Assembly: GCF_902459465.1 (NCBI RefSeq)
Contig: NC_047062.1
Span: 29,078,001-29,142,000 of the forward strand
Length of the DNA stretch: 64,000 nucleotides
Reading direction: 5' to 3'
DNA from: Asterias rubens
Lineage: Eukaryota
Position numbers and translations under genes: made by a program
In this document: one piece after another, positions 1 through 64,000 of the stretch
Layout of the letters: every line of letters starts with the position of its first letter
How positions within the stretch are numbered: the first letter of the stretch is position 1
The notes under the pieces: model-generated
The model's input: only the letters and a program-made list of their open reading frames with translations
What the model was told of the DNA's origin: nothing
Databases searched by the model: none

Positions 1-160
1 TTAGAACAACTGTCAATGCCTGACTATTAACGATTGAAAATCTTTTGTAATATTGGTTTTCCTTCATTTCTAGAATGTCAAGTTACTACACAGGATTAAC
101 AGCACACTGAAGGTTGTACACATTACATGTGATATGGATCATTGTTCGCTGCATAAACAG

Positions 161-2459
161 AGAGACTTCTGCTGCGTCATCAAACACACCCAACAGGTAA
201 ACTTGCTTAAAGATCAGCTTAGCATACTAATCAACCTTAGAAACTTGTTCTCACTGGCTTTCATCTCAATGGACCCAGTTCGAATCCCTCTTGGGAACGG
301 ATCTTGCATGTGGACTGGGTTTTCAGTCTTAACATTATTATGAGGATTTTCCTCAGTTTAAGGCAGTGGACACTATTGGTAATTACTAAAAATAATTGTT
401 AGCATAAAACCTTTCTTGGTAACAAGTAATGGGGAGAGGTTGATAGTATAAAACATTGTGAGAAACGGCTCCCTCTGAAGTAATGTAGTTTTCGAGAAAG
501 AAGCAGTTTTCCACAAATTTGATTTCGAGACCTCAGATTTAGAATTTGAAGTCTCAAAATCAAGCATCTGAAAGCACACAACTTCATGTTACAAGGGCAG
601 TTTTTTCTTTCATTTTTATCTCGCAACTTCGATGACCGATTGAGCTCAAATTTTCACAGGTTTGTTATTTTATGCATATGTTGAGATACACCAACTGTGA
701 AGACAATAGTCTTTGACAATTACCAATAGTGTCCAGTGTCTTTAATGTTTTCCTCCCACATCCAAAACAGAGATTTCTTCATCATCTTCTCTTCACAGGT
801 ATCTTCAGTCCTACGGGTCACAGTGCAAGATTCTTGTTAGGGTTCCTTGGTTTCATGACCAGGAAGATATAATATAACAGACCTTTAGCAGGCTGCGACC
901 ATGTTCCCTGTATCCAGTAACAGTATAATGGATGCTAATATTTATTATACAAAAAGGAACCAGACTATGACTATTTCTGCTTCCAGCCTCGGTTTAATTG
1001 AAATTTAGTTGAATGGGAGAAAATCAAAATGGTCGCACTATGATAAAGGTCTCTAATAAAGTTTGGAGTTGTTATAACCATGTCTTGTGGTACTGCAAAG
1101 CAGATTTTATTTGTATTCCTTCATACAAAATATAAAATCCTATCACTCATGTTCTGTATACACCCTACAAACGTGATACTATAAACAAGTTTGTACCATA
1201 TTTTGTGGACTGCTGTTTGTATGTTAGTTTGACCAGTTTCTAGGTCATCTATTTGCAAAGTTGTATAATGACATTGATCATCTTTGTGTTCTTGTTTCTT
1301 CAGCATGGTAAATGGTTCATCGTGGTTTCATCAGTACAGCATCCTATGTGTCCTTCAGGTCAATCTGCAGTTAGAGGACAGGTACGTATCAACCATTGTC
1401 GGTGTAGTTCATTTACAGGTTGCACATGGGTAAACGTTTTCCATTGTCTTTATGTTCTTAGTTGTATAGAGGAAGCATTTGATGCTGGATATGAGGCGTG
1501 GTGAAACCCCCTCTTATTGTGTATTCATTGTATTTATGAAATCTCAGTAATTTTTGTTGCCTTTTTAGGGGGTTACGTCTGTACAAGAGGAAAAGGATGT
1601 GATGAAGTGAGGGAACCTTTATTTTATTTATTTTTTTTTTTGGGGGGGGGGACACTCTCTGCCACATGTTTTTTTTTAAGGTAGATTTTCAGGGTATCTT
1701 CTATGTATCTATTATGTTTCTTTAAGAAGATAAATGGTTGATTTTTTAGTTGATGTAATGTATTGTTGAGCAGATCTAATGTCTGTATTTTCTTCTATGT
1801 AGATATTGTGTTGTGGTATTTCCATGGAGCCAGTATCTACTGCTGATGGAGAACATTGCAGGGTATCCTATTTATCACAGGTAGGTCAGGAAAGACACAT
1901 TATTAGAAGCAAAGTCCTTTGTTTGATCACTTCATTTGTTTTATGATTTTTTTTCTTCAATTATTTGTTTAACTGCTGTAATAGTTGCATCAAATTATAG
2001 AAATGGTAACTGAAGTTCTTTCAATTAAGAACTCACTCCTCGGTAGTGATGTTAAAAACAAGAATCTCCTTAATCAACCAAGCTGAAGGAGTAGTCCCAG
2101 CCGATTTTCTACCTTCCGTCCAGGTAGTAGTTAATAAGCAGGACATTTCTTTAGTCTTCCGAGTTCCGGAAAAAATCCACTCAGTGGCAGCTGAATACAT
2201 GTATATAACAAGACAAGTTTAACATAATCTACCCAGCAAGTACATTGTAGATACACACATGGTGTTACCGCAAACTAAATATACATTGATACCTCACCAT
2301 GCAATGCCTCAAGTCCCACATATGAAATTCTTTGTTTTTGTGTTTGTTTAGATTGACCTGAAGGGTGACCTGAAGCCAACCTTAGTCAACCATCTGACCA
2401 GCAGACTTCCACTGTGTATTGCTCATCTTAGGGACTGCATTGAAATCGGCCATCTGTGA
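161..2459 (+). CDS. START-domain protein, last four coding exons (5' part lies upstream of the window)
   Basis: Exons 161-196, 1304-1381, 1803-1880 and 2352-2459, all AG/GT-bounded and phase 0. They join as RDFCCVIKHTQQ|HGKWFIVVSSVQHPMCPSGQSAVRGQ|ILCCGISMEPVSTADGEHCRVSYLSQ|IDLKGDLKPTLVNHLTSRLPLCIAHLRDCIEIGHL*. This matches the START C-terminal pattern RDF..SV.HP..P...VRG...C.V.Y..Q.D.KG plus the terminal helix. Confidence 0.88.
361..741. mobile_element. MITE family A (Kolobok-type, TTAA-flanked)
   Basis: Termini (A)GGCAGTGGACACTATTGGTAATT and AATTACCAATAGTGTCCAGTGTCT, then TTAA. About 380 bp, with 14 related copies in the window. Confidence 0.85.
2040..2320. mobile_element. Remnant of repeat family K (Penelope-like)
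   Basis: Shares GTAGATACACACATGGTGTTACCGCAAAC...ATTGATACCTCACCATGCAATGCCTC with 16410-16480. The AGAACTCACTCC segment recurs inverted near 33850. Confidence 0.55.
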
Positions 2460-2507
2460 TAACAGAGACAACTTGAACTAGTCTCCTTGGCCTCATTTCA
2501 CCAAGAG

Positions 2508-2590
2508 TTAGGACTAGTCCTAACTTAGGACTAGTCCTAACTTAGGACTAGTCCTAACTTAGGACTAGTCCTAACTTAGGACTAGTTCTA
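2508..2590. repeat. Tandem array of a 17-bp unit containing a 16-bp palindrome, inside repeat family I (about 2489-2665)
   Basis: TTAGGACTAGTCCTAAC x4 perfect plus one imperfect copy. The same motif occurs at 36555-36620 and 59020-59380. Confidence 0.9.
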
Positions 2591-2667
2591 GGAGATATTA
2601 AAAATGTAAGGCTAGTCCAAAGTAAGGACGAGTGAACTCATCCTAACACTTTGTGAAATTCCACCAA

Positions 2668-2856
2668 GGGCCAAGTTTCATAGAGCTGCATAAAAGAGTT
2701 GCTAAGCACAACAGAATTATGCTTACCAGAATAAGGTTACCAGCTCAAATACCATTTTACATGTACAAAATGTGTCAGGTATCCTGCGTATTTTCGCTTA
2801 GCAGAAAATTGCTGAGCATAATCCTTTGATTTAAGCAGCTCTATGAAATTGGGCTC
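2668..2856. mobile_element. MITE family H
   Basis: TIRs GGGCCAAGTTTCATAGAGCTGC and GCAGCTCTATGAAATTGGGCTC. Related sequence near 6205-6545, 30403-30600, 43450-43640, 53440-53560, 54000-54080 and 58270-58490. Confidence 0.75.
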
Positions 2857-3278
2857 AGATGAGATAACTCAGTCAATACACCCAGTCCACATGCTCAATA
2901 ATAGCTGGAGTACTGTTCAATACATGTCAATCAGCGGAGTGCCTGACATCATCTACCAAAGGATTTGACTGAGTACAGATAACTTCATTCAACTCCATTA
3001 ACCAACCAAAGTCAACCAGCCAGCAATTCCTTGCCCCTTTGTCAACTTAACTCTTTGTCCAGGGATGTAGCAAAGAAATATCCTGTTGCAGTGTGTACTG
3101 CAGTATTTGCAAACTGTGTTTTTTCTTCTTTTAATTATTTATACTTTTGGGGGGAGGGGGGAGAATTTGTTCGGCCGAATCTCAGTGACCACAAATATTA
3201 TCCACTTTTCCTAGTTAGGCTATCAGGCCCAGCTTACTAGATTCGATTCAAATTTGACACAAAAAAAAAAACATTTGA

Positions 3279-3640
3279 AGGAACATTACAGAATTGGTTT
3301 TTGTCAACAAAACAGTTGCTGGCAGTGTAAGCACTTTATTTAATCCACCACATACATAAACTGACAAACCTCGATCGGCCGTCTGGGTCACGAGAGAATA
3401 GTGAAAAACTTATTACAAATTTTGCATTGCCTCGATGCCAAAATAAAAATGAATAAAACGCTCACTGAGCGATAAACTCCAAATGCGACATTAGATTATT
3501 TATTTTTGATCAAATTTGAAATTTCAGACGGAAATATTTCAAGGGTAGTTTTCTACTATCATCTTCATTAGATCGTGTAAGTTTTATGAAAATCTGTCAT
3601 CTTCTCGATTTTTGTTTCTTACCAGTTCTGTAACGTTCCT
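3279..3640. mobile_element. MITE family E (Kolobok-type)
   Basis: TIRs AGGAACATTACAGAATTGGT and ACCAGTTCTGTAACGTTCCT, followed by TTAA. Confidence 0.75.
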
Positions 3641-4077
3641 TTAAAGAAAAAATACTGACTTTTGGTCTGCAAAATTACTGAATGTCATTGTCCTACGTGA
3701 TGTAGTTCCTCATTTTTAAAGTGGGGTTGAAATCAATATGGGTGGGAGGGTTGAAGGGTGTCACATCACCCGGTAGCTACATCCCTGTCTGTGTCTACCA
3801 ATCATGTTTTGCATACCAATTATCTTTCCATACCCTCCAAGATTTGTTCAACTGTCTCAAAGAGTATCCTATCTGGAATAACTGCTGAAATTATACTGAT
3901 CAGAAATTTAAAATACTTTGTGAAATCATGTGATTGAAATTATGATAATCAGTATTTTTTTATAACATGGAGGTACAAATATTGTCTAGCTGTTTTGTAA
4001 ATCGTTACCATTATTGGACGTAGACTTGCTTCCATGACTGCCTTTTTCTCCAAGTCAATAGAGACACCGCCAACAAA

Positions 4078-4215
4078 GGTTAAATAGCTCAGTTGGTAGA
4101 TGTGCTGGCACGTTAACCGGAGTTCGTTGGTTCAAATCCCGCTCTAGTCAATCTTTCTTTGATGACTAGATTTTAAATTAACCCAGTCAGTTTCCCTTGT
4201 GGTTTATAACTTGAT
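4078..4215 (+). mobile_element. tRNA-derived SINE fragment
   Basis: A box TAGCTCAGTTGGTAG and B box GGTTCAAATCC, followed by the tail ACCCAGTCAGTTTCCCTTGTGGTTTAT also seen at 43750-43785. Confidence 0.7.
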
Positions 4216-4388
4216 ATTTAAAAATCGAATTGGTACTTTGTTTTTGAAATGATGAGTACTTATTAATACATAATCACCTTGACTCTAATGGGCTCCTTGC
4301 TGAATCCCGTCATAGAGAACATTCCGTTTTGTACTGTGAATTTACAATCTTTTCCAACACATTTTAGCTATTTATTTAAAAAACCCAA

Positions 4389-4717
4389 GGCACTGAACAC
4401 TATTGGTAATGACTCAAAGTAACTGTTAGCATAAAAACTTACTTGGTTACGAGCAATGGAGAGCTGTTGATAGTACAAAACATTGTGAGAAATGGCTCAA
4501 TGTGAAGTAACGTAGTATTTGAGAGAGAGAGGTAATTTCCCACTTAAATACTAAAAGACCAGGCATGAAGCCTTAAATTTGGCATGGGTGGTTTCTTTCA
4601 TTATTCTCTTGCAACTTCGATGACCATTTGAGCCCAAATTTTCACAGGTTTGTTATTTTATGGATACACCAAGTGAGAATACTGGTCTGTGACAATTACC
4701 AAAGGTGTCCAGTGCCT
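4389..4717. mobile_element. MITE family A
   Basis: AGGCACTGAACACTATTGGTAAT...GGTGTCCAGTGCCT then TTAA, which is shared with the next element. Confidence 0.8.
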
Positions 4718-4721
4718 TTAA

Positions 4722-5080
4722 AGGAACACGTTGCCTTGGATCGGATGAGATGGTCTAAAGAGAGCGTTTGAACCCGTTTGTTATAAAATGCATATAGTTG
4801 GAAAGATGTTTTAAAAGTAGAATACAATGATCCACACAAATTTGCCTCGAAATTGCGTGTTTTCCTTTTGCTTTGCGAACTAACACAGTCGGCCATTTAT
4901 GGGAGTAAAAAATTTGACTCCCAAAAATGGCCGAAGGAAAACCATGCGTTTTCGAGGCACATTTGTGTGGATCATTGTACTCTACTTTTAAAACATCTTT
5001 CCAACCATATGTATTTTATAACAAACGGTTACAAACGCTTTTCAAATACCAACTCGACTGGTCCAAGGCAACGTGTTCCT
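4722..5080. mobile_element. MITE family B (Kolobok-type, fold-back)
   Basis: TTAA|AGGAACACGTTGCCTTGGA...TCCAAGGCAACGTGTTCCT|TTAA. Other copies at 42844 and 46668. Confidence 0.88.
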
Positions 5081-5137
5081 TTAAGTAGTAACTCCTTTGT
5101 AGGAAGAACTATGCATGTCATTTGTAATGCGCCTTGG

Positions 5138-5404
5138 TTTTGACCGCGCGAGGGCGCTATAAAAAGTATTTTTATCACTTCCGGGGGTGTACGCGCTGCA
5201 CAAATCAATAGGCGTTCTGTCACTTTTGTTGCGCCGTAGTTTCAATTTGCTTTAGAGGTGGATTATAACGGCTACTTTAAAAGTCTGATTGTCTGTGATG
5301 GATTAGATGTCTGTGGTGGTAATGTGTTCCAATCTTTAATAACTGTTTTGGGTATGAATGAATATAACCCCAGAAGTGATTGAGAGCGCCCTCACGCGGT
5401 CAAA
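5138..5404. mobile_element. TIR element (MITE)
   Basis: Inverted repeats TTTGACCGCGCGAGGGCGCT and AGCGCCCTCACGCGGTCAAA. The internal segment recurs near 23465-23550. Confidence 0.65.
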
Positions 5405-6204
5405 AATATGGCCCATTGACATTCAGCTGATTTTGTAGATTTCAACCTGGCCTTTTAAAATTATTTAGTGGTATCGATTCCGTCCTAACAATCCGTGCCT
5501 ACATGTTAAATCATGATATAAGTTATGCATAAGTTTTTCTATGTTTACTAGTTGAAGTTATGAATATGACAAGTGGCTTAGATTTAAATTATCGAAAGAA
5601 TAAATCATGCATTAACTATAAACTGAAACCCACTTCTGCCAAATATATAGGAAAATAATCATTTTGCGATACTTAAATATTGGGCTTTACAGTCAGAGAA
5701 ATCATAGAATGTTGACTAAAAGAGAGAACCAAATGTTATAATCAGTGAAAAAATAATTAAGTTTTAAAAGGGAATACAAGCAAATGCCACCTAATGTAAT
5801 CCTTGTGAATAATGAAACAAGGCACTGTATTCTGCTAAGTAAATATTCCTCCAAAGTTACATACATTGATACAGTTAACATGGAGTCAAATTAAACATCC
5901 GTTTTTCAGCTTTATAGTATTCAGGTATTTCAGGAAACTTGTCCTTCAAATAATCTGTGACGATTACACTCAAAATTTTAAATCATATGCTTGCTTGGAA
6001 AAGATCCAATTCAGCCAACAATTTAAGATGTGTTTCAAACATATTTCTTTAGTTGGAAGTTGTGTGCATGTACAGGCTGGTCGTTATTCCCCTGGGGCTA
6101 CCTTAGGGAATTGAGTAGTGTGAAATGGGCTAAAGACTGGCTTGTAGTAGCTTGCTCATTTACCACAACAAAACAAAAATCATTGCAGGCCATTAAAACC
6201 ATGC

Positions 6205-6545
6205 AGGGCCCAAGAAGTAGCTAAGCACAACAACATTATGCTTACTAAAATAAGGCCATCAGCCAAACCTTCATGCCACTTGTACAATTTGTGACTGGTA
6301 TCCTGCTCATTTCTGCTAAGCAGGTAATTGTTATGCAATGTTTCCTGCTTAAGCAGCTCTATGAAATTCGCCCCTTATCCCCCAAGTCAATTACAGTGAT
6401 CATTCAGAGACAACAAAATATTAAGCACAACAAAATTATGCTAACTAAAATAAGGCTACCAGCCAAACCTCCATGCCACTTGTACAATTTGTGACTGGTA
6501 TCCTGCTTATTTCTGCTTAGCAGACAATTGTTAAGCAAGTGCCCC
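6205..6545. repeat. Two tandem fragments of family H
   Basis: AAGCACAAC..ATTATGCT.ACTAAAATAAGG...CACTTGTACAATTTGTGACTGGTATCCTGCT occurs twice, about 200 bp apart. Confidence 0.7.
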
Positions 6546-9500
6546 CCCCCCCCCCCAATGAGCCAATTACTGTAATAATTCAGAGACAGGTGCCTGGTGC
6601 CAACACTCCTCATTGGATTACATCTATTTTATTGACTGAGCTTCCTGTTTGTCTGTGGTAGTCATTGATTCTATCAATGCTGCACTCTGGCTCTAAACTA
6701 ATTTGTGATGTGTTATTGAAAGAGGGGAGACTAAAAGGGAGAGGTGAGATTATAAATCTAGGGGGATATAAAACATAACAGGATTCAGAAGTAGGAAGCT
6801 ATGCAATGGTATATAACACATTGGAATTATGTTATAAATTTGACTTTTGAAACAGTGCAAAATGAGTTGAATTTGTTAACATTTGTGATTATCACTATTA
6901 CAAATTTGTTGATATAAGTATAAGTATTTACATTTTTCAAATATTTCACTTAAAGAAATGATATAAAGGCTTAATAGTCATAAAATTAAGTTACAATCTA
7001 AATTGCCTTCATTTTTGAGAAATATTTATTATGTTGGAACCCACATTTGCTTACATTTTCTAGAAAGCATGTAAGTAAAGGAACATATTAGTCTTAACAA
7101 AAAGTCAAAAATACTTTTTGCTTTTCCGCAGCAATGTATGTACCTTCTTCAATGAATTTTCCATGAATTACTTTTAAGATGCTTCTTGGAATGATACGGA
7201 TGAATTGGAAACTTCCTCAAAAAGGGGGTTAAACATGTTCACCACATGCTCCAAAGTTGGATTCAGTGTTGTTTAATAGGACTCCGTCTACTGGGAAAAC
7301 GAGTGCGTCACAAATTTGACTCTTGAGAGTGCCTCTTTAACATTTGCATCATTAGATTAGCATTTGGGGTGCCAAATCTTGTCTTAGGCTAAGGTTTTTA
7401 GGAAAACTGGATCAGCTTTAGGGGAATAAATCTAGCAATGTAATTGAACCTCCATTCACTTGAAAAACTTGTATATATTGTACATATGAAAACACTGAAA
7501 CGGGTAGACATTGTATATTTGGTTTGAGTTGGATGGGTACGTTCAAATTTTCTTTGAATCTCAGCATTTTTTGTATGCATGAAAAACTTGTTTTCCTGTA
7601 GGTTTTGTAATTATTTCTGTACAAAGGTGTTTTTATAATAACTTAATATTGTTTTCTGATTGTGTGCGTTCTAGTTTGATCGTCCATGCGAGAATTTTGT
7701 CATTTTGTTTGTGATGGAAGTCAAATGTTATACATTGTTTATGTTTTTGTTTGTTAAGAGAGCAATAATTTATTGAGAGAAAGTAGTTTTATTAGAACTT
7801 TACAATTTTGGAATGGAGTTTTTCGTCCAACGTTTTAATTTATTTACCGGTAATACTTTGGTTGTGTTGTTTATTTTGTGTGGAATCTGATATCTATTAA
7901 CTACCCCTTCTTTGTTTTTGTTTTCTGAACGATTCCAATACAGTCCTTAGTTTTGTTGTGTGTATTGAATATTTGGTGGTTTAAACTACCTTTTTTTTGT
8001 ACAGAATCTTGTGTAAAATCTTCTCAATTGCCTGAAAAGGCACCTAGAAAACAGTGATACAAATTAGACTTGGACCACTAAGTCAAAATACCATTTTGCG
8101 TATTCACTTGTGTATAGGATTGCACTGTACTTCAGCAGAATGATGCGAATCTTGTGGAACATTCTGGTGGTCCAATGGATTGCAGGCAATCATAAAGCGT
8201 TCTTTCAGCTCAGAATATGCCCAACTTATGAGACGCTCTCTAAAAATGAAAACTATTTGACAAAAACCACATGCTAAGTTTATGTATGGCCAATGTGTGC
8301 TGGCAGTTGTAGCCCTATTTCTACTTGATACTGACTGAAGTTCAACAACTTTATACCCAGTGTAAATAAGCAAATAAGTTCTCTTATATTGTGTTTTTCT
8401 AAACTATTTTTGTACAAAATGAGCATACCTTTTTGTGGCTGCATCTTGTGGTGGTGATGTAAAAAAATATAAATATTTATTATTTAATTACAAGCAGATG
8501 AGGTGTCCTTAAATGTTCATTTATAGCATGGTTTTGAGTCACAGGGTATTTAAGTGATTGATTCTGCACAAAACACCTGTTAAACTTTGGTATTATTGAA
8601 TAAGGCCTGATCACTTTACAGCAGACTAAACCTCTTGTTTTCTATTTAAAGTTTACAATTGAAAAGAAGAGGTTTAGTCTGCTAAAAGTTTTGTGAACTA
8701 CAGTACAGAGTACTATTTAGACTTGTTGACAAGTCTTTAAATGTCTCTCGTGGTAGTAGCGTTCTCTCTCCCAGCGATTCCGACTCTCACCACGATTCCG
8801 ACTCTCACCACGATTCCCACAACACTGACGGTATCCTTGCGAGACTGCTGGCCCTGCTAGACTACTGCTCTAGTCTGCAGCCAGCAGTTTGCGCGAGAGC
8901 AGTATTCGATCGAAACCTGAATATTACACCACGGCTTGGCTCTCTCACCGCGACAGACCATTAACGACTTGTCCCCGAGTCTAGGTACTAATGGAAACCT
9001 GAATCATCATTGTCATTCAATAAAACATCGCCATTTTAATTTCTTTGTAACATTTCTATAATAATAATTCTGTAATATAAACATGTAACTTGCATTGATA
9101 CTGCATACACCACCCAATACCACTGAATCAATTAAAACTATCAAAGCACACAATGATACGTTTAATCTTCGGAACACCATTTCACTAACTAACAAATTTC
9201 AGTTACTTCATAAATTACAATTTTCATTCAAACTGTTAACTATTTTTCATTGTTTAAATAGAATACAACTTCAAACAAACGACTCATTTTGATTCATTCA
9301 ACAGTGCCCATTTTCATGGCTCTGCTCACCATGAATTATGCACTTACAGTCCATAGAAAAACACAATATTCATGGTACAATAAAACATCATTCTGTTGTA
9401 AGCAGCGCAATGAAACTTGGCCGAGAGCTATTAAAATGCAGCCACTCATTGGCCCAATCACTGAACAAAGTTCATTTGGGAAAAAATGGTATTCATACAA

Positions 9501-10671
9501 TCTAGTAAAGACATGAATTTGTCAACCAAATCATGCAATAACTAAAACTAAGTCGAGCCCGGTTTATACTTTGGCACATTTTGGCGAGGCAATAATCAGG
9601 GCACTGTTTTTCCAATTGTTACGCCAGAAAATTGGCTTTGCTTTCGCTTTCACGTGAAGTATGAACCGAGCTTCTGCTTTACACATAATTGCAAACAAAT
9701 ATGGCAAGTAATTTGTTAATTGCATTCGATTCTGCATTCAAATAATAAAACAAAGCTGGTGGACAATTCAACATTTCAACTACTAATTTTAAATAATATT
9801 TCTTTTGCAATGTAAAATGAAACCTACAAACATTATTATGAAACATTCTATTGTGTTTGTGCGTAAAAGAGATATTCAAAGTAACACTTGCTAACACTAC
9901 ATGCTACTTTATAAACTACATAATACAGTAGATAAATGAAACTAAGTTGTAACTTTTTTCTTAAAAGAAAATACAATGTACTTCACAGGAGTATTTGATG
10001 TATGCCTCTTGCAAATAGGTTCCTGATATTAAAGGGATTGTACCCCCTGACCTAAAATATTGAGAGCAGGCTCAAGAAAAACCTAACTTCAGAAAAAAAG
10101 TAACAAAATTGCTAGCAAACCTGAGAAGATGTAAATTTGGAGGGAGGGGAAATCCTAAAATGAATAACTAGCTAGTAATTTAATTCAATTTGTTTTAAAA
10201 CTAATTTAGAGAAATTTGCAACAACCTTTTTAAAGAATGTGCAATTGTTTCTTTTCTATTTATTTTGTTTTTTGATGCATTTGTGAAAAGACATTTGACA
10301 AAAAGTATGCACTTTAATATGTTGGTACCATGATGACTGTAGGAATGTTTATAGCTTAAATATTTAACATAACACACGATATAGGATTACAGTTGGAGAA
10401 AAAATAAGATAATTTAGCAGTTTTACACTGATACTTTTTTAACAACCTGAGGAACAATTTTGAACAACATAATGAACAAAGCAGCATAATGCCAACATGG
10501 AAATGCGCCACTCAAAAATAAATATGAGCTAAGGAGGAAATAGGTCAACTGGGAATAGAAGCTTTGAAGGCAGTGGAAGTTGACTCATCACATAAAATAT
10601 AACGTCCATGTATGAATACAAATTCATCCAAACCGGCAAATAGTTGAAATTTCTTCAATACGTTTGCTTAA

Positions 10672-11017
10672 AGGGTCTATGTAACTTTTGTCGGACAAAA
10701 AACACAATGTCCACAGATTTACACTAAACTTACAGTTCGAAGATAATGATAGTAGAAAGCTTCCCTGAAAATATTACATGCTGAGGTGCTGTAGTTTTGG
10801 GGAAATGAGTAAAACAATGTCATGAAAATAATTTTCGTCTCATGAGACGAAAATTATTCTCATCATTTACAAACATATTTTCATGACATTGTTTTACTCA
10901 TTTCTCAAAAACTACAGCACCTCAGTAAGTTATAGGAAAGCTTTCCACTATCATTATCTTCAAACCCTGTAAGTTTAATGTAAATCTATGGACATTTTGA
11001 AAAAGTACCCAAATCCT
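10672..11017. mobile_element. MITE family C (Kolobok-type, nearly whole-element palindrome)
   Basis: TTAA|AGGG...ATCCT|TTAA with central palindrome ATAATTTTCGTCTCATGAGACGAAAATTAT. Second copy at 53567-53923. Confidence 0.85.
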
Positions 11018-11235
11018 TTAAAACAAGTCGATGAAAAATCAAGATAACGTGAAACGCACAATTTTTAACTAATGTGTAAATTGTACATGTTCACAATATT
11101 TGTAATACTTTAAAGAGACTTGACATCCATTTGCATTTAAATTAAAATGACATCATAAGCAGCCCTTATTAAATTTCTCAAATGTAACTTCATTAACTTC
11201 CATTAATAACTACATGTACATTTATCTTGTATAAA

Positions 11236-11808
11236 AGACACTAGACACTATTGGTAATTGTCAAAGACCAGTCGTCTCACTTGGTGTACTCCAACAGTAT
11301 GCATGTAAAATAACAAACCTGTGAACGGTTGAGCTCAATCGGTCGTCGCAGTTGCGAGATGTTAGGGACTTTTCGTTTTCGACGACGGATGGTTCTGCGA
11401 CGGTTGTTCAGCTAAACGTTGTCGTTTTCAGCACAACGGAGATTCATCCCAAGTACTGTCGTAGAAATTGAGGGACGACCGTCCTCAAAGCCGACGCATG
11501 CGCAGATGACGCCAAATGTCATCTTTACCGTCGCAGAACCATCCGTCGTCAAAAACAAAAAGTCCCTAATAATGAAAAGAAAAAACACTCTCGTCACATG
11601 AAGTTGTGTGCTTTCAGATGCTTGATTTTGAGACCTCCAATTCTGAGGTCTCGAAATCAAATTCGTGGAAAACTACTTCTTTCTAAACTATGTTACTTCA
11701 GAGGGAGCCGTTTCTCACAATGTTTTATACTATCAACCTCTCCCCATTACTCGTCACCAAGTAAGGTTTTATGCTAATAATTATTTTGAGTAATTACCAT
11801 TAGTGCCT
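11236..11808. mobile_element. MITE family A interrupted by a nested MITE
   Basis: Family A sequence stops at TTGCGAGAT (11360) and resumes at TAATAATGAAAAG (11567). Confidence 0.8.
11365..11566. mobile_element. Nested MITE, PIF/Harbinger-like
   Basis: About 39-bp TIRs GGGACTTTTCGTTTTCGACGACGGATGGTTCTGCGACGGT and ACCGTCGCAGAACCATCCGTCGTCAAAAACAAAAAGTCCC, flanked by TTA and TAA. Confidence 0.75.
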
Positions 11809-12628
11809 TCAAATGTAACTTCAACATTGAAACTATGAAACTATATTAATTTCAAAAAGTTTAAAAACTACATACATTTACATTTATCTTGTATTGTAAA
11901 AGTCTGTACCAATAATTATGTACTATTATGTACTATTGGAAAAGTGCAAAGAATCAAGATCTTGAATGATATAAAAAGTGAATGCAAAGAACATGTAACA
12001 TCAAAATCTTAGGGCCTAACTTCAATGAGTATTCTGCACTTAAAAATCACCATTCTATGCTAAAAGGTGTTGATACCAAATGTCTGCTTACATGCCGATA
12101 GTTTATCCCTTTAGAGACCATAGCAGTGGCAAGCAGCAATTACTAACATCCCCATATTGGCTCACTACAAACGACTACAAGGTTTGACCTACATTGGAAT
12201 TCAAATAGGTCAAAGTGCAATTTTATAAAGGTCACGTTTTGGACATGATAATTCCCATCTAACTATACATGCATTTAAAAACAAAACCAAAGTTCTGTTT
12301 TAAAAGAAAACATTTTTCAGACATTTTACTGGACAAGTTTGGTCAACAAATCGACCTGTAGGTATATTTGTGTGCTTGATGATTATGCGTGAATGAATGG
12401 TCTCTGAAGAATAAATAGAATATTTTCTTTTAGTATATGAACATACAGTACTTCTAGAAACTATAATACTTTGGATTTCTGTGAGCCTTATAGTTTCTAA
12501 ACGAAACACATGTACGGGCCAAGTTTGCTGAAAGAATTGTCGGCTGACATAAATTTTTGTAGAAGTTGCCACGAATGAAACAATGTGGTTTAAATGTTCT
12601 TCTTTTGGTCTCGGAATGTCGCTGTCTT

Positions 12629-13165
<537 letters not shown>

Positions 13166-13619
13166 TCAATGCAATCTTGTAGAGCTTTGCTGAAAGAGAA
13201 CAAAGAAATACAAGATGTGTAGTATTAAGTAAGGTACAGTTACTTTGAAAGAGAGTTGAGATAAAAAGCAATGATTTAATAACATCCCATACTAGCATTT
13301 ACCCTTCCTAGATAATTCATAACCAATTCATAGATAAACCCTGGTTACTCGATCGACCTAGAACTATGAGGTTCATTCCACGATAAAGGAACGAACCTTC
13401 TCCTCATATGTCATAGGAGTAAACCTGACTGAGACAGATTTTCTGTTTTTGATCTTGATTTTGATGAAATAATTGATTATAAGCTCCAACTGAACTGGAG
13501 CATGCAACTCATCTCAATAAGTAACTATTAAAGCCATTTTCAACTAAAACTTTCACTCACTCAGTGAACATGTGATTTTTGTTTACTGTAAAATTTACAT
13601 TTTGTGTATTTCGGAAAAG

Positions 13620-13737
13620 TTTCCGTATGGCGCCACCACTTTTTCACTCGAAATAAAATAATATAGTATCTAATTTACCTGATTGATATATCCCTTTTTG
13701 TAAAAATGAGTGAAAAAGTGGTGGCGCCATATGGAAA
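13620..13737. mobile_element. Short TIR element (MITE)
   Basis: TTCCGTATGGCGCCACCACTTTTTCACTC and GAGTGAAAAAGTGGTGGCGCCATATGGAA. Confidence 0.7.
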
Positions 13738-14037
13738 GTTATCCTGTATTTCTTTATAAATGATTTCCCATACTTCCTAGTAATGTTTTAATCATAATTA
13801 AGTTGTGTAGAAGACATAAACTAAAAGATGACCGTTCGATTTCAGATTCAGAGCAGAACAAAAGAGAGCAAAGGTCGAGGGAGCTAGGTAGGAGAGGCAA
13901 CCGGCATGCACTAAAGATAGGGTTAACAAATTCATGCTTTGTTATAAACAAAAACCCATTCATGTATCTCAAACGAAACCTCAAGTAAGCCTAGGCCTAA
14001 CCTAACTTAAAACATTGTCTAGCTGGCTCTTACTTAC

Positions 14038-14605
14038 CCCCTTCAGCTATTCGTAGAGTTGTTAAAATCAAAGCTAGCAGCAATAAAAGCAGCTGACCGG
14101 CCGGTGAATTTGTGTCACGTCCTATTTCAAGATCTGCACAATTTCCAAAACTGCGCATAGTCTAAAAAAAATAACAAAAATGCGCGCGCAAAATGAAATT
14201 TGACTGAAAAATAGATTAATTTTATCTCACTATTTTTTGGTTTTCTTCTTCTTCATGATAACAATGGTTTATATGTATGACGCGGTGTTTGAATGTTACT
14301 TGAATTTTGCGTCCCCATTTATATTTTTGGAGATCAAAATTGTGCGCGCAATTTTGTATCATCCTCGCTTTAGAAAATTGCGCACAATAATCACAGCTGT
14401 TTTTTGTTTTCTTTTGTTTGAAGCTAGCCGCTATTTTGTGCCAGAACTTTCATCCACGGATTTTAGAACCCATGCAGTACAAGGCGGTGAAATTTTTGTA
14501 TCACTCAACTTTTTCACTGGACACTACTGGACATTGAGGGCGTCGAATGATAAACTTTACACTGCACCACTACTATACACCCGGCCCACCCACCACAGTG
14601 AACAC
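14038..14605. promoter_or_regulatory. Probable bidirectional promoter with non-coding first exons of TMEM229B (-) and the gamma-lyase (+)
   Basis: Minus-strand donor GTAAGT at 14037-14032 and plus-strand donor GTAAGT at 14606. CpG-enriched GCGCGC/TGCGCA motifs lie between them. Matching acceptors are at 13146/13145 and 15214/15215. Confidence 0.55.
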
Positions 14606-15223
14606 GTAAGTACTACTACTAGGTCGACAGTTTAGGTTTCCCATTTTATCTGTTTAAATTCTAACTCATATGGTTTAAGCAAGGTAGTGTTAAAAATTAA
14701 TTGATTATGTTTATACCGTTTTTAGATGTTACTTGATTAAACAAATTAAACAAAAGCAGTCGGACGTAAGTTGTGACTTGGATTTGGAGTAGGACTCGGA
14801 ATGGAGCATGATCCATGAATGATGATGCCGATGAAGCAATAATAACATGAGTAATTGCTCCATGGTCATGAATCATCATGATTGGAGTCAGCATATAGAG
14901 TAAGGTTGGTGTGTGCATGGAGTGTGCTTGCATGGTGCAGGACAAAATGTAGTGCAGTGCCAGTGGTGCTAAAAACAGCGGGGCAGGTAGTAGATCTGGA
15001 AGGACTGCACCTGCCGTCTGTGAGCAGTCCAGGATGGAGGCGCCGTCGACAAGTTGCTGAGGAGAGCATTCCAGAGACATGACCGATTGTTAAAAAAGAG
15101 AGCCATGCATGACGAAGAAGTTGAACAAACACTACGTACATGTTTATCCCAACAACTATTATGGCTTAAAGTTTCTCGTTGTTTTCTCTCATCGGTTTCA
15201 TCTTCTCTTTATCAGAGCTAAAC

Positions 15224-18200
15224 ATGGCTGAAAACAGGAAGCTCAAAAGGGTGCCCTCCAGCATTCAAGATTCTGGGGGAATCAAAGATCCAGCGGAAGC
15301 GCTCCGTCGTGCGACGGAGACGCACCATTTTGATCCAGAGACAAGTCTTGAAACTAAAGCTGTATGCGCCCAGCCTGAGCTTAAAGGGCAGGGGCTAACT
15401 TTTCCCGTAGTGCCCTCTATCAGTGTTGCATCTACATACAGAATCAATCGAGTCGATGAGTATAATGATTGTCTAAAGGTAAGTTTGGGATGTGTGCTAG
15501 TTGCTAGGATCTGGGCCCACTGAGCAAGTATTTTGTGCCTCAGCAGAGCCTTCTCACCAACGCCACATTTCTACAGCAGTGGGGCAGGTTACTCAAGCTT
15601 GATTCTGTAGGTTTAAGTTCTGTAAGTGCTATGTAGCATTATACAATTGTTGCACGCTGTGGCAGGGTCCATGGTTTGTCCACTCGAGGGGGCAGGCCTA
15701 GGATGCCATTGCCCCTGAGGGTGTACTGTACAAAACCCATGGACCCTGTCACAGCGTGCAACAATTGTTTTCCTTTACCATGGTAATAAAAAAACAAACA
15801 TTACATGTGCCAAATATGTGCAATGAGAGCAGATAATAAAACTTTGTCCAAAACATTTTGCTTCACTATTCCCGACGGCACAACACGGAGGAGTGTAAGT
15901 GTCGTGGGTATCGAACCCAAACTCTGCTGCTGACAACACAAGTTCGTGTGAACTAGTATTCTGCTTGGCCACAGCGTGTCATGTGTTCTCATTGCTTACT
16001 TCCATCTAAATGAAAGATGAAACATTCAAAAAAACCTTTTACCCCAAAAACAAAAATATTATTTTGTATAATGTTACAACTTATGTGATTGTGTACATTT
16101 GGTTTGCGGTAACACCATATGTGTATCTACTTGCCAGGTAAAGTTTGTTCTTAGAGAACTGTCTTGCTTTATTCTACTGCCGCGGAGTAGATAATCGGGG
16201 GTTTGGGAGACTTCTCAGTTCTGAAAAGAACTGTCCTGCTTTTAACGTTTACCTGGGCGGATGGTATAGAAAATAGACTGGGACTACTGCTTTAGCTTTA
16301 TATAGGATCGTAATTAACTGTACTGCCGCAGAGTCAGTTCTGAATTGGTCTCAACGTTTTGACTAGCTTGCTCTAGTCATCGTCGGGAGACTGACAAACT
16401 TAACCTGGCAAGTAGATACACACATTGTGTTACCGCAAACCAAATATACATTGATACCTCACCATGCAATGCCTCGAATCCTATAAACTTATGTGATCTT
16501 ATCTTCCTTATAGGATGGCTACATATACAGCAGGATCGGCAATCATTCCTGTGAGTCAGCCGCTCATGCCATTAACACTCTGGAAGGAGGCCTGGGTACT
16601 TTGGTGTTTTCCTGCGGCATGGGAGCCATTACAACCACCTTACTGACTCTGCTGAAGGCTGGTGACCATGTGGTAAGATACGTTATGCTGAGACTCAAAA
16701 TGATAAACAATGAAGCTTTGTTGTGTGTAATCATTCAAGCCATAGTCTTCAACTAAACTGTTTTTATTCAGACACCTCGGTTACCGAAGTATTGGCCAAC
16801 CAGTCACAAGTACAGACTGTGACCACGTGAATATTCCGGCGCGGCATAGCTATACTACCGACGCTTAACCCAGAGCACTGCTTGGTAAAAGTTTGACCTG
16901 ATTCATTGCACAACAGGAAACATTGTAGATGCTGAATTCTCCCCAGGATTGGTCAAAATTGTTGGGTATTCTAGACACGAACTTTGGTAGCAAAGCAACC
17001 TGAATTGAAACGAGGTCATCAGAGTGTTTTCTACTTGGTGTTTATCTTGGTTTTAAAAGCCCTACCGTGCAATCTGGTACATTCTTAATGGTTTTATCTT
17101 GAGAAAACAGAATTACTGGTTGCAACCTGCTTACCAACCAAAAGGACTTGTTTACTTTGTGCATAAAATTTAATTTGATTTAGTCTGGTTGTGAAGCCAA
17201 GGACTCTGAGAAAATAACCCAATTGAGAGAAGACAAGGAAGGATGTTTCAGTTTTAGATGAGGGAGTAAAACCCAAGAGATTTGTTCCAGGGTAAACCCA
17301 TGCAGTTAGGTAGGGACTGAATTGGAAGGCGAGGAATAATCAACGCCAACTCGACCACCCAAAGTAGTTAATGACTGTTTGACCTTAACAGACTCTCTCT
17401 CTCTCAAAGGCTAAAACCATTAAGCTAGACTCTGCTAGGGTCAAACCTCAGGGGTTTAACTTGTTTAAACTCTAACCTTTGTTTTCTTCCATGGTCTAGA
17501 TCGCACCAGATTCTGCATATTCTGGCACTTACTCCGTCATGAAAACCATGCTTCCGAATTACGGTATCGAGGTTTCATTCATCAAGGCATGTGACGTTGA
17601 AGAGTACAGGAAAGCAATCAAACCAAACACCAAGTTATTCTACGGTGAAACACCCTGCAACCCATGCTTAGGTGTGCTTGACTTGAAGGCATTTGCTGAC
17701 GTCACTAAGACTGTCCCCAGTGCCATCAGTGTAGTGGACTCCACCTTTGGGTCCCCAATCCTGCAGCGCCCTCTGGAGCTTGGTGTTGACGTTGTCGTTC
17801 ACAGTTGGTAAGATTATAACAAATCTAACCACAAAACTTTACAGACTACACAGGGACTTGAATGTAAGTCTAGCGGCTAAGAGCACCTAACTCAAACTCT
17901 GGTGTTTCTGATCAGCAGAGTGTAGCTTCGAATGTAAAGCTGTTAGTCACGTGTGTTGCGTAACGCACATAAAAGAAACCAGTGCACTTGTGTTCCTGGT
18001 TTTTACATTGTCTGAGCTCACGCGCATGTTTTAACAAACAAAGAACAGCTATCGTTCAATTTGCTATTTGCTTCCAGGGGATGCCCCTTTGAAGCATGTG
18101 AGATGTCCCATGCAAGGGGTTGTTCGTTTTTGGAACGCGGTCAAATGTCAAGAAATGGATTGGTTTGCTGGACATTGTTTACCAAACACAACTTTTCCTG

Positions 18201-21200
18201 TTTGCTTTTTCCATATGTATATTTCCTTCTGTTTATATCTTGCCACAGTACCAAGTACATGGGTGGACACAGTGACATTGTTGCAGGTTCTATGAGCACC
18301 AAGGATGAAGAGATTCTATATGGGATCAAAGCGTTTCAAGGACAAACAGGAAGCTGTCTGGTATGTAGTCAAAGATAATAATAATAATAATAATTTGGGG
18401 GGCTAATCATTCTTACTCGCAGCTAAGAGCTGAATTGCGAAGGATGCGGCTACAGCGTGTTCGAGAAGCAGGCATGCAAGGGCGCCTTTGGCTGCCAGCC
18501 ACATCAACCCATTATGACCACGGAGCACAGCCAAGATCGAAAGTGTTTGATTTTTCCAGAGGGAGGAAAACCGGATGGTCTGGAAAACCCTTGTGGCACA
18601 GCAGAGAACCAACGCATAACTCAACTCACATATGGCCCCGGCTGGGAATCGAACCGAGGTCACCTTGGTGAGAGGCGAGCGCATTACGCAAACGCCAACC
18701 ATGACACCCTGAAAGCCTCTCATTAAAGTGTAGAATTCTCACAGCTGAACACAGCAGACGCATAACTCAATTCACATATGGCCCCGGCCGGGAATCGAAC
18801 CGAAGTTACCTTGGTGAGAGGCGAGCGCATTACGCACACGCCAAGGTCACCTTGGTGAGAGGCGAGCGCATTACGCACACGCCAACCATGACACCCTGAA
18901 AGCCTCTCATTCAAGTGTAGAATTCTCACAGCTGAACAGGGCCAATATTTATGGCCCTGTTTAATTGCTTAATTCTGCACTTACGATTCTCCACTTACGA
19001 TTCTCCACTTACGATTCTCCACTTGCAGGGCAAACACAAAAATTCTGCACTAAACGTTGATTGCCTAGTAAGCCAAAATTCCCAAAGGCTGAACAAATTT
19101 TCTAAGATGAGTGAACTCATTCCTGTTTTTTCGGTTGATATGTTTGGTTGATACAAAAAACTTAAATATTTGAATTAATTAGTGACTTTGTAGGTCAGCT
19201 ACGACTTGAGCAAGTTGGAGTGCCCACATTTAGTCGACCCTTGATTGACCACTGACCAGCAACGTATATCACAGGGACGCACTCTATTGCCTTCTGCCTT
19301 TTTTCTATAGTGTCACTGGTTCTCTTCTGCGCGTTGCACATGTACTGTTTAGCGAGGAACAGGCTATCAGAACGCTGGTTCCCAATTGTTGACCAAAGCA
19401 GTCAACACGTGGTCGACCACCCTAGGTTCGAGTCAAAATAGTGAGCCTATAGTTAACCATGGTGCACACTCGAACTTGCTCTAGGGTTTCGTTGCACATG
19501 GTTAACACATTTCTGCTATAAAATAATGAGCAAGTAAACCCATCTTGACCATGTTAGTGTTTGAATTTCCGACAGGCAAATAATGTTTTGTGCTGAGCTG
19601 ATTTTTGCACTTGAACATCTCTATGGAACTGAAATCAGAATTAGACTGTTTCCTACACCAAATAGCTAAAACTTTAATTCAAATTCTGAACTGATTGAAT
19701 TTTTATTTTATACTTTTTGCGCAGTCTCCGTTTGACGCCTTTCTGCTCCTACGTGGAATCCGCACTTTGCCCCTTCGTATGGAGAAGCACAGCCTAAACG
19801 GACTTAGACTAGCTCAGTACCTGGAACAACATCCAAAGGTGAGATAGTAGTTTCAAGTCATAACAAAAAGAAATTCTACAAGCTTGAGACATGCATTGAT
19901 GACATCAAGACATGGATGTTGGCAAACAGTCTCAAGTTAAACGACAGCAAGTCTGAATTCATCCTGTGTGGTTCTAAACAACAACTTGCCAAGTTCAATA
20001 TCCCCAGCATCAGGATTGGACACTGTCACATCTATCCTTCCAATAAATGTCGCAACCTTGGTATCACCTTTGACTCCCACATGTCCCACGTCAATCAGAT
20101 AGAAGCAGTGTGAAAATCAGTCAGATTTCATCTCCGTATTCTGGGCTTCATCCGAAAATATCTCAATCGTACCGCTACGGAACAAATAGTCCATCCATTT
20201 ATTACATCTCGCTTAGATTTCTGCAATGTATAACCTCCCGCAACACCAAATAAACAAACTTCAACGCCTACAAAATGCAACTGCTCGCCTCATCACCTTA
20301 ACCAGACGCTCCACCCATATCACCCCCGTCTTAAAGTCCCTCCACTGGCTTCCCATCATTGATCGCATCGCCTTCAAGATCCTCACTCTCGTTTTCCAGT
20401 CACTTCAAGGAAATTCACCGGACTACATGACAGACATCATCAGTCGACATCTACCGTCACGTAGCCTTCGTTCAAGCAGCGCCCTGCAACAGACTGTCCC
20501 CCGCACCAGTCACTCTTGGGGAGATCGGTCCTTTTCACATGCTGCTCCCAAACTCTGGAACAATCTACCCCTTGAAATTCGTCATTTTCGTTATTATTAT
20601 TATTATTATTATTATTAAATCAAAATGGTTTTGTTTATCATTCGGCAAAGACTTGCGCCCGTGGCTGCCTCATCCTCAAATTGCACACAACGCAAAGATA
20701 GAGCTTCATCGACCTCACTGAGGGCCCTGTCGTCCCAGTAAGGGCGTTGTTTCATGAGTCGTGCGATTTGGAACATGGTGATTTTAGTTGACTTGACCTT
20801 GGTACCTTTTATTATGGTTTATATTTTATTGTGAACTTTGTGAGTGCTATTGCATGTATGAGTTAGCATTGTTTTATACAGTATTATGGTGTTCATGTAT
20901 CTTTTTATCATATGGCTTTGATTTCAATTTTGCTTATTTTTACTGGAGAACTTTTTCTGAAACTTTTTCTGTGTATTTTTCTTACTGGTATTTGTACTGT
21001 TATGCGCCCTCGAACAGGCTGGTCCTTGAGAGAGCACAACATAAATTCATGTTTTTATTATTATTATGATCCATACTGTCCTACAGATAAGCCGAGTGTT
21101 CTACCCAGGTCTACCATCACACCCCCAGCATGACGTAGCCAAGAAGCAGATGTCTTCCTTTGGTGGTATGATCGTCTTTGAAGTAGCTGGAGGACTGCAG

Positions 21201-22901
21201 CCTGCTAAGACGCTGGTAGAAGTAAGTCGAGATTGAAACTTTACATGGTGGATGTAGAACCATAAGAGAGGTTTGCGGTAATACTCTTTTTGAGTAGTGT
21301 TTGTTCGGAAAAGGACCATGGCCAGTGGTTAACGACTCAACAATTAGTAAGCTCCCATCATTTCTCCTGAAGATGATTAGAGCATACTAAGCGAAACACT
21401 GAGTCGTTAACCACTGGTCCTTTTCAGAACCAACCTACTCAAAAAGAGTAGTTACCGCAAACTGGTGTTACTGCAAACCTCTCTTAGGTAGAAGTAAGTC
21501 ATTGAAAACAAGCTGCTCAGTATACAAATATGAAGACCAAAATGTGCATTTTTTTGTTTCTACTTCCTTTCTCTGGTGGAAATATGTTGTCAACGTACAG
21601 TGAGTTGCAAAAAACAAAGTGAGGTTCCTTTTATATTTGTCGTAAATAGTCATGAGAGTTGCATTTGGTTCACCAAGCAGGTATTCACGACTATTTTTTT
21701 GGTTGTAGTGGTGGCACGATTAACTGAGTAGCTAATAAACAGTAGTCGTGACTCGACTAAGCAATCAATAGTCAGGACTTCACTACTAGTCGTACTAGTC
21801 GCCCAGGCTTACACCTCGTATTATTTTGAGGGGTGGTATTATGTTTCTATTTGATTGTAATTTCTCCGGTCCACAGTCGTTGAAACTCATCACCCTGGCT
21901 GTGTCACTGGGTTCTACAGAGAGCTTGATTGAGCATCCAGCCACTATGACCCACGGCCCGTTACTCATGACTCCAGAAGACAGACAGAAAGGGGGTATCT
22001 CTGATGGGCTTGTACGACTCAGGTAACTTCTAGTCTTAATTCAAGGACCACTTTGTGGCCACCACCTCCATGACCTGTTCTCATTCCCTTCCTCCTGCCC
22101 TCAACACCCACCCCTCACACAAACACTTGGGTTGGGGAGGATGGATTATTCAGACAGTCGGTGAAATAAGGAAAATTAATTTGAAAGCAGGGCTACCAAC
22201 TCTCCCTGAATCTACAGAAAGTTCCCTGAAAACAATCTTTCAATGTTCTAATGGACAAATTTGATTATGGAAACGTTTTCCCTCAATATGTTGATTGTAA
22301 TTCTAACCTGACTGCAGGCCCATGAATTTCAAAATTAAAATGGCCTTGCCCTCTCCAAGATGACCTTTCCAGACCTGTGACTGTTGTACAAAATCCATAC
22401 AGTTATATATAAGAACTAGAGGGTGCACGAGTGATGCTTCGTGCACAGACACGACGGGACCGCAAGATGACAAGCGCGTCATTCTGCACTCGCGTTGAAT
22501 ATGAAATACACGTTTGAGGTTTTTTTATTGAACGCTCATGCGATGCTGTTTGTTCAACTTACAAAATGGCCGCACAAACACACGCTGTGAGATGCCAGTT
22601 TTGTCAACTTAGAAAATGGCCGCCTGCGCACATGCCGGAGCGCGTATATAGGCTAGTGCGCCCTCTAGTTCTTATATATAACTCTATGACAAAATCTCAC
22701 TGACTGCAAGTGTTCACAGCTCTGATTGAAATTGTACCCTTTTAATGATGTGTTATACACACTGTGTACTCTGTTCTTTCTGCATCCTACCTGGTTAGAA
22801 CTAAAATTGTTATGTTCACATTGTGGGTTTTTTTCAGTGTTGGTATTGAGAATTCAGTCGACCTCATCCGAGATCTGGAACAAGCTCTAGCTAAAGTGTG
22901 A
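15224..22901 (+). CDS. PLP-dependent Cys/Met-metabolism gamma-lyase (methionine gamma-lyase-like / cystathionase-like), about 430 aa
   Basis: Eight phase-consistent exons: 15224-15478, 16514-16672, 17500-17807, 18249-18360, 19725-19838, 21087-21221, 21877-22022, 22838-22901. Motifs: [39 protein letters not shown] (PLP lysine), [32 protein letters not shown]. Confidence 0.95.
15643..15768. repeat. Intronic 126-bp hairpin or small MITE
   Basis: 32-bp arms ACAATTGTTGCACGCTGTGGCAGGGTCCATGG and CCATGGACCCTGTCACAGCGTGCAACAATTGT with one G-T pair. Confidence 0.8.
16090..16490 (-). mobile_element. Family K Penelope-like repeat with inverted terminal segment and a decayed hammerhead motif (16350-16389, minus strand)
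   Basis: 16092-16138 is the inverted copy of 16403-16450. Minus strand reads CTC-CCGACGA-T-GACTAG-AGCAAG-CTAGTC-AAAAC-GTT-GAG. Confidence 0.6.
17875..18010 (+). mobile_element. tRNA-derived SINE fragment
   Basis: GCGGCTAAGAGCACCTAACTCAAACTCTGGTGTTTCTGATCAGCAGAGTGT matches the head of the 52877-53230 SINE. Confidence 0.65.
18380..18940 (-). mobile_element. tRNA-derived SINE with a locally duplicated head
   Basis: Minus strand reads GTAATGCGCTCGCCTCTCACCAAGGTGACCTCGGTTCGATTCCC...CATATGTGAGTTGAGTT...GGTTTTCCTCC. The GTCACCTTGGTGAGAGGCGAGCGCATTACGCA block appears three times. A related copy lies near 44725-44860. Confidence 0.7.
19875..20615 (+). mobile_element. 5'-truncated L2/CR1-group LINE fragment (RT C-terminus) in intron 5 of the lyase
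   Basis: [28 protein letters not shown] and [50 protein letters not shown]. There is an in-frame stop at 20111, and the fragment is followed by a (TTA)n run. Confidence 0.88.
21255..21485 (+). mobile_element. Family K palindromic element with a hammerhead-like motif (21364-21403) in its loop
   Basis: About 75-bp inverted arms (GAGGTTTGCGGTAATACTCTTTTTGAGTAG...CAGTGGTTAACGACTCA and TGAGTCGTTAACCACTGG...CTACTCAAAAAGAGTAGTTACCGCAAAC) enclose CTC-CTGAAGA-T-GATTAG-AGCATA-CTAAGC-GAAAC. Confidence 0.65.
22396..22688. mobile_element. MITE with CAT...ATG ends and an 8-bp TSD (P-element- or hAT-type)
   Basis: About 33-bp TIR CATA(C/G)AGTTATATATAAGAACTAGAGGG(T/C)GCAC. The direct repeat ACAAAATC lies at 22388-22395 and 22689-22696. 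Confidence 0.85.
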
Positions 22902-23009
22902 ATAGAAATTAAACACAGGTAACCGTGTTTATCCAGCAAGTTATTCAAATCAAAGAGTGACAGGATTCAGTTCTAACTCCAAAGGAAATGATTCTTCTGG
23001 ATCTGGATA

Positions 23010-23425
23010 AATATGATACACATATTGACTGGCAATGAGGTAACTAGTGTACGTCTATTGCCCCCGAGGGACTTTGAGTGACCAGAAGAGCGACCTGGGA
23101 AATAGGTCCCTATTCTGGTCACTCACAGGCCCGAGGGGGGATAGTCAGACACTAGTTATTGAATTATGCCAGTCAATATGCGTTTTATAACACACCTCGG
23201 ACTTAGAGATGTGAAATAAGAACAGAAATCTGGAAAAGAAAGAAAGTTTTATAGTTGCTGTTCACGGTTCACGTCAAGAGACCAGGCACTATTTTAAAAG
23301 ACTAGTGCCCGGCGGGCACTATTCCTGCAAAACACGAGCGCGCGATTACTAGACTATATTAGTTCACCCAACGTGACCGTGTTTCAGCCAGCCAGAATTC
23401 AGAACAAGCAAGAGGTGTGTTGTAA
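23010..23425. mobile_element. Composite fold-back / TIR repeat
   Basis: Nested inverted pairs CATATTGACTGGCA/TGCCAGTCAATATG, TAACTAGTGT/ACACTAGTTA and GAGTGACCAGAA/TTCTGGTCACTC, then TATAACACACCTC...GAGGTGTGTTGTA. Confidence 0.6.
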
Positions 23426-23679
23426 TTGCTCTTATTAGAGCAAAACGCTGTGTGGTTTTTACTTGCTAAAGGTGGGTGGTAACGGCTTCTTTAAAGGTTT
23501 TGATTGTCCGTGATGGATATGTTGTGTGGTGTTAATGTCTTCCTGCTTTTATGGCACATGAGTCTTATAATGTACCTATAAACTTATATAAATATATATT
23601 TTTTAAATAATGTTTTTTAGATCATAATTTAGTATGGTTCTTGTGATTGATTAGCTTAGTGCGCTACATATTTGGCAGC

Positions 23680-23825
23680 ACAGGCTGTATACTCCCCAGG
23701 GAGCTGAGATGGTTTAAGGAATGATTAAGGCCCAGTGACCAGGGATTATAATGTGGAAGCGCTTTGAGATGCTCTACGGGTGTATAAAGCGCTTTATATA
23801 AACCAACTTTGATTATTATTATTAT
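23680..23825 (+). mobile_element. 3' part of a SINE with an L2-like tail
   Basis: GGCTGTATACTCCCCAGGGAGCTGAGATGGTTTAAGGAATGA...AAGCGCT...(ATT)n is the reverse complement of 52877-53020. Confidence 0.75.
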
Positions 23826-24429
23826 TAAAATTGCCTGTTACTTGGAATGCAGTTTGAGTAGGTCAAAATTATGTCACAGTACAATTTGTCACACCAAATT
23901 TGTTCTCGAATTTACTTAAATGGTTACACATTTATGAATTTTAGGAACAGAAACATTAATCAATTAACTGAGTTGGGCTCAACTAACTGAAATACATATC
24001 TGTAAAGACATGTCCATGTCACACAAGGCAATTTACAGACAACCAGTTCCAGGCAATCTCCAATAAGAAAACTATTTTCACAATTCAGGTTTTACATTAT
24101 TTTTCTGGGGACAGTGAGTTACCTATAGGATAATGCATGCCATTCGTGGCAGTTTCGTATCCCACGAATGGCGCGTCCCTCAAGGGTGTTTCCTGTTGCT
24201 AACATCTACCTATGACATGCTATAGCACGCCACTATTTCGCACACTATTGTAGCAATCGCGCCATTCGTTCCAAATAATGGAGCCACAGAACAATGGCAT
24301 GATGCCACAGATTAAAGTGGGAAGAATGTATCTTGTGTTTCCCGCCATTTCCCGCCTCTATTTCCCGCCTTCGTGCATCACCAAGCTAATCCGCCTCCAC
24401 AGTACTTAAGCAGCATGCAGCATCAGAGT

Positions 24430-24555
24430 CCAGCTTTCTCCAGAACATATCAGAGCATACTGATCAAAACGTCGAGTTGAAACCAACGGTTCTTTTCAGA
24501 ACCACCCCAACTCATTAGAGATAGTCATTACATGGTGTTACCGCAAACCTTTCCC
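24430..24555 (+). mobile_element. Family K remnant with a decayed hammerhead motif (24438-24476)
   Basis: CTC-CAGAACA-TATCAG-AGCATA-CTGATC-AAAAC-GTC-GAG, then TTCTTTTCAGAAC...CATGGTGTTACCGCAAAC. Confidence 0.55.
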
Positions 24556-26141
24556 ATATCTTGTGTTTCTTCAGCATACAGTGCAAACGGTTGCCTCAAA
24601 GTTGCCTGATGGAAAATGGCTAAACATTTAGCTATCCATTATTATAGTGTTAAGTTCATATTTTTGTGGAAAATATAATTCATTGAACATTGTTTGTTCT
24701 TTGATAAATATGTGTTGTTGTTTTCATATGCTGGTTTATAATTCTAATCTATTTTTATTTTGTTTTACTCATACTATTTTCTATAAATAAAGTAAGCCTA
24801 CACTCATCAAACGATCCATGGTAGCATTGTGATGTATGACTAATTATAAATTACTTGTACATCAATGTTGACTATATATTTTTTACATTTATATCAATAT
24901 ATTTTTATCACAATTTTATAACAAAGTACAAAACACACATTCCCTTCACCTCCTCTGGTGCTATTATAGCAAAGATTAATAAAAACAATTATAGAAGGTA
25001 ATTTGTTGTGTCTTTGTTGTTCTCTAACCAGTGATGCACCTGGGAAAATATTTGGAGGAGGGGGATTACAAGTTTTTCTTAAACGGTTTTTGTTTCCGTG
25101 AGTTGGTTGGTATGGGGCTCTTCAAAATAAAATGCAAAATAAACTGGGGGAAAAAAAACAGGGACTTGGCATCCTCCTTGTCTGATCTTTTTGTGACTTT
25201 ATTCCATCCCATTTTTTTTCTTCACTTGTTCGATTGAACATCATTGATTGAAACGGGCCTGTAGTGTGGAGACTCCAAAGAGTTTGGTTAAAACCATGGA
25301 GGAAAACACACCAAAAAAATTTCACAATACTGTGTGTCACTTTTATTTTGCTTAATTTCATTTCCTGCTTTCCTGCCAAGCATGGAGGATTTATGAGGGA
25401 GTTCTATATTTACTATGTATATATATTATTCCTCTGCATATGAATAAAGCCGTTTCCCACATCAATGTTTACAAATGGGCTCAAGCAAATTTTGTTTACA
25501 CACTTCACCGCCTTGAACCGCATGGATTCTAACTTTTCTAACTGCAAGGCAAGCCGGCCTTTGGATCTGCAGATGGATATTAAAGCCCAATATGCGGCTA
25601 GATGCAGCTTGAGTTTGGTTGTGAACACAAGGGGCGTGGTTGTGCTCTGTTGTAAGTATGGTGTACATTTGCTTTTGAAATTGTAAACATGGAATAGGAT
25701 GGCATTTCATTTATTATATTCAAACAAAGATGATAAATTGCCGTGGACAGTTCACATGGCATGGTTCAGTTGCCAACACAACAATCAAACTCCATCAAAG
25801 ACAACAGGAACAGCCAACACATTTTTGATTTTTTTTTTGACATTTTATTGTACACACACCAATGGCAATGCCTGCAGCCTGTGCAGGGCCCATTTTCATA
25901 ATAAATAAAGCCTGTGTAAGTAAGCATGGTGAGCGTGGACGATACGCTCAAAAACTTGCTTAGCTGAAACACCAAAAACTTTGAATACCATACAATAACC
26001 AGTGCTAAGTAAGTTAGGTTGGAGTTGGAGTTGGACAGGACAGGAGTCGCCGTGGTCATTTCTTGCTTGGCCAATAAATTTGCTTTGCTATGCACAATTT
26101 CCCTCCTTGCTTTAGACAGTCTGCTTCACTTAGGTTAGTGT

Positions 26142-26238
26142 ATTTAAGTCAAAGATTATAGAGCGCCGCAAGGTGCAAGATGTGGAACTCAGTTCCGCAT
26201 CTTGCGCCTTGCAGCGCTCTATAATCTTTTATTTAAAT
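26142..26238. other. Isolated near-perfect hairpin upstream of DHRS7
   Basis: 36-bp arms at 26153-26188 and 26192-26227 with a 3-nt loop TCA, two G-T pairs and one mismatch. Weaker pairing extends further out. Confidence 0.8.
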
Positions 26239-26720
26239 GTAAGTTAAAAACCCATTTGTTTACTTCACCCATTTAATTAATTCTTCCTCTGTTTGTGTAT
26301 TTGGATTTCTGGGTATTTGTTTTTAAATTTTGTCTCTGTTTTTTTTGTATTCCTTGTAATGCGCAGTAGAGTATATTTATATAGGTCACTGACTGCGCCA
26401 TATAAATGTCTGTATTGTTATTTTCTGTTAACTTATAAACAGCTTTTTGAAATTTGGCCCAGGTCATTTCATGCAACCATGGGTGCGTTCTACAGTGTTT
26501 ACTTCCCCCGGTCGACCCAGGTCTCCCCTAGTGCATTCAAATAATCTGATGTCATTCTCCTGGGGCTCCCGGGGTTTACCGAGGTCGGGGCCCCAGCAGC
26601 CACCTTGCCCTCCTCTTGATTGTGCCACTTAGGGCAGATGGCAAGTTTGCCTTTAAGGATTTATGTATAATGTAGTTCTTCCGTATCAAATAGGTGACGT
26701 CCAATACCATCACTATCAAC

Positions 26721-29700
26721 ATGGAGACGAAAAGTGCGATTGTCCTCATCGCTGCGTCTGTCATTCTACTGTTTGCTCTGCCCGTTCTACAAATTCTGGC
26801 ATTTGCCCTGCTCATCTTCATCATTGGAACTGTTGTCATGACATTGATACAAGATGGTGACCCCCTGCTTATGTTTTACGAGCAGTTTGGTTCAAGCGGA
26901 TGTAAGTTTATGAACGGGTCACATTTGAAACAACTAATTTTCATCACTGAAAAAGTGTACTAAATGGCACCTCATCTTTTGTCAGATACCCACATTGTTA
27001 GAGTTGAATAAATATTTGTTTTGCAGTCACAGGAATTGTAAATTAACAATGATGCAATCCACCACTGCTGGAAGAACAAACTGGTGACCCCCATGCTTAT
27101 GTTTTACGAGAAGTTTGGTTCAAGTGGATGTAAGTTTACGAAGGGGTCACATTTGAAACGCCTAACTTTCATCACTGACAAAGTGTACTAAATGGTACCT
27201 CATCTTTCGTCGAATACCCACATTGTTAGAGTTGAATAAATGTTTTTTTCACAGTCTCAGGAATTGTAAATTAACAATGATGCAATCCACCACCACTCCT
27301 GGAAGAACAGAATGGAAGGAGGGGAACACACAAGGCGGATGCAAAGTCAACTTTTTGAAGCTCTTTTCAAAGCTTTGCATTGTGGAAGTATAGCGTTCTC
27401 CTGAAGATCAGAGCATGTTAGATTGAAAGGTTGAGTCGTTGACCACCAGTTCTTTTCAGAACAAACACTACTTAAAGCTATTGGACCCTTTCGGTAAACA
27501 GTATTGTCCAAGGCCCACACTTCGTGTATCACAACTTCTATATCAAATAACAAACCTGTGAAAATTTAGGCTCAATCGGTCATTGGAGTTGGGAGAATAT
27601 AACGGGAAAACCCACCCTTGTATCCGCACATTTCGCCGTGTCATGACATGTGTTTAAAATAAATCCATAATTCTTGATATCAAGAATTTATATTGTTTTA
27701 CTGTTTTCTCAAAAAGTAAAGCATTTCATGGAATAATATTTCAAGAGAAGTCTTTCACCAATACCTTCTGTAAACCATGTAAAGTATTTGTAAATCTGTG
27801 AATTTTTTTTTTTCCTGTACCGAAAGGGTCCAATGGCATTAAAAGAGATATTCACATGGTGTTATCGCAGACCTGTCTTAGTATTTCTTTGTTCCCAATA
27901 ATAATAATTAGCACTATGTTTCACTGTAGCACATTTGAGAGGCAAGGTTGCGTGGGTGACTGGAGCATCAAGTGGCATAGGAGAAGCTCTCTGCTATGAA
28001 TTAGCAAAAAAGGTACTCGTATGTTTGAAATGTAGCTAGATAAATGCAAAAAATAGTTGATGCCCTGACGCTTTGAAGCTTTCTCTTTAACCTTCGAGAA
28101 AGACTACGCTTTGGTCGAAATGTCAGGCCATCAATTATTTTTTGCGTTTATACCATTTGTCTTTTTGGTTGGTAAACAGTTTGCAACGGTGTGCAACAGC
28201 TAGGTCTATTTTCCCATAGCTAGATAAATATGAGATGAAAATTCTGCTAGGAACCAAGACGCAAAGAAAAAGGAGCGATCAAAGCAAAATGAGGCGTTTG
28301 TCAACCCAGGTCATTTTTCGTTTTTGTTAATACATTTGAAAATAACCCACAATCTCTACTTAAAGCCATTGGACACTTTCGGTAAACAGTATTGTCCAAG
28401 GCCCACACTTCGTGTATCACACCTTATATATAAATTAACAAACCTGTGAAAATTTAGGCTCAATCAGTCATCGGAGTCGGGAGAAAATAACGGGAAAACC
28501 CTACCTTGTTTTCGCACGTTTCGCCGTGTCATGACATGTGTTTACTATAAATCCGTAATTCTCGTAGTCGAGAATTGATAATTGTTTTAATGTTTTCTCA
28601 AAAAGTAAAGCATTTCATTGAATACTATTTCAAGAGAAGTCTTTAACCATTACCTTCTGTAAACCCTGTAAGTTATTTGTAAATCTGTGAACTTTTTTTT
28701 GTTTCTGCTCCGAAAGTGTATAATGGCTTTAAGTACTGTAAACCTCATGTTTTAATGGTTTTGGTTCCGATACAACTTGGTTTTGATAACTGGGCAATTC
28801 AGAAGAGATGTAAAAGATCGCAGATTTCTAGCTGTTTGATACTCCTGAACTGAACTTTGAAGATAAACAGGGGCAATGCCATAGATACACACCTTTGTAA
28901 GTGAGAACCAAACTTTCAAATTGTATTCTATTAATAAGTGTTGGCAACCAACGTTGTGTCTTTTAGGGTGTCAAGTTAATTCTATCAGCTCGAAGAGCGA
29001 AGGAGCTGCTACGAGTTAAAGAACGATGTGTAGAAGAGTTTGGTCTCAGAGATGATGATGTGCTCGTCTTACCACTTGATGTTCTTGACTATGAGTCTCA
29101 CCCAGGATGCGCCCAAAAGGCACTGGACCATTTCCACAAGGTAATGTCTGTTCATTTGTTGGGTGAGACTATTCAGTGTTTAATCCAAAATTTAAAGCAT
29201 ACTTGGTTGTTTGATTGTGGGTTTTTTTTTTTTTTTTTTTTTGTTGTTGAGTTAATTGGAGTATTGGGTTTGTATTTGACAAGGACCCATGGTTGAATGA
29301 TTTGAGTATTAGTGCAACTCAAATATGGGGGAAAATCCACAAGGCCACATAGCTTGTTGCCCAAAATGTTTGTGGCGTGTCGTGGCCGCAGTCTAGTTCA
29401 CGAGACATTGTCAGCAGCAGAGTTTGGGAAGGTGCATTTTGCTCTACCAGCCAGGCTCCTAGTGGATGATACCCATGCCTACATCCATATGGACTTTGAA
29501 GGGGGTAACCCTGTTTCAGCCCCAGGAGTAGGTAGCGACGTGCCACTGGTGGCAGTTGCTTTGGCTCGATAACCTAAATCACTTAAGTGTAGCCCTCACC
29601 TTGAAGTGGCCGTCCGGATGTTAGGCGATCTATTGAAAGGCACTGGACACATTTGTAATTGTCAAAGACCTGTCTTCTCACTTGATGTATCTCAACATAT

Positions 29701-32700
29701 GCATAAAATAACAAACCTGTGAAAATTTGGACTCAATTGGTTGTCGAAGTTTCGAGTGAGTTATGGTAGAAAAAACACCCTTGTCGCACAAGTTGTGTGC
29801 TTTCAAATGCTTTGAATTCAAGACCTCAGCTGAGGTCTCTTATTAAATTCAAATATTTTAGTGAGAATTTACTTCTTTCTAAAAAACTAGGCTACTTCAG
29901 CGTGAGCCGTTTTTCACAATGATTTATACTATCAACAGCTCCCCATTGCTTGTTACCAAGTAAGTTTTTATGCTAACAATTATTTTGAGTAATTGCCGAT
30001 AGTGTACAGTGCCTTTAAATATCATGATTTGATTTAGTAATCTTTGTTGCGCAACACTTTTAGGTTGACATCCTGGTAAACAACGCAGGGCGATCACAGC
30101 GAGCTCTCGCTGTGGATACCAGCCTGGAAGTAGACAGGGCCCTTATGGATGTAGACTTTATAGGTCAAGTCTCAGTAACCAAGGCCATTCTGCCTCATAT
30201 GATGTCTTCCAATCAAGGTCACATCGTTAACATCAGCAGTGTCACCGGCAAATTACCCACAGAAATGTCTGCAACTTACTCAGCATCTAAACATGCTCTC
30301 CATGTAAGTATTCTTTGGCTGCAAAGTCCATAGAAATTTGCTGAAACTTACAACCTAAAAGCTATTATTCCTATTAACAGACGTTGCAAATGACCCTTGT
30401 ACTGGGCCCAATTGCATTAAGGCTGTAAGCACAAACATTTGCTTAGCACAGAAAAAGTATTGCTTAACAGAAACAGGTTACCAGCAAAAATTACATTTAG
30501 TTTAAACTGATGTGCCTGGTGCCCCACTCAATTTTTGCTCAGCAACAAAATTTGTCAAGCAGTATTTTCTGCTTAACGGCTTTATAAAATCTCGTCTCTG
30601 GCAAATGTGGCCCTGGTTTGATGTTTGAGATTTGTATTGTGACACAGTTAAGATCAGTCTTAGCTCTTTGTACAATCGGTCCCAGGGACCTGCTAAAAAT
30701 ACCACTAATTTTATCTTCTATAAAGGGAAACCTGTGTGATCTTTCTTATGTAGCAATGTTCTTTGTTTCCTCCTTTTTGTTTTGCACAAGCAGGGTTATT
30801 TTGGAGCACTTGCATATGAAAACTCGGCTTTGACTGTCACCAATGTCTGTCCTGGTCCAATCGTGAGCAATATCATTGAGAACTGCTTTGGAAACAATCT
30901 TCAACAAGTAAGTGGCTTAAAGCATGAAACAACGGAGGGACACCCTCAATCTTCTTTGTTCATTATTCTGCTTCTGGCAGTTCTTCTTGAAATGTTTCTC
31001 AGGTTAATTGGTTTGGAGTGGCTAGTTTTCGTCAACAATGATCCCTCTAAAAGACACTGGACACTGTTGGTAGTTACTCAAAATAAGTGTTGGCATAAAA
31101 ACTTACTTGGTAATGAGCAATGGAGAGCTGTTGATAGTATAAAACATTGTGAGAAACGGCTCCCTTTGAAGTAATGTAGTTTTTGAGAAAGAAGTAATTT
31201 CTCAGTAAGAGGTCTCGAATTCAAGGCATCTGAAAGCACACAACTTGTGCAACAAGGGTGTTTTGTCTTCCATTATTCTCTCACAACTTTGACAACCAAT
31301 TGAGTCCAAAATTTCACAGGTTTGTTATTGTATGCATATGTTGAGATACACCAAGTGAGAAGACTGGTCTTTGACAATTACCAACTGGTGTAGGGCCTTT
31401 GACAAGCCGAAGTGTTAAGAATAATTAGTGTTGTCGACTCAAGTCGGTGACTTGGACTTAAGTCAGACTCGAGTCGCCAATATCATCGCCTTGTGATTGA
31501 CTTGGGGAAAATTACTTGAGACTTGAACAATTGAATAAGCTTGATTTTACATAAAATTAAAAAAAATTGGGGTTAAGTTCCTGTTGGAAAGTTTGTACAA
31601 AACCGATGTTAGCTGTTGCCAAAAAACAAACAAAAGAGGGACAATAGTAGAGTGACTCGATTGCAGGTGAAGAGCTGTACTTGTGTGCATTAATTGTCTA
31701 AAAAGCAATAACTCAAAAAGGACTTTATAACACCAACTAAAAATTTGATGTGTTGATTGGTTTTGGGATCCCCCAGAAGCCTACTGTTTTTAGACCCCCT
31801 TCGTCAAATATCAAGGTAATTTTGAAAAAAGAAAGTTTGTCCAAACTATAACTCAAGACGAATAAGATTGAATGTCAGCGAGGCGTTTTGGTTTGTCAAC
31901 ACATCACTTTTTTTTTTACCATCAGCCCAAGTTTAAAGAAACCACATTCAAAGCTGAACGTAATTCAAGCATGATGATGTCGACAGAGCGCTGTGGTTTC
32001 CTGATTGCTGTTGCCATTGCAAACAACTTATCCGAGGTGTGGATCTGCAAAGGTCTTGTTCTATTGTTGATGCAGATGTATCAGTGGTGTCCTCTTATGA
32101 CTAGATGGTAAGCATTTCATTCTTAGAGTAACATCATTTCAGACAAGTGCTTCAGAGTTGCTCCGAACTAAATTCTGAATTAAGTACATGAAAAGTTGAT
32201 TGTCTAAAACAGTTAGGTGCGACTGTACAAGCTAGAAGTCGAAAGATCGAGTGTTGCAATCGTTCAGAACGACTCTGGAGCGCCTTGGTTTCAGACGTCC
32301 AACTTTTCCCGAGCCAAGTCAATCTAATTGTTGTGTTAAGTTCACCTGTCTGAAACAAAAAGTTATTTGGGTTGACCTAGAGTCAGTCCTAATCTATTTG
32401 GTTTGGCGCGACTCTGGCGCGCTTGTAAGAGAAGAGTGTAAGTTGTTTAACATTTACTTTTGTCGTGTTCAGTTCAGCCTCGCTACCATGGGCAGCGCGC
32501 CGTATCGATACCGCTCGTCACTAACCCCTGGGAGGTATGTACTGGGAAACAACTCTGATTGGCTCAGGAAATTGGTTAAAGTCACCTGGAAATAGATTTT
32601 TTTTTCTTTCAAACATAAGAGTATATGCTTAGGAACAATAAAACAATTTTTTTAGTAATTGTTTGTCACGATTTATATGTTTAAAAAATATACAAAGTTG

Positions 32701-35582
32701 TTTGGGGGGCTGACTCCGCCTACCCCTTTTGTGACATCAATCGAGGCAGACTTTGCCTGCAATGCGTATAGTAAACACACGTGCAAAGTACATGTACGTC
32801 CAAGTCGTGAGTTGGTACATTTCAAAAAGTGTTTTTCTGCATTCAGCAGCAATACACCTGGTCGATATTGCCGGGAAAAAAAATATATATCTTTTTGAAA
32901 CGTACAAACTCACGACTTGGTCCGTACATGTACTTTGCAATTGTGTTTACTCTACGCATTACAGGTAAAGTCTGCCTCGATTGACGTCACGGACAGCGCC
33001 CTCTCGGGTCGGGTCTACTCTTAAATTTGTAAATACATAAGAACTGATTTTTTTAAACCTCAGTTAACTGTTTATTCACATTCCACTCATCAAAACACAT
33101 ATATTAGTGACAAAGCTTTATTTTGAAAAAATACCACTTCCAGGTGACTTTAAGCATAAGATGACAAGTGAGTGCGCACGTAGTTTTTAAGATATTTTTC
33201 TGTTGATCATGCCCACGTTTTTTATGACAAGAAAACGTTTTTTAAAAACAAAAACAAAAACATTCTTTAAGACGAAAAACATGCGTGCGCGCGTAGACAA
33301 AATTGAAAAAATGGAATAATGAATATGTACGCTCATTTATGGCTCATTTAAATGTGCTAGCATATAGCACATTCAAATTTGCCAATTCCAGGGGTTATGA
33401 TCGAGCAAGGCATGCTGGGAAAAAATGGCGCAGTGAGATCGATCACCCCTGGGATTGAGGTTGTGTTCAGTTAGCCTGGTACTTGAATTTTTTTGTAGTC
33501 TGTCATCAGCATTTTCTAATGTTCGTCTTGTCCTTGTTTCGTGATTATTTTGTAATGTTCATGTATATTTGGTGTGCGTTAACACCATGTGTGTATCTAC
33601 TTGCTGGGTAGATTATGTTCTTTTGAGAACTTGCCTTACTTTCTATTCTACTACAGCGCAGTAGATTTTTTGGAATTTATGAGGCTTCTCTACTACCGTA
33701 GAGTAGATTTTCAGAATTCAGGAGACTTCTCAGTTCTGTAAAGAACTTTCCTTATTAACTACAAACTTGATTGGTGGAAGGTAGAAAATCAGCCGGGACT
33801 ACTAGCTTTAGTGGATCAAGGCTTCTCTTTATTAATTTCACTACCACGGAGTGAGTTCTTAAAGGCAGTGGACACTATTGGTAATTACTCAAAATAATTA
33901 TTATCATAAAACCTTACTTGGTAACGAGTAATGGGGAGAGGTTGGTAGTATAAAACGTTGTGAGAAACGGCTCCCTCTGAATTGGAGTAGTTTTCGAGAA
34001 AGAAGTCATTTTCCACGAATTTGATTCCGAGACCTCAAGTTTAGAATTTGAGGTCTCGAAATCAAGCATCTGAGAGCACACAACTTCGTGTGACAAGGGT
34101 GTTTTTTCTTTCATTATTATCTCGCAACTTCGATGACCAATTGAGCTCAAATTTTCACAGGTTTGTTATTTTATGCATATGTTGAGATACACCAAGTGAG
34201 AAGTCTTGTCTTTGACAATTAGCAATAGTGTCCATTGTCTTTAATTGAACAATTTGACTAGCTTGCTGTAGTCATGGTCAGCAGGAGATGAAAACAAAAA
34301 GAAACAAAGAAAAACTAACTAAGAGTGGGACTTAAGCCTGTGACCTCCAGATTAATGTGCTGGTGCTTTACCAACTGAGCTATCTATTGCCAACATTAAG
34401 GTTGGACTAGCGCAGTTGGTAGAGTACCGGCATGTTAATGTGGAGGTTGCAGGTTCAAGTCCTGCTCCATCCCTTGTTTTCGGTCTCTCTATAAGCCTTT
34501 TTGAGGTATGGCGGACACAATGCTACAACACTGTAAAGTTAGGGTAAATTTGTGCGTATTGACCACAGAAATAGAACGTATGTTATTCAGTGAAGTGCGC
34601 ATTTTAGGCGACGCGGCGTTTACACGTAAACCTAATGACCACCAACATGGTGAGCGTGGCATCAGTCGCGGCGTGTGACGCGTGCGTATCACGTCCGCCA
34701 TACCTCAAAAAGGCTTATTGGGGCTGGATAGCTCAGTTGGTAGAGCGCCGGAACATTAATCCGGAGGTCGTTGGTTCAACTTCCGCTCCAGTCATTTTTT
34801 CTTTGTTCAAACCCATGCAACGAAAATCTTAAGATTAATCTTAGTTCTTTGTGAAACTGGCCCCTGCTACAGTTATAAGAATACCAGTATGTTTTAAATG
34901 TTGTTTATTGTCAACACTTTATGCTTATAATGTGTTTCAGGTTGAAGGAAAAAGTGTATGCTGATAAGAGAATCCGAGAATTCAAGAAAAGTCAGGTAGT
35001 TTGCCCCAGTTTTTACATAAAATACTTCGGCTATGGCTAGGGCACGCGTCTGCTATTCTTCAACACTGACAGACGCGCTGTTCTAGCCATAGCTGTAGCC
35101 AAAGTCGCCAATATGGACACGGCCTTAATAATAGTTACAACATTTATAGAGCGCTTAATACAAATGTTTCTAAGCGCAATAACCAGACGAATCAGATTGA
35201 CAAAACAGATGGGTTTTAAGTAATGGTTTAAACATGTCCAATGAAGGTGCTGCTTGAGTGTGGGTGGGTAGCTTTGGGTGGGTAGCTTGTTCCGAAGTGT
35301 TGGAGCTATGACTGAGAAAGCAAGATGGCCATAGGGTGTCATAGTGCGGGTCCCGAGGAAAGCTGGAAATGAGTGATGGAAGGGAGCAAATGCGTCGGGT
35401 AGCGGATGAAAGTGAATATGAACACAGGGCTAAGAGATCTTGGAGATGTACTAGGGCAAAATTAGAAACAACTTTATACACAAGAAAACAAATTTTGAAA
35501 CAGAAATCGGCGAATGTTTACCTTGATCTTTTTCTTGGTTCCCTCCTTCTCTGGTAACCAGGAACAATCTCTCGAAGGATAA
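26721..35582 (+). CDS. DHRS7: Dehydrogenase/reductase SDR family member 7-like, about 350 aa
   Basis: Exons 26721-26901, 27930-28012, 28967-29140, 30064-30303, 30794-30907, 31926-32107, 34941-34995 and probably 35562-35582 (alternatively read-through to TAG at 35040). N-terminal hydrophobic anchor plus DGDPLL, VAWVTGASSGIG, LILSARR, DILVNNAGRSQRA, YSASK, VCPGPI and MSTERC...EVWI, which are characteristic of DHRS7. The last exon is less certain. Confidence 0.9.
26856..27310 (+). repeat. 228-bp tandem duplication spanning the DHRS7 exon 1 / intron 1 boundary
   Basis: TGGTGACCCC...TTTGGTTCAAG(C/T)GGATGTAAGTTTA...CAATCCACCAC occurs at 26856 and 27082. The donor sites are at 26902 and 27130. Confidence 0.9.
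27476..27838. mobile_element. MITE family D (Kolobok-type), inserted in a family K remnant (27390-27870)
   Basis: TTAA|AGCTATTGGACCCTTTCGGT...CCGAAAGGGTCCAATGGCA|TTAA. Family K sequence resumes after it. Confidence 0.85.
28045..28150 (+). ncRNA. Hammerhead-like motif (28091-28127, non-canonical core) in the loop of an inverted repeat
   Basis: CCT-TCGAGAA-A-GACTA-CGCTT-TGGTC-GAAAT-GTC-AGG. The arms are GCAAAAAATAGTTGATGCCCTGAC and GTCAGGCCATCAATTATTTTTTGC. Activity is unknown. Confidence 0.45.
28364..28728. mobile_element. MITE family D
   Basis: TTAA|AGCCATTGGACACTTTCGG...CCGAAAGTGTATAATGGCT|TTAA. Confidence 0.88.
29638..30014. mobile_element. MITE family A
   Basis: AGGCACTGGACAC...AGTGTACAGTGCCT|TTAA. 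Confidence 0.8.
30403..30600. mobile_element. MITE family H
   Basis: GGGCCCAATTGCATTAAGGCTGTAAGCAC...GCTTAACGGCTTTATAAAAT. Confidence 0.6.
31052..31398. mobile_element. MITE family A
   Basis: AGACACTGGACACTGTTGGTAGTTACTCAAAAT...GACAATTACCAA. Confidence 0.8.
32475..33463. mobile_element. TIR element with a 9-bp TSD (Mutator-like), containing nested family F MITE
   Basis: Ends CAGCCTCGCTACCA...TGGGATTGAGGTTG. The direct repeat TGTTCAGTT lies at 32466-32474 and 33464-33472. A short relative sits at 59142-59295. Confidence 0.82.
32580..33149. mobile_element. MITE family F (Kolobok-type)
   Basis: TTAA|AGTCACCTGGAA...TTCCAGGTGACT|TTAA, with an internal inverted repeat of about 110 bp (32731-32990). 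Confidence 0.85.
33565..34290 (-). mobile_element. Family K remnant split by a family A MITE
   Basis: Colinear with 16092-16390 on both sides of the 33863-34240 insertion. Confidence 0.6.
33863..34240. mobile_element. MITE family A with both TTAA target copies intact
   Basis: TTAA|AGGCAGTGGACACTATTGG...CAATAGTGTCCATTGTCT|TTAA. Confidence 0.9.
34325..34475. mobile_element. Two divergent tRNA-derived SINE heads
   Basis: Minus-strand head at 34325-34390 (ACCAACTGAGCTA on the plus strand). Plus-strand head at 34400-34470 (TAGCGCAGTTGGTAG...GGTTCAAGTCC). Confidence 0.6.
34491..34718. mobile_element. MITE with perfect 26-bp TIRs
   Basis: ATAAGCCTTTTTGAGGTATGGCGGAC and GTCCGCCATACCTCAAAAAGGCTTAT. 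Confidence 0.85.
34722..34794 (+). pseudogene. tRNA-Asn-like cloverleaf (anticodon ATT): tRNA pseudogene or SINE head
   Basis: Acceptor stem GGCTGGA/TCCAGTC, D stem GCTC/GAGC, anticodon stem CCGGA/TCCGG with loop ACATTAA, and a weak T stem. A T6 run follows. Confidence 0.55.
35130..35470 (-). mobile_element. L2 LINE 3' end fragment
   Basis: Frameshifted LQDLL.., YGHLAFSVIAPTLRNKLP and AAPSLDMFKPLLKTHLF. Tail is GCGCTTAGAAACATTTGTATTAAGCGCTCTATAAA..TATTATT. Confidence 0.75.
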
Positions 35583-36309
35583 CCCAGCAACCACCAACTA
35601 TCCTGGACCAGCCAGCCTGGTACACACAGAGCCTGCCACCACAGAGCAACGATCATTCTCCCTGCATTGCTTTGACCATTACAGAGTACATGAACAAAAA
35701 GTAAGTTGCAGAATTTTTTCAGAAGTATCAAAATTTGTTTCATTTAAAAGATTTATATGAGCCAATCTGTATTCAACTTTTTTTAAATTAGACTCTACTC
35801 TGTATAAATTTGAAGACGTGAAGATGGAAAATGATAAAAACCACTCCCTGTATATAATCAAAATAACATGCAACTTACCCTGATTGCCCAATAAAGAAAG
35901 TTGATATTTAAAATTTAGAAATTTGAAATAATTCTGAAGGTTTAATTTTATCAAGAAGTGTATCATACGCTATACACTATGTACTTTTCCAATGCATTAC
36001 TGGGAAAGTGGGTTTAAAGCCCAACAACTCCAAAAACACATCAAACAGGACCCACAAATTTGAGGGACTTTTTTTAAGCTCGTTGATTTGACACAGAATA
36101 ACCGACATCCAAATTGACAAAGTGTGCAAATGTAGAAGTACCTTTCAACGTTTAATATTTACAATCAAACTCACATATAAATATACTTTTGTACGTAAAG
36201 AGAAAGGAAATATACACATGATTTTTATACTTTTGAAAAAATTAGGCACTTCTAAACAAAAATGCTTTAAAAATGACTCAAGAAAACCAAAACTCTCTCG
36301 CCAAAACTC

Positions 36310-36550
36310 TCTCTCAGCTCCCTTGGGAGTATACAGCCCTGAGCTGCCTGCAAGGCGCTTGTGGCTTTTTCATACACAATATCAACCTCTACCCTCGCAG
36401 GTACCTGTTTATACCCCTGGGTGAAGAGAAGCAATTATAGTAAAGTATCTTGCTCAAGGACACAAGTGTCACGACCAGGATTCGAACCCACACTCCGGTG
36501 AATCAGCACCAGAACTTGAATTCGATGCTCTTAACCACTCGGCAATGACA
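36310..36550 (-). mobile_element. tRNA-derived SINE (same family as 52877-53230)
   Basis: CTCAGCTCCCTTGGGAGTATACAGC...AGAAGCAATTATAGTAAAGTATCTTGCTCAAGGACACAAGTGTCACGACCAGGATTCGAACCC. Confidence 0.8.
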
Positions 36551-38060
36551 CTCTACTTAAGGACTAACCTTAAAAGTTTTGAATATCTCCTAGGACCAGT
36601 CCTACCTCTTTGTGAAATGAGACATTTTGGTGCAAAATCAACATGAGAAAACACATCCTTGGTCCTTACACAGCCACAGTTTAACTTGCATGTTTCTATG
36701 GATGGTACAGAAGATTGATTAATATAAATAAGATGCCATACCTGGCCAGTTATATGTTTATTGGTTCAACACTAAAACAGCTGGCCTCGAACTTGTGACC
36801 CGTTGAAAAATCAAGCCCTACACAAACCCTGTTATACATGTACATGTAACTTGTATTTAAAAAGAAAATTCTAACATCTATTAAATGTGTAAAGGATATT
36901 GCTAACATTTTTAGCAATTTCAAACAAAGAGACAGTACTACAGTGTGTAAACTAATGAAAGGAGTTGTAACTCGGGTCATATATTCATGACTAAGATTAT
37001 TGGGGGAATGGGAATATTTATTTAAATACGGTTTTAGTGTTTTCTACAAATGTATTAATGTTAAGTTTTTTGTACTTGACTGTTGAGAAATAATCAAGGA
37101 AAATGTGTTTCTACATGTACATGTTCACTTATCTGGGCTCTGCCAGAGGTTCAATGAAAGAAAATTAAGTAGTATATTTTTGGTAATTGTACAAAAGAAA
37201 ATTTTATATTTTTAAAATGTAATGTGAAAGATCACTGGGTAAAATAAGTTATCCTGAGAAATGCATATAGTACATGTCATCTGGGATTCAGATATTGTTG
37301 GTTACGGACACAGGGTTTCTATGGGTCTTTAAAAAGCATTACAAAAATCTTAAATTGAACTATCCAAGTTTAAGGCCTTTATAATAAGCATTTTCTTTTA
37401 AGTATTAAATTCAGACCTTTTTTGAGGTCTTAAAAAATGGATGAAGCATGTCATGAATCTTCCTATCAGCTCGTAAAGAACTGTATTATGCTGCAACAAA
37501 ATAGCTGTTTTCCCTTTTCTTTATTCACTTTTTTTTGTTCTTGTTAAGGGAAGCATTGAAAAGGTCTTAAAAAGTAAAAGAAATGTGATTTTATGAAAGT
37601 GTACAGATACCCTGTTGTATTCAATATTGCCTAGCCAGGCACACGTTACAAAAATCAAAACACAATTACAAATTTGATCCTACAAAAAAAAAAACCTTCA
37701 TCATTCCATGTCCAAAATTCAAATATAGTCCAGGAATGTAAAGGGTAACAAAGAATAATCTAATAATTTTACAATGGAGAGAGTCCTTAAGAAAATGGCA
37801 GAAACATTTAATGTCTCTACCTCTGGTACTGTTTTACCAATTTAATTGAGGCGGCAGATTTGTACCCTACTTTCATGACATTGGAAAGGCCACCCTGCCT
37901 TGGGTCTGTTTTTCAGCTGCTGTGGGCCAGGAGTTGTTCTAGTTACTAAACCATACACTAATTGAGCCTTAACCAAAACAAAAATACACCCCTGCACAAT
38001 TTTGTGTAAGACGTATGTTTTTGGGATGTTCTTAAATCAGATGAGGACCTTGCATCATAA

Positions 38061-46506
<8,446 letters not shown>

Positions 46507-46667
46507 GATTCAATCCTGTCTGATGCCTTGTAAAGTGGAACTGTTTAAGTCACTCATGTACACGTCACATCCAAATTATTGATACTCATGTCCCCTGTAT
46601 GAAGAAAAAGTAGCACAACGATTATCAATACACATACATTTTCAATGTACTTCCAGTGTAAGCTTAA

Positions 46668-46985
46668 AGGAACACGTTGCCTTGGATCGGTCGAGTTGGT
46701 CTTCGAAAAGCAGTTGTAACCGTTTTTTATAAAAATGCATATGGTTGGAAAGATGTTTAAAAAGTAGAATACAATGATCCACACAAATTTGCCTCAAAAT
46801 TAAGTGGTTTTCCTTTTACTGTGCAAACCAACACAGTCGGCCATTTATGGGAGTCGACTCCCATAAATGGCCGACCGTGCTAGTCGACGAGGTAAAGGGA
46901 AAACCGTGCAATTTCGAGGCATGTTTGTGTGGATTATTGTATTATACTTTTACAACATCTTTCTACCCATATGCATTTTATAAAA
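46668..46985. mobile_element. MITE family B, 3'-truncated
   Basis: TTAA|AGGAACACGTTGCC, with perfect central hairpin CGGCCATTTATGGGAGTCGACTCCCATAAATGGCCG. Confidence 0.8.
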
Positions 46986-49069
46986 AACAAATATATACTG
47001 ATAGTCATATAGCTGCAATTGGACTGTGCGAGCGTTTCAATTAATCCAACACCCACAACAAACTTCATAGTTCCAGGAGTACCTGGAAGCCAAACAAGAG
47101 AAGTCAGATGTCACCTCCCCTGAACTAGACTGGGCCCCTGTCTTTATTTATCCTCAAGGATAAAGACAGGTCCCTGCCGCCTGATCCAGTGATTCTATTG
47201 GATACAATGATATCATTGATAAACATGCAGTGACATAGATGCCCAATCAGTCACTGCTGTCAAGTCCGCAATAGAATTGACAGCGTATCTCTATGTGAAA
47301 TGAGGGTGGGTTAAAGGTGAATATACACGCCGGTCTCGAGGCAGGTCTCTGGCGTTATTCACGAGCCTTGAAGTTTGACGTCAGATGTTTGATGCTACCC
47401 CTGTTTGCATGAATGGAAAGCAATGACTGAGCAATGTTTTTTATGACGGCAACCAGTGTCAGGAATCAACAAAAAAGAGAAGGAAAGATATGATGTTTTT
47501 GTTTATTTATTAATCATGTCAAATTTCCATGCAACTTCGAAAGTTAGATTTTTTGTATTTTGAGTTTGACTTGTCAATTTCAATGTATAACTATTATACT
47601 GCATCATACCATACCCTACTTTTGAGGACCAACCCCACACAAAGCTGTACAATATAAAGTAAATCTAGATGGAAATGCAATGATTTCACGTGTGTCGGAA
47701 ATACACGAAGTAACCCTTTACGGTATGCTGTATTGACATATAGGCGTCTGTATCCAAGTTACGATAAACATCGTTTTTACTCGCGGAGGCAAGACTGACA
47801 ACAAATAAAACTATGAACAGTTCGGTCCAATCATGACATATTAAACTATTCCACGTAATTGCATTTGGTCTTAAATAATTTGGCTTGTATTCCCTTTATA
47901 TACTGACCTCATCCAACACCAAAAAGTCTTCAATAATGATTTTTTCTTGGCTGACCTCTCTCTATTCTCGACAGCGGTCGGTCGACGGGTTTGCGGTGTG
48001 ATTTATCAGTGGAATGTTGTCAACAGAGGGCGGTATTCATAAAACCCCAGCGAGCTCTTTAATTTTTCTCTGCTCTGCGATTGGAAAAGAACACCACACC
48101 CTTTTTGTAAGACGAGCAGAGCAGTATACCTACCAATACAAGAAAACGGGTAAAAACAGTATAAATGTAAAAAAGAAATGTTCTTCATGAGTCTTGCAAC
48201 AGACAATTCATGGGTCTTGCAACAGATAATTGTCGTCCTAAAATGTAAAATTTTAAGTGGAACAAAATTGTGTTTCTCATCAAGAAGAACCTTTGACAAA
48301 TTCAACTTTGGTGCCGTTGTATTTTTGGATATTTTTTTTGCCGGGTGTTTTTCTCCCTTGTGTGTTTAAAAAGCCTTCCAAGGCGTTTTCATGCAGTATA
48401 ATTTCTGAAGATTCCCTCGGAAAGGAAAAAAACTTGTGAAAACAGCTAGGAAAAGAGGGGCGACCTAAAAGTGTATTTCTACAATATTGCCTACAAAATA
48501 AAAAAAGGAATAATAAAGTGAGAGAACAATAAGTTTCTTTGAACAGTTGAAAGAGCAGTTCGGGGTAGCCTATGTCATGTGGGAGGCTATTGCTATAGAA
48601 AACGAACTCTCAGTCAAGAAGAGTGTTTTGGAACAAAAGATGGTATGAAATTGCCAGACGTCTACGAAGAGCTCAAGGTAAGCCTCGTACTCCGTAGTGT
48701 TTGTGTGTTCAAATGAACTGATTTTGGTTTTGAGAATGAGAATGAGATATTATAAACAAGTTACAACAATAAAACAGTAGAGATGTTTTAAAGTTGCCAA
48801 CTTAAACACCACATCGCGTGGCCATTCCGCATCTCATGGTCTTAAAAACTATGTTTGACTAAAGTTGATTTTCAAACATGTTTTATCGTGGTTCCTAGAA
48901 AGGTTAGGTTAGTAGTATGGGTGTGTGGTAATTTTCCCCGTGCTGATCCGTGATCAGAAAGCATCAGTTTTCGTCCTCATGCCGTGTCGTTCCCACCGCT
49001 CGGTTTCAATGCTGCATGGCGCGTTGTGTTTGTGCGCTCGTGGAAAGAAGGTTGACATCAATCGGCAAG

Positions 49070-52000
49070 ATGGCGGCGTCCATGGAGAGATTTGTGACTG
49101 CTGTTAGAAAAAACAAATTCCTAAGATTTGGACTTCCCATGCTGGTAAATCAATTTATTTCTAGGAATATAATTGAGCATTAGATGTTATTAAAAGTATT
49201 ATATAGACAAACTCGTAATGATGTTCCTAAAAATGATGTAAAAATAGATTTCTTTTTAGTCATGATTGTTTAGTTAGTGATCCGGACCACTGTGTCTGTT
49301 GTGGTTGTACACAGTGACTGACAAGAAGTGTACTCACTATTTTTTTTGAAAGAAATTGAAAGAGGCCTAGCTAACACCCTCCCTGGGATTGTCCTCACTG
49401 CTCCATCTGTGATGGCCTTCCGGGAAGGAGTCGAGTAGCTGCTAGCCTTTGAGCAGTGGAAGCTGTTTTTACTTGCACCATCTCCGATCCTGTCTGATGT
49501 CCTGCACAGTTGTATTGCCACCATTCATTTATATTACTTGTACATGTATAGCACTTTTTTTCTTCAGGCTCTTTTGTTAGTCTTGAGGCACTAGTAATTT
49601 CCTACTGCTTGAGCACCAATCAACCACCCTTAGCTTTACGTCCAAACAGTTGTGGACTCTGCTGAGTAAACCAACGTAAATGTAAACGTAGCTGTAGTTA
49701 CTGTAGCGTAGCCAAATGAAGTGATGTAGGCCAGTGGTGTAGATAGTAGTAGTGTACCCACTTTTGTACTAAATTAGTACGACAAAAAGTGTTGTCCACT
49801 CAAGAGTCAATGTCACATGTGTTGAAAAGTTATAAAACTTTATTTTTTTTATGAATGGAAAAATTGTGCGTAACCAACATCCGACTGAAAGGTCTTTTCA
49901 CTTATAAAGCAATTATCATTTTTGAGTAAACAACGTTCATTTTATAATGAATGAAAAAGGGTTAGGGTTAGGGTCGAATAAGGACATTATTTTTACCAAA
50001 CCAGTGCCATCTTACCAAAGTTTACAATACAAACTTGGAATGTGGAAGTGGCATCAGAGGGATCATTGGATGTGACTGTTTATTTCAAACATCAAGTAAA
50101 CTGCCAGGGAAACTGTCATGGTTAATTTGTAAACAATTTGCTAAAGATGTACTGGAGATGGCTAAACCAGTGGTGTGCATTTAGATGGTTGAATTCTAAA
50201 CTTGAGGTCTCAAAATCAAATTCGTGGAAAATTACTTCTCGAAAACTACGTCACTTCAGAGGGAGCCGTTTCTCACAATGTTTTATACTATCAACCTCTC
50301 CCAATTACTGGTTAACAAGTGGAGTTTTATGCTAATAATTATTTTGAGTAATTACCAATAGTGTCCACTGCCTTTAAAGGTAATCTGCAGCCAAACATAC
50401 CCAACTCATTCTCTTAGCAATAAGTGCACAGTGTTCCAAAAACACACAGGACCTAAACTTTAGGCCCTATTCAAAGGACAGAGCAATAATACTTTCTTAG
50501 GACACAAGTGTCAAGACCGGGACTCGAACCCACACTTTGCTGATCTGATCAGACACAGCAGAGCTTGAGTCTAGTGTGCTTGACCGCTTGCCCATGACAA
50601 CCCCAATCCACTACTTCTTCCTTTAAAATAGACAAGTACTTGCCTCTTAGAAAACCCTTCAAAAGTACCTTATACATGTAGTTTTGTTTAATAATAATAT
50701 GCATTTCATCAATTCCAACATAATTAATTTCTTTGTTTATTACAGGTTCTTGTTGTTGGAGGGTCGTTTGGATTGAAGGAATTCAGAACATTGCGATATG
50801 ATATTATCGACAAAAGAAAAACAGTAAGTCGTTCTGATAGTAAAAATTACATGTTTCTGTTTAAATGATTTTGGCACAAAAAACACAAATCTGTAAACAT
50901 CCTAGAAATTATTTAGAAAGTTAATTCAAACCTTCAAAATTATTTCCATAGGTTGATCCGGAAACAGAGGAAAGGATGAACGCAAGAAGGAAGAAAGAAA
51001 AGGTCACGGTCGAAGGAGAATTTAAGGTTGGTCATTTTTTAACTTGTACAGTGGTCCAAATGCTTGTTGAAACACCTGAGGACCAGTAACACTGTCCAAC
51101 TGGTCCGGCTGGCTAGTTTAAAGCCATTATACACTTTTGGCACAGAAAAAAAAAAAGTTCACAGATTTACAAATAACTTACAGGGTTTACAGAATGTAAT
51201 GGTAAAAGACTTCTCTTGAAATATTATTCCATAAAATGCTTTTTACTTTTTGAGAAAACATTGAAACAATTATCAATTCTCGACATCGAGAATTACGGAT
51301 TTATAGTAGGTAAACACATGCCATGACACGGCAAGAGTGGGTTTTCCCGTTATTTTCTCCCGACTCCGATGACCGATTGAGCCTAAATTTTTACTGGTTT
51401 GTTATTTTATATATAAGTTGTGATACACGAAGTGTGGGCCTTTGGACAATACTGTTTACCGAAAGTGTCCAATGGCTTTAATGCTGCCCACCGCTGCATG
51501 TAAACTACTGATTGTTCATATTGCCTCATTAAGACCCTAAAAAAAGTTAAAATGTTTGTAGGTTACCTTGGGTTCGTTTTTCAGTTGTAACCAGTAGCTG
51601 TTTCGGTTGAACTTGCCATCGTTTGATCACTGGCCATTGACCAAAACAGTTATTGGTTTTATGACCGCTAAAACGCACCTCTTAACAAGGCTCAAGTTTG
51701 ACATCAAACTGCAGGCCAGAGGCCAGTGGTTTTTGCCCCAGGCCAGTGAACTCATGACCTGACAAGTCAGGCAATCTTTTTCAACTTGAATAATTATATG
51801 TTGTATAATATCTTTAACAGGAGGGAAATGATTTTCAATTATTTACTACCAGTCTGGTAAATACAACTGGGTTTTCAATCCCTACTTGACTGCGTGGGTT
51901 TTCTCTGGAACAAATCTTTGGGGTTTTCTTCCCACATCTATAAACTGAAATTTCTTCATTGTCTTCACTTTTAGTTTGGCTCTAATAAGAGCGTTGAGAA

Positions 52001-52267
52001 TATGTCCAGATCCAGATTCTTTTATCGATATTGGTGTATCCAGAAGAGGTCTCATTCTTAAAATCACAATAATGTTAGAAATAATCTTTCTATACCATGT
52101 TTTAATCCCTTGCTTCTTGTCTTGGCCAGAAAATGGAGGAAGGAGATCTGGACACTTGGCATAACATCCGAGGACCACGCCCCTGGGAAGACTCTAAAGA
52201 ATATCAAGAAATGGCACGAGAAAACATCAGGAAACAGCAGGAAAAGAAAGTGGAAATATCAAATTGA
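49070..52267 (+). CDS. COX16: Cytochrome c oxidase assembly protein COX16, 121 aa
   Basis: Exons 49070-49144, 50746-50823, 50952-51026 and 52130-52267, all phase 0. Translation KNKFLRFGLPML|VLVVGGSFGLKEFRTLRYD...W HNIRGPRPWEDS contains the COX16 signature NIRGPRPWE. Confidence 0.95.
50165..50373. mobile_element. MITE family A, partial
   Basis: GAGGTCTCAAAATCAAATTCGTGGAAAATT...CCAATAGTGTCCACTGCCT|TTAA. Confidence 0.75.
50500..50600 (-). mobile_element. SINE head fragment
   Basis: GGACACAAGTGTCAAGACCGGGACTCGAACCCACAC...GAGCTTGAGTC. Confidence 0.65.
51122..51477. mobile_element. MITE family D
   Basis: TTAA|AGCCATTATACACTTT...CCGAAAGTGTCCAATGGCT|TTAA. Confidence 0.88.
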
Positions 52268-52876
52268 TTATACTTTAGGATCGAGTTCGGGTGGTGTGTA
52301 CTTGGATACTCAAAAGCACTAGGATTAATGTTCATGTATCTTCCATCCAAACGATGATGATGTAGCACCGTTTGTGCAGTGTTGTTCTCGACTGATCCTT
52401 GCTGGAAGATGGTCCTGTTCCGAGGGCATTGTTCTCGGGTCGTGTTCTCATCATTCGTGCGTGTGAACAGCTCACTCGGGCCAAGAACACACCGCCCAAA
52501 CTCACCCAAAGAGTCAGCTCTGATGGACATAATATGATGCATTGTTCACCAAACCATGTTTTTCCAGCTTGGACGCACTACTCTTGTGCATATGTGGCAC
52601 ATAGGTTTTTCTGCGTCATGCTGGCTCTTTGTGTATTGCATCAACTTCATAGGTTGGTGAAGATGTTTAACAATGACAAGTTAATGCTAGGCACAGTGCA
52701 TGGGATTGCATGGAAGAGTGCCCAACCCAGTTGAGGATTGGATGTTTTTGTATTATTGTATATATCTGATAATGAAACCAAGGATGTTTCATAAGCGAAC
52801 TTAATCACTGACACTCACATGCCTGAGGAAACCTGTAAACAAGGGTGCTTGCGATGTGAACCAGAAACACGGGGGT

Positions 52877-53230
52877 TAATAACAATAATAATAGACCGTT
52901 TTTATATAGCGCTTTTCATGCCCGAGGGTGTCTCAAAACGCTTCCGACAATATTACCCCTGGTCACTGGGCCTTAAATCATTCCTTAAACCATCTCAGCT
53001 CCCTGGGGAGTATACAGCGTGTGTGCAATATATGCGCTACTCTGCTAAACCAATCACAAGAACCATCTCTGCCCTCACAGGTACCCATTTACCAATGGAG
53101 AGAAGCAATTATAGTTAAGTGTCTTGCTCAGGGACGCAAGTGTCACGCCCGAGATTCGAACCCACACTCTGCTGAACAGAAGCATCAGAGCTTGAGTTCG
53201 GTGCTCTTATCCACTCGGCCACGACACCCC
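52877..53230 (-). mobile_element. Near full-length tRNA-derived SINE with a CORE-like middle and an L2-like tail
   Basis: Minus strand: head GTGTCGTGGCCGAGTGGATAAGAGCACCGAAC...GGTTCGAATC, then GTCCCTGAGCAAGACACTTAAC, then tail AAAAGCGCTATATAAAAACGGTCTATTATTATT. Confidence 0.82.
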
Positions 53231-53566
53231 ACTCTTCTATGATAAGTGTTCTGGGTTCTTTTATGTGCACTACCAATCCTAGTACATGGGAACTACGACT
53301 GTCCCTTCCGAAGGACAAAGAAATAATAGTTACTCTTGCTGAACGACACAAGAGTTTGTGCGATGAGGATGGTAAAAGGTTTATGGAAAATCGTCTCACT
53401 GTTCATGACAGATTTAAACACATAGATCAATAGTTTGTACAAACTACACAAAATAAAACTAAGCATAAAACCAGTCAATGGAAGTATGTATTGCATGGTG
53501 TTTTGGCTGGTAACCTTATTCTGGTAAACTTTATTTTGTTGTGCTTAGCCACTTTTTGTGCTTTAA

Positions 53567-53923
53567 AGGGTGTATTCATGTACTTTTTGTAGGACAAAAA
53601 ACACAATGTCCACAGATGTACACTAAACTTACACAGTTTGAAGATAATGATAGTAGAAAGCTTCCCTGAAAATATTACGTGCTGAGGTGCTGTAGTTTTG
53701 GGGAAATGAGTAAAACAATGTCATGAAAATAATTTTGGTCTCATGAGACCAAAATTATATTAAGCATTTACAAACGATTGTCATGACATTGTTTTACTCA
53801 TTTCTCAAAAACTACAGAACCTCAGTAAGTAATATTTGAAAGGAAGCTTTACACTATCATTATCTTCAAACCCTGTAAGTTTAATGTAAATCTATGGACA
53901 TTTTGAAAAAGTACCCCAATTCT
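53567..53923. mobile_element. MITE family C
   Basis: TTAA|AGGG...TTCT|TTAA, colinear with 10672-11017. Confidence 0.85.
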
Positions 53924-54264
53924 TTAAGTAGCTATGGGATTTGAGACCAAACATTCTGTAAACTAAACCGATTACAAACTTGGACCCTAAACAGCTGTTT
54001 AAGCAGCAAAAATTGATAAATTACACATGAAATTCTATTTTGGCTGGTAACCTAATTCTGGTAAGCATGCTGTTACCATGCTTATCTACTTTGCGTATAG
54101 GACAAAATACCAACTATCCAAAGACTATCAAAGAAAATTGATAGTTTTGTTTCATGTTTTGCCAGAAATGTTGGGCAAATTCTTGGGTGTGCTTTTTTCC
54201 ATTGAGCAGTTTAGAAAAGTCAGGGCAAATATTTTTACATTTATTTCAAGACAATCTTTAAATT

Positions 54265-54619
54265 TGTAATTGTCAAAGACCAGTTTTCTCACATGGTGTA
54301 TCTCAACATATGCATAGAATAACAAACATGTGAAAATTTGAGCTCAATTGGTTGTCGAAGTTGCGAGATAATATTGAAAGAAAGAAACACCTTTGTCACA
54401 CGAAGTTGTGTGCTTTCAGATGCTTGATTTCGAGACCTCGAACTCTAAATATGAGGTCTCGAAATCAAATTCGTCGAAAATTACTTCTTTCTTGAAAACT
54501 ACCTCACTTCAGAGGGAGCCGTTTCTCACAAAGTTTTATACTACCATCCTCTCCCCATTACTTGTTAGGTTTTATGCTAATAATTATTTTTGAGTAATTA
54601 CCAATAGTGTCTACTGCCT
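54265..54619. mobile_element. MITE family A
   Basis: GTAATTGTCAAAGACC...AATTACCAATAGTGTCTACTGCCT. Confidence 0.8.
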
Positions 54620-55324
54620 GTAAAAGCAGTTTATAAAAGTCAATGTAGTTTAGGGATATAGGACAGGATTGGTTATACTTTATCTTTTGTTTTGTTGGAA
54701 AAATCGATATTGATGTTATTAAATTGTACATAAAATTTCGATAACAATGGTGAGAAAGTATAAACACGAGTAATAATTTATTGACTTTCTGTTTCTCTCC
54801 CGAGAATGACGGGAAAAAAAGACTCATTTTGAGAAAAGATCTTTCTGTTTAGAAGCATCGTCTCCCACCACCCGTGAATAAATGCAAATTCCCCCGTGCA
54901 CTTTGCCTGCCTTCCTGGTCTCTGACCTCGTAATCAGACATAATCCGCCAAGGGTTTGGGCTTCAATCGTCCTTGAAATTATTCCTCAAAAATATGAAAC
55001 CTCACCTTTTCCAAAGACACTAAAGGTCCTATGACACAGGGTTGTTGTGTAGTTAATAATTTTGCTTCGCCTTGCACGTTCAGGGTGGTCGAATTTCCTC
55101 ATTTATACAATAATGATTTTGACTTGCAGTTTATTAGTAAAACAGACTTATTTATCACTGTATAAAATACTACAAACAAAGCTCTTCTCGTGTTGCGTTA
55201 ATTAGAGCTGCGACGACGCCAAGACTTACCCCGGTATACATCAACAGGAAATCAGTGAGAAATCGAAGATGGGATGAAATAATTTGACGGAGAGATTGCT
55301 TTTTCAGATGCGAGAGGTTTTTAA

Positions 55325-55694
55325 AGGCACTGGACACTGTTGGTAATTGCTCAAAATAATTGTGAGCATGAAAACTTAATTGAAAAACAAGCAATGGAGA
55401 GCCGTTGATAGGGTAAAACATTGTGAGGAACGATTCGCTCTAAAGTAAAGTACTTTTAAGAAACAGGTTATTTCTCACTCAAATATTAAAAGAACTTCAG
55501 ACCTGAAGCCCTTTTTAGGCATCTGAAAGCAGACACTTGTGCAACACGGGTGTTTTTTCTTCTTTCATTATTCACTTGCAACTCCAATGACCAATTGAGT
55601 CAAAATTTCCAAATTGGTTGTTTGATTCATAATGGGATATATACACCAAGGGAGAATACTGGTATTTGACAACTACCAAAGGTGACCAGTGCCT
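55325..55694. mobile_element. MITE family A
   Basis: TTAA|AGGCACTGGACACTGTTGGTAATT...GGTGACCAGTGCCT. Confidence 0.8.
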
Positions 55695-55875
55695 TTGATA
55701 AAAAGTTTTTGAATCTAGCTTCAAAGAAATCTGATAAATTATAGCTTTGCTTTAATTCTCTGAATGTAGGGCGGGTAAACCACGGCTGTTTTATGTCCCC
55801 TTAGATTGATGTTACAGAAGTAATAACATGCTCAGAACAGTCAATATGGAAACAAGAAGTATAACCAGTATTTAA

Positions 55876-56173
55876 AGGCAGTGGAGCTGTTGATAATATA
55901 AAACATTGTGAGAAACGGCTTCCTCTGAAGTAATGTAGTTTTTGAGAAAGAAGTAACTTTCCACGAATCAGATTTATAATTTGAGGTATCGAAATCAAGC
56001 ATCTGAAAACACACAACTTCGTGTGACAATGGTGGGTTTTTTTCTCGTTATTATCTCGCAACTTCGACGACCGATTGAGCTAAAATGATCACAGGTTTGT
56101 TATTTTATGTATATGTTGAGATACACCAACTGTGAAGGCTAGTCTTTGACAATTACCAATAGTGACACTGTCT
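55876..56173. mobile_element. MITE family A with an internal deletion near the left end
   Basis: TTAA|AGGCAGTGG joined directly to AGCTGTTGATA. Right end is CCAATAGTGACACTGTCT|TTAA. Confidence 0.8.
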
Positions 56174-56460
56174 TTAAATAATAGGATTCATACCTAAGCA
56201 TTCATTATAGGTTTTTCGGTCAATCTCAGCAAAAGTATATTCCATTTCATTAAAAAGCATTAAAATTATTTAGTATGCATTTATTCGATCAAACTATACA
56301 GGGTTTCTTTTTAAGCTGTTGTTGCATTCAATTTCCTCTTCGTGCACACATTATTTTTGTTATTCTCATTCAAGTTCGTTTTCAGTCATTAATTTATAGG
56401 CATTCAAGACTATTTTCACAATTCTAAATTTATCATAAATTAAAGCAAAATATAGTTAAA

Positions 56461-56502
56461 GGCCTGACGTTTCGACCCATAGCAGAGTCTTTCCTCGAAG
56501 GC
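56461..56502 (-). ncRNA. Hammerhead-like motif, non-canonical core (same family as 28091-28127)
   Basis: Minus strand GCCT-TCGAGGA-AA-GACTC-TGCTAT-GGGTC-GAAAC-GTC-AGGC, giving stem I GCCT/AGGC, stem II GACTC/GGGTC and palindromic ACGT stem III. Activity is unknown. Confidence 0.5.
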
Positions 56503-56714
56503 AAAGGCACATGGTTATAGTAATTTCCTTCTTGGATGTTCAGACTATGGGGTTGAATGGTCTGAAAGCGCCTTATCTTCAGTTTCTCCCTACTCAAATT
56601 TATTTTACTGTGGACGAAGTTGAATGGTTGATCAACCTCTTACTGATTGCTTTACCGAAATTGAACAACTTTTGCGACCTCGGGGTTTTTGAATGATGTT
56701 GACAAGTGCATGCG

Positions 56715-57020
56715 CACTGGACACCTTTGGTTAAATTGTCAAAAACCTGTAGGCCTATCTCTCACTTGGTGTATCCCAACATATGCATGAAATAACAAAT
56801 CTGATGAAAGAAAAGAAAAAAACACCCTTCTTTATTTTATCTTGCACAAATTTGTGTGCTTTTAGATGCATAATAAAAGGCTCCAGGAGTCGGAAATTAC
56901 GTGCATACTTCAGAGGGAGCTGTTTCTCACCATCTTTAATACTATTACTACAACATATCTCCATTGCTTGTTACCAAGTAAGTTTTTATGCCAACAATTA
57001 TTTGAGTAACTACCAAAAGT
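56715..57020. mobile_element. MITE family A, diverged
   Basis: CACTGGACACCTTTGG...TACTTCAGAGGGAGC...TTTTGAGTAACTACCAAAAGTG. Confidence 0.65.
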
Positions 57021-57672
57021 GTTTTAAACATACGTGTTCATTATTTTGTTAGTGGCCTATTAAAACATAAACGGATTGTGCGACTCAGGCCACCGCCAAG
57101 AACCAGAAACTGCGTAATTTTACGGGCATCGAAAACAACTAACACGTTGATGTTGACAATCGCCAACAATTTCCAAATTATAATAACTTGAATGTGGTAT
57201 CAATTACCTCGAGGTATTTCGTTCCTGGAAAGTTGGCAGGAGGCAAAAACACCGAAATCGAAATAGAAACCCTATATATAAATGCATTCTATCGGATACA
57301 GTTCAAACGAACCATGATTTTACCAGATCATGTTCTCAAGCCAAACAACAATGTTTATTTGTGAGGCTGGCCAAGAAATTTGCAAAGTGAGAAATTAGCA
57401 AAGTGAGAAATTGCATGTCGTTAAAATAGCATTATATGTATATGACTCATTTTGTGCATAATAACGTGAGCACTCTATATCGAACACCGAAACTTCAGCA
57501 TTCGGCTCCGGACAGATTTGTGTGCACAAAAACAAACAACAGTTTTTTACTGGCCAACGCCAACTTGGCATTGATTACTCAGGCTATATAGTTTTGTTCA
57601 GGCTATATATACGTCATGCCCGATATAATGTAGGCGGATGGTAGGCCTACCTTAAATGTTCCCTTACTTTAA

Positions 57673-58040
57673 AGCCATTGTACACTTTCGGTATAGAAAA
57701 AGAAAGAAAAAAGTTCACAGATTTACAAATAACTTACAGGGTTTACAGAAGGTAATGATGAAAGGCTTCTCTTGAAATATTATTCCATGAAATGCTTTAC
57801 TTTTTGAGAAAACATTAAAACAATATCAATTCTCGATAGCGAGAATTACGAATTTATTTTGAACACATGTCATGACACGAGGAAACGTGCGGATACAAGG
57901 GTGGGTTTCCCGTTATTTTCTCCCGACTCCGATGACCGATTGAGTCTAAATTTTCACAGGTTTGTTATTTTATATATAAGTTGTGATACACGAAGTGTGG
58001 GCCTTTGGACAATACTGTTTACCGAAAGTGTCCAATGGCT
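57673..58040. mobile_element. MITE family D
   Basis: TTAA|AGCCATTGTACACTTTCGG...CCGAAAGTGTCCAATGGCT|TTAA. Confidence 0.9.
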
Positions 58041-59019
58041 TTAACACGCTATTTTCTTCTCGTACAGAATTACCACCTCCCTGAAATCATCTAAAAAACT
58101 CCTCAGATTCCAAGCACACAAAGAACATTAATTGGAGGTACATCGCCCCATGTCGAAAACCAAATGGCAGGCAAAGTTTTTAAGCAAAGTTTTTTTTACC
58201 AAGCTACTTCATCTTGAGCAGACAAAAGTGCAGTCAGAGGTTGGTGGAATAAAAATTCATAGTTTGGGATGTAAACAGGGGCCAATGTCATTTATTGAGA
58301 TGCTGAGAACGCTAGTTTGCTAAGCACATAACAATATTGCTTAGCATATACGGGTAACCAGCCAATCATGAATGTTTAATGTTTATAATAATGTGTGACT
58401 GGTAATGCATTATTTTGCTTTAAACATCAGATGCATTAGCTTAGAAACATTTTTTTTTCTAAAACAGCTGTGTGAAATGTGAGCCCCAAAATGGTAACTT
58501 TACTGGTTTCGTTATACTTTTGTACACTTCAAACCCCATTTCATAAAAACAAATCCTCAGTTGGGTATTAAAACATCCGGATGGCTATTAATTATGAATT
58601 CCTTTACTTCAAAACTGGATTTATTGCCAACTTGGACTGTAAACTTCCACATTTCCGCCTTATATATCGCTAACATACTCGATCGGTATGCCAACGTGCC
58701 CCCTCGGACTTGTGGTTATGTTGGGGTTCGATGTAATCGTGACGCTGGAATAGCGGGACCAGGAAATTTGGCTGCGTGCAATAAATGAAAAAAAAAACGT
58801 TTAAAAAAGATTTATGACTTCACTTACTTTAACTATGGCGCATACATTAAGTAAACAACCCATTTGAACGTCGTTTTGTGTTATTCTGGCATAGTCGTGA
58901 TGAGTAAACATAACCACTTTTGTATATAAACCTGAAGGAAGTTGTGCTAAAAAAGAATATGTAAATTGAGAAGAGACGAGTGGGCGTTTTGGTTGAAGGG
59001 CAGATGTAGACAGTTTGTG

Positions 59020-59380
59020 AATTTCACGAGTTGGGATTAGTCTTATCTCGAGTTGGACGAGTAACTCGGCCTAACTTATCTCTTTAAATAGGACTAGTCC
59101 TAAGTTAGGACTGTAGCCTTAAGTTTTAATATCTCTTATATCAACCTCGTTCCCAGGGGTGATCGATCTCGCCACGCCATTTTTCCCAAGCATGCCTTGC
59201 TCAATCAAAGACACGGATCGGAGTTTCCCTCCAAGGGGTTAGAGACGTACGCAGAGCTAGCGTGATACGGCGCGCTGCCCATGGTAGCGAGGTTGCTCTT
59301 ATATAGTCCAAAGTTAGGACTGTAGCCTTAAGTTTTTATATCTCTATATGGGACTAGTCCTAAGTTATAGGACCAGTCCT
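59020..59380. repeat. Family I repeat (GGACTAGTCC motifs) split by a 9-bp-TSD element
   Basis: GGACTAGTCCTAAGTTAGGAC motifs lie on both sides of 59142-59295. Confidence 0.65.
59142..59295. mobile_element. 154-bp TIR element with a 9-bp TSD (Mutator-like)
   Basis: CAACCTCGTTCCCA...TGGTAGCGAGGTTG. The direct repeat CTCTTATAT lies at 59133-59141 and 59296-59304. Confidence 0.85.
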
Positions 59381-60070
59381 TTGAAATGACTACACTGGTC
59401 CCCTGTCATTATCCACAAGTATAAGTTAGGTATTGGTTTACGTTGAACATGTAAGTTGTATTTAACTGCGAATCTTATGATGGCCATGCAAAATGATGCG
59501 AGGTCGAAGGTGATGATACGTGAGAGCTCTGACGTAACTCAAGAGCCTCGAAGTGTGACGTCAGACGTTCATGCTAGCAGAGGGGTTAATTTGCCCGAAA
59601 TTTTCAGAACAAGTATCGATCTCTAATTCAGGATAAAAAGTCTGGTTTGATTGAACTGTTTTTTTCTTCTTATCTTGTTGCTGTGCCCGAGTTTTCAACA
59701 CTGCCCTGCCAAAATTTTGGAGGGCAGTATCTCTCCCCCCCCCCCCCCCCCGGGGCCGTACGCCAGGAGACGTTATTAAACGTCGTCGTTTTGAGTGAAA
59801 CAAAAACTTGTTATGTGTCTGCAAAAATACGTGTACTTAAAAAAAAATACTAACATAATAATACGGTACATTTTCATGGGTCATAATGCTGGAGCCTCGC
59901 AAAACATCAAACCCTGACAAATATTATCAACTAAAACCAATTGTCACAAAAGAAAGACTCAAACAAACGAGTTTTTAAAAGCCCCTTGGAAATCTGAGTG
60001 TCAATGAGTACGGAAACCCAATAGCACAAAACCCTGTAGTTCTTGAGAACCTAATTTTGATTGTTTTTAA

Positions 60071-60452
60071 AGGCAGTGGGGTACTATTGGTAATTACTCA
60101 AAATAATTATTAGCGTAAAACCTCACTTGGTAACGAGTAATGGGGAGAGGTGGTTGATGATATAAAACATTGTGAGAAACGGCTCCCTCTGAAGTGCCAT
60201 AGTTTTCGAGAAAGAAGTAATTTCCCACGAATTTGATTTCGAGACCTCAAGTTTAGGACTTGAGGTCTCGAAATCAACCATCTAAACGCACACAACTTCG
60301 TGTGACAAGGGTGTTTTTTCTTTCATTATTATCTCGCAAGTTCGATGAGCGATTGAGCTCAAATCTTCACAGGTTTGTTATTTTATGCATTTGTTGAGAT
60401 ACACCAAGTGAGAAGGCTAGTCTTTGACAATTACCAATAGTGTCCAGTGTCT
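60071..60452. mobile_element. MITE family A with both TTAA target copies intact
   Basis: TTAA|AGGCAGTGG...CCAATAGTGTCCAGTGTCT|TTAA. Confidence 0.9.
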
Positions 60453-61932
60453 TTAACGTCAATTTACCACCTTGTCAGCCTGCCCTCTCTTCATACATAA
60501 ATCTAATAACACATTTCACATTTTTAGGATTTATTCAGTTAGTGAAAATAATGTTTGGGGCTTCGTTCTCGTATTATCCCTCACAAACCGCGGAACACCG
60601 GGGAATAATTAGAAACGCGAGGTCGTTCGCCGGTCGGCCTGCTGGGTTGTATTGGCGTTTCCATCGGCGGTAGGGCACCTGCAAAGTCATGGTCAAAGCA
60701 GGGCCAGGTTTCTACGACATGTGTTTCGTTAACAAAGCTATAGTGTCAATGTAACTTTTATATTAAGTTACCATTGTCTTTGACACAATGGCCAACATAA
60801 TAATTTAAACAATAAAGACAAGACCTGCAAGCATCAACAGTGTACGTACCCCTTTAATGTTCTTTGAGATCGAAAACATGTTCGAAAAAGAAAATGTTGT
60901 ATAATAAAGAAATCAATAATTTTAATTTCCGGTATGTGTCCATCTGAATGCCAAGGCAGACTGTCTGATGAAATGTTAGATGAATGCAAGAGACAATGAT
61001 AATAATGTGGGACAATATTTGACGTAATATCCGTTGACTGAATACCCATGTAATTGCAAAAAATACCAACAAGAAAACATACCAGTTTATGAATCATAAT
61101 ATAGGCCCAATCTAGAACTATACTTAAAAAGAGGGATATAATGCTGTTTTCAAAGTGATTCAAAATGTACATTAAATCAAGTGTTTCTATTCTCAATCGT
61201 GAAATTTTGTTCAGTAAGACAATTTTTTGGGAATAATTTTACCACCGCAACAATCAAAACAAACTCACTTCAAGCGGGCGCTGTTCACCACTGGGAGTGG
61301 GACCAGCAATGAATAGTCGCGTTACTTTCAAGGGCCCCGATCACAGAACATGTATAGATAGAAAGACTGATATAAACAGGCATGCTATGAAGCTCGGGCA
61401 AAGCTCGCCAGTAGTCTTTGCCCAATACGTCATTGATCGAAAATGGGTAGTGTACTACGCTCAGATTTGCCACTGAGCGTAGTACACAATCCACTAGCGA
61501 CCACCGACGTCTTGAGCCAAGACTAGCTCGCCAGTGACTCGAGCGTCAGGGCCAACTTGTCTCTAAACAAAAGCCGTGGTCGGGGTTTATTTTGACGGCG
61601 AGGCGCTTGGCACGTGCTTGGGGTTACCAGAAACCGCCGAAGTATCACCCGCTGCCGTCAGGCTGTGGGACTTCACCATACGAGGTTCATGTACACAGCT
61701 ATAATACAAGTTCACAAGCCAGCCACGGGTTGGATCTCGTCCTCACACGCTCAAAGTTTCCAGTTGGAGTTTGGAGTGAATCCATTTTGGTCACTGTAGG
61801 TGGATTTCGGATTTAATGTCAGCATCCCGCCACCAGGAGTGTCGTTGCTTTAGTGTTGGAACTGTGATGTTGCATCTTTGTTGGAAATGATACCTGTGCT
61901 GTTACGTCTTCTAATATAAAAACGGTTGAAAA

Positions 61933-62290
61933 ATGTCTTGTGGAACTTGGTTTGGTTGTTGGTTTGGTGGTGGACTGTTCTCGACATACCTGGGATGTAC
62001 TATAGCAATTGTTCTTTTCCACCAACACATCCTAGCCGTGTATGGTTTATCTGGCACGAGTACTGATCCGCTGGCTTCACAAGAAGCGAAGGACACGTGC
62101 CCGGTTGACTTTCATTATTGCAACTGGTACTGCCCGGGTCTACCGGAGCGATGCACGGGGGACAGACTGCTGCCTGGCCCGTGCGGATGCTGCACGGTGT
62201 GCATGAGGCAGGCGGGCGAGAGGTGCTCCTTGCCCCGTGAGGCTTGTGATGCGGTCTTTCAACTGACATGCGTGGATGGAAGATGTAAAG
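61933..62290 (+). CDS. First coding exon of a secreted IGFBP-N-domain protein (CCN/IGFBP-rP-like); gene continues beyond the window
   Basis: Hydrophobic N-terminus, then CPVDFHYCNWYCPGLPERCTGDRLLPGPCGCCTVCMRQAGERCSLPREACDAVFQLTCVDGRC. This has 12 Cys and the xCGCCxxC motif. The exon ends at a phase-1 donor AAAG|GTGAGA. The start codon choice is inferred. Confidence 0.8.
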
Positions 62291-63159
62291 GTGAGATTGA
62301 AGTTGTAACCACACTTAGTTAGTTCATAACAAGTTAAATTAGTTATATTTTAACCATAGCATGGTTTCACCGACTGAAAATTTTTTGTTTCATATAATTA
62401 GTTTGTGGTGTTTTTCACGTGGATGGTGGCATGCGAGTAAACCGATGTATCTGAAGTAGAATAAGGGATTTTATAAATAATAAATGCAGTAACAAAAATG
62501 TGTGCTTTCCAACCGTTACAAAGTTCGAAAGAATTTTCAAATCGCAAGATTCCTTTAGAGACATAATATAACGACAAAAGAGCCAGCGATTGCTTTGACT
62601 AACTTAAGTCCGAAGACAATGCAGTTTTGTAGACACTGTTATCTAACCAACACGACTATTATTGGACAGAAGTTCTTGGTTCTGAAGGCTGTAGTAAAAA
62701 CCCGAAGCACTATATATTTAGGCGTATACGACCGTTTGCAGATTCCTAATTTGTCGGGGGAAAAAACAACAACAACAACAAAACGAGATAAATCATTGCA
62801 TTTCACCAAACGCGGTTCTAGGGTCATGCCAAAGTCTTGTTTATAAGAGAGAGAGAGATATATACAATGTATGAACCAGCTTACTGTTTTAGAAGGAGAT
62901 TTATTTGTTTTATCGTTCAGTTAATTTTCCTTAGTGAGTCCTGTTGTATCTAGGCGCTCCTTGTCACTATTGGCACCGATGTGACGTAATCCACGCAGTG
63001 CCAGGCATAGCCCCATGTCAGTGTGACGCATAATTACAAAATGTCCTGTATTTATTTTGGCTAAGCTCAGATTAAGAATATAATCCTTTGATATAATATG
63101 CGTGAATTACATGTATACTAACATGGCTGTATATTCCTTATCAATGTACAATGTAGAGA

Positions 63160-64000
63160 CATTCACTGTATACAAACCTGTGGGAATGTCCAAAATCCAA
63201 TATCTAAAAAAGCATTACCGATATTCACTGTACAAACATATGGGAATGTCCAATATCCAATATCTAATAAGCAACATCGATATTCACTGTACAAACCTAT
63301 GCGAATGTCCAATATCCAATATCTAAAATAGCAACATCGATATTCACTGTGCAAACCTATGCGAATGTCCAATATCCAATATCTAAAAAAGCAACATTGA
63401 TATTCACTGTACAAACCTATGCTAATGTCCAATATCCAATATCTAAAAAGCAACATCGATATTTACTGTACAAACCTATGCGAATTTCCAATATCCAATA
63501 TCTAAAAAGCAACATCGATATTCACTGTACAAACCTATGCGAATGTCCAATATCCAATATCTAAAAAAGCAACATCGATATTCACTGTACAAACCTATGC
63601 GAATGTCCAATATCCAATATCTAAAAAGCAACATCGATATTCGCTGTACAAACCTATGTGAATGTCCAATATCCAATATCTAAAAAGCAACATCGATATT
63701 CGCTGTACAAACCTATGTGAATGTCCAATATCCAATATCGATGTACAAGAACATATGGGAATGTCCAATATCCAATATCGAAAAGGTAGACATCCACTGT
63801 ACAAACCTAAATGTCCTATATCCAATATCGTTATTCGCTGTACAAACATGATAGTGAATATCCAATATTGATGTAGATATAGACTGTATACAAACCTAAT
63901 GGGAATGTCCAATATCCAATATCTAAAAAGCAACACCGATATTCACTGTACAAACATGTGAATGTCCAATATCCAATATCGATGTACAAACCAATGGGAA
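63160..64000. repeat. Minisatellite, 59-60 bp unit, about 14 units, running off the window end
   Basis: Unit ATCCAATATCTAAAAAGCAACATCGATATTCACTGTACAAACCTATGCGAATGTCCAAT, with truncated variants after about 63730. Confidence 0.95.

What the first reader, a model, noticed from the sequence alone, without database searches (positions are those of the whole stretch)
15224..22901. Intron-containing animal gene that looks like bacterial methionine gamma-lyase rather than cystathionase
Seen: [55 protein letters not shown] and [12 protein letters not shown]. From recall, Pseudomonas putida MGL has [38 protein letters not shown] and RAVSLG. Animal CTH has GLAATVTI, GMVTFYIKG and LAESLG, whose Glu binds cystathionine. 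Here that Glu is Val, as in MGL. However, the MGL-specific Cys of the YGC motif is Gly (AYSG), and the MGL KD pair is not evident. There is also an N-terminal extension of about 40 aa with a basic RKLKR patch. Inference: this is a second, MGL-like trans-sulfuration enzyme of unknown specificity (methionine to methanethiol, homocysteine or cysteine to H2S, or a sulfoxide or seleno substrate). It may be anciently retained or horizontally acquired. Similar cystathionase-like genes are annotated in some fish and invertebrates, but I know of no biochemical characterisation.
Basis: partly seen in the sequence, partly recalled or inferred. Interest (0 to 1): 0.72.

Follow-up and report, generated by a model that had tools for sequence, protein, structure and literature searches.

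The report
Starfish methionine-lyase-like enzyme of archaeal kinship
The starfish Asterias rubens has an intact, expressed gene for a vitamin-B6 sulfur-amino-acid lyase that is not the usual animal cystathionase: it belongs to an old, untested enzyme group shared by many marine invertebrates, amoebae and Asgard archaea, and probably splits methionine-like substrates.

Summary
Eight GT..AG exons (15224-22901, + strand) splice to a 430-aa protein identical to RefSeq "L-methionine gamma-lyase-like [Asterias rubens]". RNA contigs and reads cross the predicted junctions.

- **Not recent gene transfer.** Orthologues occur in sponge, corals, bryozoan, molluscs, annelid, nemerteans, echinoderms, acorn worm and amphioxus. 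Five introns are shared by all seven animals mapped, and three more by most.
- **Its own clade.** Animals form one clade (99/95). With Amoebozoa and Asgard archaea they form a 100/100 clade, separate from bacterial methioninases and from the MetB/cystathionine-lyase clade. An AU test rejects joining animals to that clade (p=0.026).
- **Catalytic residues intact.** The three residues that bind cystathionine in human CGL are I89, S150 and V370 here, as in methioninases. The methioninase YGC and KD motifs are absent, and no NCBIfam cut-off is reached.

So this is a distinct, uncharacterised subfamily. It most likely gamma-eliminates methionine or homocysteine rather than cystathionine.

Two gaps remain. 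No metazoan CTH sequence could be fetched, so none is in the tree, and a separate CTH gene in this genome was not checked. I found no paper on the animal genes.

The parts
15224..15478 (+). Coding exon 1 (aa 1-85). It holds a poorly conserved N-terminal extension, including MAENRKLKR, and the start of the N-terminal domain. Donor is GTAAGT.
16514..16672 (+). Coding exon 2 (aa 86-138). It holds Y90 and R92 (PLP-phosphate contacts from the neighbouring subunit), I89 and I93 (the sites of human CGL E59 and S63), GNHS in place of GNPT, and GMGAIT.
17500..17807 (+). Coding exon 3 (aa 139 to the first two bases of codon 241). It holds Y145-S146-G147 (the MGL 'YGC' site, codons at 17518-17526), S150 (the site of CGL R119) and D218-S219 (VDSTF). 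In other animals this exon is split by an intron at about aa 183 that Asterias lacks.
18249..18360 (+). Coding exon 4 (last base of codon 241 to aa 278). It holds S240-C241-T242-K243; the PLP Schiff-base lysine codon is at 18253-18255. FQGQTG stands where methioninases have the KD pair.
19725..19838 (+). Coding exon 5 (aa 279-316), [15 protein letters not shown].
21087..21221 (+). Coding exon 6 (aa 317-361), [10 protein letters not shown]...[11 protein letters not shown].
21877..22022 (+). Coding exon 7 (aa 362 to the first two bases of codon 410). It holds A369-V370-S371 (V370 codon at 21901-21903, the site of CGL E339), the animal-only two-residue insert after MTH (GPLL) and R408 (alpha-carboxylate binding, 22015-22017).
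22838..22901 (+). Coding exon 8 (last base of codon 410 to aa 430, plus the stop codon).

Best explanation
This is the single Asterias rubens gene for a 430-aa pyridoxal-phosphate (PLP) enzyme of the Cys/Met-metabolism gamma family. It is intact, transcribed and spliced. It belongs to a distinct, biochemically untested subfamily found across marine invertebrate phyla, whose nearest relatives are in Amoebozoa and Asgard archaea. It was already present, with about eight introns, in the common ancestor of protostomes and deuterostomes, and probably in the first animals. It was lost, as far as the hit lists show, in vertebrates, arthropods and nematodes. Inferred mechanism, from family chemistry rather than from any result here: K243 holds PLP as an internal aldimine. 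The substrate's amino group displaces it. K243 abstracts the alpha and then the beta proton. Y145 protonates the gamma leaving group. The aminocrotonate is released and hydrolyses to 2-oxobutyrate and ammonia. The distal-substrate pocket is apolar (I89, I93, M121, S150, V370), which closely matches the changes that convert human CGL into a methioninase. The preferred substrate is therefore most likely methionine or homocysteine (giving methanethiol or H2S), or a similar uncharged thioether or selenoether, and not cystathionine.
For: Gene model and identity to the RefSeq protein. Transcription and splicing: a 1358-nt RNA contig with 0 mismatches spans exons 3-8 at my junctions, and raw RNA-seq reads cross three junctions. 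Family: PF01053, E=1e-132. Catalytic set Y90, R92, Y145, D218, S240, T242, K243 and R408 is invariant or nearly so across 50 sequences. AF2 model has pLDDT 92.3. Distribution: echinoderms (all five classes), molluscs, nemerteans, annelid, bryozoan, hemichordate, amphioxus, corals and a sponge. Introns: five positions and phases are shared by all seven animals mapped, and three more by most. Tree: animals 99/95; animals + Amoebozoa + Asgard 100/100; the CGS/CGL clade 100/99 lies outside. AU test against animals + CGS/CGL gives p=0.026. Asgard members come from several lineages, and one sits on a dense, intron-free contig of prokaryotic, probably archaeal make-up (aldehyde:ferredoxin oxidoreductase and a Trm5-type methyltransferase among the neighbours). 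The Acanthamoeba gene has introns and eukaryotic neighbours. Substrate pocket: at the sites of human CGL E59, S63, L91, R119 and E339 the starfish has I, I, M, S and V. The engineered human methioninase hMGL-4.0 carries E59I, S63L, L91M, R119A and E339V, and E59, S63 and E339 coordinate cystathionine (PMC7293657). Solved MGLs score 348-363 bits against 304 for human CGL.
Against: No enzyme of this clade has been assayed, so substrate and reaction type are inferred. The protein lacks the two methioninase motifs: YGC is YSG and KD is QG (PMC11568061). It is below every NCBIfam cut-off (MGL 400-403 bits against 550-666; a CGS model reaches 390 against 513). Overall identity to characterised MGL, CGS, CBL and CGL proteins is nearly flat at 39-44%. 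Echinoderms have GNHS for the conserved GNPT, and most of the clade has VDSTF for VDNTF; the effect of either is unknown. No metazoan, fungal or plant reference enzyme is in the tree. The AU rejection is only moderate. The base of the 100/100 clade is unresolved, so the direction and number of transfers among Asgard archaea, Amoebozoa and animals are open. Absence from vertebrates, arthropods and nematodes rests on top-120 hit lists only.
Confidence: 0.6

Rival explanations
1. It is mainly a hydrogen-sulfide-producing desulfhydrase, acting on L-cysteine by alpha,beta-elimination or on L-homocysteine. Its role would be sulfide signalling or sulfur handling in marine, often sulfide-exposed, invertebrates, rather than methionine cleavage.
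For: Gamma-family enzymes are promiscuous, and bacterial relatives named 'bifunctional CGL/homocysteine desulfhydrase' score 365 bits. The methioninase-specific Cys and KD pair are missing. Members occur in the chemosymbiotic hosts Solemya and Gigantopelta.
Against: The apolar pocket matches the changes that raise methionine activity in human CGL (PMC7293657). Nothing in the sequence favours Cys over Met or homocysteine.
Confidence: 0.15
2. It is a divergent paralogue of animal cystathionine gamma-lyase (CTH) that still works mainly on cystathionine.
For: UniRef names several members 'cystathionine gamma-lyase'. Identity to animal CGL is 40-42%, close to the 43% for the best MGL. It has Gly at the MGL Cys site and Gln where methioninases have their KD pair, as in the CGL-type rows of the alignment.
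Against: The E59, R119 and E339 equivalents are I, S and V. The CGS/CGL clade is separate at 100/99, and forcing a union costs 60 lnL, p-AU 0.026. No animal CTH appears among the 120 best hits of any member, while many bacterial MGLs do.
Confidence: 0.08
3. It is a biosynthetic gamma-replacement enzyme, like cystathionine gamma-synthase or O-acylhomoserine sulfhydrylase, that makes homocysteine or cystathionine.
For: CGS and sulfhydrylase HMMs score nearly as well as the MGL models (390 and 358 bits against 400-403). H. pylori CGS is 44% identical.
Against: By general knowledge, animals are not known to make O-acylhomoserine. The protein lacks the R119-type Arg found in all five CGS/CGL-clade rows. 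It lies outside that clade.
Confidence: 0.07
4. It is a recent horizontal acquisition from bacteria, or bacterial contamination of the assembly.
For: The best named non-animal hits in the first search were bacterial MGLs at 45-53% identity.
Against: It has seven spliceosomal introns. It lies on a 33.8-Mb chromosome record between animal genes. Spliced RNA is present. Orthologues in nine phyla share intron positions. The animal tree mirrors the species tree, with Cnidaria, Ambulacraria and Lophotrochozoa each supported at 99-100.
Confidence: 0.02

Closest known systems
Bacterial L-methionine gamma-lyase (methioninase, EC 4.4.1.11; e.g. Fusobacterium nucleatum 6LXU/7BQW, Citrobacter freundii 2RFV, Pseudomonas putida 1GC0; NCBIfam TIGR01328)
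   Same: Same fold and catalytic set. It is the best-scoring solved structure (363 bits) and the best NCBIfam model. It shares AVSLG (Val and Ser at the CGL Glu339 site), Ile at the E59 site, and a hydrophobic residue at the S63 site.
   Different: It lacks the YGC Cys (Gly147) and the KD pair. It is below the model cut-offs (400 against 550 bits). It falls in a different, strongly supported clade. It has introns, an N-terminal extension, VDSTF for VDNTF and an animal-only two-residue insert after MTH.
Unnamed 'trans-sulfuration enzyme family protein' of Asgard archaea (Heimdallarchaeia: Hodarchaeales, Kariarchaeaceae; also Thorarchaeota) and of Amoebozoa (Acanthamoeba, Physarum, dictyostelids)
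   Same: It is in the same 100/100 clade, at 46-51% identity. Shared traits are VDSTF, Gly at the MGL Cys site, AVSLG and no R119-type Arg.
   Different: Those proteins keep GNPT, YGGT and the Lys of the KD pair, and have Trp at the S63 site. They lack the animal two-residue insert and Cys241. None has been characterised. Acanthamoeba introns are at other positions.
Animal cystathionine gamma-lyase (CTH/CGL, EC 4.4.1.1; human P32929, PDB 2NMP)
   Same: Same family and fold, 40% identity. It has Gly at the MGL Cys site and Gln where methioninases have their KD pair.
   Different: The residues that bind the distal half of cystathionine, E59, S63, R119 and E339 in human CGL (PMC7293657), are I, I, S and V here. 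The score is lower (304 bits). The protein lies outside the clade that holds bacterial CGL and MetB.
Engineered human methioninase hMGL-4.0 (hCGL E59I/S63L/L91M/R119A/K268R/T311G/E339V/I353S; PMC7293657)
   Same: The starfish protein naturally carries equivalents of five of these eight changes: I89, I93, M121, S150 and V370. It has them on a scaffold that also lacks the bacterial Cys. This shows that methionine cleavage does not need that Cys.
   Different: It is a natural protein of separate descent. The other three positions were not mapped, and activity is untested.

Membership tests
Cys/Met-metabolism PLP-dependent enzymes (Pfam PF01053, gamma family of fold type I) | Full-length match to the family model above the gathering score | tested here: met
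   442.7 bits against a cut-off of 27, residues 59-427
Cys/Met-metabolism PLP-dependent enzymes (Pfam PF01053, gamma family of fold type I) | Catalytic and cofactor residues: Schiff-base Lys in S-x-T-K, Asp to the pyridine N, stacking Tyr, carboxylate-binding Arg, and Tyr and Arg from the partner subunit | tested here: met
   S240-C-T242-K243, D218, Y145, R408, Y90 and R92 are invariant or nearly invariant in 50 sequences
Bacterial methioninase (MGL, TIGR01328 / EC 4.4.1.11) | Score above the curated equivalog cut-off | tested here: not met
   TIGR01328 scores 399.8 against 549.7; NF004876 403.2 against 666; NF005695 383 against 666
Bacterial methioninase (MGL, TIGR01328 / EC 4.4.1.11) | YGC motif (Cys116 of P. 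putida MGL) | tested here: not met
   The motif is Y145-S146-G147. Gly occupies this site in 29 of 31 animal rows. Motif as defined in PMC11568061.
Bacterial methioninase (MGL, TIGR01328 / EC 4.4.1.11) | Lys240-Asp241 pair | tested here: not met
   FQG-QTG aligns to VKDITG / LK-DIG
Bacterial methioninase (MGL, TIGR01328 / EC 4.4.1.11) | Val-Ser at the site of CGL Glu339-Ser340 (AVSLG) | tested here: met
   A369-V370-S371. Val occupies this site in 28 of 31 animals and 15 of 17 rows of the bacterial MGL clade.
Bacterial methioninase (MGL, TIGR01328 / EC 4.4.1.11) | Placement inside the clade of named bacterial MGLs | tested here: not met
   It lies in a separate 100/100 clade with Amoebozoa and Asgard archaea. 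The named MGLs (Salmonella megL, Fusobacterium, Caldanaerobacter and others) group elsewhere.
Bacterial methioninase (MGL, TIGR01328 / EC 4.4.1.11) | Methionine alpha,gamma-elimination activity | not testable with these tools
   Needs an enzyme assay
Metazoan cystathionine gamma-lyase (CTH) | Cystathionine-binding residues E59, R119 and E339 (human numbering) | tested here: not met
   They are I89, S150 and V370 here. The CGS/CGL-clade rows have D/E, R (5/5) and E/D. Roles per PMC7293657.
Metazoan cystathionine gamma-lyase (CTH) | Nesting within the metazoan CTH clade | tested here: inconclusive
   No metazoan CTH sequence could be fetched by reference. As a proxy, the protein lies outside the clade of bacterial CGL and MetB (100/99), and a forced union gives p-AU 0.026. 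No animal CTH appears among the best 120 hits. Human CGL scores 304 bits against 363 for MGL.
Metazoa-Amoebozoa-Asgard 'MGL-like' clade (unnamed) | Tree placement | tested here: met
   UFBoot 100 / SH-aLRT 100 for the 67-row clade; animals within it 99/95
Metazoa-Amoebozoa-Asgard 'MGL-like' clade (unnamed) | Shared sequence traits: VDSTF (Ser after the PLP Asp), Gly at the MGL Cys site, AVSLG, no Arg at the R119 site | tested here: met
   S219, G147, V370 and S150

The most novel reading that the evidence does not exclude
The enzyme is the missing C-S lyase of ovothiol biosynthesis in animals, a functional stand-in for bacterial OvoB that cleaves 5-histidylcysteine sulfoxide. No OvoB-like protein has been found in metazoans other than Hydrozoa. 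OvoA is reported from sponges, placozoans and anthozoans through protostomes and deuterostomes, with losses in Nematoda, Arthropoda and Vertebrata (PMC8433421). That pattern resembles the one seen here for this PLP C-S lyase. Against it: the pocket is apolar, whereas the substrate carries a charged histidine moiety; the reaction is a beta-elimination rather than a gamma-elimination; and the clade also occurs in Asgard archaea and Amoebozoa. A less exotic novel reading, more likely at about 0.3, is that the gene descends vertically from the Asgard-related ancestor of eukaryotes and survives only in Amoebozoa and animals.
Probability: 0.05. Interest if true: 0.85.

Novelty: new variant of a known kind. 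Interest (0 to 1): 0.6.

Why it matters
To my knowledge (not checked in the literature here), methionine gamma-lyase is usually described as an enzyme of bacteria, anaerobic protists and plants, and animals are thought to handle sulfur amino acids through CBS and CTH. This gene shows that many marine invertebrate phyla keep a second enzyme with a methioninase-like pocket. That gives a direct route from methionine or homocysteine to 2-oxobutyrate plus methanethiol or H2S. It bears on sulfur cycling, sulfide and methanethiol production, and redox chemistry in marine animals. The natural sequence also shows methioninase-type pocket residues in an animal protein, which is relevant to the effort to engineer human CGL into a therapeutic methioninase. 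Its nearest relatives are Asgard archaea and Amoebozoa, which makes it a candidate case of an archaeal-type metabolic enzyme surviving in animals. None of this has been tested biochemically, and I found no paper on it.

Tried and rejected
1. **Per-exon NCBIfam and PDB scans** gave only mixed family names. The full-length protein was needed.
2. **Library search with exon 3 alone** found the family, but the window's own protein had to be recovered through a sea-urchin hit.
3. **Metazoan CTH for the tree.** No tool returns one by reference, the three protein searches list only the best 120 hits, and typing a sequence from memory was not acceptable. The tree therefore lacks metazoan, fungal and plant references.
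It returned only ordinary bacterial relatives at 42-49% identity, so it says nothing on how rare the Asgard-type gene is.
5. **Loci not on record.** The coral (Pocillopora) and sponge (Corticium) loci were not available, so intron positions outside Bilateria are untested.
6. **Acanthamoeba introns** share no position with animals. This neither supports nor refutes common eukaryotic descent.
7. **ESM Atlas search** added nothing beyond family names.
8. **One literature search** was badly framed and returned irrelevant papers. Searches for animal MGL-like genes found only plant and diatom papers.
9. **Second copy in the window.** It was suggested by a VVVHS match at 49301 and rejected by tblastn.
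10. **RKLKR patch as a targeting signal.** It is not conserved among echinoderms, and no targeting prediction was run.

Full report
**1. What is in the window**

The + strand between 15224 and 22901 carries eight open segments whose translations match Cys/Met-metabolism PLP enzymes. I placed the borders by reading the junctions. All seven introns are GT..AG, with phases 0, 0, 2, 0, 0, 0, 2.
- The exons are 15224-15478, 16514-16672, 17500-17807, 18249-18360, 19725-19838, 21087-21221, 21877-22022 and 22838-22901.
- The spliced CDS is 1293 nt. Its 430-aa product is 100% identical over its whole length to P0181, NCBI 'L-methionine gamma-lyase-like [Asterias rubens]'.
- The gene lies on chromosome record LR699092.1 of assembly GCA_902459465.3. 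It sits between a 166-aa PF06541 ORF and a short-chain dehydrogenase gene.
- There is one copy in the window.

**2. It is expressed and spliced as modelled**

I laid RNA data on 17400-22950 (5551 letters, within the operators' limit).
- A 1358-nt contig of an RNA run covers exons 3 to 8 with no mismatch and exactly these junctions.
- Raw RNA-seq reads of two 2026 runs cross 19836>21085, 21221>21877 and 22018>22834.
- Depth over the exons is low.
- The very deep stretches (17772-17957, 18330-18701, 22422-22793) are intronic repeats, and most reads there fit only in part.

**3. Family and active site**

Pfam PF01053 matches residues 59-427 at E=1e-132. An AlphaFold2 model built on 50 relatives has mean pLDDT 92.3, and only the first few residues are disordered.

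The catalytic set of the gamma family is intact and invariant or nearly so across the alignment:
- K243 in S240-C-T242-K243 (Schiff base)
- D218 (pyridine N)
- Y145 (stacking, general acid)
- R408 (carboxylate)
- Y90 and R92 (phosphate of the partner subunit)

**4. MGL or CTH?**

Whole-sequence similarity hardly decides.
- Solved MGLs score 348-363 bits. Entamoeba and Trichomonas MGL score 325-329, human CGL 304 and P. putida MGL 295.
- Against Swiss-Prot models, identity is 43% to Fusobacterium MGL, 44% to H. pylori CGS, 40-42% to animal CGL and 39% to P. putida MGL.
- NCBIfam's MGL models are best (403 and 400 bits) but far below their cut-offs (666 and 550). A CGS model is close behind at 390.

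The diagnostic residues are more telling. PMC7293657 reports that E59, S63 and E339 of human CGL coordinate cystathionine and that R119 anchors that network. It also reports that E59I, S63L, L91M, R119A and E339V, with three further changes, turn human CGL into a methioninase.
- Counting from the invariant YSR, YxGT, D, K and SLG landmarks, the starfish has I89, I93, M121, S150 and V370 at those five sites.
- In my alignment the five rows of the CGS/CGL clade have D/E, a polar residue, R (5/5) and E/D at the E59, S63, R119 and E339 sites. Bacterial MGLs have I, L, A/S and V.

On the other side, the two motifs used to define methioninase, YGC and KD (PMC11568061), are absent.
- The starfish has YSG, and FQG-QTG stands where methioninases have VKDITG.
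- Gly at the Cys site is found in 29 of 31 animal rows and in all Amoebozoa and Asgard rows.
- The Cys is not universal in my sample of the bacterial MGL clade either (9 of 17).
- hMGL-4.0, as listed in PMC7293657, cleaves methionine without any change at that site.

**5. Phylogeny**

The tree has 95 rows and 395 columns, built with IQ-TREE under LG+C20+F+G4 (PMSF). Support is given as UFBoot/SH-aLRT. The bootstrap had not fully settled (correlation 0.987).
- **Rows.** There are 31 named animal proteins, 9 from Amoebozoa and 7 from Asgard MAGs. Five come from unnamed prokaryotic contigs and 14 are transcripts of unknown origin. The rest are named bacterial MGLs plus reference genes read from annotated records. 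The references are E. coli MetB and MetC, Paracoccus MetB, a Nostoc 'cystathionine gamma-synthase' next to a cystathionine beta-synthase gene, Salmonella megL, Leisingera MGL and a Bacillus O-acetylhomoserine sulfhydrylase.
- **Animal clade.** All animals plus eight unknown transcripts form one clade (99/95). Inside it, Cnidaria (100/100), Ambulacraria (99/96) and Lophotrochozoa (99/96) follow the species tree.
- **Wider clade.** Animals, Amoebozoa and Asgard archaea form a 100/100 clade whose base is an unresolved comb.
- **Next out.** The nearest outside group is a small bacterial set (Thermoguttaceae, HR08, Blastocatellia; 99/98). The MetB/CGL clade is separate (100/99).
- **AU test.** Forcing animals together with that clade costs 60 log-likelihood units, p-AU 0.026.
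- **Gap.** No metazoan CTH is in the tree, because no tool would give me one by reference. No animal CTH appears among the best 120 hits of the urchin, sponge or amoeba proteins, while scores of bacterial MGLs do.

**6. Age and origin**

Orthologues named by NCBI or UniRef occur in the following groups:
- Echinoderms, all five classes
- Molluscs: bivalves, gastropods and a chiton
- Two nemerteans
- Capitella (annelid)
- Watersipora (bryozoan)
- Saccoglossus (acorn worm)
- Branchiostoma (amphioxus)
- Three scleractinian corals
- Corticium (sponge)

I mapped the exons of seven of them onto their own genomic loci.
- Five introns sit at the same alignment column and phase in all seven: Asterias, Strongylocentrotus, Anneissia, Branchiostoma, Crassostrea, Liolophura and Lineus.
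- A sixth is at the same place give or take one gapped column.
- Two more are shared by most.
- Asterias has lost the intron at about aa 183, and Lineus the one at about aa 123.

The gene, with about eight introns, therefore predates the protostome-deuterostome split. With the coral and sponge members inside the animal clade, it probably dates to early Metazoa. All animal rows also share a two-residue insert after MTH, and 28 of 31 have Cys in HS-C-TK. Recent transfer from bacteria, or contamination, is excluded.

The non-animal relatives were the surprise.
- **Amoebozoa.** Members are Phalansterium, Pyxidicula, Physarum, Ceratiomyxa, four dictyostelids and Acanthamoeba. The Acanthamoeba gene has eight introns and eukaryotic neighbours.
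- **Asgard archaea.** MAG proteins come from Kariarchaeaceae, Hodarchaeales, 'Heimdallarchaeota' and Thorarchaeota.
- **A prokaryotic contig.** One unnamed member sits as an uninterrupted ORF on a dense contig. Its neighbours include an aldehyde:ferredoxin oxidoreductase and a Trm5-type methyltransferase, so the contig looks prokaryotic and probably archaeal.

Whether eukaryotes inherited this gene from their Asgard-related ancestor, with many later losses, or whether it moved between these groups cannot be told from the unresolved base of the clade. Acanthamoeba introns share no position with animals. No other eukaryotic supergroup showed up in the lists, which fits either reading.

**7. Mechanism**
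- **Shown:** an intact PLP gamma-family active site, an apolar distal pocket, and the lack of the cystathionine-binding triad.
- **Inferred from family chemistry:** an internal aldimine at K243, transaldimination, alpha and beta deprotonation, gamma-elimination with Y145 as the acid, and release of 2-oxobutyrate, ammonia and a thiol.
- **Most likely substrates:** methionine and/or homocysteine.
- **Also possible:** cysteine desulfhydration, a gamma-replacement role, or another thioether, selenoether or sulfoxide substrate.
- **Unknown effects:** echinoderms have GNHS for GNPT, and the clade has VDSTF for VDNTF. Three of the 31 animal rows have Phe for the catalytic Tyr, one of the two S. purpuratus genes among them, so some duplicates may have changed function.

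**8. Novelty**

The gene model and its name are in RefSeq, so the existence of the gene is not new. In the paper library I found nothing on MGL-like genes in animals. The phrase 'methionine gamma-lyase-like' occurs only in plant and diatom papers. Nothing links this group to Asgard archaea either: the 2024 metagenomic methioninase screen does not mention eukaryotes, animals or Asgard.

It fails the defining tests of both bacterial methioninase and animal CTH, and it forms its own well-supported clade. I therefore rate it a new variant of a known kind.

**9. A speculative lead**

PMC8433421 states that no OvoB-like lyase has been found in metazoans other than Hydrozoa, and that OvoA was lost in Nematoda, Arthropoda and Vertebrata. 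The distribution seen here is similar, and the enzyme is a PLP C-S lyase. The apolar pocket, the gamma-type chemistry and the presence of the clade in Asgard archaea argue against this, so I give it about 5%.

**10. Limits**
- There are no biochemical data.
- No metazoan, fungal or plant reference is in the tree.
- Absences rest on top-120 lists drawn from 8000 scored candidates.
- A canonical CTH in A. rubens was not looked for, because no tool allowed it.
I did not test it.

Noticed in passing
window 12629-13129 (-): A single-exon 166-aa ORF, called as a gene in the public record, matches Pfam PF06541 'putative ABC-transporter type IV' (35 bits against a cut-off of 25.9). This small membrane-protein family is, as far as I know, mainly bacterial (not checked here). 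It lies 2 kb upstream of the lyase gene on the other strand.
   Followed up: partly
window 18330-18930 (intron 4), 17772-17957 (intron 3) and 22422-22793 (intron 7): These are dispersed repeats. Two adjacent copies give near-identical ORF peptides (…[17 protein letters not shown]…) on the - strand. RNA depth is in the thousands, and most reads fit only in part, so they are abundant transcribed repeat families and not part of the gene's mRNA.
   Followed up: partly
window 19916-20618 (intron 5): ORFs that looked to me like a retroelement remnant (130 aa: …[32 protein letters not shown]…), read by eye from the ORF list only. Trinucleotide runs flank it at 18365-18403 and 20579-20627. An RNA contig with many mismatches maps here.
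   Followed up: no
window about 26721-32901 (+): The next gene downstream encodes a 349-aa short-chain dehydrogenase/reductase (PF00106, PF13561) according to the public gene call.
   Followed up: no
L004 (Strongylocentrotus purpuratus, P0173); alignment A1 columns 101-200: One of the two sea-urchin paralogues has Phe in place of the catalytic Tyr (PVFGGTY). Three of the 31 animal rows have Phe there. Some duplicates may have lost or changed gamma-elimination activity. Echinoderms often carry 2-3 paralogues, while this window has one.
   Followed up: partly
L001, L003 and the other animal loci: Asterias lacks the intron at about aa 183 that six other animals share. Lineus lacks the one at about aa 123. 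These are clean lineage-specific intron losses.
   Followed up: yes
L099 6645-15331 (-): In amphioxus, a 1076-aa gene with Death and faint ROC/COR domain hits lies on the opposite strand inside the long intron of the orthologous lyase gene.
   Followed up: no
L016 (JGI metagenome contig, 92.6 kb): A member of the same clade (P0206) sits among dense, uninterrupted ORFs, including an aldehyde:ferredoxin oxidoreductase, a Trm5/TYW2-type methyltransferase, isocitrate dehydrogenase and gamma-glutamyltranspeptidase. The contig looks prokaryotic, probably archaeal. In the quick tree P0206 groups with named Asgard MAG proteins (87 SH-aLRT); in the careful tree it is unplaced at the base of the 100/100 clade.
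   Followed up: partly
L009 1196-3706 (Nostoc plasmid): A gene annotated 'cystathionine gamma-synthase' directly follows a cystathionine beta-synthase gene. This suggests a reverse-transsulfuration cystathionine gamma-lyase. I used it as the bacterial CGL proxy in the tree.
   Followed up: no
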